Source: a bacterium (GTDB lineage Bacteria > Patescibacteriota > Minisyncoccia > Moranbacterales > UBA2206). Taken from it: a DNA stretch of 64,000 bases. The notes under the pieces are model-generated. The model did not search any database. It had not been told where the DNA came from and saw only the letters and a program-made list of their open reading frames with translations. Position numbers and translations under genes: made by a program. The stretch's first letter is position 1; every line of letters starts with the position of its first letter. The stretch is taken from positions 1,431 to 65,430 of the forward strand of contig JAURXY010000031.1 in assembly GCA_030654225.1 (NCBI GenBank). Direction: 5' to 3'. Shown here piece after piece: positions 1 to 64,000 of this stretch.

Positions 1-221
1 TTTTGCGATAATCTAATTACTAGTCCAGAAAATTCCTCATCACTTACAAGAATATTGCTTCCTCCACCCAACACAAAAATTTCCAAATTATTTTCTTTGG
101 CAAAATCCAACGCTTCTAAAATTTCATCTTCAGAGCCCGCTTCTACGAAGTATTTCGCCGGCCCGCCAATTTTGAAAGTAGTCAGTGGCGCCAGCGAAAT
201 GTTTTTTTGAATGTTAATCAT
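1..221 (-). CDS. murB: UDP-N-acetylenolpyruvoylglucosamine reductase MurB, N-terminal part (gene continues beyond window start)
   Basis: Reverse-complement translation from ATG at 221: MINIQKNISLAPLTTFKIGGPAKYFVEAGSEDEILEALDFAKENNLEIFVLGGGSNILVSDEEF, a typical MurB FAD-binding N-terminus. Position downstream of murC fits the dcw cluster order. Confidence 0.6.
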   Translation of the reverse strand, partial: MINIQKNISLAPLTTFKIGGPAKYFVEAGSEDEILEALDFAKENNLEIFVLGGGSNILVSDEEFSGLVIRLSQ

Positions 222-228
222 AATATTA

Positions 229-2952
229 TTATTTATTCTCCGCTTTTCTTATTTCCTCCCAATAAAATACTGCTAGTGTTGAAAGAGCAACTATCACCCA
301 GTCAATCCAGTCAATCGGCGACATATGCAGATATTTTTGAAAAAATGGAATATACATAAATGCCAGAAGCATAAACACAGAAAACCCTATCGCGCCCAAA
401 ACATATTTATTTTTGAAAAATCCCAATTGAAACGGCGAGAGTTTAGCACTGCGAGATTGCAAGAGATTGGCCATTTGCGTCATTGAAATAATTGCGTAGG
501 CTGCTGTGGTGGATTTGATATATAAAAGTGAAGTTGCATCAATCTTGCCTCCAAAATGCCAGCCACCGCGAAGCATCGACCAGATAAATGCTACTGTTGC
601 TCCAGCTGCCATAATTATACCAAGATATATGATTCTTCGAAAGCCCGCAAAATCCATTACCTGTCTTTTTTTGGAATTTTCTCCTTCCTTACTATCTGGC
701 TCTGGCGGTTCCAAACTCAAAGAAAAAGACGGCAAAATATCTGTGCCTAAATCAACCGCTAAAATTTGAATGGCTGAAATCGGAGAAGGAATTTGCAAAA
801 TTACTCCAAAAAGAACAGTGAAAAGTTCACTGGTATTAGAAGTGAAAACATAATGCACAAATTTTTTGAGATTGGAAAAAATTGTCCGTCCTTCTCGCAC
901 GCCCTTCACAATCGAAGCAAAATTGTCATCCATCAGAATCATGTCCGATGCTTCTTTGGAAACGTCAGTGCCAATTATCCCCATCGCCACTCCAATATCC
1001 GCTTTTTTCAGTGCTGGCGCATCATTGACGCCGTCCCCTGTCATTGCGATAACTTCACCATATTTTTTGAGCACTGTGGCGATGCGCAATTTTTGTTCTG
1101 GCGCAATTCTGGCAAACACACAAGTTCCATTATTGATTCTTCTGTATATTTCTTTGTCGCTCAAACTATCCAAAACTTTTCCGTTAATTACTAATTTATT
1201 TTCTTGATCACTGGTCATCGATTCTTGTTCACTGATTAATCCAGCTTTTTTAGCAATCGCCCGACCAGTTATCTCGTAATCCCCCGTTATCATAATAACT
1301 TTTATCCCCAACTTTTTGCAGTCCGATATTGCTTGCGCTACGTCAGCTCTCGGCGGATCAATCATAGCCATCATACCCACCCAAACTAAATCTTTTTCAG
1401 CTTCATCCTTTGCACTTTCTAATTTTTTATAAGCAAAAGCCAAAACACGCAGAGCTTCTTCGGACATCGAGTTATAAACTTTTTTTATTTTTTCTTTTTC
1501 TTCTTGATTAAATGGCAAAATATTTTCTCCGATTTTTATCTGCGTGCAAAGATCTAAGAGAACATCCGGCGAGCCTTTGACATAAGAAATTATTTTGTCA
1601 TTCTTAAAAATCACACTCATCCTCATTCGCTCGGAAGAAAAAGGATTTTCGGTGATTTTCTTTTCACTTTTTTCAAAAAAACCTTTCTGCGAATTGAATT
1701 TTTGCCCCGCCACAATTATCGCGCCTTCGGTCGGATCACCAATTATTGAGTAGATTTTTTTATTTTTCTTGAGCACGGCATCATTGCAAAGTGTTCCAAT
1801 TCTGAAAAGCATTTCAGCGTTAGGAATTTTAGCAATTTCAACTGTCTTTCCATTTTGCAAAAATTCACCTTTTGGCTCATAGCCCGTGCCCAAAACATCA
1901 ATTATTTCATCATTGAGAAAAATTTTTGTCACTGTGAGTTCATTTTTGGTTATCGTGCCAGTTTTGTCGGTACAAATTATCGAAACTGACCCCAGAGTTT
2001 CCACTGCATTCAATTTTTTCGCTAAAACATTATCCTTCAAAAGCCGTTTCATTCCCAGTGACAACGCCACTGAAATTGCGGCTGGCAACCCTTCCGGCAC
2101 AACCGAAACAGAAAGCGCCAGAGCAAAAAGAAAATTTTGATAGAGCGACATTTTGAAATATTGCCCACCGATCACCACTAAAACTCCAACCATCACCGAA
2201 AGGATTGTCACATCTCTCCCAAGTACTCGCATTTGTGATTGTAGCGGGGTTGGAGTATCCTCAACAGTTTGCACCGTGTCAGCAATGCGTCCGAGCTCCG
2301 TATTCATACCAGTTCCAATCACTAAAAACTTCGCTTCTCCAACGGAAACTGTTTCACCCATAAAAACCATATTAGTTATATCCGCTAGCGCAACTTTTTT
2401 TTCTTCCAAAATTCCCACTTCTTTTCTTTTGGGTTTTGTTTCACCAGTAAAAATAAAATTATTCACTTTCAAATCATAACTTTCCAAAATATATCCATCG
2501 GCTGGGATGTTATCACCAGAAGAAACAGAGATAACATCCCCTGGTACCACGAGCTTAGCATCGATTTCTTTTTTTTCACCTTCACGGATAACTACCGCTC
2601 TTTCTTTGGTAAGTTTTTTGATGCTATCCAAAATTCGTTCAGCTTTGAATTCTTGAAAAAATCCAATACTAGCATTGATAAAAACAATAATCAAAATTAT
2701 CGTCACATCGCGGTATTCGGAAAATAAAAACGCCAAAAAAGCCGCAACTAGCAAAATCCAAACCAACGCATCATTAAATTGCGCAAAAATAATCTTCGCC
2801 CATTTCCAATTCTGTTTCTTCTTAATTTCATTAAATCCATATTTTTTGATTCTTTCTTTCACTTCAAGCTCCGTTAGCCCCTGCTCACTAGCACTATATT
2901 TTTTCAAAACTTCTTGGAGTGTTAGGTTGTAATTTTGTTTTTTGTTTTTCAT
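229..2952 (-). CDS. P-type cation-transporting ATPase (Ca2+/Mg2+-type, P2 family)
   Basis: 907 aa. Phosphorylation motif CTDKTGTIT, hinge motif TGDGVNDAPALKKADIGVAMG, and about 10 TM segments. Confidence 0.85.
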   Translation of the reverse strand: MKNKKQNYNLTLQEVLKKYSASEQGLTELEVKERIKKYGFNEIKKKQNWKWAKIIFAQFNDALVWILLVAAFLAFLFSEYRDVTIILIIVFINASIGFFQEFKAERILDSIKKLTKERAVVIREGEKKEIDAKLVVPGDVISVSSGDNIPADGYILESYDLKVNNFIFTGETKPKRKEVGILEEKKVALADITNMVFMGETVSVGEAKFLVIGTGMNTELGRIADTVQTVEDTPTPLQSQMRVLGRDVTILSVMVGVLVVIGGQYFKMSLYQNFLFALALSVSVVPEGLPAAISVALSLGMKRLLKDNVLAKKLNAVETLGSVSIICTDKTGTITKNELTVTKIFLNDEIIDVLGTGYEPKGEFLQNGKTVEIAKIPNAEMLFRIGTLCNDAVLKKNKKIYSIIGDPTEGAIIVAGQKFNSQKGFFEKSEKKITENPFSSERMRMSVIFKNDKIISYVKGSPDVLLDLCTQIKIGENILPFNQEEKEKIKKVYNSMSEEALRVLAFAYKKLESAKDEAEKDLVWVGMMAMIDPPRADVAQAISDCKKLGIKVIMITGDYEITGRAIAKKAGLISEQESMTSDQENKLVINGKVLDSLSDKEIYRRINNGTCVFARIAPEQKLRIATVLKKYGEVIAMTGDGVNDAPALKKADIGVAMGIIGTDVSKEASDMILMDDNFASIVKGVREGRTIFSNLKKFVHYVFTSNTSELFTVLFGVILQIPSPISAIQILAVDLGTDILPSFSLSLEPPEPDSKEGENSKKRQVMDFAGFRRIIYLGIIMAAGATVAFIWSMLRGGWHFGGKIDATSLLYIKSTTAAYAIISMTQMANLLQSRSAKLSPFQLGFFKNKYVLGAIGFSVFMLLAFMYIPFFQKYLHMSPIDWIDWVIVALSTLAVFYWEEIRKAENK

Positions 2953-2962
2953 TTTATATAAT

Positions 2963-3619
2963 TTATTCTAAAATATATTCTTCCAATTCTTTCTTCTCCC
3001 TAAAATAATCCGCGTTATTTTTTATATACTTTTCATATTCGCCAAAATTATTATCAAACTGTCCCAAAATTATTTCCTTATTGCACAACTTTCCATCTCT
3101 CTTCCCAGTATAATCCAAAAAGCTCGAATATGGCCAATCCTTTTCCAAGAACCCATGAATTTCGTGATTCGCATTCACATAAGCCGAAAGCAGAAGAAGA
3201 TATTCATTGGAGTTGATGTGAATGGATTTGAAAGGGCCCTGAAATAAAGATCCTGATCTTTCATGCTTAATATTAAAATATTTTGTATAGCTAGTGCCCA
3301 TCCTATGCATAAATTTTTCCACTCCCTTATTTTTTGATTGTTTCAGCATAAAATGATAATGATTAGGATTTAAACAATATGCCACTATTTCTACAAGAGG
3401 AGAAACAGAAGCTAAGCTTCGGGCTAGCCCGAAGCTTAGCTTCTGTTTCTCTTGCTTTTGTTTATCCCTTAAACTTCCAACTAATTTTTCATCATTAAAT
3501 TCATTCATCCCCAAAATAAACCTCTCATAATCTTTTCCACCCAAAAAAACCTCCCGCTTATCTACTCCGCGATTATATATGTGGTAATATTCGCCATTGG
3601 CAAATTCGGTTTTTCGCAT
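2963..3619 (-). CDS. IS200/IS605-like HUH (Y1) transposase / REP-associated tyrosine transposase (RAYT)-like protein
   Basis: 218 aa. Has YHIYNRG near the N-terminus and an HYHF (HUH) motif. Contains a 17-aa in-frame segment encoded by a perfect 52-bp palindrome. Confidence 0.55.
   Translation of the reverse strand: MRKTEFANGEYYHIYNRGVDKREVFLGGKDYERFILGMNEFNDEKLVGSLRDKQKQEKQKLSFGLARSLASVSPLVEIVAYCLNPNHYHFMLKQSKNKGVEKFMHRMGTSYTKYFNIKHERSGSLFQGPFKSIHINSNEYLLLLSAYVNANHEIHGFLEKDWPYSSFLDYTGKRDGKLCNKEIILGQFDNNFGEYEKYIKNNADYFREKKELEEYILE
3399..3450. repeat. perfect 52-bp palindrome (gagaaacagaagctaagcttcgggc ta gcccgaagcttagcttctgtttctc) inside the RAYT-like CDS
   Basis: Read directly from the sequence. 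The 25-bp arms are exact reverse complements around the central 'ta'. Confidence 0.9.
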
Positions 3620-3633
3620 TTAAATTTTATTTT

Positions 3634-4998
3634 TTATTTTTCCTTTAATTTCTCGGCGACTTCCCAGCCGTTGCCGGCGCCGATGGTGATGACGACATCA
3701 TCTGCTCCAATTCTATCTTGCAAAAATTCCACTGCGTCATCGATTGTTTTCAAATACTCGGCCTTATCTCGATCAAATTTGTTGATTAATTTCACTAAAT
3801 CACCAGAATTTACTTTTCCGTTATTTTCTCGGGCCGAACCATAAATATCCAAAACAATCACATGGTCAGCGTCGCCAAAAGATTGTGAGAATTCTTGCAA
3901 GAGCGCTTCCGTTCTTGAATATGAATGCGGATGAAAAACCGCCCAAATATTTTTCTCGGGATAAATTTCACGGGCACCTTTCAATGTCACCTTGAGTTCT
4001 TCAGGATGATGACCATAATCATCAATTAGAATTGCTCCATTTCGTTCTCCAATATATTCAAACCTTCTTTTGGTGCCTTGAAAATTTTTGAGCGCTTCTT
4101 TGGCTCTTTCTAAATCTAAATTTAATTTATGGCAAACGGCAATCACCGCCACCGCATTTAACACATTGTGTTTGCCGATTAATTTAGTTGCAAATTCTCC
4201 CAAAATTTTTCCATTATGTTCAACTTCAAATTTTTGTATTTCTTTACTTATAATTCGATATTCACATTCTTCGCCAAATCCATACGTCAAAACTGGGCAA
4301 GTAGCTTCTTTTGAAACTTCTAAGGTATCCACACTATCCCCCCAGACAACCAAAAATCCAGCCCTAGGAATTCTCGCTACAAAATCTTTGAATGTTTTTT
4401 TGTAATCAACAAAGGTTGGGAAAAAATCAGGATGATCAAAATCAACGCTCGTGAGAACCACAGCCTTTGGGTTATAAAATCTCAATTTATTTTGAAATTC
4501 ATCCGCTTCAATCACAAAAAACTCACCTTTGCCAATTAGGGCATTGCCTCCCCAATCAATAACTTTGCTACCAATTATCGCACTCGGATCAGTCCCCACC
4601 TCTTTCAAGATATGTGCGAGCATTGCAGATGTTGTTGTTTTGCCATGCGTTCCCGTGACGGCAATACCATATTTCTCATTAAAAAGTTCGCCTAAAATTT
4701 CTGGGTAACTAATCATCTCCAAGTTTCTTTTTTTCGCTTCCTGAAATTCACAATTATTATTTTCATTATAAGCCGTGGAATAAACCACCAGATCAACATC
4801 GGACGGAATATTTTTTACTTCAAATTTTTCAAAATATGGGATATTAAGTTTTTGCAAAATTTCATCAGTGAAAAATTTCTCGTTTGTATCAGAGCCCAAA
4901 ACTTCCACTCCCATAGAATGCAAAAATTCCACCGCCGCAATCACGCCTGAACCTTTGATACCAATCACATAAGCTTTCTTTATTTTTTCTAAATTCAT
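3634..4998 (-). CDS. murC: UDP-N-acetylmuramate--L-alanine ligase
   Basis: 454 aa. N-terminal GIKGSGVIAAVEFLHSMGVEVLGSD, P-loop GTHGKTTTSAML, and C-terminal IDDYGHHPEE are typical of MurC. Confidence 0.85.
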   Translation of the reverse strand: MNLEKIKKAYVIGIKGSGVIAAVEFLHSMGVEVLGSDTNEKFFTDEILQKLNIPYFEKFEVKNIPSDVDLVVYSTAYNENNNCEFQEAKKRNLEMISYPEILGELFNEKYGIAVTGTHGKTTTSAMLAHILKEVGTDPSAIIGSKVIDWGGNALIGKGEFFVIEADEFQNKLRFYNPKAVVLTSVDFDHPDFFPTFVDYKKTFKDFVARIPRAGFLVVWGDSVDTLEVSKEATCPVLTYGFGEECEYRIISKEIQKFEVEHNGKILGEFATKLIGKHNVLNAVAVIAVCHKLNLDLERAKEALKNFQGTKRRFEYIGERNGAILIDDYGHHPEELKVTLKGAREIYPEKNIWAVFHPHSYSRTEALLQEFSQSFGDADHVIVLDIYGSARENNGKVNSGDLVKLINKFDRDKAEYLKTIDDAVEFLQDRIGADDVVITIGAGNGWEVAEKLKEK

Positions 4999-5013
4999 AA
5001 TAATATTTTTAGA

Positions 5014-6130
5014 TTATTTTTTACCCAAAAAATCATCCCATCCTTTCCAACCCTTATCTTGATAAGCATTATATGGCGAACTAGGAAGATCTGCGAATTC
5101 TTTATATCTTGATTTATAATCATCCTGACTAGTAAATCCAATTTCTCGTACTTTTTTTTGAGCTTCTTCGAAGGATAGAATCTTTTTTGTTGTTCGCATC
5201 TCTCTGCCAGTACCTAAAAAGTCTCCCCAATCTATCCATCCTTTATCTTTGTAAAATTTACTAGCATCGCCTGGAAGTCCAAAAACATTTTTATATCTCA
5301 ATCCATAATCTTTTACACTCTTGAATCCATATTCTCTAGCTTTTATTCTCGCTTCTCCAAAAGATAAAAGATGCTCTGCTTGTTGCTTCATTCTCTCTGT
5401 TCCTAAAAAATCCAGCCAGTCTATCCATCCTTCCTTTTTATAAGATTCGTTCGGATTGTATAAGAGTCCTGAAAAATCCTTGTATCTTGATTTATAATCC
5501 TCTACATTTTTAAATTTACATGCTCTCGCTTTTTCTCGAGATTTCTCAAAAGATAATCTCTCCTGTTCCATTCCTAAAAAATTAGTCCAATTTTTCCAAC
5601 CCTTATCTCGATAAGCATTGTTTGGTGCACTAGGAAGACCTGCGAATTCTTTATATCTTAATTTATAATCATCATAACTCTTAAGCCCAATCTCTCTTAC
5701 TTTTTTTTGAGCTTCTTCGAATGATAGAATCTTTTTTATTGTTCGCATCTCTCTGCCAGTACCTAAAAAATCCCCCCAATCTATCCATCCCTTATCTTTA
5801 TAAACTGTATTTGGATTTCTTGGAAGGCCTAGAGCTTTTTTATATCCATCCTGATAGTCTTGACTGCTGGTAAATTTAAGTTCTCTGGCTTTATTTCTAG
5901 CTTCATCAAAAGAAAAAAGCTGTTCTGATTTTTGCTTTTCTCTTTCCTTATTTAAAAAATCTGTCCAATCTGTCCAACCTGCATCCTTATAAGCATAATC
6001 TGGATGACTTGGAAGTCCTGAAAAAAATTTATATTTTTCTCTATAATCCTTCCTGCTGTTTATTCCCAAACTTTTAATTTTTTCTCGAGCATCATTAAAT
6101 GACAAAATATTTTCGGATTTTCTATATTCT
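5014..6130. repeat. intragenic tandem coding repeats (~190 bp unit; ~540-bp super-repeat duplicated, e.g. 5153-5230 vs 5693-5770 nearly identical)
   Basis: Near-identical DNA blocks 'tcttttttgttgttcgcatctctctgccagtacctaaaaa...ctatccatcc' occur 540 bp apart. Confidence 0.7.
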
Positions 6131-6867
6131 TTTTTTTCTCTTAATGACTCGTTTTCAACTCTTGGTCCATTCTCTAAAAAATCTTTCATCGCCATTTTCC
6201 ATTTTTCCTTATCTCCTGGATAAATAAGTTCAGAAAAAATTTCTTGCGGTAGATCTTTCAATTCTTCTTTGGACATTTCCAGATAATTTTTTGCCTCTTC
6301 AAATCCTCCTTCGAATTGATGGATAATAAATGTAGCATTTCCCTCTTCATTGTTAATCAAAGCTAATTTATTTATCTTTTGAATTATAAAAGCGTAGTAA
6401 CTCAGTTGTCGCATCATATTAGGAGAATTCTCTCCCTCGATAACATTGTAATCTAAATTCATTTCACTCAAAAGTTCTACCAGAAATTGACTTCGTGGAA
6501 TGATTTTTTTTGGATCGATCCCTTCTCCGCTACCAATTATAATTTCTCCGGAATCAGGTGGCAAAATAACTTCATTTGTTTTCAAAAATTCTCCTGGTAA
6601 TTTCAAAAATGTTTTTTGGGCAATTTGATCATCCACAAAAGATTTAACATTAAAATGATAGGTAGGAGAAGTTCCTCTTGTCTGAATAACTTCCAAATAT
6701 TTTTCTGCACCCAAAAGAACTGCTACTCTTCTCAGATCTGTGTTTGTTTTTAATAATTCTTGTATTCCTTTATTTGTTTCTGCACGAAAAATCGTAGCTT
6801 CAGCTGATTCTTTTTCTGGAACTTTTATTTGGTTAACATTTGGAAAATTTGAAAAATGTTCAGGCAT
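5014..6867 (-). CDS. tandem-repeat protein of unknown function (six ~62-aa repeats with consensus LSFEEA..KARE.GFKS..DY...YK.F.GLP..P...YKDKGW.DW.DFLG) inserted between murG and murC
   Basis: 617 aa. An N-terminal ~250-aa unique domain is followed by 6 repeats. Repeats 2-3 and 5-6 are near-identical at the DNA level. Confidence 0.5.
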   Translation of the reverse strand: MPEHFSNFPNVNQIKVPEKESAEATIFRAETNKGIQELLKTNTDLRRVAVLLGAEKYLEVIQTRGTSPTYHFNVKSFVDDQIAQKTFLKLPGEFLKTNEVILPPDSGEIIIGSGEGIDPKKIIPRSQFLVELLSEMNLDYNVIEGENSPNMMRQLSYYAFIIQKINKLALINNEEGNATFIIHQFEGGFEEAKNYLEMSKEELKDLPQEIFSELIYPGDKEKWKMAMKDFLENGPRVENESLREKKEYRKSENILSFNDAREKIKSLGINSRKDYREKYKFFSGLPSHPDYAYKDAGWTDWTDFLNKEREKQKSEQLFSFDEARNKARELKFTSSQDYQDGYKKALGLPRNPNTVYKDKGWIDWGDFLGTGREMRTIKKILSFEEAQKKVREIGLKSYDDYKLRYKEFAGLPSAPNNAYRDKGWKNWTNFLGMEQERLSFEKSREKARACKFKNVEDYKSRYKDFSGLLYNPNESYKKEGWIDWLDFLGTERMKQQAEHLLSFGEARIKAREYGFKSVKDYGLRYKNVFGLPGDASKFYKDKGWIDWGDFLGTGREMRTTKKILSFEEAQKKVREIGFTSQDDYKSRYKEFADLPSSPYNAYQDKGWKGWDDFLGKK

Positions 6868-6877
6868 AAAATTTTAA

Positions 6878-7978
6878 TTATTTAATCATACCAATTATCC
6901 CATCCGCAATTCTCAAAGCAGCGTCAGGATGATAGAAAGCTTTTATGTTAGTTGATAATTTATTTCTAAGCTCCTCATTGTTCATGATTTCATCAATTTT
7001 AAAAAGCAACATATGCTCACCTAAATTACCTTCTTCCAAAACTATACAACCACCAATTTTCGCGATGGAATAAGCGTTCATTCTTTGATGATCATTTCCT
7101 GAATTTTCAAGAGGAATTATAATGGCTGGTTTTCCATTAGCGGCGATTTCGGAAATTGAAGAACTACCAGCGCGAGAAATTACTAAATCCGTTACAGCTA
7201 AGATGTCTTTCATTTCTTCCCCGATAAAAGACAGAGCATGATAGCCTTCTCTCCCATTTTTTATCCCAAGCTCTCCAGCTCTTTTCACTACTTCTTCAAA
7301 ATTATTCTCGCCAGTTTGATGAATGACTTGATATTTTCGCAAAAGCTCCGGCAGAACTTCCAATATTTTGTCATTAATGGCTTTTGCCCCTTGAGAACCA
7401 CCCCAAACAAAAATAGTTTTCTTCGATTCCAAAAGAGAAAAAATTTTTATGGCATTTTCTTTGTCGCCCTTATTGATGTCATCTCGCAAAGGACTTCCCG
7501 TGATCACAACTTGCTCAGCCGGAAAATAGCTTTCTGCGCTTGGGTACGATACGGCTACTCTTGTTGAAAATTTTGCCAAAAATGAATTGGCCATCCCTGG
7601 CTTAGCATCTGACTCATGGATAAGAACTGGGATTCGATATACCCATCCAGCTATAACAACCGGGAGCGATGCACAACCACCCTTAGAAAAAATTGCATCT
7701 GGCATAAACCAAAGGAGATGCCAAAGAGCTTGAATAACTCCCATTGGAATCCTAAAAAAATCAACAAAATTTTTCAGTGAAAAATATCGTCTCAACTTTC
7801 CCGTCATAACTGACTTAATTGATATCCCTTCAGCCTCCATAAGTCTTTTTTCTAATTTGCCATTGGGCCCAATAAACATAAACTCCGTATCAAGAGCTTT
7901 TTCCTTTATTTTTCGCGCCACAGCAATTAGGGGAATTATGTGCCCACCTGAATCACCACTCGTTAGAACTATTTTCAT
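6878..7978 (-). CDS. murG: undecaprenyldiphospho-muramoylpentapeptide beta-N-acetylglucosaminyltransferase
   Basis: 366 aa. N-terminal SGDSGGHIIPLIAV (MurG G-loop) and GGSQGA motif. Sits in dcw cluster context. Confidence 0.85.
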   Translation of the reverse strand: MKIVLTSGDSGGHIIPLIAVARKIKEKALDTEFMFIGPNGKLEKRLMEAEGISIKSVMTGKLRRYFSLKNFVDFFRIPMGVIQALWHLLWFMPDAIFSKGGCASLPVVIAGWVYRIPVLIHESDAKPGMANSFLAKFSTRVAVSYPSAESYFPAEQVVITGSPLRDDINKGDKENAIKIFSLLESKKTIFVWGGSQGAKAINDKILEVLPELLRKYQVIHQTGENNFEEVVKRAGELGIKNGREGYHALSFIGEEMKDILAVTDLVISRAGSSSISEIAANGKPAIIIPLENSGNDHQRMNAYSIAKIGGCIVLEEGNLGEHMLLFKIDEIMNNEELRNKLSTNIKAFYHPDAALRIADGIIGMIK

Positions 7979-8070
7979 ATATTTTATTTTAATAAATTAT
8001 TTTCGAAATATGTTTTTTTAAATTCAGTTGTACGATTTTTTCGTACACCTCACTAACTCCTTATTATTTT

Positions 8071-9204
8071 TTAATCATTATTAGAATGCTTTGAAATATT
8101 CAAAAGAATTCCGGCGGCTGACATGAGGAAAATAATTGAAGTTCCGCCGTAGCTGATAAAGGGCAAGGGAATTCCCGTGAGCGGAATAAGTCCGGAAATG
8201 GCTGCAATGTTTATGAAAGCTTGAAAAATTATCCAAGCAATTATTCCCACTGCCATAAATTTTCCAAAATTATCCGGGGCATTATTGGCAATTTTCAGAG
8301 CTCTTATCGCCAGATACACAAACAAACAAATCAAAAAACCGGCACCTAAAATTCCTAGCTCTTCAGCTATTATAGCAAAAATAGAATCCCCCACTGGCTC
8401 AGGCAGATAATTGAATTTTTGCAAGCTATGTCCTAATCCTACACCAAAAATCCCGCCTGTTCCAATCGCCAAGAGCGCCTGATTAATTTGATAACCTACT
8501 CCGCGTGGATCTAATTCCGGATGAAGAAAAACTAAAAATCTGTCCATGCGATATGATTCCATTTTGACAATTATCCCAAGAGCCATAAGTCCAGATATTC
8601 CCATAAAAAACATATGCGAAATTTTGGCGCCGGAAACAAAAAAGATCGAAATTGAAATTAGTATTATTACTCCTAGCGTTCCAACGTCCGGCTGTTTGAT
8701 CAAGAGAAAGCTCACGGCACCAAGCACAATGAGAAATGGCACCAGCCCCTCATAGAAATCTTTCACCTTATCCGATCGACTTTCGAGCCATGCTGAAAGA
8801 TAAATAATGATCGACAATTTCAACATTTCCGAAGGCTGAAAAGAAAAAGACCCCAGCCGAAGCCAGCGACTAGCGCCATATATTTTTGAACCAAAATTTG
8901 GGACAAAAACTAAAATCAAGCAAATTATACTCACAATAAAAAATAACAATGATATTTTTTTCCAAAATTTATAATTTATTTTTTGCATAACATACAAGGC
9001 CACAAGCCCTGGCATGACCCCGTAAATTAGTTGATGCTTGAAAAAATAATATGAGTCGCCAAAACGAGAGCGTGAATATGAAATTCCAGCCGAAGCAATC
9101 ATAACCAAGCCAAAAACAATCAAAATTAGAATGGTTGACAATAATTTTGAATCTATTTGGTTTCCTGCCTGCTGATGAGGCAGGTCGACTTTTCTTTTCT
9201 CCAT
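8071..9204 (-). CDS. ftsW: SEDS-family peptidoglycan glycosyltransferase FtsW/RodA
   Basis: 377 aa with about 10 TM helices and SEDS-like loops. Sits immediately upstream of murG. The annotated N-terminus overlaps the trmD 3' end, so the true start may be downstream. Confidence 0.75.
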   Translation of the reverse strand: MEKRKVDLPHQQAGNQIDSKLLSTILILIVFGLVMIASAGISYSRSRFGDSYYFFKHQLIYGVMPGLVALYVMQKINYKFWKKISLLFFIVSIICLILVFVPNFGSKIYGASRWLRLGSFSFQPSEMLKLSIIIYLSAWLESRSDKVKDFYEGLVPFLIVLGAVSFLLIKQPDVGTLGVIILISISIFFVSGAKISHMFFMGISGLMALGIIVKMESYRMDRFLVFLHPELDPRGVGYQINQALLAIGTGGIFGVGLGHSLQKFNYLPEPVGDSIFAIIAEELGILGAGFLICLFVYLAIRALKIANNAPDNFGKFMAVGIIAWIIFQAFINIAAISGLIPLTGIPLPFISYGGTSIIFLMSAAGILLNISKHSNND

Positions 9205-9830
9205 TCTGTTATTTTTTTATGATTACCTGACAATAAAATTGTTGGCACTTTCCATTCTTTTTTGGAAACCGAAAAAACTTCTGGTTTAGTATATTGCGGA
9301 TATTCCAGATAACCTTCACTGCTATGTGATTCGTCCTTTGCGCTTTCACTGTTTCCCAAAACTCCCGGGAGTAATCTAGAGATACTGTCGACTACTATCA
9401 TCGCTGGAATTTCTCCGCCAGTCAGAACATAATCACCAATAGAAATTTCTTCCTCCACTAAATTCTGAGCTACTCGCTCATCCACACCCTCATACCGCCC
9501 ACAAACAAAAATCAGATTGTCATATTTTGATAAACGCTTAGCATCGCTTTGGGTATATTTCTTCCCTTTAGCTGAAAATAATATTATCCGAGTTTTTTTT
9601 GGTTTTTTTATCGATTTTAAACATTTGTAAATTGGCTCTACTTTCATCACCATTCCGGCGCCACCGCCGTACGGCGTGTCGTCCACAGTCTGATGTTTGT
9701 CAGTAGTATAATCACGAAGATTATGAATTTTAATCTTAATTAATTTATTTTTCTGCGCCCGCGCTAAAATTGACTCGCCAAAATAAGAGTCAAATATTTG
9801 TGGAAAGATTGTAATAATATCAAACTTCAT
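9153..9830 (-). CDS. trmD: tRNA (guanine37-N1)-methyltransferase
   Basis: MKFDIITIFPQIFDSYFGESILARAQ...DDTPYGGGAGMV is a TrmD SPOUT signature. The ORF track extends the N-terminus to 10004 through a GC-rich repeat. The start at ATG 9830 (MKFD) is more plausible. Confidence 0.8.
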   Translation of the reverse strand: MKFDIITIFPQIFDSYFGESILARAQKNKLIKIKIHNLRDYTTDKHQTVDDTPYGGGAGMVMKVEPIYKCLKSIKKPKKTRIILFSAKGKKYTQSDAKRLSKYDNLIFVCGRYEGVDERVAQNLVEEEISIGDYVLTGGEIPAMIVVDSISRLLPGVLGNSESAKDESHSSEGYLEYPQYTKPEVFSVSKKEWKVPTILLSGNHKKITEWRKEKSTCLISRQETK

Positions 9831-9861
9831 ACAATTTAATTTCGTAGATTCGCATTTAATT

Positions 9862-9908
9862 CGCCCGCCTCGCGTCGACAAGCGGCCTCCGCGAGTCGAG
9901 GCGGGTAG
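9862..9908. repeat. GC-rich REP-like palindromic element, copy 1 (cgcccgcctcgcgtcgacaagcggcctccgcgagtcgaggcggg)
   Basis: An island of ~70% GC in a 35% GC genome. Arms gcctcg/cgaggc plus internal symmetry. A near-identical copy lies at 50845-50888. Confidence 0.45.
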
Positions 9909-10043
9909 TTTCGCATCGGTTATATAATACCATATTAAAACTAAACAAAAAAGACCCCGCAAGTGCAGAGTCTTTCTATAAATATAAACACAAATTATTC
10001 GCATGTCCGGCGTTCGTAGTGCCGGTCCATCAAAGATGGATAA

Positions 10044-10373
10044 CTATATTTTGATATCACCAACTACTTCATCAATAGTTTTTCGTCCAGTTGATCCTGC
10101 ATCCATTCTTCTTTCACTTCCTTCTGGTTCATTGATTTTCAAATTAACGCGAGCATTGTTTCGCGCTCCGATAACTCGAAGGAGTGTTCGAAGAGCTTTA
10201 GCTGTAGCGCCTTCTCGTCCAATGATCATTCCCATATCTTCGGCATTTACATCCAAAGTTATGAGTACTCCCATTTCATCAATTTTTCGGTCAACTTTCA
10301 CATCTTCCGGGTGGTTTACAATTTGTTTAACGACGTATTCTACGAAATCTTTGTCGGTTGCTTGTTCTGCCAT
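10044..10373 (-). CDS. KH-domain RNA-binding protein (YlqC/UPF0109 family)
   Basis: 109 aa. GMIIGREGATAKALRTLL is a KH GXXG-type motif. Conserved position upstream of trmD. Confidence 0.7.
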   Translation of the reverse strand: MAEQATDKDFVEYVVKQIVNHPEDVKVDRKIDEMGVLITLDVNAEDMGMIIGREGATAKALRTLLRVIGARNNARVNLKINEPEGSERRMDAGSTGRKTIDEVVGDIKI

Positions 10374-10506
10374 ATGTGTGTACTGAAAATTAAGTATTAT
10401 TTATCCGATATTTAATCGGAATTATTTCCAAGAATCTAAGGATGAAAGAAAGATCGACCGAGCTATCTAATCCTCTTCTTCTTTTGCCTATATTATAATT
10501 TATATC

Positions 10507-11262
10507 TTAGTCTTTGTCAACCGAAATTTTGACTGCATATTTCCCCGAAAAATAGTTCGTTCTGATACGAATTAGATCAACTAGCATATTGAACGAATCG
10601 CGATATATTCGAATACTACTTTCTGTTGGATTTTGCAAAACTATCGGTAATTCTTTTATCCGGTATCCATTTTTGACAGCGATAAAAATAACTTCCGCGT
10701 CAAAAGCAAATCGATCTATAGTCATCAAAGGAAAAATTTTCATGGCCGTTTCTCGAGAAAAAACCTTAAAACCGCATTGCGTATCTTGAATTGAATAGTT
10801 GTTGGTAATTGCCATGCGTAAAAGTCGAAAAATCTTTTCCATAAATTGACGATACCAAAGCACTGGCTTGGTCACTTTCAATCCTGGCACAAATCTCGAA
10901 GCAATGGCGATGTCAAATCCATCATTTAATGCTTCGATAAAATTTTCCAAGCTTTCAATAGGAATGGCCAAATCGGCGTCCAAAAACATGACTGTCTCGT
11001 AACGACTTTTCAAGATTCCACTCTTAACTGCATGCCCCTTGCCGGAATTGATTTTATTGTCAACTAAAATCAGCTTTGGCAAATTCTTTTTGGCTTGCAA
11101 AATTTCTTCTCGCGTGTTGTCAAAACTACCATCATTAACAATGATAATTTCATAATCTAAAAAATTATTTTCCAAATGGTCATTTATCTTTTCAACATTT
11201 TGACGAATGAATTTTCCGCCATTGTAACAAGGGATAATGACTGATATTTTTTTATTTCTCAT
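10507..11262 (-). CDS. family 2 glycosyltransferase (polyprenol-phosphate sugar transferase-like)
   Basis: 251 aa. VIIPCYNGGKFI and IVNDGSFDNT GT-A motifs, plus a DAD motif (FLDADL). Confidence 0.7.
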   Translation of the reverse strand: MRNKKISVIIPCYNGGKFIRQNVEKINDHLENNFLDYEIIIVNDGSFDNTREEILQAKKNLPKLILVDNKINSGKGHAVKSGILKSRYETVMFLDADLAIPIESLENFIEALNDGFDIAIASRFVPGLKVTKPVLWYRQFMEKIFRLLRMAITNNYSIQDTQCGFKVFSRETAMKIFPLMTIDRFAFDAEVIFIAVKNGYRIKELPIVLQNPTESSIRIYRDSFNMLVDLIRIRTNYFSGKYAVKISVDKD

Positions 11263-11265
11263 CGA

Positions 11266-11712
11266 TTATAAAAGTTTGATCGCATCAGCCACAGTGATTA
11301 TACCAATTAACACTCCATCCGCATCTGTGACAGGATAGGAATTGAAACTTCTTTCTTTGATTAGTTTCACAAAATCTTCCACTTCCATTTCCGGCGAGAC
11401 ATTTTCACATTTACTACTCATAATGTCTTTGGCAGTAGCATGAAGCACAGCGTGCATAGCTTCTTTTTCTCCTTCGCCATATTTCATTTTTCCACTATTG
11501 ATAAAATCAATCATTGATGGCATATAAACCATGTTAGAAGAATCCTTGGTGAAAAAATCCGTTTCGGTGATAATTCCCAGAACTTTGTCCTCCGCGTCTA
11601 GCACTGGCACTGCATGAATTTTTTCTTTTGACATAATCTGCGCAATTTCCGAAATAGGAGTATCCTCTTTCACGGAAATTACATCTTTAGACATAATTTC
11701 TTTTATTTTCAT
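11266..11712 (-). CDS. CBS-domain pair protein
   Basis: 148 aa. Two CBS repeats (HAVPVLD..., YPVTDADGVLIGIIT). Confidence 0.75.
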   Translation of the reverse strand: MKIKEIMSKDVISVKEDTPISEIAQIMSKEKIHAVPVLDAEDKVLGIITETDFFTKDSSNMVYMPSMIDFINSGKMKYGEGEKEAMHAVLHATAKDIMSSKCENVSPEMEVEDFVKLIKERSFNSYPVTDADGVLIGIITVADAIKLL

Positions 11713-11850
11713 AAATTTAAAATTAAAAATTAAAACATAGAGATCATTTTCCCTATACTAATACTAGCATAAAAGAATAATTATTCCAAATAAAAATCAA
11801 AAAACTGTCCTTCAGGGACAGTTTTAAAAAAATTGTATATTTTTTTAGTA

Positions 11851-11937
11851 TTATTTTCCCATCGTTTCCATTTTATAGATAATTCCAAATGCAAGGATGA
11901 TAGAAATCACAGCGATAATAAATCCAGACATATTCAT
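11851..11937 (-). CDS. possible small hydrophobic peptide (28 aa, MNMSGFIIAVISIILAFGIIYKMETMGK)
   Basis: Unannotated short ORF in a 470-bp intergenic region with a single predicted TM helix. No strong RBS is seen. Confidence 0.2.
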   Translation of the reverse strand: MNMSGFIIAVISIILAFGIIYKMETMGK

Positions 11938-12185
11938 AATTTTATACTTAATGATTAGTTTCTTATTTTATATAACCTATAACTCTAGCATATTTTCACA
12001 CTTTTGTCAAGATTAATTAGCCCCCTAGTATTTTAGGCTTTATACAAAGCAAATATATGTCTAGCCCTTTGATTATATTATTAATTAGGGTATAATATAT
12101 TTAGTATCTTGAGTTATTCAACTCAGGGCTCGGTCGATTACCCGCGTTTGAAACTCTTAATAATTTAATTAATAATTTAATCATC

Positions 12186-12512
12186 ATGAATCAAAAATCA
12201 AAAATAATCATCTCGGCTTTGGGAATTTTTGTATTGTTAGTTGTTGGAGTTGTTGTTTTCAACTCTAGCAAAAACATCCCAGGTAAAATTGTAACCACTC
12301 CAAAAGCAAAAACCATTGCCAAGGACGTAGCCATCACCACTACAACTGCAGTAATTGGAGACAAACAAACTGATGCCTCAATTAACACGACAATAAATGA
12401 TGTACTGTCTGACAATGATCTTGACTCAGAATTTGCTGATATCGACCTAGCGCTTTCTGACGAAGGAGAAATTGATCAAATTAATAATTTATACAACGAC
12501 AATGAATTATAA
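12186..12512 (+). CDS. hypothetical membrane-anchored protein
   Basis: 108 aa. N-terminal TM/signal anchor followed by a Thr/Asp-rich tail. Confidence 0.4.
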   Translation: MNQKSKIIISALGIFVLLVVGVVVFNSSKNIPGKIVTTPKAKTIAKDVAITTTTAVIGDKQTDASINTTINDVLSDNDLDSEFADIDLALSDEGEIDQINNLYNDNEL

Positions 12513-13332
12513 AAAACTATCTAAAATTTCTTTGATTGCTTTTCTCGCACTCACATTTATTTTTCCTTCAGTTTCTTTGGCCGTGGGAAACGCTCCTTCG
12601 CAAGAAGCCCGAGACGCCAAAAAAGCTGAGATACAAGAAGCCAAAGATGCCAAAAAAGAAGAAATTCAAACCAACAAAACGGAAAAAACTTGCGCCATGA
12701 TTTCAAATCAAGCTGAGCAAATTCAAAATCGATTGACTGAAAGAATTGCTAAACTAACGCAAAAAAGAACCGAAACTCAGGCCAGCATCGATGAGCGCGT
12801 CGCGCAAAGAACTGCCAAAAGAACTGAACGCAGAGCTAAGTGGGAAGCGACAAAAACAGCTAATTGGGAAAAGCTTCGCACCAAAGCTGGAACTGATGAA
12901 CAAAAAACAGCTGTGGAAAAATTCATTGCAACTGTGCAAACTGCGGTGAAAACCAAAAATGATGCGATTGACGCAACTCTCACTCAACTTCGCGCCGAAA
13001 TTCAAACTCGAAACAATGAAAGAAAATCAGAAATTGATGCACAAATAGCTAGTTATAAAAATGCGGTTGCTTCAATCACTAGTCAAGTTCAATCTGATTG
13101 CTCTGCCGGCAAAGACGCCAAAACAATTCGCGAATCATATCGCACGCAAATGCAACAAGCGCGCGAAACATTTCAAAACAGAGAAAGAAACCGCGAAGAG
13201 TTCAACGCTGAGATAAAGACATTGAAAGACGCCAAGAAAAGTGAAGTAACCGCTATCCTCGAAACTTTCAAAAAAACTGTCGAGGATGCCAAGGCTGAAT
13301 TGCGCTCTGCCTTTCCTGCAACAACTAAATAA
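12472..13332 (+). CDS. secreted Lys/Glu/Ala/Thr-rich coiled-coil protein
   Basis: 286 aa. Signal peptide (LIAFLALTFIFPSVSLA) and low-complexity helical repeats. Confidence 0.45.
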   Translation: MIKLIIYTTTMNYKKLSKISLIAFLALTFIFPSVSLAVGNAPSQEARDAKKAEIQEAKDAKKEEIQTNKTEKTCAMISNQAEQIQNRLTERIAKLTQKRTETQASIDERVAQRTAKRTERRAKWEATKTANWEKLRTKAGTDEQKTAVEKFIATVQTAVKTKNDAIDATLTQLRAEIQTRNNERKSEIDAQIASYKNAVASITSQVQSDCSAGKDAKTIRESYRTQMQQARETFQNRERNREEFNAEIKTLKDAKKSEVTAILETFKKTVEDAKAELRSAFPATTK

Positions 13333-13354
13333 TTCCGACTCTCAAATTTAGACA

Positions 13355-13390
13355 AAAAACCATCCCGAGTACTCGGGATGGTTTTTATTT
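13355..13390. terminator. bidirectional rho-independent terminator (aaaaaaccatcccgagtactcgggatggttttt)
   Basis: Perfect 11-bp stem flanked by an A-run and a T-run. Lies between convergent genes. Confidence 0.6.
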
Positions 13391-13413
13391 GCGCATTTAT
13401 TAATAAAATTTTT

Positions 13414-13968
13414 CTAATCAAAATAATTTTTCTCCACAAATTCAATCGCCAACAATGTATTTTTGTCTTTTATTAATTCCCTCGCCTCTTCCAAGGTTTT
13501 CCAGCCGGCTTCGTGGAATTCTTCCAATAAATTTTCTTCTACTGGATGAAAAATATTTTTGTCCACAGCGATAAAATTCCACAAATCATAATGGATTCTG
13601 CAAGGTTGTTTGGTCGGATTGTCAATTTCCGTAATCGTCAAAAGAGCGGGTGGTTTAATTGCAAAATCATTGGCGTCCAGTCCCCATTCCTCTTTCATTT
13701 CTCGAATTAAAGTTTCTCTCATTGTTTCTCCTTCATCAATATGTCCACCATTGAAAAGCCAAAATCCAGATTTTTTATGATGCCCGATAAAAACTTGTTT
13801 GGCAATTGGATCATACGTCGCAAAATAAGCGCAAACATGCGACTTGGGATTTTCATCTCTAGTTATTTTCCCTTCTTCAATTCTTTCCAAAAATTTCATC
13901 GCCAGCGCATCACCCTCAAAATTATTTTTGAGAATTTTTTCCAATTCTTCAATTTGTTTGTTTATCAT
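13414..13968 (-). CDS. NUDIX hydrolase
   Basis: 184 aa. Nudix box GGHIDEGETMRETLIREMKEEWGL. Confidence 0.75.
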   Translation of the reverse strand: MINKQIEELEKILKNNFEGDALAMKFLERIEEGKITRDENPKSHVCAYFATYDPIAKQVFIGHHKKSGFWLFNGGHIDEGETMRETLIREMKEEWGLDANDFAIKPPALLTITEIDNPTKQPCRIHYDLWNFIAVDKNIFHPVEENLLEEFHEAGWKTLEEARELIKDKNTLLAIEFVEKNYFD

Positions 13969-13972
13969 AAAA

Positions 13973-14896
13973 TTATTGAGCTTTTCTTAGTTCAATTTTA
14001 GATTTCCAGAAGAAATATCCGACTACGCCAAAAGTTGTCATGGGCGAAACCCAACTCGGAATATGCACGCCGAAACTGTCCGCTAGCATAATTGCGCCGA
14101 GAAACAAAATAGAGTACATCGCACCGTTCTTGAGATAGGCATATTTTTTGATTCGATCAATGTTGCCAACAGTGAGTTGACGAAGCACCAAGGCGCCCAA
14201 ACCATTACCAATTATGATAAGTGGCACAGATAGTGTAAAGGCAAACGCCCCAAGCACTCCATCGATGGAAAAAGTTGTGTCAATGACTTCCAAATACAAA
14301 ATTTTGCTTATATCTGACAAACCGCGACTGTTGCCTATTAATTGTTTTTCTCTTTGCTCAGCATTTTGCTTGAAGCCGTGCGTGATGAAAAAGGCCGTTG
14401 AGCCAACTACTGCGCCAAAAGCCATCATTGGATTTATTTTCATCGCAAACCACACAATAGTTGTGAGCAAAATTGAAACAACCGCATAAAACCACATTCC
14501 TTGCGAATGAAAAAATCTTTCTCCTTTGAGCCCATAGTTTTTCGGTTCGATAAACAACCAATGAAAGAAAAGAAAAATCAAAAAAACTCCACCACCAGAC
14601 AAAAGAATCGGCGCAGAAAGTTCAATCGCTTCAATTACTTTTGGATCATTGCTGAAAGTGGCGGTAAGCGATCCCAAAAATCCCAAGCTTGGAGTGGCTG
14701 CCCAAACAATCATCCAAGGCAAAAGTCCTCGCACCACAAAAACCGCAAACAAAAGTCCCCAAAGCAAAAACCATTTGCGAGCCCTTTGCCCCATCGTCGA
14801 CAAAACCTCCGCATTGACAATTGCGTTGTCGATGCTACTAATTATCTCAAACAAACACAAACCTCCAACCATCAAAATAATCGATATCCAATCCAT
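13973..14896 (-). CDS. TerC/DUF475-family integral membrane protein
   Basis: 307 aa, multi-TM. SSIDNAIVNA motif near the N-terminus as in TerC-like proteins. Confidence 0.5.
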   Translation of the reverse strand: MDWISIILMVGGLCLFEIISSIDNAIVNAEVLSTMGQRARKWFLLWGLLFAVFVVRGLLPWMIVWAATPSLGFLGSLTATFSNDPKVIEAIELSAPILLSGGGVFLIFLFFHWLFIEPKNYGLKGERFFHSQGMWFYAVVSILLTTIVWFAMKINPMMAFGAVVGSTAFFITHGFKQNAEQREKQLIGNSRGLSDISKILYLEVIDTTFSIDGVLGAFAFTLSVPLIIIGNGLGALVLRQLTVGNIDRIKKYAYLKNGAMYSILFLGAIMLADSFGVHIPSWVSPMTTFGVVGYFFWKSKIELRKAQ

Positions 14897-14979
14897 AAAT
14901 TATTTTTTAAATTATTATTAAATTCACAACTCCCTCCGCCACCTCCTCTGGCGTCAAATTCGATGTGTCTATTATAGCA

Positions 14980-15483
14980 CTATTTCTTAAGCTTATTCAA
15001 AAACTCATCCACATCCCTATCCGATTTCAAAACAAAAACGTTCTTTTCTTTTCTAATAGTTTCAAGTCTTTTGATTATATCTTTTCTGTTATCCCTTGGG
15101 AATTTCCATAAAACCCATTTCAATAAATTGAAAGATATTCTTTCTTTACAACCGGAAATTTCATCCACTCGATTTTTTTTGAGTCTTCGCTTTAGCAGTC
15201 GTCTAAGACAAGTCATACGAGGAAAATCCAGCCAAATTACAGTGTCAGATTGAGGTAAACGAATATCCAAAGTACTTCGATAATTTCCATCGATAATCCA
15301 TCGTTCGCCTTTAATAAGTTCTTCGACTTTCTTTTCCCATTCTTCACTTTCAGTTTTTGTCCAATTAGGCTTCCAGTAATGTTGATCGAGATGAATAATT
15401 TCTATATCCAAAATACTTTGCATTTTTCTAGCAAGCGTCGACTTCCCCGCCCCGCAAGATCCTAATATTAGAATTTTTTTCAT
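14980..15483 (-). CDS. P-loop NTPase / adenylate-kinase-like (topology modulation protein-like) kinase
   Basis: 167 aa. Walker A GSCGAGKSTLARKM and a small kinase fold. Confidence 0.55.
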   Translation of the reverse strand: MKKILILGSCGAGKSTLARKMQSILDIEIIHLDQHYWKPNWTKTESEEWEKKVEELIKGERWIIDGNYRSTLDIRLPQSDTVIWLDFPRMTCLRRLLKRRLKKNRVDEISGCKERISFNLLKWVLWKFPRDNRKDIIKRLETIRKEKNVFVLKSDRDVDEFLNKLKK

Positions 15484-15501
15484 ACTTTAATTTTTACCAC
15501 C

Positions 15502-16419
15502 CTAATTATTTTTCCCCTCAAAAACAGCACTTATTTTCCAGACGCCCTTTTCTCTAAAGGCTGGGATGCTTTGACGACGAGCGGAGTTGAGCAGTGCGTT
15601 CACAGACTTAATATTCTTTTTTGCATAATCAGATAATTTTACAATCTCCTCTCCTTTTAGATATGTTATTCTTTTGTGCAAGGATTCTATAAGCGCAAGA
15701 GCAATAACTTTTTCCATTGTCTTTGTTTTCCCGCTTATTCTATATTCTCCGAATGACTTATAATATTGCGCCTTTTCTTTGTCTCGAATAATAACAACCG
15801 GTAAACCGAACCTCATTAGTTGATAATTCATAAGCACTCGACCAATTCTTCCATTGCCATCGCAAAAAGGATGAACAGTTTCAAAGTCCAAATGAAATTT
15901 AGCAATTTTGTCTACAAAATATTTATCTAAATTATTCGCGTAGTAATCAAGTATCATTGTGATCATTAACTCAACTTTTTCTGGAGACGGCGCAATATGA
16001 GTTCCAACCCTCACATATTCACCTGGCTTCCTAAATTGTCCAGCAATTTTATCATTAATTCCACCAATAAGCATTTGGTGAAGAAGTAAAATTGTTTCTC
16101 TGTCAATTTCCTTTTCCTTGGATTTATCTCGGATATAGTTAATAACCCTGGATAAATTTTTTGCTTCATACACCTCTCGCACGCTCACATCTCGCGAAAC
16201 TTCCATTTCCAAAAGAATCTTTTCCGTTTCTTTGAGAGTTAGCGTTGAATTTTCAATCGCATTGGAATTATAAACAGACTCTGGAATTTCAGCTTCATCA
16301 ATCAGCGCCAAGAGCGACTCTTTGCCTTTTTTCAATTTATCATATTCTTGTTTGAGATCTTGGATACGTTTTTTGACTAGGTTTGCAATTGGCATATTTT
16401 TCACGTTAATATTATGCAC
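15502..16419 (-). CDS. Fic/DOC family protein (class II Fic AMPylase with N-terminal inhibitory motif)
   Basis: 305 aa. Canonical Fic motif HPFCDGNGRIGR. N-terminal SNAIEN matches the (S/T)xxxE(G/N) inhibitory helix. Confidence 0.85.
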   Translation of the reverse strand: MHNINVKNMPIANLVKKRIQDLKQEYDKLKKGKESLLALIDEAEIPESVYNSNAIENSTLTLKETEKILLEMEVSRDVSVREVYEAKNLSRVINYIRDKSKEKEIDRETILLLHQMLIGGINDKIAGQFRKPGEYVRVGTHIAPSPEKVELMITMILDYYANNLDKYFVDKIAKFHLDFETVHPFCDGNGRIGRVLMNYQLMRFGLPVVIIRDKEKAQYYKSFGEYRISGKTKTMEKVIALALIESLHKRITYLKGEEIVKLSDYAKKNIKSVNALLNSARRQSIPAFREKGVWKISAVFEGKNN

Positions 16420-16489
16420 TAATTATACATTATTAACGATTTTATGTCAATATATCGTTAATTTATATCAAATATTGATAATATTAACG

Positions 16490-16562
16490 CATTATTTCTG
16501 CATTAATACTGATAGCGTCGACTTCCCCGCCCCACAAGATATTAATATCAAAATTCTTTTCA
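16490..16562 (-). pseudogene. truncated 5' remnant of a paralogous P-loop kinase gene (MKRILILISCGAGKSTLSVLMQK*)
   Basis: ~85% nucleotide identity to the first 55 nt of the kinase gene at 15428-15483. Stop after 23 codons. Confidence 0.5.
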
Positions 16563-16767
16563 TGATTTTATTGCTTAATTTGAAAACATTCCGTATTTCT
16601 GCAGAATATCAGAATGTCATTATTTTAGCAATCTCATATTCTTTGACATTTTTCTAACTTCGTCTATAATACCATAATAATAAATTTGATGGTTTTTCGA
16701 TAAGTTCTTTGTGTGATATAATAAAATCAACCAAAACAAATATTAAAAATAGGAAGGAAGGTGAATT

Positions 16768-17400
16768 ATGAAAAAATACATTTTTATAGGAGTAGCTTCT
16801 TTTGTGGTGTTGCTTTTGGCTGGTTGCGGAACTCAAACCTCCACAAAAACCCAGACTGGCAATCCAACTCAAGAGAAGAAAGTAGCTTTGAATGCAGAAG
16901 GAGGAACCTGCACTGCTGACGCAAATTGTCAGACTGGACTAAAATGCGTTAGTAATAAATGTTCGTCAGGAAAGGTTAGCTCGGTTTGTGCGACATACAA
17001 AGATTGTAATACTGGGCTTTATTGCGTAAAATCAGTTTGTTCCAACCCTCCATCATATTCAAAATATTTCACTAAAATCACTATTGCCAAAATGAAAGCT
17101 GGAATGCCTCCAAGTCTGAAAAATATCCCTGTTCCAGCCACTGAATTCAACGCCACCACCGATGCCATAGAAATTGATGTTGACCCCAAGGCTGGCGTGA
17201 CTGGAGAAATATATTATGAATTGATAAATTCCACTACTGGAGAAATCACAATGTCTTCAGCTGGCAATAAAATGAAAGTCGGCAACGGTTCAACTGGAAC
17301 TGGTTTTGGAGTTCCGATGGGAACAGTTGGAGATTTTGAATTGAATATCTATTTCAATAACGAAATAGTTCACACTGTGGCAGTTAAAATCAGCCAATAA
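16768..17400 (+). CDS. Cys-rich lipoprotein
   Basis: 210 aa. Lipobox LLLAGCG. Repeated C..C.TGLKCV..KCS motifs. Confidence 0.5.
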   Translation: MKKYIFIGVASFVVLLLAGCGTQTSTKTQTGNPTQEKKVALNAEGGTCTADANCQTGLKCVSNKCSSGKVSSVCATYKDCNTGLYCVKSVCSNPPSYSKYFTKITIAKMKAGMPPSLKNIPVPATEFNATTDAIEIDVDPKAGVTGEIYYELINSTTGEITMSSAGNKMKVGNGSTGTGFGVPMGTVGDFELNIYFNNEIVHTVAVKISQ

Positions 17401-17480
17401 AAACACTTTCAAAAAAACAGTCTCAACAAGAGGCTGTTTTTGTTTTCTGAAAATAGAAAGCGGAGCGGTGGACTAAAACT

Positions 17481-17794
17481 GCTGAAAAACTCTCCCTGGA
17501 ATTGACTCATTTCCTGTCAAAGCCAACACAAAAAACACCATTTAAGGTGTTCCTGCGTATGTTCAAGCAAAGTAATAAGTTTCACAATCTTATGCGATTA
17601 GTCCAAGAGTCTATCATGTCCTGTACTAAAAGACACTGCAGATTCATATAGCTCTGCTGGGCATTGACGTTCCCCGATAAATCGGGGTCGACCGTCGGAT
17701 GAAATCCATACTGCACAACAACGGTTTTGAGGCCTATTGTCTTTAATGTGCAATACTCTGGAATTTCATCGGTTCTCCCTAGAAAGGAGGTGAT
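17481..17794. repeat. displaced copy of 16S rRNA 3' trailer (includes last ~13 nt of 16S and a processing-stem strand tcacaatcttatgcgattagtcc); candidate att site of the 30 kb island
   Basis: Blockwise ~70% identity to 47661-47979. The terminal 22 nt ttctccctagaaaggaggtgat are identical. Confidence 0.6.
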
Positions 17795-17914
17795 TCGTGG
17801 GAAGAATCGCAAAAAACAAGGATTATTTTCAAAATACTATCAATTTCATCACTGGAATATCATATCTCTTGGCATCTTTTTTGTCAAGAATTTAGTTTAT
17901 TTAGTTTATTTTTG

Positions 17915-18736
17915 TTAATTAAATATTTCATCACGATAAGCGATAACTCCATCTACCACTTCTTCAAATTTTGGCAAATCCCCCACCAAGGTTACCAGAT
18001 GAGCCTCCCAATATTTCTTAAATTGCTCTAGATGTTTTTTGTCCATCTGATAAATCAAATCTTTATCAATTTTTCTAAAATCACATTTTTCAAAAAAAGA
18101 ATCTTTAATCAATTTCAAGTCTAGCTTCTTGTTTTCGGAAATATACCAAATATCAAATAAATCTCGACTTCTAGGATAAGTTCGAATAGAGGCTGATGCC
18201 ATCAGTTTATCTATAATTATCTCCTCCATTTTGGTTGTTACTATTCTTGGTTTTCCAAAGATGTCAATATCAGAATATGGATGGAAAATTTCTTGCTCTG
18301 CTGGAGTAGTAAAAAGTTTGTCCACAAAAGAAAGGTCTATTTTTATTTTCGATTTTCCCTTAACACTTTGAAAATGCATCGTTCCCTTGAAAGCTTCCTC
18401 ACCATAATCCTCTCGCTCTTGTTTTACACTAAAAAATTCCAGTGTTGTGCCAAATTGCTGGTTAGCAATATTGCAAATCTGTTCTAAGACTGTCTTAACT
18501 TCTTCTTCAGTTTTTAAATTTCGATTGAATAGAGTGAAGTCCAAATCTTCAGAAAAGCGATATTCGGTGAAGTAGCATTTTTTGAGAGCAGTGCCACCAC
18601 GAAAAACCCAGTCTTTAGTTGCTGGATTTTCTGCGATAATTTTCAGAGCCACACCCAAGTGATAATCTTTTTCGATTATGCTGGGGTCGACTTTTGCTTG
18701 GGCTGCTTTTTGATAGACTTCATCTCGTGTAATCAT
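17915..18736 (-). CDS. AbiEii/DUF1814-family nucleotidyltransferase toxin (type IV TA / abortive infection)
   Basis: 273 aa. GGTALKKCYF...YRFSEDLDF motif. Sits directly downstream of an AbiEi-like gene. Confidence 0.7.
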   Translation of the reverse strand: MITRDEVYQKAAQAKVDPSIIEKDYHLGVALKIIAENPATKDWVFRGGTALKKCYFTEYRFSEDLDFTLFNRNLKTEEEVKTVLEQICNIANQQFGTTLEFFSVKQEREDYGEEAFKGTMHFQSVKGKSKIKIDLSFVDKLFTTPAEQEIFHPYSDIDIFGKPRIVTTKMEEIIIDKLMASASIRTYPRSRDLFDIWYISENKKLDLKLIKDSFFEKCDFRKIDKDLIYQMDKKHLEQFKKYWEAHLVTLVGDLPKFEEVVDGVIAYRDEIFN

Positions 18737-18743
18737 ATTATTT

Positions 18744-19541
18744 TTATGTAGTTTTCCAATTTAATAAATCTTCTTTGACAATATTTACATTCAACTTCCA
18801 CTTAGAATTCCATTGTGAATTTTCAGCTGGCAATAACGGTTCCAAAACCACTGGATTTGGGTTAGTTATAAAACTCTTTATTTTATCCAGTTCTTCCTTA
18901 TTGGAAACTTCTAAAATTTCTAGTAAATATCCTAGCCTCTTAAGAACTGGTTGTCCCATCTTATTGGCATAGTCAATTAGATTTTTTGATTGGTTAGTTT
19001 GATAAAAATTATACAGCCCCTTTATGACCTCGCTGATTCCACCACAATAAGCAGGAAAAGCCAAACAGTCTACTAGCGTCTTTTCTTGGTCAGTAATATT
19101 AACTTGGTGATTGGCTACCCAGATTTGCGTAATGCCAAAAAATCTCTTCGAATTAAGTCTAATAAACTGATATTCGCTTCCTAATATATTCTTGGAATAG
19201 TTTACAATACCCTTATTAGTTTGAATATATGTTCGCTTAGGTAATTGCTCCGTTAATCCCCAATGATTCAAGGCTGACCAAAAAGATACCGCATAGGGTT
19301 GAACCAAGTTAGCTCCAATCCAAAAATTACTGGCTGTCCAGTTTTCCTGATATCCCTCGGGCACATACAAATACACTTCTCTTTTTAATCGAATAAGCCG
19401 ATTTTCCTTTGATAATTCCGATAAGACCTTCCGAACAGTTCCCTGACTAAGGTCATTAACAATACTCCGAATCTCTGTAAAAGTGTATATCTCCTTACCA
19501 CCTCTATTTAGTTGGGCTAAAATATTATCCTTTGAACTCAT
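18744..19541 (-). CDS. AbiEi-like antitoxin / transcriptional regulator
   Basis: 265 aa. N-terminal winged HTH (FTEIRSIVNDLSQGTVRKVLSELSKENRLIRL). Canonical AbiEi-AbiEii gene order. Confidence 0.6.
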   Translation of the reverse strand: MSSKDNILAQLNRGGKEIYTFTEIRSIVNDLSQGTVRKVLSELSKENRLIRLKREVYLYVPEGYQENWTASNFWIGANLVQPYAVSFWSALNHWGLTEQLPKRTYIQTNKGIVNYSKNILGSEYQFIRLNSKRFFGITQIWVANHQVNITDQEKTLVDCLAFPAYCGGISEVIKGLYNFYQTNQSKNLIDYANKMGQPVLKRLGYLLEILEVSNKEELDKIKSFITNPNPVVLEPLLPAENSQWNSKWKLNVNIVKEDLLNWKTT

Positions 19542-19750
19542 ATGATTAACATTTAGACTTGATTAGTGGCTATTTATATGCATTATCTTAGCATATATGT
19601 TAAAAATTTGCAAATTTCATATAACAACGTCTTGTCCATTTCATTCGGTATATGTAATAGAATATTGATATTTTATAACATATACCTGTTCCTATATAAT
19701 AAAATTAGACTTTTTTATATAACCAACCATAGGATGAGATTATTGTAAAA

Positions 19751-20662
19751 TTATACCCAATTATCCATATTCATCCCCTTTTCGTGAGCCTGCTTAGCTT
19801 CGTCATCACTCAAAATTCCCAGATAGTGCTTGCTGGTGGTTTGGATGTCTGAATGTCCGAGCAAAACTTGAATATGTCCGAGACTGACACCTTTTTTCAT
19901 AAGAAGCGTAGCGAAGCTGTGACGAATTGTGTGAGCAGTGAAGCTTGCGGATAATCCTAGTTTCCTGCGGTAATTTCTGAAATTCCGCTGGGCATCATTT
20001 CTATCCCAGCGATTTGCCTTACTTTCAGCCACAAAAATAAATTTTCCTTCATAGCCTCTTTTTTCAATATATTCCCTGATACATTTCAATGACCAGTCTG
20101 TAAAATATAATTTTCTTTGTTTGTTGCCTTTACCAACAATAGTCACTTCTTTTTTCTCCCAATCCATATCTTGAATTTTCAAATTCAATGCTTCACTGAT
20201 GCGACAACCTGTTGAAATAAGGACTGAAACAAACGCTCTGAATCTAAAATCTCTGATACTGCGTTTTCCGATTGAATCAAAAAACTTTTTCAGTTCTTCT
20301 TCTGTGAGATAGTCAACTCTTCTTTTTGGAATCTTTGGTCTTTTTATTTTTTCAAAATCCATTACCTTAATATGCAATTCATCCTGACAAAATCTCAACG
20401 CTTCTCTGATAACAGATAAGTTATGGGCTCTTGTAGTTGGTTTCAATTCTCGTCTGTTATATTCTTTCTTGAGTTTTGCAATGTGTTCTTCACTCATTTT
20501 TCCAACTTCAAAATCCCCAAGTATTTCAACTGTCCATCTTATAACTTTACTGTATTCATAAATTGAAGCAGGACTCATCTCCTTTTCCAATTCACAATAA
20601 TCCAGATATTTTTTACCAGCTTCGCTAAATTTTATTGAATTTTGTTTTTTAAAAAATAACAT
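19751..20662 (-). CDS. tyrosine recombinase / phage integrase
   Basis: 303 aa. C-terminal HTIRHSF...LLGHSDIQTTSKHY (R-H-R-Y catalytic residues). Confidence 0.85.
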   Translation of the reverse strand: MLFFKKQNSIKFSEAGKKYLDYCELEKEMSPASIYEYSKVIRWTVEILGDFEVGKMSEEHIAKLKKEYNRRELKPTTRAHNLSVIREALRFCQDELHIKVMDFEKIKRPKIPKRRVDYLTEEELKKFFDSIGKRSIRDFRFRAFVSVLISTGCRISEALNLKIQDMDWEKKEVTIVGKGNKQRKLYFTDWSLKCIREYIEKRGYEGKFIFVAESKANRWDRNDAQRNFRNYRRKLGLSASFTAHTIRHSFATLLMKKGVSLGHIQVLLGHSDIQTTSKHYLGILSDDEAKQAHEKGMNMDNWV

Positions 20663-20730
20663 TGGATTTTATGGTTTGTCCAATGTTAGCTTGCGTGTGG
20701 ATTAAGTCAAATCGAGTTATGCACCGTCTA

Positions 20731-22614
20731 TTATGCCATTTCCATATACGCCTTTATTTTAGTAATTGCATCTACTACTTCGCTATTTAATCCATCAATC
20801 GATTTAAGCTCATCAATTATTTTTATCAATCGTTGAAATTTAGTATCCCCGCTTAAACCAGAAACTCCAAGAAGTTTTTCAAGGCTCGTTGAGAACATAA
20901 CATATTTTTCATCTTGGGAGCCTAGTTTTAATGCGTTATTTTCTTTCTCATTATTATTAGAATCAGTATGACTAGCTCCAGCGTCTCCATCGAATATGGT
21001 GAAGTAATTTAAATCAAATGCCTTGCAAATCATTTGATATACCTTTAATTTACTCTTTCCCCAAACTGGGATAATTGATACTGAGTATTTATCAACATTA
21101 CAGCCGATTAGATTTAAAAGTTTTGGCAATGCATATTTATCCCCTGGACCCTCAACTATTATTATTTTTTCTGTAAAAAATATCTCTAGATTTCCTCTTA
21201 AAATCAAACTAACATCTAAGCATCTTTTGGCATAACTATCTAGGTATTCTTCCATCCTATACTCATTGCCGTTGGTTGCGACTTCTTTTTGTAATAGCTT
21301 GTCTTTTTCTGGATATATCTTTCTTTTCTGAACTAGCTTTATTTGCTTCCAGTTTCTCAGTGATATAAAATTTTCTGATTGGGTTGAATAAATTATATGC
21401 AAATTTTTCTGCTCCGAAAATATATTATACATTTTCAATTGCCAGTCAACGTGAAGATGTAATTCTGGTTCGTCAATTAGTAGAATTATCGGCACTTTTT
21501 CTAAACTCGCTACATAATTAAACAGTGCATAAGATACAATGATATTAAATCCAGAACCAAGGTTTTCTGGCAATAATAATTTGTTCTGTTCTTTTTTTGC
21601 AATAAAAGCTGACTTATAGGGTTGCTCCAAATCAATGAAATCAATTTGCGCTTCAATATCAACAGAACATACGTCCTTAATGATTCGATTGACTGTTTTA
21701 ATTAAAGTACTTTTTTCATCAACTATTCCCCTCAAGTTCTGCGCTAATGTTTCATATTTTTCAGCTATATCACTAAAATTCGTCTTCTTTTCTGATTGTC
21801 TTTTCCATTTCCAATGCAAATCACCTAAAATTTTACTTACAAATGAATAGTCTCCAGAGACATCCTTGTCTCTATTCTTTGTTAAATAATAAACTTTTGG
21901 GAAATTTTTTAATCTACTGAGATTGAATGACAGAGAAAACGCAGGAAAATCTGCTGAACGTTCTCCTCCATTTTTTAATTTAAAATTTACACTATAAAAT
22001 CCGCCTCCAGTATTATCAAAGTCAACTTTTGTAGCATTGCCCAAACAACATTCTTTTACTAATTTTTTTAACTCTTCGATATCATCAACACCATCTATTT
22101 TTTCAATTGAAGAAACTTCATATGCCTTCGATTTTAGACTAGCATATATTTCTTGTCCAATTATTCCAGTTAGCGGAATAACTTCTTTATTTATTGTATA
22201 AGCATCATCGAGTATTTTTTCTTGCTTTTCTCTTCTTTTGATGGTTAATCTCACTTTATTGCACGGGACAAGGATTGTATGAGAAATTTGTTTTTCTGAT
22301 ATCACATCAATACTCGTAAAAAATGGATTGACCGTCTCCCCTTCAATAACAATTTTATCTTTAATTCCAGACGCATCACAATGAAAATCTCTTTCACATA
22401 TTTTTGTGGGAAGATAATCCTGTCCAAATAAAAAGTTTATCGCATCTAAAATAGAAGTCTTGCCACTTCCATTTCTGCCAATTATAGATGCTACGGATTC
22501 GCTATCGCAGAAATCAACAACAATTCCCTCATTATCATAACATCTGAAGTTTTTAATTGTTATGCTTTTTAATAACATACACAAAATATCTAATCTCTTA
22601 GTTATATTTCCCAA
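20731..22614 (-). CDS. OLD-family ATP-dependent nuclease (ABC-type ATPase + C-terminal TOPRIM)
   Basis: 627 aa. N-terminal IIGRNGSGKTSILDAINFLFG. C-terminal IIVEGPGDKYALPKL and FDGDAG (Toprim E and DxD). Confidence 0.7.
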   Translation of the reverse strand: MGNITKRLDILCMLLKSITIKNFRCYDNEGIVVDFCDSESVASIIGRNGSGKTSILDAINFLFGQDYLPTKICERDFHCDASGIKDKIVIEGETVNPFFTSIDVISEKQISHTILVPCNKVRLTIKRREKQEKILDDAYTINKEVIPLTGIIGQEIYASLKSKAYEVSSIEKIDGVDDIEELKKLVKECCLGNATKVDFDNTGGGFYSVNFKLKNGGERSADFPAFSLSFNLSRLKNFPKVYYLTKNRDKDVSGDYSFVSKILGDLHWKWKRQSEKKTNFSDIAEKYETLAQNLRGIVDEKSTLIKTVNRIIKDVCSVDIEAQIDFIDLEQPYKSAFIAKKEQNKLLLPENLGSGFNIIVSYALFNYVASLEKVPIILLIDEPELHLHVDWQLKMYNIFSEQKNLHIIYSTQSENFISLRNWKQIKLVQKRKIYPEKDKLLQKEVATNGNEYRMEEYLDSYAKRCLDVSLILRGNLEIFFTEKIIIVEGPGDKYALPKLLNLIGCNVDKYSVSIIPVWGKSKLKVYQMICKAFDLNYFTIFDGDAGASHTDSNNNEKENNALKLGSQDEKYVMFSTSLEKLLGVSGLSGDTKFQRLIKIIDELKSIDGLNSEVVDAITKIKAYMEMA

Positions 22615-22915
22615 TCTGAGCCGATATACAGCCTACTCTTTCTTTGTTTTTTCCTTTTTCTGATTTTTATCTTTACGCAACGATACTTTGTAAGCACCTT
22701 CGTTTACCTCATTTACATTCGGGCTTATTTTCAGAAATGCTGGTTGTTTTTCTGTTCCCCAAAATTCTTTGTTCGGTTTTGTTACTTTTGTCATATATTT
22801 TTTTGTTAATAATTTTCCTATTATTACTGTTGGTAACTTTAATAGGAAAAATTGAAAGAATAATTTTTTTTATAGAGTTTATTAAGCTGTAACTTATAAG
22901 TTTCATCTTTGAGTT

Positions 22916-23326
22916 CTAATAATTAGCAGATTCAATGATTCCAATATTATCTAGAAACTTCTGTAACACATTTTCAGCTAAGACTTTTTCAAGAAACATT
23001 TTTTCTCCTTGCGGGATAATAATATATACCCAAGAATTAACGCCATTTTTATTCAAGCTTGAAAATAATTTATATTGAGTTATTGAATGTTCAGACTCAA
23101 TATCCCCATTGCCTATCTTTGCTTCTCCCCTAATTACTCTTTTATTAAGTTCGTCATAAGCCTCAATATCAGGAATTTTGTTTTGGCAATCTCCTATATT
23201 ATTGTTATTTTCTACAGCACTAGGACATTTCACTGTTACTCCATCAACTGCATAAACATTGAATCCATTTTTCCCAAAAATACTTGCCAATTCTCTTACG
23301 AGAGAATTATGTTTTTCGCTTTCCAT
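22916..23326 (-). CDS. small PD-(D/E)xK-type nuclease-like protein
   Basis: 136 aa. IPDIEAYDE...VIRGEAK fits a PD-(x)n-ExK pattern. Confidence 0.4.
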   Translation of the reverse strand: MESEKHNSLVRELASIFGKNGFNVYAVDGVTVKCPSAVENNNNIGDCQNKIPDIEAYDELNKRVIRGEAKIGNGDIESEHSITQYKLFSSLNKNGVNSWVYIIIPQGEKMFLEKVLAENVLQKFLDNIGIIESANY

Positions 23327-23575
23327 TTTTTGTGATATAATTAGGTTAGTTAGAGAGGGTGACCGAGACCACCTTCCAAAGCAATCTCGGTCGCTCTTTT
23401 TATTTACATCGACTTGTGCGAATGCGTTCAGTCTCGGTTGTGCGAGGACTTTTTTTTACTTGTCCTTTTTTGACAAACCTACCACTGACAGAACTACGGT
23501 GAACCGTTTTTATCTTTGCCATTTGGTTTTTCTTTAATGATTATGTATATCAAAGCCAGCCCAGCTGGAAGATAT

Positions 23576-24211
23576 TTAAAAAACAGGGATATATTGAATT
23601 TCATCACTGTTCGGAACTGGAATTGAGCAAACTACTTTCCCGGCTATGTGGACATTCTCATTAGTTACAATAGGTTTATGAGATTCGTCATTTGTCACGG
23701 GCATTAGCATTAGAGCGGATTTACCCTTATAAAATCTTTTAATACAAGCAGTTCCATCAAGCACCGCAACAACATCATCGCCATTTTCGTAATAATCTTT
23801 TTGAAAAACTAAAACAAAGGATGAATCGCTTATCCCAGCCTGAAGCATTGACGTTCCCGAAGCACGGAGAAAATAATATCTATCTCGCTCATCCTTAATA
23901 AGACTCCTACTAACACTTATATAATCATCAATATTGTCCTGAGCATAAAATTCTGGGGTTCCGCACGAGGCTATCCCACGTAATGGTATTAGAACTTCAT
24001 TCTCTTTCTCGTAATGAATCTCTTGTTCTTTTTCTGCGATTGGTTCCTGCATACTTTTTACAATATCCTGTGTCCTGAAGCGTCTATCGCCTCTTTTTCC
24101 AAATCTAATTGCCTGAACTTTGCCATCATCAGCCCACTTACGAAGTGTGTTAGGATGGCAATTGAGCAATTTGCAAGCTTTTTTAAGCGTTAAAAGTTCA
24201 TTATTATTCAT
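23576..24211 (-). CDS. LexA/CI-like repressor (N-terminal HTH + C-terminal S24 peptidase)
   Basis: 211 aa. HTH LLNCHPNTLRKWADDGKV. S24 motif ASGTSM and a Lys downstream. Confidence 0.7.
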   Translation of the reverse strand: MNNNELLTLKKACKLLNCHPNTLRKWADDGKVQAIRFGKRGDRRFRTQDIVKSMQEPIAEKEQEIHYEKENEVLIPLRGIASCGTPEFYAQDNIDDYISVSRSLIKDERDRYYFLRASGTSMLQAGISDSSFVLVFQKDYYENGDDVVAVLDGTACIKRFYKGKSALMLMPVTNDESHKPIVTNENVHIAGKVVCSIPVPNSDEIQYIPVF

Positions 24212-24324
24212 TTTTATTGTTAGGTTATAGTATTAACTTACCTAATTCTAACATAACTACACTGATTGTCAACAAAAAAACAGGGTATTCCCCGTTTTAA
24301 GCCTCCTTAAATGACTACTCTAAA

Positions 24325-24837
24325 TTATTTACGTTTTTCCACACTATTCACTGCCTTAACATAATTGCAATAATCGCAATCATCTGATGCTTTTGGTATT
24401 TCAGAACTCATTAGACACTTTTTTGCATCTGCCAATGTGTTTTCTACCCAACTATCATCCAACTTATATGGAATAACTTTTATATCAAACTCCAGCTTGC
24501 CATCAAAGGCTTCCTTGTCAGCATCTCCATTGCAATAGACGAAATATCCAGTCTTGGAAACTTTGAACCCATTTTTTCTGAAAAGCCACTAATAAATCTC
24601 CATCTGTCTTTTATATCCAATCTGCCAATCAGCATCTAAGCTAACTTCTCCATTTTTTGAAGTCGCTTTATAATCCACAATCATTAGTTCTCCACTAGAA
24701 CTAACCCAAACATCATCCACTCTTTCACCAAGACTCAATATCACTAAGTTTGTTTGGTTTATATTTATCCCACTCCTCCTGTTTAACATACAACATCTTA
24801 TATTCAATCTTTTTCTGCCTATCATTTGCATCTTCAC
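24325..24837 (-). pseudogene. Cas4/RecB-like PD-(D/E)xK nuclease remnant with in-frame TAG (24589-24591) and missing N-terminus
   Basis: One frame reads ...GERVDDVW..ELMIVDYKATS...RQMEIY*WLF...CDYCNYVKAV. Motifs II, III and QhxxY are present plus a C-terminal Cys cluster. The 5' end overlaps the res stop. Confidence 0.45.
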
Positions 24838-27397
24838 ACCACTGCTTCAAGCGTGCGATTTTCAATGGGTCATCTAAATCTTCCCTGCCCTTGGTTTCAA
24901 TAATATAGACGGTTTTGTCATCTTTTTTTACAAAGAAGTCGGGATAGTAATATGAGATTGAACCATCAGCGTTCTTATAATCAATTTTGAAGTGAATTTC
25001 AAAGTAATTTTTCGCAAATGAAATCACATCGTCACTTTTCTCAAGAAAATCAGAAAACTCCAATTCGAAGTTGCTGTCGCCCACGATTTTATTGAAAACA
25101 CTTTTCTTGGGAATAAGATACGACCTATCCGTAACCACAAATGGACGACTACTACTTATCTTTATGTAATTTTTTATTTCAGCATCTCCCTTGTCTTCAA
25201 TAGTGAGAGCATTTATTTCTTTTTTGAAAGTTTCCCTGATAGTTTTGATGGCTTCAAGTTCAGATAAGTTTCTCAACACATTCAGGTCTTCAAGATTAAC
25301 TTGTTTCTCAAAAAGATAATCTCGCACAAATTCCTTAACTTTTTCAAATAAAATATCATAGCAACCAAACATTCTCATATCCCTCATTATTGTTTGAGCA
25401 AAAAATCCGACAGCACTTTGATAGTTCGGCTCAATTTCAGAATCTAAAACTGTTTTGTGATGAATTTTACCATCCACAACTTCTTGAAAAACAATCTCCT
25501 TCTTTTCCTGTTCAGAAAATTCCTTGATTTTCAATTTAGTATGGGGAAAGTTGGCAACATTCAATGTATGCAAATTTTTGTATTCTCTCTGAATTCTTGG
25601 GGTAAGAATTGGAAGCTCGATGTCTAATTTCGCAATATCCTTTTTAACATTTTCATTATCAATCTCAATAACAATAGGAGTGATTGGCTTAGTTCCAACA
25701 TCCATCGCTTTCTTATCCAAAATAACACCTTCGCTATTTATAGACTTAACAAAATCCATAAATGCAGGGGTTCCGATAATACTCACATATTCTTCAATAT
25801 CATTTCTTCCAAAATACATTCTACGCAAACCTCTTCCTAATGTTTGCTCTGGCAAAATGTTAGCAGTAGATGAATATGCCCTCAATCCAACAATTGTAGT
25901 CACATTCTTCACATCCCAACCCTCTTTAAGCATAAGGACAGAGATTATAGCTTTAAATGGACTATCGTTGCTATCAATATCGTTTGCTTGTTCACGTAAT
26001 TTTATAAGTTCCTTTTCATCTTTTCCTGAAACTTTTTCCGATATATCTCCGCTTTTATTTGTATGAATTGTTAAAACTGCGCCTTTTAAATCTTGAAATG
26101 TTTTTTCCAAATATTCTGCCACTTCATCACAATTCTTCGTATCGTCAGTCATTATAAAAAGGATGGATTTTTTTCCTGTTGGTTTCAACGCTTCATAAGT
26201 CTTCCTCCATTCAGCGACTCCCAAATTCAGATAGTCTTTATATCTTTCTGAAAACAAGGAGCTTTGATTTTCTTGTAGTTTCGCTCTGCTTGCTTCATCT
26301 GGAATGACAGGATTTTTTACAACTCGTTGATGGATAGCTTCAACCAATGGATAGTCAGAAACAGTCTGCACGAAAATTCCTCCATTATTATGCTTTGGTG
26401 TGGCAGTAACATCAATTTGAAGCGAAAGCTTTCCGCCTTTTAATTTGAGCTTATTATGAATATCCTGAATTGATTTAAACCAAGCCAATTTTTCATCGTG
26501 AATGTGATGAGCTTCATCGTTTATAACAACCAATTCATCAACATCACGAATAATTTCTCCCAAGTCAACTTTTGAATCGTTCGTTTTTCCCGCTGGCTTT
26601 GTGCCAAGAAAATATTCTGAAGTGTCTTCATCTTCAAAACTAGCATCTACAACATCACTTTCAAAAACTCTATGTATATTAGTAAGAAAAATATTTCCCG
26701 CATCTGAAATGTGTCCTACGGCATCCTGAAGATGAAGTGTCAATTGAAAATCATCTTCCCAGTTTTGTCCATCATAACCATTGTCGGGAAGCACTGGGTC
26801 GTCGTGAAATATCTTTAGACCTTCAAAATCACTTTTTATTCTTTCTAAAACTATGATGTTTGGAGTAATAAGTAAAAAGTTTTTTGCCAATTGAGAATCA
26901 GTTTCATATAACTTGTGAAAATATGACCACGCTAAAATTAGACTCATTACTTTTGTCTTTCCACTACCAGTAGCCATTTTAATTACAAAACGAAGCCAGT
27001 CTTCATAAAACATATTAGGACTGACTCTGCCTAATGCATCAAACTTGAGCATATCATACTTACTTTCAACTTTTTCAACATCATAAAGCCAGACAACAGT
27101 TTCTACCGCTTCTCTTTGAGCAAAATAATATCTGAATGAAACTGGAATTCCATCTTTACCAAAAATCTGGTGTTCTTCTTTGAACCACCAATTTAAAAGA
27201 CTTTTTGATGTCTGACTAGCACCTTCGTAATTCTTGCCCCTCCAATCCTTCACTTCTTTGCGAAGTTCCGACACGAAAGGAGGCAATAGTTTTTCATATC
27301 CATTGTCCTTGCGTAAATCCTCATCAGCAGGAAACCACCGAACACTTGGGTCTAATATTTCATATGGATTTTGTGGGAAGTCTTTATGTAGTGCCAT
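24725..27397 (-). CDS. res: Type III restriction enzyme Res subunit (SF2 helicase + endonuclease)
   Basis: 890 aa. Walker A ATGSGKTKV and DEAH box INDEAHH. Sits directly downstream of mod. Confidence 0.85.
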   Translation of the reverse strand: MALHKDFPQNPYEILDPSVRWFPADEDLRKDNGYEKLLPPFVSELRKEVKDWRGKNYEGASQTSKSLLNWWFKEEHQIFGKDGIPVSFRYYFAQREAVETVVWLYDVEKVESKYDMLKFDALGRVSPNMFYEDWLRFVIKMATGSGKTKVMSLILAWSYFHKLYETDSQLAKNFLLITPNIIVLERIKSDFEGLKIFHDDPVLPDNGYDGQNWEDDFQLTLHLQDAVGHISDAGNIFLTNIHRVFESDVVDASFEDEDTSEYFLGTKPAGKTNDSKVDLGEIIRDVDELVVINDEAHHIHDEKLAWFKSIQDIHNKLKLKGGKLSLQIDVTATPKHNNGGIFVQTVSDYPLVEAIHQRVVKNPVIPDEASRAKLQENQSSLFSERYKDYLNLGVAEWRKTYEALKPTGKKSILFIMTDDTKNCDEVAEYLEKTFQDLKGAVLTIHTNKSGDISEKVSGKDEKELIKLREQANDIDSNDSPFKAIISVLMLKEGWDVKNVTTIVGLRAYSSTANILPEQTLGRGLRRMYFGRNDIEEYVSIIGTPAFMDFVKSINSEGVILDKKAMDVGTKPITPIVIEIDNENVKKDIAKLDIELPILTPRIQREYKNLHTLNVANFPHTKLKIKEFSEQEKKEIVFQEVVDGKIHHKTVLDSEIEPNYQSAVGFFAQTIMRDMRMFGCYDILFEKVKEFVRDYLFEKQVNLEDLNVLRNLSELEAIKTIRETFKKEINALTIEDKGDAEIKNYIKISSSRPFVVTDRSYLIPKKSVFNKIVGDSNFELEFSDFLEKSDDVISFAKNYFEIHFKIDYKNADGSISYYYPDFFVKKDDKTVYIIETKGREDLDDPLKIARLKQWCEDANDRQKKIEYKMLYVKQEEWDKYKPNKLSDIESW

Positions 27398-27477
27398 AAT
27401 CTTTTATATGCAAAAAAATAATTTATTTTATAAGACAAAACCCAATATGACTAGGGCATTGAAATATAGCTAAGTTT

Positions 27478-29715
27478 CTATACATTTATCTCAATTACTT
27501 TTGTTGTATCGTTTCCAAAAATATCAACCACTTTTACAGCGATTTTATGTTTTCCCTTTGGCATATCTTTTGATGCAGAAACGAATTCCAACTTCCTGTC
27601 TTTTTTGGTTCGAAATGATTGCCATTCATTTTCAAAGACATAATGCCCTGTCCATTCTTCTTTTTCTTCTCCAGTTTCAGAATTAGTAAATCTGACGACT
27701 TCCTTTTTGCTCTCAAAGTCAAAATCGACCGCCCAATAATCAATCCAATCAGTCCAATTTTTTGTAAGAACTTCACGCTCCACAATATCCGTTTTCTTAT
27801 CTTTGGAAATTTTGATAACTTGCCCATTCTCAATCACGACCCTGCTACCACCAGATTTCAATTTTTCTTCAACTTCTCCAGTGTCATCTTGATTATAAAA
27901 TACGCTAAAATCACTGAGTTCAATTGCTACACTACCCTTTTTCACAATTGGTTTTATTTCAATATAGGCAACATCATAAAACTTAACTTGTCCTTTTTCT
28001 ACCGCCCTTTTATCAAAAACCTCTCTTGGAATTACTTTAAATTGTAAGTCTATGCCTTTACTTTGCATCTCTGAAAAATCCAGCCCCATTTCCCAATCAA
28101 ATCCCAAAACATCAGCCTTAGTGATTCCTTTTTCTTTGCATTCTTTTATTATTTCTTCAATAAACACATCCGAGACTGGGGCATTTACAGGTCCGACTGC
28201 TATAAGTCTATCTCGTTTTTTCCCAACAAACGTTACGAATGAATCAACTGGCTCAGCTTTATATGCTGAAAGAATAAGTTTTATAAATTCCCTTTCTTTA
28301 TTTTCCAAAACTCTTTGTCTTTCTTCTTCTCGTAAATCCGAATGCACCTCAATATAATGCTCCCTTTCGTATCTGCCAACATTCAAAATTTCAAAAGCAC
28401 GAAAATCTTTACTAGCCTTCTTGAGTTCCCGCTGAACACTAATCATTCTTTTTCTAGCAGTGTGGATTGAAAATCTTCCTAGGTCTGAACCAATCCATTT
28501 TCTGCCAAGTTTTTCCGCTACCGCTAAAGTCGTGCCAGAGCCACAAAAAAAGTCAGCCACCAAATCACCTTCGTTTGAAGATGCTTTTATTATTCTTTCA
28601 AGCAAGGATTCTGGTTTTTGGGTTGGATAGTCGTATCTTTCAGATGCATTTGCAGACAATGGAGCAACCCCTTCATCTGACCATAAATCACCAACGTAGT
28701 TTCCTTCTTTTTCGTCCAAATATCTCTTTACCCTTGGCACTCCATTCTTAGTAAAAATAATTCTATTTTCTCTTATTCCTTGGTTAATTTTTTCCTGAGA
28801 CCATATCCAATGCTTTCCAGCGGGTGGAGTTAAAACTTTATCGCCAAATATTTTTGCAGACCCTGAGCCTTTTTGAGTAAAATCAAACGAACCATATCTT
28901 CTTCCCGTAATTTCTTCAACATTAGAGTAATTTTTATCATCTTTACTGCTTTCAATAAACTGAGCATTGAAAAGTGAATTTTCAGATTTTGTATAATGAA
29001 AAATTGAATCCTTCACATTGCTAAAATATTTACTTTGAGCTTTTGCTGAAGTCAATTTATTCCATATTATTTCACTTCTGTAATTTCCTTTTCCAAAAAT
29101 TTCATCCAAAACTAATCTTATACTACTATTTACTCTCCAATCACAATGAATATAGATACTTCCATTATCGGCAAGCAATTCGTGCATTATTCTCAATCGC
29201 TCATAAATCATAGCAACAAAGCTATCCATTCCTCTTCCCCAAGTATCACGAAAAGCAATTTCTTCAATTACTGAAGGCTTTTTTGTAAACTCCTCTTCGC
29301 CTATTTGAACATTCATTGAAAAATCAGCTCCAACATCAAATGGAGGGTCAATATATATCAATTTTAGACCACCTTGTTTTTCTATTTCTTTTCTAAGCGG
29401 TCCATTTTTTAATGAAGAAAGAATAAGTTTGTTGTCTCCCCAAATAAGCTTGTTTGTCCACCCCTGAATTTGTCGCCCTGAAGTATCAAACAAAGATTGT
29501 TGCAATTCAATTTTCCCCTCGCTTCTTGGTTCGTCAATTTGCTCAATTGTCTGAAACGGAAGAACTAGATTGCAAACTTCATTGGTTTTCCCATTCCATA
29601 AAAGCTCAACTTCCCTAGCATCATCAAAAAGCAAAAAGCGATACTTCTCAGGAAGTGACTTATTTTTTTCAAGATATTTAATAATATCCCGTTTTTCGTT
29701 ATCGCTTAGATTCAT
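27478..29715 (-). CDS. mod: Type III R-M Mod subunit (beta-class N6-adenine DNA methyltransferase)
   Basis: 745 aa. Motif IV IDPPFD precedes motif I FFCGSGTT (beta order). Carries a ~300-aa C-terminal extension. Confidence 0.85.
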   Translation of the reverse strand: MNLSDNEKRDIIKYLEKNKSLPEKYRFLLFDDAREVELLWNGKTNEVCNLVLPFQTIEQIDEPRSEGKIELQQSLFDTSGRQIQGWTNKLIWGDNKLILSSLKNGPLRKEIEKQGGLKLIYIDPPFDVGADFSMNVQIGEEEFTKKPSVIEEIAFRDTWGRGMDSFVAMIYERLRIMHELLADNGSIYIHCDWRVNSSIRLVLDEIFGKGNYRSEIIWNKLTSAKAQSKYFSNVKDSIFHYTKSENSLFNAQFIESSKDDKNYSNVEEITGRRYGSFDFTQKGSGSAKIFGDKVLTPPAGKHWIWSQEKINQGIRENRIIFTKNGVPRVKRYLDEKEGNYVGDLWSDEGVAPLSANASERYDYPTQKPESLLERIIKASSNEGDLVADFFCGSGTTLAVAEKLGRKWIGSDLGRFSIHTARKRMISVQRELKKASKDFRAFEILNVGRYEREHYIEVHSDLREEERQRVLENKEREFIKLILSAYKAEPVDSFVTFVGKKRDRLIAVGPVNAPVSDVFIEEIIKECKEKGITKADVLGFDWEMGLDFSEMQSKGIDLQFKVIPREVFDKRAVEKGQVKFYDVAYIEIKPIVKKGSVAIELSDFSVFYNQDDTGEVEEKLKSGGSRVVIENGQVIKISKDKKTDIVEREVLTKNWTDWIDYWAVDFDFESKKEVVRFTNSETGEEKEEWTGHYVFENEWQSFRTKKDRKLEFVSASKDMPKGKHKIAVKVVDIFGNDTTKVIEINV

Positions 29716-29773
29716 ATTATATTTAATATTTATATACCTTCATATTACCGCCATCCAGCCATAAAGTAAAGAA

Positions 29774-31114
29774 TTATACTTTTTTGGGCAAATTTTCCTT
29801 ACTAATATTTTTCTCCACAAATTCTTTCTGTTTCTTTCTTTTTTCAAAAAATCCCATAGCATCGATTTCACCGGAATTTATATCCGAAAGCCTTTCTAAT
29901 TCCTTGTCCAGTTCGCACATTTCTGGATTAACTTCCAAGGCAGTTTCATTGATACCCAGCAGTTTTATACCGTCCAATCTTCTAACTCTCGACAAGGCTA
30001 CATAGCCCATTCCATATTCAAATGATTTGCTCAAATCCATTTCCACCGCGTCCAGTGTCATACCCTGACTTTTGTGAACTGTGATTGCCCACGCTAATCT
30101 AAGTGGCACTTGCGTCACTGAAGCTAATATCACTTCATCTTCTTCAATAGACCATTTTTCAGGAGTGGCAACAATTATTTTACCAGAAAGTGTTTGCACG
30201 ATTGGCAATCCGCTTTCTTCAAAATCAGTGACAACTCCAAGTGTGCCATTGACAAAACCTCTTTCGAAATTATTTTTCACAAACATTACCACCGCACCTT
30301 TTTTGAGAATAAGTTTTTCAGGAGCCAGACATCCCCGCTTAATCGTAGTCACTAAATTTTCTATGCCGGTAGCAGTCATCAAAAATTCTTTCGGCTCTTC
30401 TTTGATTTTTTGCAATTCAAAATCGTTGATAGCATCCACATTGGCATTGTGAGTATATAGTCGTGTAGGAGCAATATTGTTTTTTATAGTTTTATTTTCT
30501 CTGGAAAGAATCATTCCCATCGTTTCGCTGTCGCAAGTCCTGTTTCTAATATCACCCAGGATTTTTAACATCTGCCTATCTTCTTGCCGGTGCTGTTCTT
30601 CCAAATAGCAAATCCTCAAATTCATTTCATCCCACGCTCTGGATTCAATTACAAATTTTGCCCTGCTTCCATATCTTGCTACGGGAGGCAATTGAAAAAA
30701 ATCCCCGCAAAGAATAACTTGCAATCCTCCAAATGGAAAAAATGGCTCTTTGAATCTTTTGCAAATGCTATTTACAATGTCCAACTGATGAGCGTGAAGC
30801 ATAGACACTTCATCTATTATCAGCACTTTGGTTTTTTTAATTCGACTTTTATAGAAAGGTCTTTTTTTAAGTTTAGAAAAATCCGCTTCAGTAAATATAT
30901 CTTTAATGCCCATACCAGACCAACTATGAATAGTTTGTCCATTCATATGTGTCGAAGCAATCCCAGTTGAAGCTGTTATCGCTACTCCTATTTTTTTACT
31001 TTTAAGATATTGAATATATTGATTTAGCAAATATGTTTTTCCGCTTCCTGCAGGACCCGTCAAAAACACATTGTGTCCCAATTTCAAAATATCCAGAGCC
31101 GTTGCTTGTTTCAT
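29774..31114 (-). CDS. Pif1/RecD-like SF1B DNA helicase
   Basis: 446 aa. LTGPAGSGKTYLL Walker A, IIDEVSM Walker B, and a C-terminal RecD-like domain. Confidence 0.75.
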   Translation of the reverse strand: MKQATALDILKLGHNVFLTGPAGSGKTYLLNQYIQYLKSKKIGVAITASTGIASTHMNGQTIHSWSGMGIKDIFTEADFSKLKKRPFYKSRIKKTKVLIIDEVSMLHAHQLDIVNSICKRFKEPFFPFGGLQVILCGDFFQLPPVARYGSRAKFVIESRAWDEMNLRICYLEEQHRQEDRQMLKILGDIRNRTCDSETMGMILSRENKTIKNNIAPTRLYTHNANVDAINDFELQKIKEEPKEFLMTATGIENLVTTIKRGCLAPEKLILKKGAVVMFVKNNFERGFVNGTLGVVTDFEESGLPIVQTLSGKIIVATPEKWSIEEDEVILASVTQVPLRLAWAITVHKSQGMTLDAVEMDLSKSFEYGMGYVALSRVRRLDGIKLLGINETALEVNPEMCELDKELERLSDINSGEIDAMGFFEKRKKQKEFVEKNISKENLPKKV

Positions 31115-31317
31115 TGATTTTTGCCTTATTTATACTTCAATTCTAGCAAGAAACAGCCTCGGAGTAAAGCTAAATTATGCCTATCTTTCGCTAAATTTTA
31201 GCTTGTGTGCGATTCATTGGCTCAATTAGTATAAATATAGCCACTCAGTCTTTTTTATACACAAATAGCCAGTTTTTTAGCTGGCTATTTTATGGTTTCA
31301 AAGTTCAACTTTTTAAA

Positions 31318-32277
31318 CTAGTCAACAGCCACTTCGTCTTTAGTCCCATCCTCATAAATTATCGTACTTGGCAACCATTCATATTTCATATTGCTTAAAT
31401 CAGCACTTTTCAATTGCTTATCTTCCTCTAAGAATTGATTGAATCTTTTATTAGCTAAATACTCCTTTGTTTCTCCACTTTTAATCCCTTCTTCATATTT
31501 TAAAGGACTGGAAATTATCTCTTTATCAAACATATCTAAAAATCTGAGCTTACCCTGAAAGCCTTTGATATTTTTATCAGAATGATTTGTAAAGTTAAAT
31601 TTTATCTGAATGTAATCATCATAAGCTCCTTTCATATAATCTGAAGGAATGAATGTTTTTTCTTTCACTTCAACTAGAATCACACCTCTCAACTTTTCAT
31701 ATTTTTGATTTTCTTCCTCAGCCTTCTTTTTCTTTTCATCTTCTGCTATCTTTTTGGCATCTGTCGCTTCAGGATTGGCTTTTTTAAAATCATCAAAATT
31801 TACTCCGACAACCTTCCAATATCCTTCGGGTGTTTTTATCATATTCAAGCGAATCTCTTCATTTTTTGAGTTAAGTAATATTATATTAGCAGATTTGCCT
31901 TCTTTTTTTATTTCTTTTATTTTCGCTTCTGCAAAAATGTTTTGCTTACCATCCGAAATTTCTTCGATACTTTTATTTATGCTGTTCTTAAGACCTTCTT
32001 TTATAGTTGGCAAAAAAGCATTTACTAATCCTTTGCCCAACTCTCCCAGAGAATCCGTCGAGGAATTCATCTCACTCTCAATACTCTTTGAGCCTTCATC
32101 TGTCAGATTATTCACAATTCTATCTACATCCACATATTTGTTAAAAGAAATACTGTCGTGGTCTTGAATCGCCTTTTTTGTCTGCCATAGCGAGTATCTC
32201 AGCGTGCCTTTAAAATAATAAAAAGATGAACCAATAACTACTAATACAACAACTGCAATTACGATTAGTTTTTTCAT
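31318..32277 (-). CDS. hypothetical N-terminally membrane-anchored protein
   Basis: 319 aa. One N-terminal TM and a Lys/Glu-rich extracytoplasmic region. Confidence 0.4.
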   Translation of the reverse strand: MKKLIVIAVVVLVVIGSSFYYFKGTLRYSLWQTKKAIQDHDSISFNKYVDVDRIVNNLTDEGSKSIESEMNSSTDSLGELGKGLVNAFLPTIKEGLKNSINKSIEEISDGKQNIFAEAKIKEIKKEGKSANIILLNSKNEEIRLNMIKTPEGYWKVVGVNFDDFKKANPEATDAKKIAEDEKKKKAEEENQKYEKLRGVILVEVKEKTFIPSDYMKGAYDDYIQIKFNFTNHSDKNIKGFQGKLRFLDMFDKEIISSPLKYEEGIKSGETKEYLANKRFNQFLEEDKQLKSADLSNMKYEWLPSTIIYEDGTKDEVAVD

Positions 32278-32295
32278 TTGATTTATTTTTAATAA

Positions 32296-32751
32296 TTATA
32301 AATTTGTGATTTGTTTATTAAATTCATAAGCGTTCTTGAATTCTTCCGCATTATTTTTATTTATTTTCAATCCCCACTCTGGTCGGCTCTTCTTATTTTC
32401 GTAATCATTCTCACTGAAAAACTTCTCTTGTTTTCTCTCCCATTCCAAAGATGGTACAAGACATAGCGTTGACTGTTCGCCTTCTTCAAAAAGCACTAAA
32501 GCTAACAAAAAGTTTTTTCTGAGAGCAAAGACTTCTTTTCGCATAAAGACATAATTGTAATTCCGCACCGATTTCACTTGAATGTCATAATGTTCGCTTT
32601 CATTTTTTCTAATCACAAAATCTATGCCCTTGTCGTCCACTTCTGAAGTGTAAACATCAAAGCCAGCTTTCGTAAATTCCATCTTGGCAAAATACTCGCC
32701 GTATTTTCCAAGTTGCAGATGACTTAATTTTGACCAGTTGTTGTTTTCCAT
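32296..32751 (-). CDS. Hjc/restriction-endonuclease-fold (PD-(D/E)xK) nuclease-like protein
   Basis: 151 aa. GEYFAKMEF...GFDVY...DDKGIDFVI...YDIQVKS matches an E...D...(E/Q)xK pattern. Confidence 0.4.
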   Translation of the reverse strand: MENNNWSKLSHLQLGKYGEYFAKMEFTKAGFDVYTSEVDDKGIDFVIRKNESEHYDIQVKSVRNYNYVFMRKEVFALRKNFLLALVLFEEGEQSTLCLVPSLEWERKQEKFFSENDYENKKSRPEWGLKINKNNAEEFKNAYEFNKQITNL

Positions 32752-32945
32752 ATTATTTTTTTATAACAAAAAGGGACAACCCTTAATTGGATTGCCCTAG
32801 CCGACAAAGACTGGTAACGCACCTTTCAGAGTTGCCCCTTATTATGCGTTACCTAAAAACTTTGCAATGATTAGTTGCTTTATTTTTTGTCGGCTAGGTA
32901 TTTAATTAACTTTATCTTACCTTTTTAAAGAACTTTGGTCAATCT

Positions 32946-33830
32946 TCAAATTTGTGCCAGCCTCACCTCCTTTCTGAGCCGTGATTTGGCTATGTGCAAA
33001 TATCTTTCAGTAGTCGAGATATTTTTGTGCCCTGCCAATATCTGAATTGTTTTCAGGTTCACGCCTTTTTCCAAAAGTCTGGAACAGAAGCTGTGGCGGA
33101 GGGAATGCACTGAGATGTTCGACTTGGTTATTCCAGCCAATTTCAAATATTTCTGAACCAGCATTCCCACTCTTCTTTGCGTGATTCTTTTTTTGAAACT
33201 ACTCATAAACAATGGTTCTGATATTTTTTTGCCTTTAGACAACTGCTTGATATTTTTTGCCAGCTCTGTGTTTATCGGAATACTTTGTTTTTGTCCGCCC
33301 TTCCTTTTGACAATTATCGTTTTTGCTTCTGTATCAATATCTTCAATGCTTAAATTTGTCAGCTCTGAAATTCTAATGCCCGTTTCAATAAAAATTTTTA
33401 TCATTAGCTCGTTTCTTTTTTTATGTTTGCTTTTATCATCCCTAACAACTTTGATTAGTTTTTTCAATTCTGACTCAGTCAAATAGCTCGGCTCTTTTTC
33501 TTTGACTTTCGGCATCGCGATATTTTTAGCTGGACTATTCTTCATCAAACTCTCATTTTCTAAAAATCCAAAGAAATTTTTAAGCGAAGTAAGTTTTCTT
33601 CTTCTGGTTATCGGCTGATTATTTTTCTCCGATAAAAAAACAAGAAAGCTCCGAATGGAGCCTCTTGCTAATTTATTAACCGAGAAATTCTTGATGAAAT
33701 GACCGAATTCAAAAATATCTCGCTGATAAACCTCAATGGTCTTTTCGCTCAGTCCTTTTTCTATACGCAGATATTCTAAATATTTCTTTGTATATTTTTG
33801 CATTGATGTGTGCCTCGTTACTTGTGACAC
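32946..33830 (-). CDS. tyrosine recombinase / integrase
   Basis: 294 aa (GTG start; ATG at 33803 possible). SLRHSFCSRLLEKGVNLKTIQILAGHKNISTTERY. Confidence 0.8.
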   Translation of the reverse strand: MSQVTRHTSMQKYTKKYLEYLRIEKGLSEKTIEVYQRDIFEFGHFIKNFSVNKLARGSIRSFLVFLSEKNNQPITRRRKLTSLKNFFGFLENESLMKNSPAKNIAMPKVKEKEPSYLTESELKKLIKVVRDDKSKHKKRNELMIKIFIETGIRISELTNLSIEDIDTEAKTIIVKRKGGQKQSIPINTELAKNIKQLSKGKKISEPLFMSSFKKRITQRRVGMLVQKYLKLAGITKSNISVHSLRHSFCSRLLEKGVNLKTIQILAGHKNISTTERYLHIAKSRLRKEVRLAQI

Positions 33831-33868
33831 ACATTAGCTCGCAAAGCTAAATGAAGTCAAGGGCTTTA
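33825..33868. repeat. direct repeat A (gtgacacacattagctc...gaagtcaagg) at start of integrase cassette
   Basis: Shares 15/17 + 10/10 nt blocks at the same spacing with 45698-45739. Confidence 0.5.
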
Positions 33869-34329
33869 ATTTCAGCCATAACTCGCTTGAAAACTCCAAG
33901 GTTAGTTACCTCCAATAGATTATTTCTGTCTGAGGAAACCTTGCGGATTCCTTCGCCATTTCTATCTTTGAACTCAACATAGAAATTCATTCCTTCATCA
34001 AAGAAGAATTTGGTATCAATGAATCTGACCACAGCTTTTTCATTGATGGCTTCCAGCAAATCAAACACCAACAGCGATTCCAATTTTCCGAAATCGCAAG
34101 GCTGACATTCAATGTCCACCAGATTATCATCGGGATAAAAATCCATTTCAAAAGAAACGATTACTTTATTTTCTTCATTACTGATGTGAAACGAAACTTT
34201 ATCTTTTGCCTCCTCAATAAGCTTGTGATACAAATGCTTATACTCAGAATTTTTCTTTTTGGCGTTCACCAGATTATGCAGAAATTTATTCTGCGTCACT
34301 GGCTTTAGAAACTTAATTTTTACTGTCAT
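33847..34329 (-). CDS. hypothetical protein
   Basis: 160 aa. No recognisable motif. Confidence 0.3.
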   Translation of the reverse strand: MTVKIKFLKPVTQNKFLHNLVNAKKKNSEYKHLYHKLIEEAKDKVSFHISNEENKVIVSFEMDFYPDDNLVDIECQPCDFGKLESLLVFDLLEAINEKAVVRFIDTKFFFDEGMNFYVEFKDRNGEGIRKVSSDRNNLLEVTNLGVFKRVMAEIKALDFI

Positions 34330-34448
34330 ATTATTGAATTATTACAAATTAAAAACTTCCGATAACATACATTATAGGAACATTTAGAATATTAGATGCA
34401 AAATCAGAATTGACACGCATATACTATAAATTACAAAAAATATTTCAC

Positions 34449-35993
34449 TCATAGTTGTTGAGACTTCCTCCACTCTTCAAGTTCTTTGAGTGTGGGGAAA
34501 TTCTGTTTATGATTTATACTTTCTTTTGCTCTTTCCTCTTTAGTTTCAATTTTGGTCGGCTGTTCTAACAATAACTTCTCCGCTTTTATTTGTTCTTGGA
34601 ATTTTTCCAAAGTCGGTGCTCCTGTTATTACAAAGCCTGCATCACCTCTATCCTCTTGCACTGCATACATTGAACACATTCCCAGACTCACGCTGTGGTC
34701 TGAAAAGCCTCCAGATTTATGGTCAATTCGCCAGCCATAACTTTTCTCTTCAGCGTTCAGACTTAACAATTCTTCTTCCAATAGTTTGTGCGGAAAAATT
34801 CTGATTAAGCCATTGTGGAACAAATAGTAAAGATTCTGAGAGAGTTTTTGGATAGATGTTGATGTAAAAGTAAATTCTTCAACCTTAATCAATCGCTTTA
34901 ATCTTTCTGCTGTCGACTTCATCTGCCACGGGTCGAAAATATTTCGGATAATATTGAAACTTTTATTGCAAGCCATTATCGCCTCTTCCACATCGCTTAT
35001 CAGCACTGGATTATTTTTCGTTCCGCTGAAGGTGCGAATATAATCCAAATAGACCAAGTTGTCAGCATCGCTTTTATGGCAAACCGTGAGCACAGTCTTG
35101 TCCCTTGTCAGTCCCAAGTCAACCGCCAAATAATACCCTGTATTATCCCTCCCGCTTAACTGTGGTTTTAATAATGAGTCAATACATTTATCTAGTTCCG
35201 ATTTTGAGATGAAAGCATTTTCTCCTTGCACCCATCTATTCTCGTGAAGCCGTTGATACACGCCCGCTGGTAACCGCATTCGTTGCTGTTCCAGATATTC
35301 CTTGGTCACCCAGCTAGACAAATTTTCCTCTGACCAAAAGAAAAACATTTTAGCATCTCGCTCTTTCACTCCAGTCTGATATAACTCAAAGAGCAAACTG
35401 GTCTGGTCAGTGCCTGCATATGTAACAATAAATGTAAGTGGTTCTTTTCTGACTGGCGACTGCGTGAGAGCGTCATATAAATCTCGTGATGGTTGATTCC
35501 ACAATTCATCAAATACGACACAGGTTGGATTCAAGCCGTGAGCTGTGGGGGCGTCAGCCGAGAGAACTTTATAGATTGAATTTGTGCTAGGAACAACAAT
35601 TTCGTCTTTGTAGATTTTAACTGAGTCTAGTAATATCGGATTTCGTTCAATGGCACGCTTAGTCATTTGAAATATAATCTTAGCTTGGTCTTTATCGCCT
35701 GCCACAGAATATACTTCAGCATTCACAACATCGGCAAAAAGCATATATAAGGCGATGCCAGAGGCTAGTGTTGATTTTCCATTTTTCTTTGGAATACCCA
35801 CTAGTGCCAAATTATATTTCCTGAAACCATTTGCATCTTTGACTTGAAAAATATTCATTAAAATTTTCTTTTGAAATTCTTCCAGTACAATAGGCTTGCC
35901 AGTTTCCAGAATATATTGTTCCTGCAAAAACACTACGATATCTTTTTTGTATTCAATGAGTTTTTCCCGTGTGATTGGTTTAATCTTTGTCAT
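34449..35993 (-). CDS. phage terminase large subunit
   Basis: 514 aa. P-loop GIPKKNGKST, Walker B CVVFDELW, and a C-terminal RNaseH-like nuclease region with conserved Asp residues. Confidence 0.6.
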   Translation of the reverse strand: MTKIKPITREKLIEYKKDIVVFLQEQYILETGKPIVLEEFQKKILMNIFQVKDANGFRKYNLALVGIPKKNGKSTLASGIALYMLFADVVNAEVYSVAGDKDQAKIIFQMTKRAIERNPILLDSVKIYKDEIVVPSTNSIYKVLSADAPTAHGLNPTCVVFDELWNQPSRDLYDALTQSPVRKEPLTFIVTYAGTDQTSLLFELYQTGVKERDAKMFFFWSEENLSSWVTKEYLEQQRMRLPAGVYQRLHENRWVQGENAFISKSELDKCIDSLLKPQLSGRDNTGYYLAVDLGLTRDKTVLTVCHKSDADNLVYLDYIRTFSGTKNNPVLISDVEEAIMACNKSFNIIRNIFDPWQMKSTAERLKRLIKVEEFTFTSTSIQKLSQNLYYLFHNGLIRIFPHKLLEEELLSLNAEEKSYGWRIDHKSGGFSDHSVSLGMCSMYAVQEDRGDAGFVITGAPTLEKFQEQIKAEKLLLEQPTKIETKEERAKESINHKQNFPTLKELEEWRKSQQL

Positions 35994-36519
35994 ATTCCAA
36001 TTCGCTTAATTCTTTAGCTAGGCTGTATGTTTGAGCCACATTCAACCCTATTCTGCTTCTAGCATCAGGCGTAAGCCCCAAAGCACTACAAAAATGAATC
36101 ACTAATCGCTCATATACCGCTCTGGTTTTCAGAATAGGCTGAAAGTCAAATTGGTTATTATCCAATAAAAATGGCGAGGTTTTGGACAACCATTTGTCGG
36201 TGATATATAAGAAAGCGTAATTACGACAGAGCCTTTTGACCAAGATGCGGTCTATTTCTTGAATCTGAGGCAAAACCATAATTTGCTCTTCCAATTCGTT
36301 CTCAAATTTCAACACTGAACGGCAAATTTTGGCTTCAGGCGAGTAATATTCGCACTCTTGGCTGAATATACAGCTCTGACATCCAGGGGCTAAACCTGAC
36401 TTTAAAAAGGCAAATCCGCCCGATTTCAAAACCGATTCCCTATTTAGATTTTGGGTAACTTTCTTTATGCCTTCTTCTGTTTTGGGTCCCATTGACACTG
36501 GTTTTTGTATTTCAGCCAT
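35980..36519 (-). CDS. hypothetical protein (position consistent with terminase small subunit)
   Basis: 179 aa. Immediately upstream of and overlapping terL. No motif recognised. Confidence 0.25.
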   Translation of the reverse strand: MAEIQKPVSMGPKTEEGIKKVTQNLNRESVLKSGGFAFLKSGLAPGCQSCIFSQECEYYSPEAKICRSVLKFENELEEQIMVLPQIQEIDRILVKRLCRNYAFLYITDKWLSKTSPFLLDNNQFDFQPILKTRAVYERLVIHFCSALGLTPDARSRIGLNVAQTYSLAKELSELEYDKD

Positions 36520-36525
36520 TTGATT

Positions 36526-37170
36526 TTATTGATTTTCAGTTTTTAGTTTGATATAAGCTTTGCATACTTTCACTAGCCCTTCGCCTCTGGTCTTTTGACC
36601 TACTAATTCCAATGCTTCTTCCACTACTTCCAATTCCTCTTTTATGATTGAAAAAGTAAGCAATACGGGAAGATTTTTATTTTGTTCCGTAGCATCATTT
36701 TCCAATTTTTTAATCAAATCATCATCAATTTTTATTGCCTCCAATTTTTCCTTTATTTCTGAGTTATTGAATCCCAATTTTTCCGCCAATTCTTCCAGAT
36801 TGTATTTTCCTGAATCGTGAATGCTTTTGATGAGGTTATGCAGTTTCTGCTCGTTGAATGTTCCGTGTTTTTGATTCCAAGCGATGCTCAAAAGTTTATG
36901 CTCTGTTTCATCTGCTGGTTCATAGAAAATTACTGGCACTTCCGTATAGCCTAATTCTTCCATCGCTTTTTTTCTGTGATGCCCATCCACTAGCGTATTA
37001 TCTTTTGGATTGACGATTAAACTTTGCCCCACAAGTCCGTGCTCTTCTATGTCTTTTTTAAGAGAGGCGAATAATTCCTCTGAAAACTCATTTGCATTTT
37101 CAAACGGACTTGGCTTTATTTCTCCAATCGGAACCAACTTAACCTCTGCGTATATCTTTTTGTCTGTCAT
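36526..37170 (-). CDS. ParB-like nuclease domain protein
   Basis: 214 aa. LVDGHHR motif of the ParB/Srx fold. Confidence 0.65.
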   Translation of the reverse strand: MTDKKIYAEVKLVPIGEIKPSPFENANEFSEELFASLKKDIEEHGLVGQSLIVNPKDNTLVDGHHRKKAMEELGYTEVPVIFYEPADETEHKLLSIAWNQKHGTFNEQKLHNLIKSIHDSGKYNLEELAEKLGFNNSEIKEKLEAIKIDDDLIKKLENDATEQNKNLPVLLTFSIIKEELEVVEEALELVGQKTRGEGLVKVCKAYIKLKTENQ

Positions 37171-37189
37171 ATTTTTGTTAGTTAAATAA

Positions 37190-38257
37190 TTATTTTTCTG
37201 CGATTACAATAAATTCTTCACACTCCTTGGGACTCTTCCCGCTCAGAGAATTTATACTCCAAGAGAAATTTTCCAATTTTAGCAGTCTCGCTTTTGGTCT
37301 GTGCTTTTTTACCATTTCCAGAAATTTAGCTGAATGCAATGCATCAGGCTCCCCGACCTTTGCCCCGTAAGTTAGCAACCATAAATCAATATGCTGACAC
37401 TCTTGAAAAAATTTATCAAACCATTCTTCTACCTCTTTGCTATTAAACGCACTATTACTCTTTGGGATTTTTTTACCCAATAATATTTCTGAAAAAGCAT
37501 CGTACATTGAATAACTCGTGCTCTCCGCGTAGGGGGCATCTGCCATCATCACCGCTTCATATCCAAATTCTTTTGTTTTTGGCAAAAACTCAAATACATC
37601 ATTACAATAAGCGATATTCGTTTTATTGTTATTCGTTACTCCAGCGTTTATTTTCTCCGCCAATTTTTTCAAAATAACCAATGGAGGCTGGACACTTTTA
37701 AGCAATTTGCTACATCGTGAATCCGAAGAGAGAGTTGCCTTATCCATTGCTTCCACTAGTCCTTTTTCTCTAACTTCTCGTATGTCTGCAACGCATCCAA
37801 ATTTTCCATAAGGCAAAATGTGGAGAATATAGTAGACGATGAGATGCGATAAAAGAAATTTTTTATATCCTTCTGGCATTTGCCTTATATTTTCAGTGGC
37901 TGTGTCTAAAAATTCGCAGACTTCATCCAACATATATCTAGAATAATTTTCTTTTACAAAACCATTATGTTTCACTGGTCTGAAGAGAGAATAAATATCA
38001 TTCAATTCAATTTTCACCTGATTGTTTTCCAGTAAAGCTTTCTGAGCCACATAGGAAATTAACGACCAATCATTTGAGACTATCTTCAATCCCAGTTTAT
38101 GTTTGGCGAATAATTCAAATGAACATCCGCCAGCAAAAGGGCTTATTAGCACCTTGTGCCTTTCTGGGTCTACATAACTCGCCAGCGTGGAGCTTTGTCT
38201 GATTTTACTTCCCAAATATGGGAATGATGCTGATTGGAAATTATATTTTTTCGCCAT
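37190..38257 (-). CDS. Dam-family (D12 class) N6-adenine DNA methyltransferase, orphan
   Basis: 355 aa. YLGSKIR...SPFAGGCS (motif I) and MMADAPY (DPPY-type motif IV). Confidence 0.7.
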   Translation of the reverse strand: MAKKYNFQSASFPYLGSKIRQSSTLASYVDPERHKVLISPFAGGCSFELFAKHKLGLKIVSNDWSLISYVAQKALLENNQVKIELNDIYSLFRPVKHNGFVKENYSRYMLDEVCEFLDTATENIRQMPEGYKKFLLSHLIVYYILHILPYGKFGCVADIREVREKGLVEAMDKATLSSDSRCSKLLKSVQPPLVILKKLAEKINAGVTNNNKTNIAYCNDVFEFLPKTKEFGYEAVMMADAPYAESTSYSMYDAFSEILLGKKIPKSNSAFNSKEVEEWFDKFFQECQHIDLWLLTYGAKVGEPDALHSAKFLEMVKKHRPKARLLKLENFSWSINSLSGKSPKECEEFIVIAEK

Positions 38258-38498
38258 TTTTTTCTGTTATTCCAATTTCACTTTCAATTTCCGAAAGAAC
38301 ATATCCACATAGAATTGTAATTACTCTCCCACGCCCAGAAATATCATATTTTTCTCTGAATACTTTTTCTACTTCCAAGAGTAATTGTTTTTGTTCTTCA
38401 AAAAATGAAATGAATTCTTGCGAGAGTTTACGATTTATAACATCAATATCAACTTCTCTTATTTTTTCTTCAAATGTTTTCTTTTTATTGTTCGTCAT
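38241..38498 (-). CDS. hypothetical protein
   Basis: 85 aa ORF overlapping the end of the MTase gene. No motif recognised. Confidence 0.3.
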   Translation of the reverse strand: MTNNKKKTFEEKIREVDIDVINRKLSQEFISFFEEQKQLLLEVEKVFREKYDISGRGRVITILCGYVLSEIESEIGITEKNGEKI

Positions 38499-38546
38499 AC
38501 TTTTTTAAATTAGTTAATTACCTGCTCGTTACTTATCCTCTTACCT

Positions 38547-39026
38547 TTATACAAAACTGATTTTTAGTCTTTTGTATTTTCCTTCAGTTCTCAGTGCCCG
38601 ACTCAAAACTCCTCTCGGCAATTTGAATTTCAACTCTGCTTTTCTGGCTGAAAGAAAAATCAATTCCTTTTTGTCACTATTGATTACTTTTACCGCTTTC
38701 CCGTTTTTTCTGTTTTTATCGCTTTGGCACACCCACATTATATTATCCAAACCGTATCCCTTGCTTTTGTTTTTTAGTTCAATGACTGGAGAATATTTTT
38801 TATCTCCAAATTCTGCATACTTTTCATAAGCCCCTGCAAATCCAGCGTCCTCTAGCGACCACTGCCTGAACTCCCTCTTGTCTACGGCAAACTGAAATTC
38901 GCCTTTAGTTTCATATCGTATTTTGGAAAAGCGAAGAGTTATAATATTTCTATCACTTTTTATCTTTTTTTCTTCGGGAACTGTTTTTGCCCCGAACGCT
39001 TTCCAGAAATTAGAATTGTCGCTCAT
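38547..39026 (-). CDS. HNH_3-like (possibly degenerate) endonuclease-like protein
   Basis: 159 aa. GLDNIMWVCQSDKNRKNG resembles the DNLxWVTxxENxxN block of phage HNH_3 proteins. A catalytic His was not identified. Confidence 0.35.
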   Translation of the reverse strand: MSDNSNFWKAFGAKTVPEEKKIKSDRNIITLRFSKIRYETKGEFQFAVDKREFRQWSLEDAGFAGAYEKYAEFGDKKYSPVIELKNKSKGYGLDNIMWVCQSDKNRKNGKAVKVINSDKKELIFLSARKAELKFKLPRGVLSRALRTEGKYKRLKISFV

Positions 39027-39069
39027 TGAATTAAGTTACGCCTGCACTAGATTAGTTCAAAAGGCGTCA

Positions 39070-39279
39070 TTATTGTTTGTTTACATCAAACTTCCAATCT
39101 GGCCGATTAGTGCCTTGGTCTTTAAATTGATTGGCAAAAGCCACTAGTTTATATTCCTTGCCATCAATCGTCACTACTCCTGCCAAATACTCATTTCCTT
39201 TTTTTGACGCTTTTTTCCAAATCGCACACTTTTGAACTTGTGGCATCTCACCAAAGTTTTTCTTTTCTTCTTGTTGCAT
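39070..39279 (-). CDS. hypothetical small protein
   Basis: 69 aa, Lys-rich. Confidence 0.3.
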   Translation of the reverse strand: MQQEEKKNFGEMPQVQKCAIWKKASKKGNEYLAGVVTIDGKEYKLVAFANQFKDQGTNRPDWKFDVNKQ

Positions 39280-39295
39280 ATGTTTAAATTAAAAA

Positions 39296-40933
39296 TTATA
39301 AATTATAATTCGGCTGATAACCCTCGCTTTGTGTCCCATATTGCCAATCTCCCAGTGGCTTATAATCATTTACTGCTGGGTCAAATTTTACTTCAATAGT
39401 CGCCTCGCCATTTGGGTTTCTAGCTTTTGGAATAGAGAAGTAGGTGTTATATTGGTCAGCACCATCACTTCTATCCCTCCAGATATTGATTACATAATTA
39501 GCATTTTGCACGATTGAAATACTATCTTTGAAACTATCCAGAGTCGGCCGTGAGCCTCCTAATTTTTTATAATGAACCACCATAATTATTCTTGCCCCAG
39601 TTCTCCGTTGGATAGTTTTTATGCGAACCATAACCTTTTCAATGTAGTCAGCTTTTGTATCTTTGCCTCGTGACAAGTCAAAGTAATGCAGATGGTCAAT
39701 TAAAAATAATTCCACGCCCTGCTTCACTTGCTCTTCAATGGCTTTTTCCAATTCTTCAACTGTTATTACGCTATCCACTTTGGCAAAAAGGATGTTATCG
39801 TTTTTCAAATTCAAATAGGCTTCATTGAAGTATGTCAGAAATCTATCATCATTTTGCAATTCATTTTTACGAAATTCATTCCAGTAATAATTCTGTGCCT
39901 TGCTACCTTCGTGCTTTTTTATGACCTTGCCCAGTTCAAAATATAAAGCCTTATGCGAATAATCATTCAGCCTATCTTCTAGGGCAAATACCGCACACTT
40001 TCTATTCTTACTGGCTTTATAAATTATATTCGTCGTAAATGTGGTCTTGCCTGTGCCACTTTCACCGCCTACAACAATCAATTCCCCCGGGAACAACCCC
40101 GTGAGCTTATTATCCAACCAGTCGTATCCAAGACTAACTACATCTTCAGGTTTAGTTGTTGTTAATTCACACATTCCATCAAAAAGAACTTTAGAAAAAG
40201 GAATAAATTCAATTACCTCATTTTTTATTGTTTCACGCTGAGCAAATTCCTTATTAACGATGCTTTCGTATGTTGCTCTTAATTCTTTTTCTTGCAGAGG
40301 CTCAGAATTTTTATTATTCCAGTCTTTTAAAATTTCCCAGACTATAGATTCCCATTCTTCAGGTTTAAACCGCTTAAGTAACAGTCCGCAAAATTGTGTT
40401 GCTGATTGATTTCTCATTCCACTACTTACGCCTTTTACAATTTTATTCCAATCAGTTTTTTGATTTTCTTGAGGAAATAAATTCACAGGAAAAGGTGCGA
40501 CTTCTTCGCTCAGTGACCATTCGTAACATTTGCCAGATTTATGCTTGCTTGGAGGTGCGATAACATATCCACCTTCACCCCTAATATCTACTAGCTTATC
40601 CCCTATCCTTGTCTTATTTCTAACACCATCTATAAAGTTGTAATAATAATGCCAACCATCTCCACCAGTCTTTGCGACTAATGTTACTGGCAATTTTGAG
40701 AAAAAATCTTTGTCATCCATTCCAGCCTCTATATCAACTACTGCCAAATTAGAAATTTTACCCGTTACAATACCAATCTGAGCATCAGGAAATTGTTGCC
40801 ACCATTTTTCAACTTCTTCTTTAGTTGGCAATCTTTTTTGATACTCCGCCCATTCAATCAAAGGCTTTTTATCCAAACCAACTGGAATAACTGATTTATT
40901 TTTTGCTAAATAATTCAATGCGTGTTTTAACAT
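39296..40933 (-). CDS. PrimPol-type primase fused to RecA-like/DnaB-like P-loop helicase domain (phage/plasmid replication protein)
   Basis: 545 aa. N-terminal bifunctional primase-polymerase-like region. C-terminal GGESGTGKTTFTTNI Walker A and a DHLHY segment. Confidence 0.65.
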   Translation of the reverse strand: MLKHALNYLAKNKSVIPVGLDKKPLIEWAEYQKRLPTKEEVEKWWQQFPDAQIGIVTGKISNLAVVDIEAGMDDKDFFSKLPVTLVAKTGGDGWHYYYNFIDGVRNKTRIGDKLVDIRGEGGYVIAPPSKHKSGKCYEWSLSEEVAPFPVNLFPQENQKTDWNKIVKGVSSGMRNQSATQFCGLLLKRFKPEEWESIVWEILKDWNNKNSEPLQEKELRATYESIVNKEFAQRETIKNEVIEFIPFSKVLFDGMCELTTTKPEDVVSLGYDWLDNKLTGLFPGELIVVGGESGTGKTTFTTNIIYKASKNRKCAVFALEDRLNDYSHKALYFELGKVIKKHEGSKAQNYYWNEFRKNELQNDDRFLTYFNEAYLNLKNDNILFAKVDSVITVEELEKAIEEQVKQGVELFLIDHLHYFDLSRGKDTKADYIEKVMVRIKTIQRRTGARIIMVVHYKKLGGSRPTLDSFKDSISIVQNANYVINIWRDRSDGADQYNTYFSIPKARNPNGEATIEVKFDPAVNDYKPLGDWQYGTQSEGYQPNYNL

Positions 40934-40937
40934 ATTT

Positions 40938-41684
40938 TTATTTGTTTATAAATTTAACGAAGCCATTGTCTTGTTTAATGAATTCATAAAAGGAAAAGCG
41001 TCTGATAGCATAATCACTTGCAGGATTTCTAAGTAATATCTCTTTGACATAATTATCTATAGCAAGCTTAAAATCGCTTTCGCCATATCCCTTTCCGACC
41101 AATTTGGAATAAGCGTCTTTTAATTCAGGGGTCGTTCTTTTACATTCAGGCAAAAGTTTATTGAGAGCAGACTTATTGAATATTTTGCCACTAGGTATCC
41201 CTGTGTCTCTACTGGTTCTAAATTTATTCCAATAATCCATAACTGTTGCCATATTGGTTTCCTTAACCATATGTGTTTCCTTATTAGGCAAATCCTGCCG
41301 TTGGCTATTGTCATCATCTGCCGTCGGCACAGATTGCTGATGGCTTGTATCGCTTACGGTTTTTATCCATTCACTCTTGTCCAGAAGAATATATGTCAAA
41401 TTTTTAAACTTTCCATCTTTCTTTCTGCCTGCTTTTGTCACTTTAATGACGCAATGCATTTCCAATTTTTTAATAGCATCATAAACAGTCCTCTCTCCTA
41501 TATTCAACTTTTCAGCTATCAGCCTTTTGGATGGAAAGCATTCCTGCTCATTACTTGCGTGTCGACACAACGCCATATACACTCCAGTGGCGTTTATGCC
41601 ACAAATTTTTGCATATCCATTTAAATATGCATCATCTACTTGAAATTTTTCTTTGTTCCTTTGGTCTATAATTCGCTTTATCAT
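40938..41684 (-). CDS. winged-helix replication initiator-like protein
   Basis: 248 aa. GVYMALCRHASNEQECFPSKRLIAEKLNIGERTVYDAIKKLE is a typical Rep/DnaD-like N-terminal wHTH. Confidence 0.45.
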   Translation of the reverse strand: MIKRIIDQRNKEKFQVDDAYLNGYAKICGINATGVYMALCRHASNEQECFPSKRLIAEKLNIGERTVYDAIKKLEMHCVIKVTKAGRKKDGKFKNLTYILLDKSEWIKTVSDTSHQQSVPTADDDNSQRQDLPNKETHMVKETNMATVMDYWNKFRTSRDTGIPSGKIFNKSALNKLLPECKRTTPELKDAYSKLVGKGYGESDFKLAIDNYVKEILLRNPASDYAIRRFSFYEFIKQDNGFVKFINK

Positions 41685-42032
41685 TTTTTTAACAAAAATA
41701 GTTACACCGCCTTATGAGTGATGTAACTATTTTTTTTCATAAGGCTTATATTTAATTTTCTCTTTGCTCCTAAATAACAAAAATCTGCAATACGCTAAAA
41801 CAAACAGAATCACTTTGATTTCTGTGTGTTTGCATTGTATTGCAGACATTTTATAGTGGCCGATTGTATTCGGACCGTATTCTATTGTATCTATAGTGTA
41901 ACGCATAAATTTATGTGTGTCAATGATGAAGCCCTGTATTTATGGGCTAAAAATAGCTTTTTAGTTTGTCGTCAAGTCATAATTAACTTGTGTCCGAGCA
42001 GTAAAATTACCGCTCAAAACAAGCCAACTATT

Positions 42033-42332
42033 TTAACCTTCTAATACCTTCTTTGAAATCAAATCCTGTATTCCATTGACTAACCACCAGTAGTTCCCAT
42101 CAAATTCAACCAACTTATTAACTTTCAGCCATGCCATTCTGCGACTAAAACAATTTCCACAATAACCAGACACTATCATTAATTCTTCACATCTACTGCC
42201 TGGAAAATTCTCCAAAATACTCAGCATTTCTTCTGACTCGTTTTGTCTAATATTTATTACCTCATCAGTAAGTTCTTCGGCAATATCTTTTATGATTTCT
42301 TCGTTTACATTTTTTTGATTCTTTTTTTTCAT
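42033..42332 (-). CDS. hypothetical protein
   Basis: 99 aa. Cys pairs (CEEL...CGNC). Confidence 0.3.
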   Translation of the reverse strand: MKKKNQKNVNEEIIKDIAEELTDEVINIRQNESEEMLSILENFPGSRCEELMIVSGYCGNCFSRRMAWLKVNKLVEFDGNYWWLVNGIQDLISKKVLEG

Positions 42333-42366
42333 TGTTTTAAAATTGGTTTATTAATTGCTTTTCAAA

Positions 42367-42558
42367 TTATCGCAGATAATTTATGTCGAACTTTTTGTTG
42401 CCTTGAATGTCATTGAAATACAATAACTTTTCAATCGCAAACTCACACTCCTCCCTGCTTATTCCCAGTCTTCTAGCAATAACCACCTTAGATTTCAGAG
42501 GATTATTAGAAATAAAATCAAACACCTTGTAAATACTAGCCTTTTGTTTCTTGTTCAT
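42367..42558 (-). CDS. small HTH protein (possible excisionase/regulator)
   Basis: 63 aa. Directly downstream of and overlapping an integrase gene. Confidence 0.3.
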   Translation of the reverse strand: MNKKQKASIYKVFDFISNNPLKSKVVIARRLGISREECEFAIEKLLYFNDIQGNKKFDINYLR

Positions 42559-43502
42559 CTTGAGTTCACCTCCTCTCCAGATTTCATCTCTTTCCCAAAA
42601 TTCATTATTTCACTATGGTGCTTTTTAACTTCTTCAAAATCCAAATTTCCTATGTAAAATTTAGTCGTTACCTGACTAGAGCTGTGATTCAAAAATTTCT
42701 GAATTACGCCCAGCGGAACACCCTCCTTAAACATCAAAGTTGCAACGGAGCGTCTGGCAATTAAGTGTGGCGTAACATTTATTTTAAATCCTAATTTTTT
42801 GCCTAAATTACGAAGTCCTCGTTGCAAATCGTTAACTTGAAGTCTATTTATATTATTCATATTGATTGTTGCAAACAGTGCATCACACGCATCGTTGCCT
42901 CTCATTTCTAAATATTCTTGAATTGCCATTTGCGAAGCAGAGTTAAAAATTATTTGATGCGGACGATTTCCCTTTGTCCTAATGCTCAACACAGAACTTG
43001 TTTCAAAATCTATTTGGCTTTTGTTGAGTCCTAGAAGTTCCGAAACACGACAGCCCGTGCTGATTGCAGTCTGGATTATGGCTCTCATCCTAAGTCCAGT
43101 TATAGTCTTATTACTTGGAGCTGAAGCCAGTGTTATTAACTGTTCCTTAGTAAGATAACTGACTTCTTTCTGAGGAACTGTAAATTTTGTAACTTTGGAT
43201 TGGTCAAAAACTTTTATCCCATCTCTTTCGCATTGAGCTAAAATATGTCTCAAAATTATTAAAAAATGGTTTTTTCGGCTGGCACTAAGATTTCGTTGAT
43301 TAAGTTTTTGCTTTAGTTCAATTACAGCCATTTCATTGATTCTTTTGATATTTATGTCACCCAAAATCCTTATGAGCATTCCAGCCACTTCTTTGTATTT
43401 CTGAATAGTCCTCGGAGCTAAAATTGCATCCGCTTCGGCTTTAGCAAAAAATCTCTTGAGGCATTCAGACAGGTTGAGTTTTTTAGAAAATAGAAAATTC
43501 AT
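42555..43502 (-). CDS. tyrosine recombinase / integrase
   Basis: 315 aa. HLIARRSVATLMFKEGVPLGVIQKFLNHSSSQVTTKFY. Confidence 0.8.
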   Translation of the reverse strand: MNFLFSKKLNLSECLKRFFAKAEADAILAPRTIQKYKEVAGMLIRILGDINIKRINEMAVIELKQKLNQRNLSASRKNHFLIILRHILAQCERDGIKVFDQSKVTKFTVPQKEVSYLTKEQLITLASAPSNKTITGLRMRAIIQTAISTGCRVSELLGLNKSQIDFETSSVLSIRTKGNRPHQIIFNSASQMAIQEYLEMRGNDACDALFATINMNNINRLQVNDLQRGLRNLGKKLGFKINVTPHLIARRSVATLMFKEGVPLGVIQKFLNHSSSQVTTKFYIGNLDFEEVKKHHSEIMNFGKEMKSGEEVNSR

Positions 43503-43584
43503 ATTTTTGTCATTTATCTATCTCTATTTTCTCAAGCATTTTACTCCCTGAAAATACAGCTTGCTCAGAAATAAAATAGCAAAA

Positions 43585-43615
43585 AACCGCTCATTAAAGC
43601 GGTTTCTTTCTAGTA
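43585..43615 (-). terminator. rho-independent terminator (aaaccgctttaatgagcggttt + T-rich tail on minus strand)
   Basis: Hairpin plus U-tract downstream of the 43637..44563 gene. Confidence 0.45.
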
Positions 43616-43636
43616 AAAATATTTCTTACTCAGAAA

Positions 43637-44563
43637 TCAACTTGAAAGATATTTTAATTGCTCTTTTGTAAGATTCACCTTAGCTATTGTTCTTATAGCA
43701 ATATCGTTGTTTATTCTAAAATAACCACCATCCTTTTTTACTATTGTTTTTTGTTTATATCTTCCCTTAATAACGCTTCTTTCAAATATTTTTGAATTTA
43801 TTGAAGAGGCTATTTGGGAATCATATCTCACCTGATTATATTTTTCAGCCACCTCGCACAATGTTTTTATATAACTATGCATACCATGCTTACCTTCAGT
43901 TGAAAATTCAACATCGTGATTAAAATCATTGTTGAAAACAAGCCACACTTTTTCTTTGTGATTGCCTGGATATTTCGTAATAATAAGGATAGACTCAATC
44001 TGGAATGGGTCATTCTCTTTATTTTTAACTAAATCTACACTAGTATTGTTCTCAATATCCGCTTTTTTGACGACAACATTAGGGATGCTTAATTTTTCAA
44101 AAAGATATGCTTGTATTTTTTCCACATACTGCTTGCAACCATTGATATTATATTTCTCTGATTTTATACCATCCCACGCATCCCATAGTTTTTGTTTCTT
44201 TGTTATTTTCTTTTCCAACGCTGACAACTTCGAATAAGATTCGGAAAAATATTTGTTCACAAGATAATAAAAATTATTTTCAAATTCTTCTGAATTTTTC
44301 CTTTCGCTATTTACTCCTACTATTTTTTTAACTTCTGAGTCTATATTTTTTGCATCTTCCAACTCACTTAAAACCTTATCCTTTAATTTCAGCTTTTCTT
44401 CTAAAAGTTCGTCTTTTTGCTTTTGCATATCAGCAATAATAGCACTACATTTTTCATTTTCACTGATAAAATCAATATAATCATCAAGTAAAGATGAAAA
44501 AGCATTTATATCCTCTTGATTTATAAGGCGTTCGTAGCGATTTTGTAGTATATCTCTTTCCAT
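43637..44563 (-). CDS. hypothetical protein (N-terminal coiled coil)
   Basis: 308 aa. No recognisable motif. Confidence 0.35.
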   Translation of the reverse strand: MERDILQNRYERLINQEDINAFSSLLDDYIDFISENEKCSAIIADMQKQKDELLEEKLKLKDKVLSELEDAKNIDSEVKKIVGVNSERKNSEEFENNFYYLVNKYFSESYSKLSALEKKITKKQKLWDAWDGIKSEKYNINGCKQYVEKIQAYLFEKLSIPNVVVKKADIENNTSVDLVKNKENDPFQIESILIITKYPGNHKEKVWLVFNNDFNHDVEFSTEGKHGMHSYIKTLCEVAEKYNQVRYDSQIASSINSKIFERSVIKGRYKQKTIVKKDGGYFRINNDIAIRTIAKVNLTKEQLKYLSS

Positions 44564-44599
44564 AATGAAATTCTACCACAAAATCTCCTTGGAATCACG

Positions 44600-45487
44600 C
44601 TAGTAATGTAAATACTGAGCATGAGCTTCTTTAGCACGTGCTTTATCGGTCAATCCTACATAATAACGAATTGTGGTATCTAATCTTTCGTGTCCGCATA
44701 AAGTCTTAATTTCTGTAAATGGACAATTATTGAAAGCTAGATGCGAGGCAAAGCAATGTCGCAAACAATGAGGAGTGATTTTTTTATTGATTCCTGCAAT
44801 TATTCTTTGTCTTTTAAAATATCTCGTATTGTCTTGATTTGTTAGTCTCTTAGGAATTTTGCCTGTAGTCACAAACAAAGCTGGGTTTTTATCAATACGT
44901 CTTTCTAGATATTGCTTTATCCAACTTATAGATTCTTGAGTAAAAAATACAGTTCTTTGTTTTGAGCCTTTTCCGATGACCAAACATTCTCGAGTCTGAA
45001 AATCAATGGAGGTTCTGTCTAATGAAAGTGCCTCACTAATTCGCATTCCAGTGCCGAGCAAAACTTCAACTAATGTGCGAAATCGCAAACCAACAAGTAA
45101 TCTCGTATTGATTGATTCTCTAAAACGTTTAATTTCAGAATTAGTTAAAAAAACAACCTCTCTTCGAGGACGTTTAGGAATTGTGATTAAGTCTGGATTT
45201 ATCTGAAGCTGAGCGGAGTAGTGGTCACGATAATATTTCAGAAGTCCTTTGATACAAGCCAGGCAGACTCCGATAAAAACTTCTGAATTTTCTCGTTGAT
45301 ATAAAATCTGTTTAAGTCTGAAAATATGCTCCATTGTGAATTTTTCTAATTCTATATCTCCTACATCACGAATAAAACATTTTAATCTTGACCGATAACT
45401 AACAATGGAACTTTGGGCAAATCTTTTTTCAACCTGAAGCCAAGTTAGAAATTCCTCACTGGTATTTTTTATAGTTTTATTTTCCAT
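44600..45487 (-). CDS. tyrosine recombinase / integrase
   Basis: 295 aa. TPHCLRHCFASHL...LCGHERLDTTIRYY. Confidence 0.8.
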   Translation of the reverse strand: MENKTIKNTSEEFLTWLQVEKRFAQSSIVSYRSRLKCFIRDVGDIELEKFTMEHIFRLKQILYQRENSEVFIGVCLACIKGLLKYYRDHYSAQLQINPDLITIPKRPRREVVFLTNSEIKRFRESINTRLLVGLRFRTLVEVLLGTGMRISEALSLDRTSIDFQTRECLVIGKGSKQRTVFFTQESISWIKQYLERRIDKNPALFVTTGKIPKRLTNQDNTRYFKRQRIIAGINKKITPHCLRHCFASHLAFNNCPFTEIKTLCGHERLDTTIRYYVGLTDKARAKEAHAQYLHY

Positions 45488-45672
45488 AATAATTTAGCTT
45501 CCAAATATTTTCTGCGGTATTTATCATAATTGAGCATAATGTCAAAGCAGTCTTTTTTTGTGAGCGTCTGTTCGTATTTTTTTGCTAGTTTAATAACTAC
45601 ATTTATATCAAACATATTTGCCAGTCCATTTCTTCTCACTTTTTCAAAGGCTATGAATTTGGCTTTGGTCAT
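45469..45672 (-). CDS. hypothetical small protein upstream of integrase
   Basis: 67 aa, Lys-rich. Confidence 0.3.
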   Translation of the reverse strand: MTKAKFIAFEKVRRNGLANMFDINVVIKLAKKYEQTLTKKDCFDIMLNYDKYRRKYLEAKLLWKIKL

Positions 45673-45697
45673 AATTTTGAAGCTAATAATTAGGTCA

Positions 45698-45739
45698 GTG
45701 ACACATTAGCTCTTGGGACAAGGAAGTCAAGGAGAGTTA
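45698..45739. repeat. direct repeat B (gtgacacattagctc...gaagtcaagg)
   Basis: Matches 33825-33868. Confidence 0.5.
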
Positions 45740-45809
45740 TCCACTCCAGCGGAAAACGGAGGTAATAGTAAAAAACCACCAGCTTGTGGCGATAAAACGG
45801 AGCGAACCT

Positions 45810-47027
45810 CTAGTTTCCCTGAAATTTAAGTTTTCGTATTTTGATTAACGGATACAGCCCAATTAAAAGAAAAATTGCTACCGAAGTAGCCATTAAAATC
45901 ATCATTGAAAACTTATCCAGTATTATTCCACCAGTAAACATGAATGCAGTTGCTCCTGCACGTATAAGCAGGCTATTTAAAGAGAGAACGCTGGAACGCA
46001 CCGACTTTGTAATGACTGCGTTCATATCAACCATAAGTTTTGTTTCAAAATACCCACGCATCAAATGAGCAACGAACATTCCAGCAAGAGCAACTATGGG
46101 CAAGCTGGTTATTCCAACGGACAAAACAGCAACTAATAAAATAAGCGTTGCGATAACAACATTCAATTTTGAAAATTTCTCGTAAAACTTTATGCCAACA
46201 GCTATGAGCAGTGTAGCTGTGCCTGCCAATACACCCCAAGAAGCAACATTGAGTCCCAGACTTAAAAACAGCGGATTATACAACCACTTAAAATTGAAGA
46301 AAAAAGCACCTATCAGAGCAGAAACAATCATTATATTTAGGAGCTGTTTATTGGTTACTGCATATTTCAAACCTTCAATGCCAACACTAATCAGATTATT
46401 GTTTTCAGTTTTTCCACTCACTCTGATTTTGGTCGTGATAACCACAACTGATGCACTAATAAGGAAAACAGCTGTAAGGTATAACGGAATTCTCAAATCA
46501 ACCGCAGAAACAAAACCCCCAATCGAAACGGCTAAAAATGTCACGGTTATCCCATACGCCTTAACTTGCGAATAATCTTTTTTGAAATCATTGGATACTG
46601 TATGCAAAAGAGCATTGTCGCTTCCTGACACAAGAGACCCACCCAACGCTAACAAAAACAATGTTAGTCCATAAAACCAAATAGTGCCTGAAAGTGAAAG
46701 TAATATATACGACAAGGCAAGAATTATGTAGCCCCAGAACACGGATATTCTGTGAGAATAATAATCCCCAATAACGCCAGTCGGATATTCCAAAAGCACA
46801 CTCATTGCATAATAAAAACCTATCAGCTGAAAAACGAGAGCTGTAGAAATATCCCTGCTGGTTAAATATAAAACCATCGTTGCCACCCAGAAGCGTGCAG
46901 AGAAAAGTATTTTTGCTATTTTTACTTTTGTCAGGTCAGTCATAAATATATAATACCACAAAAGCACAGCGGAGCGGAGTAATCTAAATAAAAAAAGAGA
47001 GGGACTCAATCGCAGATTTCTCTGCAA
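45810..47027 (-). CDS. MFS-type transporter
   Basis: 405 aa, about 12 TM helices. Confidence 0.65.
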   Translation of the reverse strand: MQRNLRLSPSLFLFRLLRSAVLLWYYIFMTDLTKVKIAKILFSARFWVATMVLYLTSRDISTALVFQLIGFYYAMSVLLEYPTGVIGDYYSHRISVFWGYIILALSYILLSLSGTIWFYGLTLFLLALGGSLVSGSDNALLHTVSNDFKKDYSQVKAYGITVTFLAVSIGGFVSAVDLRIPLYLTAVFLISASVVVITTKIRVSGKTENNNLISVGIEGLKYAVTNKQLLNIMIVSALIGAFFFNFKWLYNPLFLSLGLNVASWGVLAGTATLLIAVGIKFYEKFSKLNVVIATLILLVAVLSVGITSLPIVALAGMFVAHLMRGYFETKLMVDMNAVITKSVRSSVLSLNSLLIRAGATAFMFTGGIILDKFSMMILMATSVAIFLLIGLYPLIKIRKLKFQGN

Positions 47028-47039
47028 CCAAATCCCTCT

Positions 47040-47567
47040 TTAATACATAGCTACCAGAAGCAGGAATCCTGCGAGAGATAGCCACTCTGATGCACCAATG
47101 ACATTGAGTCTGAAATAGATATTTCTTACCCAATCATCGTCCCCAAATTTATCTGCCTCAACATCCACCTCGTCTTGATTCCAAGCTGTCAGAACCCGCC
47201 CTCTGTAAAACATCTTGTAGGTCTTTTTACTGAGCGGATAAAACAGTTTAACGCCCCAGCCGATTCCAATTAAGTCGAGAAACGGATGAGTCAGCATAGC
47301 CACGCCCACTGCGATTACCATCTTGTAATCAAGCAGAACCGCAATGACCAAAACTATACCAGGGAAGAATATTGAGTGAGAAAAATTGTCCCTGTGAGTA
47401 TGTGACCATTTGTTGAATTTGACTGCCCACGACAGAATGTAGCTGATTGGGTCAGGAACAATACCCCAAAAAGCTCCAAGCAACAAATACATTCTGCCGA
47501 CCTCGAAATCAAAAAATTTGCCAAACAACAGAAACACTAGACTGCCAGCCAACAGATGTATAAACAT
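47040..47567 (-). CDS. membrane-bound metal-dependent hydrolase-like protein (YdjM/DUF457-like)
   Basis: 175 aa. About 4 TM helices with conserved His residues (MFIHLL..., THPFLD). Confidence 0.45.
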   Translation of the reverse strand: MFIHLLAGSLVFLLFGKFFDFEVGRMYLLLGAFWGIVPDPISYILSWAVKFNKWSHTHRDNFSHSIFFPGIVLVIAVLLDYKMVIAVGVAMLTHPFLDLIGIGWGVKLFYPLSKKTYKMFYRGRVLTAWNQDEVDVEADKFGDDDWVRNIYFRLNVIGASEWLSLAGFLLLVAMY

Positions 47568-47660
47568 CGCTTTTTACCTCCCTTTTGAATTGTCAGTGAA
47601 CAACAAGATATACTAGCATAAAATATACCAAAAGTCAACATTTGGCTTCTACCTAAAAAT

Positions 47661-47979
47661 GCTAAAAAACTCACCCAGGAAACGAACTCGTTCTAGGGAG
47701 ATACACAAAAACAGGGTTTTATCCCTGCCTTGTGTTATGTCTAAACTATATCAAAGTTTCACAATCTTTTGCGATTAGTCCAAAGTCTAAACGTGCACTG
47801 TACTAAAATACACTTCAGATTCATATAGCTCTGATTGGCATTGGCGTTCTCTTAAATAAATTCAAGAGTCGACCGCCGGACAATAACCAATGCATCCCAT
47901 TATATCTTTTGACGGATATAACTTTAAATTAGGACACATCTCTGGATTATTGTCAAATTCTCCCTAGAAAGGAGGTGAT
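47661..47979. repeat. 16S rRNA 3' trailer adjacent to 16S (contains processing-stem strand tcacaatcttttgcgattagtcc at 47759-47781); paralogue of 17481-17794
   Basis: Blockwise similarity to 17481-17794. The 22-nt terminal core is identical. Confidence 0.6.
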
Positions 47980-49036
47980 CCATCGACAGCTTCCGCTACC
48001 GATGCCTTGTTACGACTTCACCCTTATCATCGATCCCACCCTGGCCCCCGATTTAATTCGGGGTCTTCCGGTGTTACCGACTCTCTTGGTGTGACGGGCG
48101 GTGAGTACAAGATCCGAGAACGTATTCACCGTGACATGGCTGATTCACGATTACTAGTGATTCCGGCTTCATGAGGTCGAGTTGCAGACCTCAATCCGAA
48201 CTGAGACCATCTTTATGGGATTAGCTCCATCTTGCGATTTGGCTACCCTTTGTAATGGCCATTGTAGCACGTGTGTAGCCCAGGGCGTCAAAGGGCCACG
48301 CTGATCTGACGTCATCCCCGCCTTCCTCCCAGAACTTTACTCATAAAAACTTTATGAACAAAGTTCTGGGCAGTCTCGTGTGACATAATAACACACGATA
48401 GGGGTTGCGCTCGTTTCCTGACTTAACAGAACATCTTACGACACGAGCTGACGACGACCGTGCAACGCCTGCCTAGCACCCTCGAAGGCTTGTACATTTC
48501 TGTACAATGCAGCTAGGTTTCAAGCCCTGGTGAGGTTCCTCGCTTGTCGTCGAATTAAACCACATGCTCCACCACTTGTGCGGATCCCCGTCTATTCCTT
48601 TGAGTTTTAAGCTTGCGCTCGTACTTCCCAGGCGGCATACTTAACGCGTTAGCTACGACACTACGAGGGTCGATTCTCGTAATACCAAGTATGCATCGTT
48701 TACGGCGTGGACTACTGGGGTATCTAATCCCATTCGCTACCCACGCTTTCGCATCTCAGCGTCAGAAAAGTGCCAATCAAATGCCTTCGCCTTTGGTGTT
48801 CCGTATGATATCAACGCATTTCACTGCTACACCATACGTTCCATTGATCTCTCACTTCCTCAAGATATACCGTTTCAAATGCAGTTTTCGAGTTGAGCTC
48901 GAAGATTTGACATCTGACTAATATATCCGCCTACATGCTCTTTACGCCCAATAAATCCGGATAACGCTTGAGGTCTCTGTATTACCGCTGCTGCTGGCAC
49001 AGAGTTAGCAACCTCTTATTCGCAAGGTACCGTCAT

Positions 49037-49190
49037 TGGTCGCTTCTCGCTTCGCTCAAAAGCGCCCCGCAGACTATCACAGACTTGACGCAGAATTTCG
49101 CAGACAAAAACTTTTCAGTTTCGTCCGCGTCTTTCCGCGTTTCGTCCGCGTGTTTCCGCGGGTCGTTTCGAACAGAGTGAGAAACGACCA
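49037..49190 (-). repeat. ~154-nt insertion element in 16S V3 region (between E. coli ~440 and ~480), copy 1
   Basis: ~97% identical to 49527-49678. Internal tandem gtttcgtccgcgtgtttccgc repeats and terminal hairpins. Confidence 0.7.
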
Positions 49191-49526
49191 TTCTTCCCTT
49201 ACAAAAGCGGTTTACAACCCAAGGGTCTTCTTCCCGCACGCGGCGTCGCTCCATCAGGCTTTCGCCCATTGTGGAATATTCTCGACTGCAGCCACCCGTA
49301 GGTGTTTGGACAGTGTCTCAGTTCCAATGTTGGGGATCACGCTCTCACGCCCCCTACCCGTCATAGCCTTGGTAAGCCATTACCTTACCAACTAGCTGAT
49401 AGGACACAGGCCGCTCCTCAAGCGATAAATCTTTACTCCGTAGAGATTATCGTGTATTATTCCAGATTTCTCTGGATTATTCACGACTTGAGGGTACGTT
49501 CCTATGTATTACTAACCCGTTTGCCG

Positions 49527-49678
49527 TGGTCGCTTCTCGCTTCGCTCGACCGCCCCGCAGACTATCGCAGACTTGACGCAGAATTTCGCAGACAAAAACT
49601 TTTTAGTTTCGTCCGCGTGTTTCCGCGTTTCGTCCGCGTGTTTCCGCGGGTCGTTTCGAACAGAGTGAGAAACGACCA
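49527..49678 (-). repeat. ~152-nt insertion element in 16S V1 region (between E. coli ~65 and ~100), copy 2
   Basis: Same element as 49037-49190, in a different 16S helix. Confidence 0.7.
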
Positions 49679-49698
49679 CTCGACTTGCATGCCTTATC

Positions 49699-49738
<40 letters not shown>

Positions 49739-49831
49739 AAAAAATGTTTAGAATTTTACTTCTAAATATATAAAGAAAAAATTTCTTTTATTTGAATAGA
49801 CTCAATTGTTGTCCCGATAAAATCGGGACGA

Positions 49832-49855
49832 GGACTAATCGCAAAAAATTGTGAT
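49832..49855 (-). promoter_or_regulatory. 16S leader strand of pre-rRNA processing stem (complementary to trailer 47759-47781); candidate -35/-10 (TTGACC ... CACAAT) immediately upstream in sense orientation (~49857-49900)
   Basis: ggactaatcgcaaaaaattgtgat is the reverse complement of the trailer tcacaatcttttgcgattagtcc with 1 mismatch, the classic RNase III stem flanking 16S. Confidence 0.45.
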
Positions 49856-50475
49856 TAATTAAATTGTTAAGGTCAAATCAATAACTGCAAAGTAATGATG
49901 GGAAACATTGTTTCCCGTAACTTCTTTGAAGTTATTTTTCTTGGTAATCAGGATTCGCTCCCTCAGGTAAGGGCACTTGCCCGCACGGTCAAAGGAAAGG
50001 AGCTTATACTTACCTGATTACCAAGAAAAATTTTAGCAGTTGAAAAACATTTGAGAGCAATGTTGCCCGACTACAAAAAAGTAGCCCTTCGACTAGAAAC
50101 GGCAGTGCACGCTCCCCAGTCTTATTTCTCAACTGCTAAACTATATAAACGAGGCGACAGATGCCACTCTTCCTTCATGGCTAGAGCAAGCCGGTAAATC
50201 TCGCCCTGTATTAATTTAGAAGGCACGAGTACAAACTGACATCTGTCGCGAAAAAAATAAATGAACTAAAAAGACACATCTCCGCGCACCAATATAATAA
50301 TGCACAAAGATGTATCTTTGTTTCACCCTTGTCGCGTGATCCGAAGGATTTTACGCGACGAATTTTAAAGTAATTTTTTGAGTTAAATTATTGTGCCTTT
50401 TTGGACTTAAATAATTATATGCAACTCGTACTATCTATATTAAACAACTTTATAAATCCTGTCAATAGCTAAATA

Positions 50476-50805
50476 TTATGCCTTCACCAATGACATTTTT
50501 TCTAGCTTAATTAGGCGTTTTTCGTGGTTATCTGTAACCTCATCAATCTCCTTAAATCTCTCGCTTTTATCAACTAAATTAGACTTTACATAATCCATAT
50601 CTTCTTTTAGCATCGTCACATCTTCTGAGACAGTTGCCAATTGTTCTCCAAAAACTTTAAATTGACTCTTGAGTTCTTCAGAAACAACATCAAAGTGCCT
50701 TTTAGTTTCTTCTGTTTTAAGGTCGAAATGCTTTTTAACTTCTTCTGTTTTTACATCAAAATGCTTCTTGACCTCTTCTATTAAATTTTTATTTTCTTCA
50801 TTCAT
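50476..50805 (-). CDS. hypothetical protein with 11-aa tandem repeats (EEVKKHFDVKT x4)
   Basis: 109 aa, helical repeat. Confidence 0.4.
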   Translation of the reverse strand: MNEENKNLIEEVKKHFDVKTEEVKKHFDLKTEETKRHFDVVSEELKSQFKVFGEQLATVSEDVTMLKEDMDYVKSNLVDKSERFKEIDEVTDNHEKRLIKLEKMSLVKA

Positions 50806-50835
50806 AAAGATATTTTACCACAATCAAAAATACCG

Positions 50836-52110
50836 TCAAATTTCCCCGCCTCGCGTCGACGAGCGGTCATCTCCGCGAGTCGAGGCGAGCACTTCATTAC
50901 CCTTACAAATCTTCGCATATTCATAAAAACTCTTTCTAGGTTTTCGCTCAAGCGTTTCAAAATCAATTTCAATTAGTCCAAAGCGAGGTTCATAGCCATA
51001 TAACCATTCAAAATTATCCAGAAGCGACCAATGATTATACCCGCGCACATCCACGCCTTCCGAAATAGCTTTATGCACAAATTTCAAATGTTCCTTAATA
51101 AAAACAATGCGCTCTTCGTCGTCCAGTCCAGTATCAGTTGGTACTCCGTTTTCGGTAATATAAATTGGCAAGTTATGCTTTTTTTTCACTTCCATCAAGA
51201 CCTTATAAATCCCCTTAGGATAAGTTATCCATTTCATCAAATTTTTCTCATTTTTTTCAATCGTGAAACCAAAATAAACTTGATTTTTTGAATCCATTTT
51301 GATATTTTTCCAATCAAACTTAATTCTACCTAAACGATAATATTGAATTGCCACAAAGTCCAAATTTTCTCTGATCTTATTATCAATCGAATCAACTCGA
51401 TACCATTTAGATAAACGATTTATAATCGCCACCAAAAAACCCAAATTTTCTGATTCATACCAATTATATAGATAACTAACGCCAACTGGCACGCTCGGAT
51501 ATTTTTCTTTGATAATTTGATAGGCTTTTTTATGCGAACTAGCAACATTGTTCAGCGCTTTCCAAAATTTTATCGGATTCTTGTATCCCGGTGGAAAAAC
51601 TCCAGCCAGATATCCTTGCCCGAGAGGAACCATTGGCTCATTGAAAACTTGATAGAGGTCAATTAAATCTCCGAGCTCTTTCACCACTTTTTGCACATAG
51701 CGCGTAAAAAGTTCCACAGATTTTTTGTTGTGAAATCCATATTTTTTCGAAAACCACAGCGGACTCACCCACCACCACAGCGTCACTTGCGTTTTTATAT
51801 TTCTATTTTTCAAATCCGTCAAAACTTCACGATAATGCGCGAATTCTTTTTGGGAAAAATTTCCCTCCTCGCTTTCAACTCTACTCCACTCAATTGAAAG
51901 ACGATAAGCCTTGCACCCGAGCTCGGTCAAAAAATCATGATCGGTTTTGAATCGATTATAATAATCGCAAGATATTCCAGACCCCTCTATTACTTTTCCC
52001 CGCTCTTCCCATTCCCACCAATCAGTATTGGAATTATTCCCTTCAACCTGATAGGAAGAAGTCGCCGCGCCCCACAAAAAACCATCTGGAAATTTTAATT
52101 TTTTTGACAT
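50836..52110 (-). CDS. glycoside hydrolase family 1 beta-glucosidase
   Basis: 424 aa. QVFNEP acid/base motif and YITENG nucleophile motif. The C-terminus reads through the REP-like element. Confidence 0.8.
   Translation of the reverse strand: MSKKLKFPDGFLWGAATSSYQVEGNNSNTDWWEWEERGKVIEGSGISCDYYNRFKTDHDFLTELGCKAYRLSIEWSRVESEEGNFSQKEFAHYREVLTDLKNRNIKTQVTLWWWVSPLWFSKKYGFHNKKSVELFTRYVQKVVKELGDLIDLYQVFNEPMVPLGQGYLAGVFPPGYKNPIKFWKALNNVASSHKKAYQIIKEKYPSVPVGVSYLYNWYESENLGFLVAIINRLSKWYRVDSIDNKIRENLDFVAIQYYRLGRIKFDWKNIKMDSKNQVYFGFTIEKNEKNLMKWITYPKGIYKVLMEVKKKHNLPIYITENGVPTDTGLDDEERIVFIKEHLKFVHKAISEGVDVRGYNHWSLLDNFEWLYGYEPRFGLIEIDFETLERKPRKSFYEYAKICKGNEVLASTRGDDRSSTRGGEI
50845..50888. repeat. GC-rich REP-like palindromic element, copy 2 (ccccgcctcgcgtcgacgagcggtcatctccgcgagtcgaggcg)
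   Basis: Near-identical to 9862-9908. Fused in-frame to the 3' end of the GH1 ORF (…LASTRGDDRSSTRGGEI). Confidence 0.45.
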
Positions 52111-52130
52111 AAAAAATTTTTCTTATAAAC

Positions 52131-52751
52131 CTAAGGAAGCTTTGGGATGTTTACTCCGGCTGGAATGTTGGCTCCAGCTGGCATACTGTTTAGTATTCCT
52201 TTGAGCATTTCGCATTGGTCAGTGAAGGTAATGTTGGTTGGAACTGAAAAATCAGCGCCGGAATATGGAACGCAACTCACATCCGTGGCATCGTCAAAAA
52301 ATTCTTCGTCCGTTTTTGAATCTGAAAGTGGTTCACTGCCACCTTGTTCTTTTGGAATATTTTTTTCCATTTCTTCCATGCAGACCTTTGTCATTTTCAT
52401 CCCGATTTTTTCTCCCTCCGCCCAAGAATACATGGCTGTTTCATCAAAAATCACCAATTGTTTTTTTCCCATTACAGTTGACTCGGCTTTATATTTTTTT
52501 CCATTAACGTAAGCTGTCGAAATTATGTCTCCTGCCTCGCCTTTGAATTTATAGGCGCATTTCATGGCTTTTCCAAGTCCCATTGCATCTTTGATTGAAC
52601 TGATCACTCCGCCTTTTTCAGTCTTTGTTTCTGTCGCGACATCATTCTTATTTTCTTTTCCCACTTCACCAGCCTTATCCGCCGGCTTATTTCCACATCC
52701 TGCTAAAAGCAAGATTCCTACTGCCAACAAAACAACTTTTGTTTTTTTCAT
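52131..52751 (-). CDS. lipoprotein of unknown function
   Basis: 206 aa. Lipobox LLLAGCG. Confidence 0.5.
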   Translation of the reverse strand: MKKTKVVLLAVGILLLAGCGNKPADKAGEVGKENKNDVATETKTEKGGVISSIKDAMGLGKAMKCAYKFKGEAGDIISTAYVNGKKYKAESTVMGKKQLVIFDETAMYSWAEGEKIGMKMTKVCMEEMEKNIPKEQGGSEPLSDSKTDEEFFDDATDVSCVPYSGADFSVPTNITFTDQCEMLKGILNSMPAGANIPAGVNIPKLP

Positions 52752-52767
52752 ATTTTTTAAAAATAAA

Positions 52768-53376
52768 TTAATTATATTTTTTTAACTTCAAAATATCCAC
52801 GCCCATTTTTTTCAATTCTGGATAAATTTTGTTGAGTGGCAAACCAATCACGGAATAGAAATCTCCTTCGATGCTTTCAATTAGAACCGCTCCTAACTCC
52901 ATCATACCATAAGATCCGCCTCTTGATAACGGTTCCTTCGTTGCCACATAGTCTGCAATTTCTTCTTCACTCAGATCTCTAAATTTCACTTGCGCTTTGT
53001 CGAAATCATTGACTACGATTTTGTTTTTAGTATCAATAATCGCAAAGCCACTGACCATTTCATGCGTTTTTCCAGAAAAATTCCTGAGCGTTTGAAAGGC
53101 ATCTTCTTCATCTTTAGGTTTTCCGATAAACTTTCCCTCGAAAATAGTAAAGGTATCGCCACTGATGATGATTGCGTCTTCATAATGCTTGGCCACATCC
53201 TCCCCCTTTTTCCGCGCCAAAAATTTCACCAACTCATAGGGATCACTCATCGCCGTCATATCTTCCTCATACTCACTTTCACGCACCTCAAATTCCAGCC
53301 CCATTTGCTCCAAAAGAGCTTTTCTCCTCGCCGATCGCGAAGCTAAAATTATTTTTCGCTGTTGCATAATATTCAA
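52768..53376 (-). CDS. maf: Maf-like nucleoside triphosphate pyrophosphatase
   Basis: 202 aa. N-terminal ILASRSARRKALLEQMGL. Confidence 0.8.
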   Translation of the reverse strand: MNIMQQRKIILASRSARRKALLEQMGLEFEVRESEYEEDMTAMSDPYELVKFLARKKGEDVAKHYEDAIIISGDTFTIFEGKFIGKPKDEEDAFQTLRNFSGKTHEMVSGFAIIDTKNKIVVNDFDKAQVKFRDLSEEEIADYVATKEPLSRGGSYGMMELGAVLIESIEGDFYSVIGLPLNKIYPELKKMGVDILKLKKYN

Positions 53377-53400
53377 AAAATATTCTATACTTGCTACTTT

Positions 53401-54723
53401 CTACTTCCTACCTATTTTCTCCATCCCCTCCGGCATATATTTTTTCAAAACTTCCGGAATCAAAACTGAGCCATCAGCTTGTTGATAATTTTCGAGGATT
53501 GAGATGAAGGTTCGAGGAGAAGCCAAGGCAGTGTTGTTTAGCATATAGACATATTTTTTCTCTCCATTTTTGTCGACATATTTCACATTCAATCTTCTTG
53601 ATTGCCAATCCAAAAAGTTAGAAGCACTTCCGGTTTCGCCATAAGAATTTCGACTTGGAATCCAAGCCTCAATATCAAACATTTTATATTTCCCCGCACT
53701 CATATCCCCAGTGCAAATTTTTAGTTGTCGATATGGCAATCCCAATTCTTCATGCATTTCTTTGGAAATTCCCACCATTTCTTGTTGCAACGCATCAGAT
53801 TCTTCAATGTTAGCTTTTGACAAAATAACTTGTTCAACTTTCATAAATTCATGAACACGGTAAAGTCCTTTTGTGTCTTTGCCATAACTGCCAATCTCAC
53901 TGCGATAGCATTGGGAATACCCACAAAGTTTCATTGGCAAATCTTCCTCTTTTAAAATATCCCCTGAATAATAAGCTAGAAGAGATGGCTCAGCTGTGCC
54001 TACGAGAAATTTTTTGTCTTTACTTGTTTTTCCATCAGCTTCCCTATCGGAAGATGCTACTTGATATATTTCATCTATCTCTGGATTATATTCCTTACCC
54101 TTGAAATATCCACTTCCAAAAAGCGCGAAATCTTTGACTAAAGTTGGCACAATCATCGGAGAATATCCTTTTGATATCATTTTTTGCAAAGCATACATCA
54201 TAAATCCCATCATCAAACTTACTCCTTCATTTTTCACATAATATCCGCGATATCCCGAGACTTTTGCACCTCTTTCTAAGTCCAAAATATCCAAGTCCTT
54301 TCCCAATTGAATGTGATCTTTTATTTCAAAATCAAATTTTGGAATTTCTCCCCAAGTATAAATTTCTACATTTTCTTTTTCACTTTTTCCAATTGGAACA
54401 TCCTCAGCTGGAATTACTGGCACCTTCACCATCAAATCATCAAAGTGTTTTTTTATATCAGAATATTCCGGTTCTGCAATTGCCATTTTTTCCTTGACCG
54501 CTTTCCCTTGCTCAATCAAAGTTTTTCTCTCGTCCCCTTGCGATTTTTGAATCAAATCATTAAGCACGTTCTTTTCCGCGTTTAATTCTTCGATATATTG
54601 CAAGGCTCTCACCCTTTCTCCATCCGTCTCCAAAAGTCCATCCAAATCCAAATCGATATTCTTATTCTTAATCGCTTCCTTTATTTTGTCCGCATTTTCC
54701 CTAATGAATTTTATATCTAACAT
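53401..54723 (-). CDS. serS: seryl-tRNA synthetase
   Basis: 440 aa. N-terminal coiled-coil MLDIKFIRENADKI and class II aaRS motifs. Confidence 0.9.
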   Translation of the reverse strand: MLDIKFIRENADKIKEAIKNKNIDLDLDGLLETDGERVRALQYIEELNAEKNVLNDLIQKSQGDERKTLIEQGKAVKEKMAIAEPEYSDIKKHFDDLMVKVPVIPAEDVPIGKSEKENVEIYTWGEIPKFDFEIKDHIQLGKDLDILDLERGAKVSGYRGYYVKNEGVSLMMGFMMYALQKMISKGYSPMIVPTLVKDFALFGSGYFKGKEYNPEIDEIYQVASSDREADGKTSKDKKFLVGTAEPSLLAYYSGDILKEEDLPMKLCGYSQCYRSEIGSYGKDTKGLYRVHEFMKVEQVILSKANIEESDALQQEMVGISKEMHEELGLPYRQLKICTGDMSAGKYKMFDIEAWIPSRNSYGETGSASNFLDWQSRRLNVKYVDKNGEKKYVYMLNNTALASPRTFISILENYQQADGSVLIPEVLKKYMPEGMEKIGRK

Positions 54724-54806
54724 ATATTTAAGTTTAATAATTTATACTAAAATCTAACTTTTATCACTATATCACAGCTTTTTATTTTAGCAAAAGTCTC
54801 ACGCCA

Positions 54807-55886
54807 TTACATCGTTAGCTTATCAATAGTTTCCCAATTAATACCAAGTTTCATCCCAGCTTTTTTGATTTCATCATCTAACCGACCTTTTATTATTTCT
54901 ACGGTCTCACTTCTTTTATCACCAGAAAATAAAAGCTTTACAAATAGTGAATTCTCATCTTTCTCATACTCGGTTTCTGGGTCACTATTTAATCCTTTCA
55001 GACTAACAATAATTTCCTTTTGAACATTTTCAAATATATCATTTTCTTTTAAATAATCAAAAATCTTTTTTACATCATCGATTCTTTTTGTCGCCATCCT
55101 TTTCGCCAATGGAGTTAAAACTACGCCATCCAATATGACCACGTCTTCCATTACATTTTTAAAAGACTCTTCAATGACGCTACTGCCAGTTCTAGCTTCC
55201 ATCAAATCCTCCTGTATATTATCTTCAACAGACAACCGAAAAGCTACGTTCTTAAAGCCAATATTTGCCAACATATCTGCGTCATATACTACCTTATCGA
55301 CAATATTTTCCGGCTCAGGAAATTTTTTTCCACCATTCTTCCTAATCAACCACGGATAGTTCATATGCCTCTCGATTGCCCAGATTATTTTTTGTCTAAT
55401 TTCATCATTCAGTTTAACTCCTTCAAATTCAAAATCATTTTCTTCCATTTCCAAAAACATTTCATCCACATATTCAATTCCTTTTTCATGATGACTCAAG
55501 ACATCGGAGGATAATTTTCCACTATCATGCATAGCTGTAGCAATGATAGCCGCCACCCCATCCTCCAAGCTAAGATTATTACCTCTAATCAAATCGATTC
55601 CATCACTCAAAACAATTTTGTTATGTTTTTGTAGAGCTTTCAAGATGCTTTCTGATATTTTATTGTCTGAATTTTTATTTTCAACATCTTGCGCATATTT
55701 TTCTTCTCGAAAATCAAAAACACTTTTATATTTTTCATAAATCTCCGCCTCTCTTTTTTCTTTTCTTTTTTGTTTTTCCTTATCTAAATAAATAACTTCA
55801 CCAACTTGATTATCATCGGGAATATTTCTTGCACCTTCTCTACTACTTCTAAAATCAGTTATTTTACTTTCTGATGTTTTTTCCAT
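54807..55886 (-). CDS. HD-domain protein
   Basis: 359 aa. ...IATAMHDSGK... and ...YDADMLANIGF fit an H..HD..D pattern. Confidence 0.45.
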   Translation of the reverse strand: MEKTSESKITDFRSSREGARNIPDDNQVGEVIYLDKEKQKRKEKREAEIYEKYKSVFDFREEKYAQDVENKNSDNKISESILKALQKHNKIVLSDGIDLIRGNNLSLEDGVAAIIATAMHDSGKLSSDVLSHHEKGIEYVDEMFLEMEENDFEFEGVKLNDEIRQKIIWAIERHMNYPWLIRKNGGKKFPEPENIVDKVVYDADMLANIGFKNVAFRLSVEDNIQEDLMEARTGSSVIEESFKNVMEDVVILDGVVLTPLAKRMATKRIDDVKKIFDYLKENDIFENVQKEIIVSLKGLNSDPETEYEKDENSLFVKLLFSGDKRSETVEIIKGRLDDEIKKAGMKLGINWETIDKLTM

Positions 55887-55904
55887 AATTTTTGTTAAAA
55901 ATAT

Positions 55905-57017
55905 TTACCCTGCCCAATAATTATTCACAAAAAGAATAATGTCCAGTGCCAAAAAAAGAGTTGAGGCGAAAATCCAGACAAACTGAATCGTTTTGTTTTT
56001 TATGCTTGCAAGCAGAATAAAAAGCGGAAACATTACCAAGCTATAGCGCCCCACACTCATTAACGTTCCGGAAGTAAAGGCGGCGATAAGCGTAGTGGAC
56101 ATAAAAATTGCGTAGAGTGGCGACAATTTTCGATAGACTGCCACAACAGCCGAAATGATGAAAATTGCCAGAAAAATATCAATGCCCATATTGGCAATTG
56201 AAGGATGCGAAAAAAAAGAAAAATGTTCCCAATTTATAGAAAACGCTCTTCCCCAATTGCTTTGAATATTGAAAAACAAAAATGGGTTGCCAAATTTCCA
56301 AAAATCATATCCCAAAAACAAAAAACTTCCGATCGGCGCAAAAACTACTGGGACAAGTTTTGACCAATTTTTTGGTCGGATCATTTCTTTCCACCCATTC
56401 ATTTCAACTATTTTCCAAAAAATTGGCAGTGCCAAAAAAACTCCATTGCTATGTGCTAGCGCCCCCAAGAAAGCAATAAGCCCAGCTAAATAAAAATTTT
56501 TCTTGAAAGCATAATAGAAAGTTGCGATGGTGAGAAACAGAAAGATTGATTCAGTGTAAATTACATTGAAAAAAAATGCCGTCGGGAAAATTAGCATCAA
56601 AAATATCGGGAGTTCCGGATCAATTTCCGGATGGAATTCTTTCAAAAATTTGAAAAAATATATGCAAGACAAAAGCAAAAAAACCATACTCAAAATCCAA
56701 CCCGCCAGCACAAAATTTCCTAGCAGAATTGTTCCGAGAATTTTGATGAGCGCCGGATAAAGCGGAAAGAAAACTACATTCGCCAAAGTGTTGTCAGTTC
56801 GCAGATAGTATCCATTGTTCACAATGTCGAGATACCAATACGAATCCCAACGATTATGCATGTCGACAAAATCGCTATTTTTAGCAACCGGAAAGCTTTC
56901 TGGCGTGATCCAAGTATAGGCCGTGTCCGGTTCAAGATTAAAACGGTTCATTACCACAAACCCAAAAACATTCACGATAATAAGCCACGATACAACTATT
57001 AGTATTATTTTTTTCAT
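55905..57017 (-). CDS. polytopic membrane protein, possible GT-C-type glycosyltransferase
   Basis: 370 aa. More than 9 TM helices with a periplasmic loop after TM1. Confidence 0.35.
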   Translation of the reverse strand: MKKIILIVVSWLIIVNVFGFVVMNRFNLEPDTAYTWITPESFPVAKNSDFVDMHNRWDSYWYLDIVNNGYYLRTDNTLANVVFFPLYPALIKILGTILLGNFVLAGWILSMVFLLLSCIYFFKFLKEFHPEIDPELPIFLMLIFPTAFFFNVIYTESIFLFLTIATFYYAFKKNFYLAGLIAFLGALAHSNGVFLALPIFWKIVEMNGWKEMIRPKNWSKLVPVVFAPIGSFLFLGYDFWKFGNPFLFFNIQSNWGRAFSINWEHFSFFSHPSIANMGIDIFLAIFIISAVVAVYRKLSPLYAIFMSTTLIAAFTSGTLMSVGRYSLVMFPLFILLASIKNKTIQFVWIFASTLFLALDIILFVNNYWAG

Positions 57018-57406
57018 TATTTTTTTAATTTTGATGATTTATAAATTTCCGGCTCATACGATTTCAATCGAACTATTTTTGCATTCAAATTAAATTCTTT
57101 TAATTTATCTTTAAGTTCAACCAAATCAACTTTCTGATCATACCCCAGCGCAATCACATCCGGTCGATATTTTTCAATTATTTTATATTTATCTTTCAAA
57201 TCTCCCAACGCAACCTCATCCGCTAAACCACTCTCTTCCAAAATTTTCTTTCTTTTTTGTTCCTTGTTTCTTGTCTCTTGTTTCTTGATGCGAAGCACGT
57301 TCTTATCTCTCGCCACTACCACAATCAAATATTCCCCCAGCTTTTTTGCCTGTTCAAGATAGTTCTCGTGTCCCTTATGATACACATCAAACGTCCCAAA
57401 CGCCAT
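57017..57406 (-). CDS. cytidylyltransferase-fold protein resembling archaeal-type FAD synthase RibL
   Basis: GTFDVYHKGH ((H/T)xGH motif) and ~130-aa size. Start taken at the internal Met (MAFGTFDV); the ORF track gives 57466. Confidence 0.55.
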   Translation of the reverse strand: MAFGTFDVYHKGHENYLEQAKKLGEYLIVVVARDKNVLRIKKQETRNKEQKRKKILEESGLADEVALGDLKDKYKIIEKYRPDVIALGYDQKVDLVELKDKLKEFNLNAKIVRLKSYEPEIYKSSKLKK

Positions 57407-57462
57407 CACCTTCTTTTTTTTCTCCCTCTCCTTTATAAGGAGAGGGCTGGGGTGAGGTAGTT

Positions 57463-58101
57463 TCATTTTCGTAAATATCTAGCCGCTTTTAAAATTAAAA
57501 CGCAACTCGCTCCGTGAGTGATAGAACTATTCATCACCATTTTTATCGCCTCTTCTAATTTTATTTTAACTAATTTAATATTCTCTGTTACTTCTTGATT
57601 ATCTTCTCCAAATGATAATTTTCTCGCCAAAAACATTTTCTGTGATGATTTCACCACTGTCGTGAAAGGATTTACCAATCCTAAATCAATCCACTCCTCA
57701 GCTTCCATTCCCAATTCTTCTTTCAATTCTCTCTTAGCTGAATCTATTGGCTTTTCATTTTCATCAATCGCGCCACTAACAGTTTCAACGTCTTTCATTT
57801 CAATAGCATAGTGAAATTCTTTAGTCAGATATACAAATCCATCATCGTCCAACGGCAAAACAGCCACACCATCTACCATCCTAACTATCCCAAAAATTCC
57901 TGGTTTTCCATCCGGTCGAATAACCTGATCTTCAGTGACCTCAATCCAAGGATTTTTATATTTTTGAACCGAATTTTTAATTATAAATTGTCCATTTCGT
58001 TTTTCTGGCATATTTTTTAATAAATTTTTTACATTCCCTTGTCCACCCCATAAAATAAAGAAATATAAATTGAGATTTTGGAGCGTTAAAAATTTACTCA
58101 T
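57463..58101 (-). CDS. NUDIX hydrolase (ADP-ribose pyrophosphatase-like)
   Basis: Nudix box GAIDENEKPIDSAKRELKEELGM. Confidence 0.7.
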   Translation of the reverse strand: MSKFLTLQNLNLYFFILWGGQGNVKNLLKNMPEKRNGQFIIKNSVQKYKNPWIEVTEDQVIRPDGKPGIFGIVRMVDGVAVLPLDDDGFVYLTKEFHYAIEMKDVETVSGAIDENEKPIDSAKRELKEELGMEAEEWIDLGLVNPFTTVVKSSQKMFLARKLSFGEDNQEVTENIKLVKIKLEEAIKMVMNSSITHGASCVLILKAARYLRK

Positions 58102-58224
58102 TCTGTGCCTAAGGGGAGTTAGTAAATTTAGCGATAAAATCGAAAATTTATTTCTTTATTTTATTTGGGTGGCCTTTTTCTTTTTTGCCACTTTTCTTTT
58201 GGGAAAAGAAAAATGGCGAGGATT

Positions 58225-59670
58225 CTATTTACTCTTCATCCCCGGAAAAATTACCGTCTCGCGAACTGAACGATTCATAATAAAAGCAAAGAATCTTTCT
58301 CCCATTCCAAATCCAAAAGCTGGTGGCATGCCATACTCCAAGGCTTCTACAAAATCTTCATCCATCATTTGTGCTTCGGCATCTCCAGCTTCGCGCATTT
58401 TCATTTGTTCGAGAAATCTGTTTCTTTGATCAATCGGATCATTGAGTTCAGAAAAACCATTTCCCAATTCTGATCTTCCCGCAATTGGCTGGACACGCAA
58501 AGTTTTTTTCGGATTTTTCGGATCAATTTTGGCCAGTGGAGAAACTTCCAATGGATGTCCCACCAGAAAACAAGGTTGAATTAATTTTTGTCGAATAGTT
58601 TTTTTGTAAATCGTATCAATCATCTTTCCCTTACCATATTCTTTTTCATATTTTATTCCCAATTCATCAGCCTTCTTTTTGAGATCTTCAATCGAAACCT
58701 CTCCCGACAAATCAAGACTCGTTGCTTTTTTGAATTCTTCAAAATAATCCACTCGAGGAAAATCAACTTCCCAGTTTATTTTTTCTCCCTCATATTCTGT
58801 CTCATATCCACCCGTCACATCGAACACTATTTTTTTATACATCGCTTCAATAAATTTCATTCCTTTTTCCAAGTCCCAATAACTAACATAAAACTCAGTG
58901 TTATCAAATTCTTGCAAATGCTCTCGATCGATTCCTTCATTGCGAAAGCATCTTCCAATCTCAAAAATTTTTTCATATCCACCTACTAGAAGTCTCTTTA
59001 GCGGAAGTTCCAAAGAAATTCGTAAATAGAAATCTTGGTCGAGTGCATTATGATGAGTGATAAATGGTTCTGCGTCAGCTCCACCAGGAATATGCTCCAG
59101 AACTGGCATCTGCACCTCCAAAAATCCTTCTGCAGTCAAAAAATTTCGAATAGTTTGCCAAAAAACATTTTTCTTTTTGAAAAGTTCGCGCGTTTCCAGA
59201 TTCATCATCAAATCTAAATAACGCCTCCGCAAAAGTTCTTCATCATCTTTCAAGCCAAAATATTCCGTCGGAATCGGGCGAATGTTTTTGGAAAGCATCT
59301 TCCACTCTCGCACTTCCAGAGATTTTTCATCTTGTTTGGTTTTGAAAAGAATTCCTTTCGCCTGCACGAAATCTCCCGTCTCAACATTTTTGGCAAAAAG
59401 CTTATATGCATCATCCCCCACAATTTTCTTGTTCAAAAACAATTGAATTTTGCCACTGCCGTCTTCAATATGCGCAAAAACCACATTTCCCATCGGACGA
59501 TTAGATCTCACCCGTCCGACTAAAGTTATCTCGTCTGTTATTTCGTCGAATTTTTCTAATGCTTCCGCATTTTTCATTGTTCTTTCGCATTTTTCCGGAT
59601 AAGCCGTCATCCCAGAATTTTTTATATTCTCCAATTTCTCCAATTTAGTTTTTTGAATGTCTTCTCGCAT
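58225..59670 (-). CDS. lysS: lysyl-tRNA synthetase (class II)
   Basis: 481 aa. OB-fold N-terminus and FRNEGIDREHLQEF motif 2. Confidence 0.9.
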   Translation of the reverse strand: MREDIQKTKLEKLENIKNSGMTAYPEKCERTMKNAEALEKFDEITDEITLVGRVRSNRPMGNVVFAHIEDGSGKIQLFLNKKIVGDDAYKLFAKNVETGDFVQAKGILFKTKQDEKSLEVREWKMLSKNIRPIPTEYFGLKDDEELLRRRYLDLMMNLETRELFKKKNVFWQTIRNFLTAEGFLEVQMPVLEHIPGGADAEPFITHHNALDQDFYLRISLELPLKRLLVGGYEKIFEIGRCFRNEGIDREHLQEFDNTEFYVSYWDLEKGMKFIEAMYKKIVFDVTGGYETEYEGEKINWEVDFPRVDYFEEFKKATSLDLSGEVSIEDLKKKADELGIKYEKEYGKGKMIDTIYKKTIRQKLIQPCFLVGHPLEVSPLAKIDPKNPKKTLRVQPIAGRSELGNGFSELNDPIDQRNRFLEQMKMREAGDAEAQMMDEDFVEALEYGMPPAFGFGMGERFFAFIMNRSVRETVIFPGMKSK

Positions 59671-59772
59671 AAATATTATTATAAATTTTATATCTTGATT
59701 CTATCCTATTTCAACCAAATTTGCAACAAAAAAGCAGGCTTTTAATTTCCCGCTTTTTTAAAAATTTTATTA

Positions 59773-60228
59773 TTACTTTACATCTAGTATTTCATACTTC
59801 ATTTTCCCCACTGGAGTATCAACTTCCACTTTATCGCCTTTAGCGTGTCCCATAAAAGCCTTGCCCATTGGTGATTCGTTGGAAATTTTCATTTCACTCG
59901 GGTTAGCTTCGTTGGATCCCACGATTTGGAATTCCATTTCTGATCCATCGAATTTGACTTTGACTTTTGAACCCATTTGCACCCCGCCGGAAGTTTTGTC
60001 ATATTTCACAACTGTTGATTCTTTGAGCATAAATTCCAATTCAGCAATTCTAGCCTCATTTTCCGCTTGTTGCCGTTTAGCTTCACTATATTCAGCGTTC
60101 TCGCTCAAATCGCCTTGCTCCTTAGCTTCTTTGATTGCATTAGCAATAGATTGACGAATAGTCACTTTTCTATTCTCCAATTCATCCTTGATTTTTTTGA
60201 GACCTTCTTCGGTAATAAATTTTCCCAT
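59773..60228 (-). CDS. greA: transcription elongation factor GreA
   Basis: 151 aa. ...GDLSENAEYSEAKRQQ... coiled-coil finger. Confidence 0.85.
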   Translation of the reverse strand: MGKFITEEGLKKIKDELENRKVTIRQSIANAIKEAKEQGDLSENAEYSEAKRQQAENEARIAELEFMLKESTVVKYDKTSGGVQMGSKVKVKFDGSEMEFQIVGSNEANPSEMKISNESPMGKAFMGHAKGDKVEVDTPVGKMKYEILDVK

Positions 60229-60377
60229 AAAATATTTTATTTAAATTAAAATGACAAAACCAATTGTAGCAGAATGAGATAATATGTCAATAACAACTAT
60301 CAGCGAACAATAATCAATGATCAATGAAAAATTTGATTTTCTGATTTGTATTGTTTTTATTGTTCATTGTTCTTTGT

Positions 60378-62267
60378 TTATTGATTTTTGTTCTGACTAA
60401 AATACCAACTCAGTACTTCTTTGGCCACAGGCACCGCCCCACTACTACTTTCTCCTCCTCCTGGCACAATTACTGCTATGGCAATCTCCGGATTATCATA
60501 CGGCGCAAAAGCAACAAACCAGGAATGTGTCTTACCTTCAGTTCCAAACTGCGCTGTTCCGGTTTTTCCCGCCACTTCTACTGGCAAAGTTTTCAGATTT
60601 TGTGCCGTTCCGGAAACAACTGTCATTCGCATACCTTCTCTGATAATTTTCATCACGTCTTGCGAAATAAAATTACTATTGAGAATTTTCGGACTAACAA
60701 TTTCTTCCGTGCCATCATTTTTTTTGATGCGATTCACAATGCGTGGAGAATAGAGTGTTCCGCCATTAGCAATTGAAGCGGTATAATTAGCCAGCTGAAT
60801 TGGCGTGGCCGTCACAAAACCTTGGCCAATTGATGAATTATAGCTATCGCCGATATACCATTTTTCACCAATTTTTTCTTGCTTCCAATCTTCACTCGGG
60901 ACAAAACCAGCTGACTCTCCAGAAATATCAACACCCGTAGGACTTCCAAAGCCAAACATGTTTTCATATTTTTTCATTCTTGACATTCCTAAGCCAGAAA
61001 CATTGCCATATCCTCCACCAATCGTATAAAAAAATACGTCATTACTTTCCGCAATGGCTTGGCGAACTGCGCTCGGACCATGCGTTTTCCAGTCGCCAAA
61101 ACGAAAACTGCCAATGTGAAGTGCTCCACCCAAACCATCAATTATTGTTTCAGGATTAATGGTTTTTTCTGAAAGAGCGGCCGAGGCCACTGCCATTTTC
61201 AAAGTTGAACCAGGTGGATAAGTTCCCGAAATACATCGATTGAAAAGTGGCAAATCTTGATCGCTAATCAAATTTTTATACTCCTGGTTAGAAATTCCTT
61301 TCGCAAAAAGATTATTATCATAACTTGGCAAGTTTACCATTGCCAACACTCCGCCATTTCTTGGATCAATAGCGATGACCGCTCCGGTTTTCACGCCAGT
61401 TTTTTGCAAAATTTCATTCAAGCTATCAAAAATCTTTTTTTGCAATTCCCCATTAATGTTAAGCACCAGATCACTGCCTGACTGTGGATTGATTATCCCT
61501 AAAGTTCTTTTAGTATTTCCCAAAGAATCCACTTCCAACTGCGTCGCACCATAAACTCCCCGCAAATTTTTTTCATAACTTTTTTCCAAACCATTTTTCC
61601 CAATATAATCCGTCATCAAATAATCCGGGTTGTCCTTGAGCTCTTCTCGGGTTATTTTTCCATCATAACCAACAAACCCCGAAAAAATTTGCCCGCTGTC
61701 ATATGAACGAATGGCTGTTTTTTCCAATTTTATCCCCGGAAAATCATTTTCTCTTTCTGCCAAAATTAAAGCTTGATCACGCGCGATATTTTCTTTGAGA
61801 AGCACCGGATCTAGTGACTTAGAATCTTGACTGGCAAGCATAATTTCGATGTTGCCCGAATTCATATCCAAAATTTCGGAAAGTTTTTGCGCAATTTCTT
61901 TTTTTCGCGATTCCTCTTTCGGAAGATCAGCTGGAATCACAATCGCATCGATACTTGGCACATTGCCTGCGAGTACATTGCCATGCTTGTCATAAATTGT
62001 TCCCCTAGGTGCTTTGATAACCACTGAACGAATACGATTACCTTTGGATATTTCGTTATAATATTTTCCTTGGTACAAATTCAAATAAACTACCCGAGAG
62101 GCTAGCACAAAAATAACAAGCACTGCGAATATCCACATCAAAGAAAGTCCTCGTCTTTCAAAAGGCGATTCAATTATCGCTTCTTCTTTTTGTGTCACGG
62201 TCATAATCGAATCTTCAATTTCCGCGCCCTTTCCCATTCTTCTTTGATTGAAAAATTTTTGAAACAT
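60378..62267 (-). CDS. mrdA: penicillin-binding protein 2 (class B transpeptidase)
   Basis: 629 aa. SxxK (STLK), SxN (SND) and KTG(T) motifs. Downstream of mreCD. Confidence 0.85.
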   Translation of the reverse strand: MFQKFFNQRRMGKGAEIEDSIMTVTQKEEAIIESPFERRGLSLMWIFAVLVIFVLASRVVYLNLYQGKYYNEISKGNRIRSVVIKAPRGTIYDKHGNVLAGNVPSIDAIVIPADLPKEESRKKEIAQKLSEILDMNSGNIEIMLASQDSKSLDPVLLKENIARDQALILAERENDFPGIKLEKTAIRSYDSGQIFSGFVGYDGKITREELKDNPDYLMTDYIGKNGLEKSYEKNLRGVYGATQLEVDSLGNTKRTLGIINPQSGSDLVLNINGELQKKIFDSLNEILQKTGVKTGAVIAIDPRNGGVLAMVNLPSYDNNLFAKGISNQEYKNLISDQDLPLFNRCISGTYPPGSTLKMAVASAALSEKTINPETIIDGLGGALHIGSFRFGDWKTHGPSAVRQAIAESNDVFFYTIGGGYGNVSGLGMSRMKKYENMFGFGSPTGVDISGESAGFVPSEDWKQEKIGEKWYIGDSYNSSIGQGFVTATPIQLANYTASIANGGTLYSPRIVNRIKKNDGTEEIVSPKILNSNFISQDVMKIIREGMRMTVVSGTAQNLKTLPVEVAGKTGTAQFGTEGKTHSWFVAFAPYDNPEIAIAVIVPGGGESSSGAVPVAKEVLSWYFSQNKNQ

Positions 62268-62270
62268 AAT

Positions 62271-62777
62271 TTATTTCATCATTAGTTTGCTTTCATTGAT
62301 CCCAAAAACTCCTTTGTATCTGGCAATTAAAAAATACATAAAAATTGCCACAACCAAATTGCTAGTTATTTTCATAAGAAGTAATTTCCAGGAAAAATTC
62401 ACCAAAAAGTTTGTCAGAAAATTTGTCGAAATCCAATTCAAAATTGTTCCGCCTGTCACAAGCGTCAGAGCGATGACAAAAGCGCCAGTTCGTTGCGCGA
62501 TAAAAAATCTTTCCCTAAGAAAACTCGCCATAAAAGAAATCACCACAAAAGAAACAGCGTTTATTCCAATTTTTCCAAATATTGCCAGATCCAAAAAAAA
62601 TCCACCCCAAATAGCCCACAGCCAAATATCTTCAAATTTTTTGCGAGAAGACCACAGAATAATGAGCACCAAAACCACATCCGGCACAATGGTTCCAGCA
62701 AAAAGTGCTGGGAAAAAAGAAGTTTCCAAAATAACCGCCAGAAAAATAATTATCAATATCCTAATTTTTGATGCCAT
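62271..62777 (-). CDS. mreD: rod shape-determining protein MreD-like membrane protein
   Basis: 168 aa, 4-5 TM helices. Sits between mreC and mrdA. Confidence 0.5.
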   Translation of the reverse strand: MASKIRILIIIFLAVILETSFFPALFAGTIVPDVVLVLIILWSSRKKFEDIWLWAIWGGFFLDLAIFGKIGINAVSFVVISFMASFLRERFFIAQRTGAFVIALTLVTGGTILNWISTNFLTNFLVNFSWKLLLMKITSNLVVAIFMYFLIARYKGVFGINESKLMMK

Positions 62778-62781
62778 AAAT

Positions 62782-63624
62782 TTATCTTTCCCCTTTTATC
62801 ACAAAAACAACATTCAAATCGGAATATTTAATTTTAGGTCGAACCACGGCTTGCTGAAAAAGTTTGTCAGAAGTATTGGAAATTTGTTCTATCTTGCCTA
62901 CCAAAAGCCCTCTCGGCATCAAACCGCCTAGTCCCGAAGTTATAATATCATCTCCCACCTTTATTATATCCGTCTGCTCTACCATACCAATCATCAGCCC
63001 CAATCCATATTCACCTGTCAAAATTCCCTTAGCGGAAGTCTGAACATCGGAAGCATTGATTGAGCTAGAAGAATCTGACAAAAGAAGCACCTTGGAACTT
63101 TTGTCATAAACTTCACTTATTTTCCCCACTAAAATTCCATCATAAACAATCACGGGCATACCTTCTGCTACTCCATCTGATTTTCCTCTATCTATCATTA
63201 TCCAACTGCCCGAACCGCGCTGATCTTGGCCAATTATCAAACTACTTTCCAATTCATATTTGTCCCGAGGAGAAAGTTCAAGTTGACGCCGGAGTTCATC
63301 ATTTTCTTTTTTTTGGTCTTCAAGGCTGGCAAGTCTTGCCAGAAACTCATTATTTTCTCGAATCAATTTTTCGTTTTCTTTTTTATAATCTCCAATAGAA
63401 AACAAGACACTAGAAAAATTATGTGTGGCTTGACCGGCAAAATAGAAAGTTTTTTGAAATGGATAGGCTAAAGCGAAAAAAAATCCCCGCACTGGAGCGA
63501 AAAAGTTTTTTGGATTGATCAAAATTAGCGCCAAGCAAATTGCAATAGCTAAAATTAATTTTATCAATTTTGAAGTTAGAAGTTTTTTAGGCATAACAAT
63601 CAATGAACAATAGACAACGAACAA
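62782..63624 (-). CDS. mreC: rod shape-determining protein MreC
   Basis: 280 aa. N-terminal TM, coiled coil, and GDDIITSGLGGLMPRGLLVG C-terminal motif. Confidence 0.75.
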   Translation of the reverse strand: MFVVYCSLIVMPKKLLTSKLIKLILAIAICLALILINPKNFFAPVRGFFFALAYPFQKTFYFAGQATHNFSSVLFSIGDYKKENEKLIRENNEFLARLASLEDQKKENDELRRQLELSPRDKYELESSLIIGQDQRGSGSWIMIDRGKSDGVAEGMPVIVYDGILVGKISEVYDKSSKVLLLSDSSSSINASDVQTSAKGILTGEYGLGLMIGMVEQTDIIKVGDDIITSGLGGLMPRGLLVGKIEQISNTSDKLFQQAVVRPKIKYSDLNVVFVIKGER

Positions 63625-63673
63625 TGAACAAAAAAAATTCTATTGATTCTTGCTCATTGGTCATTGATCATTG

Positions 63674-64000
63674 TTAACGAAGTGATTTTTCGTGTTGATT
63701 TTCCACAAGAACTTCTCGCAAAGCTTCGATGTCTTCCAGAACTATCCCTGTGCCTCGCACAACGGCCGTGAGTGGGTCTTCCATCATGCGCACTGGCATT
63801 TCTGTTTGATCAGCCACCAACTTGTCCAAGCCCCGGATAAGACTGCCTCCGCCAGCCAAAATAATTCCTCTTTGCATAATATCCGAAACAAGTTCCGGTG
63901 GAGTTTCTTCAATGGCAGTTTTTATATTATTAATAATAATTCTGATTGAGCGAGAAAGTGCTTCGCGCGCTTGTTCCGCCGTTATGATTATTTCTTTTGG
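63674..64000 (-). CDS. mreB: rod shape-determining protein MreB, C-terminal part (gene continues beyond window end)
   Basis: C-terminal GIILAGGGSLIRGLDKLVADQTEMPVRMMEDPLTAVVRGTG. Confidence 0.75.
   Translation of the reverse strand, partial: PKEIIITAEQAREALSRSIRIIINNIKTAIEETPPELVSDIMQRGIILAGGGSLIRGLDKLVADQTEMPVRMMEDPLTAVVRGTGIVLEDIEALREVLVENQHEKSLR

Follow-up and report, generated by a model that had tools for sequence, protein, structure and literature searches.

A 16S rRNA-end island of a CPR bacterium with a probable satellite-like core and a putative promoter motif before integrase genes

The window considered here, the whole stretch of 64,000 nucleotides, harbors an island of ~30.2 kb (~17773-47979) at whose ends the final 22 nt of the 16S rRNA region (ATCACCTCCTTTCTAGGGAGAA) stand as direct repeats. 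Its host is a candidate-phyla-radiation (CPR) bacterium, and the island targets the 3' end of that host's 16S rRNA gene; no paper describing this target was found. A sequence-only reading had singled out a 12-kb stretch between two direct repeats (33825-33868 and 45698-45739) as a nested satellite or degraded prophage. This stretch is the conserved core of the ~30-kb mobile island and of its relatives, in which variable defence cargo follows, and we hold with moderate confidence that the core is phage-satellite-like. For the repeats we infer a putative promoter and leader driving integrase genes, not a recombination site (attL/attR). Taken together, a 16S-end island with a satellite-like core and with the motif as integrase promoter is a fairly probable account.

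The 22-nt core is identical at 47958-47979 on the 16S side and at 17773-17794 on the far side. The 16S gene is annotated by Rfam at 47968-49744 on the minus strand; the first 12 nt of the core are its final bases, including the anti-Shine-Dalgarno CCTCC, and the remaining 10 nt lie beyond the end of the Rfam 16S model. The 16S end and the repeated 22-mer place attL at 47958-47979 (minus strand), and junction comparisons place attR at 17773-17802 (minus strand), where the element-end signature TCCCACGA (17795-17802) adjoins the core. The exact 28-nt distal junction, consisting of the TCCCACGA side and the core, is present in 60 metagenome contigs, whose upstream cargo is diverse, and the same element-side flank is common to the window and to the internal junction of two tandem islands on JBAQNU010000024.1. 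The trailers are the two copies of a ~330-bp imperfect direct repeat with 79-83% identity, one proximal (47640-47957, minus strand; ~320 nt with terminator hairpins) and one distal (17470-17772, minus strand). They are of different types, and the distal type is also distal in L186, a closely related genome that holds loci L168 and L099. The native 16S trailer has been pushed to the opposite end, behind TCCCACGA, and the island supplies a substitute on the 16S side. In the window and 8 retrieved contigs the true 16S end and the junction occur on one strand, with islands of 1.6-30 kb. In the window and in loci L001, L003, L008, L096, L168, L190 and L100, the island directly follows a 16S end or a junction with a trailer copy; no empty (uninserted) site is found among the retrieved loci.

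The core, from the integrase int295 to the MTase-ParB-TerS-TerL genes and a 160-aa protein, is syntenic together with a further integrase, int290, at 12 loci from 11 species-representative CPR genomes; the same synteny recurs in further metagenome contigs. The island order is a 67-aa ORF with int295, a variable ORF, int315, a replication slot, MTase, ParB, TerS, TerL and the 160-aa protein; downstream follow int290, the variable defence cargo and a fourth integrase, int19751. In the window, all genes described below are on the minus strand. The 67-aa DUF5049-like ORF (45469-45672) overlaps the tyrosine integrase int295 (44600-45487; both Pfam), and the two are probably translationally coupled. 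This unit (44600-45672) shows 60-87% identity in all related islands and directly follows the 16S trailer in L003, L008, L096, L100 and L190. The variable slot between the two integrases encodes a 308-aa protein (43637-44563) with no Pfam, PHROG or PADLOC match, whose homologues occur only in L008 and L100. The second tyrosine integrase int315 (42555-43502; Pfam, no match to a SAM-like domain, no upstream motif) lies near a terminator at 43581-43608, and most related islands have a version with 38-88% identity; in L008 and L092 its slot is filled by an integrase closer to int19751 (26-28%).

The variable regulation/replication slot (38241-42558; Pfam, PHROGs) encodes proteins of 63 and 99 aa, an HTH_36 Rep-like replication initiator (40938-41684), a PrimPol-PriCT-DnaB_C helicase (39296-40933), and proteins of 69, 159 and 85 aa. 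Other islands carry different genes in this slot; PrimPol-helicase and Rep are absent from them, bar one 60-aa, fragment-level PrimPol match in L097. The conserved block (34449-38257; Pfam, PHROGs), syntenic in all related islands, consists of a D12 (Dam-like) MTase (37190-38257), a ParB_N protein (36526-37170), the small terminase subunit TerS (Terminase_4, 35980-36519), which the sequence-only reading had missed, and TerL (34449-35993; PHROG 9, 2e-69). In family alignments TerL is always followed by the 160-aa protein (33847-34329), which has a confidently predicted fold (AF2 pLDDT 92.8) that matches nothing significantly in PDB or BFVD. The third tyrosine integrase, int290 (32946-33830; SAM_1 and catalytic domain, Pfam), had been placed outside the module; its synteny makes it a conserved partner of TerL and the 160-aa protein. 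The TerL, ParB-like protein, Dam-like MTase, PrimPol-helicase, Rep and three integrases listed earlier are all confirmed by Pfam and PHROGs. The "HNH-like protein" (38547-39026) has no match in either, and visual inspection shows no more than a degenerate ...LDNIMWVCQSDKNRKN motif. Capsid and tail genes are indeed lacking, both among the sizeable ORFs profile-scanned over ~17.9-63.6 kb and among the translations of 1-17.4 kb that were read by eye.

Cargo is found at either side of the core. On the 16S side, genes for a YdjM-like protein (47040-47567) and an MFS transporter (45810-47027; together 45810-47567, Pfam) are followed by a terminator (45775-45793, terminator scan) just upstream of the right repeat copy; in other islands the interval from trailer to integrase promoter holds other genes or no gene at all. 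The larger cargo region (20731-32945; Pfam, PADLOC) consists of a structured sRNA-like element, a DUF4365-like 151-aa protein, a 319-aa membrane protein, a PIF1 helicase, a type III R-M system (mod, res), an HTH_17-S24 LexA-like repressor, a 136-aa protein and an OLD/GajA-like ATPase, and other islands hold different defence genes at this position after int290. The distal part (17915-20662; Pfam) combines int19751 (19751-20662) with an AbiEi/AbiEii cassette (17915-19541). The cassette is a discrete module that is also present in L183, L189 and L202, and many metagenome contigs have an integrase of the int19751 type at a distance of ~170 nt from the distal junction.

The two repeats had been described as ~45 bp long. 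They share 25 identical bases in two blocks of 15 and 10, GTGACACA(CA)TTAGCTC and GAAGTCAAGG. The first block contains a 2-nt indel, and unrelated spacers of 12 and 10 nt lie between the blocks; the pair is not reported by a repeat search with a minimum length of 25. The bipartite pattern is nevertheless non-random, as ACATTAGCTC-N8-20-GAAGTCAAGG has 2 matches versus 0 expected. A third copy, overlooked before, is located at 20683-20710 ahead of int19751, and TTGACTT-N10-20-AGCTAA has 3 matches (0.08 expected), each of them immediately 5' of an integrase operon and in minus-strand orientation. The three copies represent one conserved ~50-nt region, AGTGGATAACT..TTGACTT-N-CACGAAGCTAATGT, whose coding-strand form reads TTGACT-N16/18-TAATGT. 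Related CPR loci contain at least 35 distinct copies, all on the coding strand and 19-33 nt before the first ORF of integrase operons. TTGACTT and ACGAAGSTAA are invariant across 35 copies, and the interior of the spacer is variable, with a length of 16 or 18 nt.

Read as a putative promoter, the right copy (45698-45739, minus strand) would serve the 67-aa-int295 operon, with a -35 element TTGACT at 45725-45730, a -10 element TAATGT at 45703-45708, a spacer of 16 nt and the ATG at 45672. The left copy (33825-33868, minus strand) would serve int290, with TTGACT at 33855-33860, TAATGT at 33831-33836, a spacer of 18 nt, a GAGG and the ATG at 33808. The third copy, which matches the motif (20683-20710, minus strand), would serve int19751, and homology to the integrase units of L099 and L189 starts here. 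In 4 loci the left copy runs across the stop codon of the 160-aa ORF, with LDFI before the stop in the window, L001 and L003 and LDFL in L005, so that the following promoter has its -35 element within the last codons of this gene. Through the shared motif the integrase genes are probably co-regulated. Against the promoter reading counts the -10 element, which is a weak match. Moreover, the motif is far better conserved than the integrases behind it (20-29% identity), and nucleotide identity to L099 falls from ~91% to ~72% inside the right copy, which together could point to a role in recombination or module exchange. We do not regard it as a recombination core, because conservation sits on the -35/-10-like blocks and the centre is unrelated and variable (16 versus 18 nt).

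The proposal that the repeats are attL/attR of a self-contained satellite or prophage remnant, excised by an integrase as a circle of 33.8-45.7 kb, can draw on the non-random pattern in direct orientation, the integrase operon just inside the right copy, the L099 identity change within that copy, and the arms TTGACTTC and GAAGCTAA, which as read from the motif sequences form an imperfect inverted repeat. It is nonetheless highly improbable. Strand exchange would have to proceed without homology across unrelated spacers of unequal length, integrase ORFs lie downstream of the third copy and of every one of more than 30 others, and the att core is located independently at the 16S 3' end, so the two repeats are not attachment sites. 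Nor does the 12-kb stretch behave as a nested unit: the left copy lies within the conserved TerL-160-aa-int290 unit, the tandem copies on JBAQNU010000024.1 are two whole islands separated by 16S-end/trailer copies, and none of the motif-bearing retrieved contigs ends at the motif or has overlapping, circle-like ends. The close relative L183 (88-99% nucleotide identity) is without 28.06 kb of the island, with breakpoints at 47678 and 19615, away from the bipartite repeats; as no repeats are found at these breakpoints, the polymorphism is not a clean excision. A possible though doubtful alternative is that the island is a fused chain of int295, int290 and int19751 modules, in which the motif, besides being a promoter, is a hotspot for homologous or site-specific module swaps. 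Strong mosaicism relative to L095 fits this view (int295 86%, int315 88%, MTase 33%, TerL 56%, the 151-aa protein 93% and PIF1 95% identical), as do homology blocks of int19751 and int295 that begin at or just upstream of the motif, the L099 step inside it, minimal islands consisting of a single motif-integrase unit (L192), and int19751-type units alone beside attR in many contigs. However, many breakpoints are away from motifs (85-aa/MTase, int290/151-aa, the edges of the AbiE and PIF1 cassettes), there are no internal 16S-core remnants between modules in the window, and int290 is never the type of best match in the 60 junction contigs, only one of which has a TerL fragment.

The remaining alternatives concern the terminase. 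TerL has more than 1000 homologues and is among the best conserved proteins of the island (50-81% identity in related islands, 50-82% over the 12 loci); across 31 sequences there is no change in Walker A, Walker B or the nuclease Asp residues, and its best PDB match is the HK97 TerL 6Z6D. The nearest non-CPR TerLs (43-49% identity) come from small elements that lie at tRNA genes and contain an integrase, a capsid or portal gene and little else: two such elements of ~13 kb have duplicated tRNA genes at their ends, and a smaller one adjoins tRNA-Arg. This pattern speaks for kinship with satellites. At their early/late junction, temperate siphophages typically have the order MTase-ParB-TerS-TerL, and in the closest true phage contig (TerL 41%) portal and protease directly follow TerL. 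Both observations would suit a decaying prophage whose structural and lysis genes were deleted, leaving drifting junk beside a defence island. Yet a degraded prophage is unlikely, and we give this scenario very little credence: the capsid-less order recurs at the 12 loci of the 11 genomes, TerL is well conserved with all catalytic motifs kept, frameshifted head-gene remnants are absent, and the gene after TerL incorporates the promoter for the following integrase. Fairly improbable, too, is a co-opted terminase block that does not serve the island's own transfer and acts either in defence, by interference with phage packaging, or in packaging in situ, by lateral transduction of the downstream defence cargo and host DNA. 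The cargo is always downstream of TerS-TerL on the same strand, and phages and PICIs are documented to move defence genes by lateral transduction (PMC12829572). The island also leaves no trace in viral contig sets: among 2.9 million IMG/VR contigs neither the 28-nt junction nor the motif is present, and no TerL above 41% identity is found there, which leaves packaging without support from this collection. PADLOC, however, has no TerL-containing system and matches the MTase and ParB to generic MTase models only, and the integrases and replication slot better fit an excising, replicating element.

The satellite-like composition within a larger island, as proposed earlier, thus stands, with genes for integration, replication and packaging but none for a capsid. 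For the 16S-end island with this core, we envisage that a motif-led integrase (of the int295 and/or int19751 type) would recombine attP (...TCCCACGA-core-trailer...) with the 16S 3' end, whereby integration would restore the anti-Shine-Dalgarno end and provide the replacement trailer. After excision and replication the core may act as a phage satellite, whose own TerS/TerL would recognise island DNA for packaging into the capsids of a hypothetical helper phage. Packaging in helper capsids would then spread the defence cargo.

A full-length 16S rRNA gene occupies positions 47968-49744 on the minus strand (Rfam), and the sequence just 3' of it (47754-47849) recurs at 17577-17672 (repeat finder, family D3). 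Alignment widens this repeat to ~330 bp with 79-83% identity, starting with an identical 22-mer, ATCACCTCCTTTCTAGGGAGAA, at 47958-47979 and at 17773-17794. The first 12 nt of this core belong to the 16S rRNA gene, as its final bases, and contain the anti-Shine-Dalgarno sequence CCTCC. The core copy at the 16S gene is preceded by GTCGATGG, the distal copy (attR) by TCCCACGA. The trailer, the pre-rRNA sequence following the 16S end, is likewise present twice. The distal trailer (17470-17772) is of a type common to the window and a closely related genome (loci L168 and L186), and the proximal trailers (47640-47957 in the window) of the two genomes differ; the distal trailer is therefore considered native and the proximal one island-borne. 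As in islands that use stable-RNA genes, a direct repeat of the RNA 3' end lies at both ends of the segment and the 16S gene is left at full length (Rfam). Very probably, positions 17773-47979 constitute one integrative island of ~30.2 kb in the 3' end of the 16S rRNA gene, which regenerates that end and supplies a substitute trailer. No tRNA or tmRNA gene is found in the window, and both outer flanks are housekeeping regions: MurC, MurG, FtsW and TrmD on one side (by-eye reading of translations), SerRS, a class II tRNA synthetase of the Asp/Lys/Asn type, PBP2 and MreC on the other (Pfam).

The surroundings of the two ends hold several further features. The 16S gene measures 1777 nt against a model of 1533 positions and contains two insertions of ~130 nt (49063-49193 and 49551-49681), mutually 97% identical (repeat family D2), which look like CPR-type intervening sequences duplicated inside one gene. 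A hairpin at the end of the proximal trailer (47691-47700, minus strand) includes CTCCCTAGAA, which repeats the right half of the att core in inverted orientation. In the related locus L107, two copies of the trailer end (68 / 3897) enclose 3.8 kb of cargo immediately ahead of the int295 promoter, which hints at a second insertion hotspot at the trailer end. At the distal end of the island, a near-consensus promoter (TTGACA-N17-TATGAT; 17850-17890, minus strand) is oriented to read through attR into the displaced native trailer, and no gene is apparent downstream; it has the heptamer CCAAGAG in common with the right copy of the integrase motif described below. A core-like site at 43555-43575, upstream of the integrase int315, was considered as an internal att remnant and rejected, as it is not conserved in other islands.

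The same arrangement recurs in related loci. In the window and in L001, L003, L008, L096, L168, L190 and L100, the island comes directly after a 16S end or a junction followed by a trailer copy, and the integrase int295 (44600-45487 in the window) directly follows the trailer in L003, L008, L096, L100 and L190. The junction of TCCCACGA with the core is also found between two complete tandem islands on contig JBAQNU010000024.1 (L097, then L100), where it is indistinguishable from attP. Both islands carry int295, int315, the series MTase-ParB-TerS-TerL and a third integrase. Between them stands a copy of the 16S end and trailer after TCCCACGA, and the first island measures ~28 kb, close to the 30.2 kb of the window. 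A close relative, L183 (Ga0172379_10010561; 88-99% nucleotide identity), joins window position 47679 to 19614 and hence lacks 28.06 kb, from YdjM to the integrase int19751 (19751-20662). The 16S gene, the proximal trailer, AbiEi-AbiEii and attR are present in this relative, and one breakpoint (47679) lies in the trailer-end hairpin. Site-specific recombination was rejected as the origin of this deletion, there being no repeats at the breakpoints, which match neither of the repeats noted in the sequence-only reading. No empty 16S site was found among the fetched loci.

A scan of JGI metagenome contigs recovered the 28-nt junction in 60 contigs, with diverse cargo upstream and species-typical 16S trailers downstream. 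An int19751-type integrase led by the motif, 59-93% identical, is often located upstream of the junction: its gene ends ~170 nt before attR in L174 and lies 1.1-1.5 kb upstream of attR in L178, L195, L199 and L214. In six junction contigs a further motif and/or a unit of the 67-aa ORF and int295 follows the junction, as expected for another tandem island. A genuine 16S end and a junction are found on the same strand in eight fetched contigs plus the window, with island sizes of 1.6, 1.6, 2.1, 2.4, 6.7, 6.8, 7.6 and 30.2 kb, the largest of them in the window. Integrases are missing from the smallest islands, whose cargo is of the Fic type; the 6.7-kb island contains one unit of a 61-aa ORF and an integrase. 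The site is seen in several states, namely the gap in L183, islands of 1.6-30 kb and the tandem on JBAQNU010000024.1, and tyrosine integrases stand beside both att sites, int295 by the trailer and the int19751 type by attR. Neither the junction nor the motif has a match in IMG/VR.

The sequence-only reading had placed the boundaries elsewhere, at direct repeats of ~45 bp (33825-33868 and 45698-45739) taken to enclose a nested module of 12 kb resembling a phage satellite or a degraded prophage. The two stretches have GTGACACA(CA)TTAGCTC and GAAGTCAAGG in common. These two blocks amount to 25 identical bases, and the spacers between them, of 12 and 10 nt, are unrelated. A contiguous 45-bp repeat is not present, and the repeat finder does not list the pair at a length of at least 25. 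The observation nonetheless stands in so far as the bipartite pattern is not random: it occurs twice in the window with 0 expected, which rules out a generic chance match. Almost all genes of the window are on the minus strand, where the motif reads CCTTGACTTC...GAGCTAATGTGT(GT)CAC, with 16 nt between TTGACT and TAATGT in the right copy and 18 nt in the left. The right one is located 30 nt 5' of the ATG of a 67-aa ORF that overlaps int295 (44600-45487) and is preceded by the terminator of an MFS gene; the left copy lies 27 nt 5' of the ATG (33808) of the third integrase (32946-33830), with a GAGG ribosome-binding site in between. A third copy, missed in that reading, is located at 20683-20710, 20 nt 5' of int19751 (19751-20662). 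The pattern TTGACTT-N10-20-AGCTAA is observed three times in the window with 0.08 expected. The four integrases of the window have pairwise identities of only 20-29%, and three of them nevertheless carry the motif.

In related loci the motif is always found on the coding strand, 19-33 nt 5' of an integrase ORF or of the operon formed by the 67-aa ORF and integrase. Among 35 distinct copies, compared where they share the common spacing, TTGACTT and ACGAAG(C/G)TAA are invariant and the interior of the spacer varies; AGTGGATAACT is conserved ~10 nt further 5', and the leaders 3' of the motif are specific to the integrase class. Most copies have 16 nt between the hexamers. The class preceding the third integrase has 18 nt, and its -35 element is written into the final codons of the preceding 160-aa gene, which ends in LDFI-stop in the window, L001 and L003 and in LDFL-stop in L005. 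The 35 copies hence have the layout of sigma-70-type promoters, TTGACT-N16/18-TAATGT or TAACAT located 19-33 nt before an ORF start, with one copy after a terminator. They differ from such promoters by a conservation far beyond the hexamers, comprising AGTGGATAACT upstream, CACGAAG before the -10 element and the class-specific leaders, which suggests a dedicated or shared regulator. The core site of a tyrosine recombinase requires an identical central overlap and fixed spacing. A role of the repeat as att core was rejected on the variability of the spacer, the third copy and the positions in relatives; the conserved hexamers, the tolerated spacing of 16-18 nt, the variable centre and the fixed distance to the start codon instead identify the motif as a putative promoter and leader. 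Judged from sequence, the two repeats are thus probably copies of a conserved integrase promoter and its leader rather than att sites. A promoter motif located upstream of many unrelated genes had been named beforehand as evidence against the att reading; this applies only in part, since the motif is promoter-like but the genes behind it are all integrases. The leader of the int19751 class (window 20663-20690, minus strand; L099, L189 and others) contains ATCGGA(N12)TCCGAT, a conserved hairpin with the ATG in its 3' arm, which may be a translational control element.

The segment between the repeats has an identity of its own. Relatives were retrieved via the TerL protein, which yields 1107 homologues, the best from MAGs of Moranbacteria and Parcubacteria, many on contigs of 60-650 kb, and the proteins of the window were compared with the related loci by tblastn. 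At 12 loci in 11 species-representative genomes the order is conserved: the 67-aa ORF, int295, a variable ORF, int315 (42555-43502), a variable slot, an 85-aa ORF, a D12 MTase, a ParB_N protein, TerS, TerL, a protein of ~150-160 aa, the third integrase and variable defence genes. Identity to the window is 60-87% for int295, 38-88% for int315 (its place in L008 and L092 is taken by an integrase with a better match to int19751), 29-78% for the MTase, 32-75% for the ParB_N protein, 31-86% for TerS and 50-81% for TerL. From this conserved order we conclude that the 12 kb represent the island's conserved core, which starts with the int295 promoter and finishes where the 160-aa gene ends; the integrase at 32946, formerly placed outside, is part of the same unit as TerL and the 160-aa gene. 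A 308-aa ORF, considered as a conserved third recombinase, is not one family across islands and has no domain matches. The PrimPol-helicase and the Rep initiator are peculiar to the variable slot of the window, save for one fragment-level PrimPol match of 60 aa in L097. Neighbouring blocks have identities to L095 of 86, 88, 83, 33, 38, 38, 56, 69, 57, 93 and 95%; by these comparisons of sequence the islands are mosaics of discrete cassettes. Defence cargo across islands comprises type I, II and III R-M, CBASS SMODS, OLD/GajA-like proteins, PIF1, a KAP NTPase and S24 repressors.

The TerL gene ranks with the best conserved ones of the island. The Walker A (GIPKKNGKST) and Walker B (VVFDELW) motifs and the nuclease residues D292, D354 and D432 do not vary across 31 sequences with identities down to 41%. 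Among solved structures, the best relative is the HK97 TerL (PDB 6Z6D; E 3e-17 for the ATPase domain), and the protein resembles HK97-type TerLs (Pfam TerL_ATPase and TerL_nuclease; PHROG 9) in this ATPase match and in the conserved Walker and acidic nuclease residues, but no portal gene comes after its gene. Identity to the TerLs of 50,697 GenBank phage records reaches only ~30%, and IMG/VR holds no close relative (best 41%). The 160-aa protein is predicted to fold with a pLDDT of 92.8 and has no match among known folds and no capsid- or connector-like fold. Directly after TerL, upstream of the 160-aa ORF (~34355-34390, minus strand), lies a sequence of ~25 nt, AATGTTC(G/C)(C/T)ATAATGTATGTTAT, whose DNA is conserved in L001, L003 and L005 even though the proteins on either side share no more than 41-57% identity; possible roles are a late promoter or a packaging signal (cos/pac). 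In the gap between the third integrase and the next gene (32765-32905, minus strand) a TTGACC-N17-TAAGAT promoter is followed by a strongly structured element of ~100 nt (MFE -52.6 kcal/mol, z = -6.8), which matches no Rfam family, and a terminator. Behind the third integrase of L005, L097 and L100, the corresponding place is taken by a LOOT RNA (RF03000); it was rejected for the window, which holds a different structured element in that slot and no Rfam match to LOOT even at E <= 1.

The genes that the sequence-only reading had listed for the segment were named essentially correctly, save that TerS (Terminase_4; 35980-36519) had escaped notice and the 'HNH-like' protein (38547-39026) has no database support. 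Its remark that capsid and tail genes are missing is borne out: no capsid, portal, tail, lysis or lysin family is found among the ORFs scanned between ~17.9 and 63.6 kb (Pfam, PHROGs), with the translations of ORFs at 1-17.4 kb read by eye only. The latter region has features of its own. A perfect palindrome of 52 nt (3400-3451; 26-nt arms without spacer, repeat I2) lies within ORF 2963-3619, which looks like a REP-associated Y1 transposase, judging from the by-eye translation and from synteny with a gene annotated Y1_Tnp in L170. A 617-aa protein of ~63-aa repeats (5014-6867, minus strand; DNA repeats of 189 and 360 nt, family D1) sits between MurG and MurC, which are adjacent in L170. A repeat of 74 nt with 78% identity (family D5) occurs at 15419-15492, covering the P-loop start of a kinase-like gene (14980-15483), and at 16499-16572 in unannotated sequence 5' of a Fic gene, where it may be a pseudogene remnant.

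Compared with known systems, the island resembles PICIs and other phage satellites in its site-specific integrase, its replication module (an HTH_36/PHROG replication initiator and a PrimPol-PriCT-DnaB_C protein, in a slot that is variable in relatives), its anti-phage cargo and the absence of capsid, tail and lysis genes among the window ORFs scanned. Of the packaging-redirection functions of PICIs (terS, rpp, ppi or cpm) it has the first, as the Terminase_4 protein. It differs from them in that it also encodes a full TerL and three or four tyrosine integrases, in an integrating unit of ~30 kb instead of ~10-15 kb, in its target and in having no recognised Stl/AlpA-type control region. The cores bound ~30.2 kb, and the motif copies around the 12 kb are not att sites; by its size, its TerL, its several integrases and the missing att sites at the edges of the 12 kb, the island is not a classical PICI. 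TerS and TerL on a small integrative element are also found in cf-PICIs and in the elements of Desulfarculaceae and Desulfoferula (L009, L103, L108), whose TerLs are the nearest outside CPR (43-49% identical to that of the window). Those elements are tRNA-adjacent and have major capsid or portal and connector genes, whereas the CPR islands have none; no capsid, portal, protease or head-tail connector gene is found in the island (Pfam, PHROGs), which is therefore not a cf-PICI. The elements in L108 (4580-17914) and L103 (2745-16042) measure ~13 kb each and lie between duplicated tRNA-His and tRNA-Met genes, and a smaller TerL element in L009 (7227-15348) lies beside tRNA-Arg. The annotated two, L009 and L108, encode an integrase, TerL, a capsid or DUF4055 portal-like gene and little else, and are cf-PICI-like for that reason. 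The nearest real phage contig has the order TerL-portal-protease.

A further correspondence is to islands in the 3' ends of tRNA and tmRNA genes (P4-type integrase islands, tycheposons), which likewise use a tyrosine recombinase and an attB in the 3' end of a stable-RNA gene, restore the RNA end, leave a partial copy at the far end and form tandem arrays and integrase-less remnants with variable cargo. The differences are the target, a 16S rRNA gene with the core running across the anti-Shine-Dalgarno end, and the replacement pre-rRNA trailer of ~320 nt brought by the element. As the target is the 16S rRNA 3' end, the definition of such islands fails on the identity of the target only. SE elements (PMC9345347) have two recombinases in common with the island and nothing more. 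In the literature covered, which is incomplete so that an earlier description is possible, we found neither an integrative element targeting the 16S 3' end nor terminase islands of CPR. We rate it as a site-specific integrative island or satellite whose class of target is new and whose gene set is unusual.

A mechanism can be proposed as follows. A motif-led integrase, with int295 and the int19751 type as candidates by their positions beside the trailer and attR, would recombine attP (TCCCACGA-core-trailer) with the 16S end, the motif driving and co-regulating the integrase operons. The predicted attP is ...GCGATTCTTCCCACGA-ATCACCTCCTTTCTAGGGAGAA-TTTGACAATAATCC... and the predicted empty attB is ...GTCGATGG-core-AACCGATGAAATTCC.... 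The core would excise, replicate via the variable slot and methylate its own DNA, and the island's own TerS and TerL would then package the island DNA into helper-phage capsids. This satellite mechanism, drawn by analogy and from comparative evidence, we regard as possible, with the odds slightly against it; IMG/VR has no junction, motif or close TerL, and neither an excised nor a packaged form was observed, which speaks against the idea.

Other readings can be weighed against the same observations. An element of 12 kb excising between the two repeats is highly improbable in view of the unrelated spacers, the third copy, the left copy embedded in the preceding gene and the tandem of whole islands. 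The interpretation in the sequence-only reading is upheld in part, though not in this specific claim. A decaying prophage is very unlikely, because the capsid-less architecture recurs with a conserved terminase, and because head, tail and lysis modules or their remnants are absent from the window and from 12 of 12 species-representative loci but present in the true phage relative. The mosaicism would also fit a chain of fused elements, each led by an integrase, in which the motif is a hotspot of exchange, and the identity step relative to L099 does fall inside the motif; many breakpoints are nevertheless located away from it and internal core remnants are absent, which leaves the fused chain unlikely. 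That the terminase has been co-opted for defence or lateral transduction, as the constant position of cargo downstream of TerS-TerL might indicate, appears improbable. Taken as a whole, we advance only tentatively the view that CPR of the Moranbacteria type host a large new family of islands that use the 16S 3' end, including the anti-Shine-Dalgarno sequence, as attB, bring their own trailer and accumulate in tandem, and of which a major TerS/TerL-bearing, capsid-less subfamily would be a new class of satellite (or an in-situ packaging engine) ferrying defence systems.

The 3' end of the 16S rRNA gene is among the most conserved bacterial sequences, and an insertion there is tolerated solely thanks to the rebuilt end and the trailer that the element provides. 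CPR bacteria have tiny genomes, and to our knowledge almost no mobile elements are known from them. The island widens the strategy of integration at stable-RNA 3' ends from tRNA and tmRNA to rRNA, and gives a concrete reason for the frequent breaks of CPR contigs at the 16S gene or the variable DNA after it. It also illustrates how paralogous integrases preceded by a conserved promoter can give the appearance of att repeats. An integrase whose 22-nt site exists in every cell could serve as a tool for the genetically intractable CPR. For the biology of these bacteria, the islands would be a main vehicle for defence genes (R-M, CBASS, OLD/Gabija-like, AbiE and Fic), and a conserved terminase with apparently intact catalytic motifs and no capsid gene offers a testable lead to satellite-helper systems in CPR.
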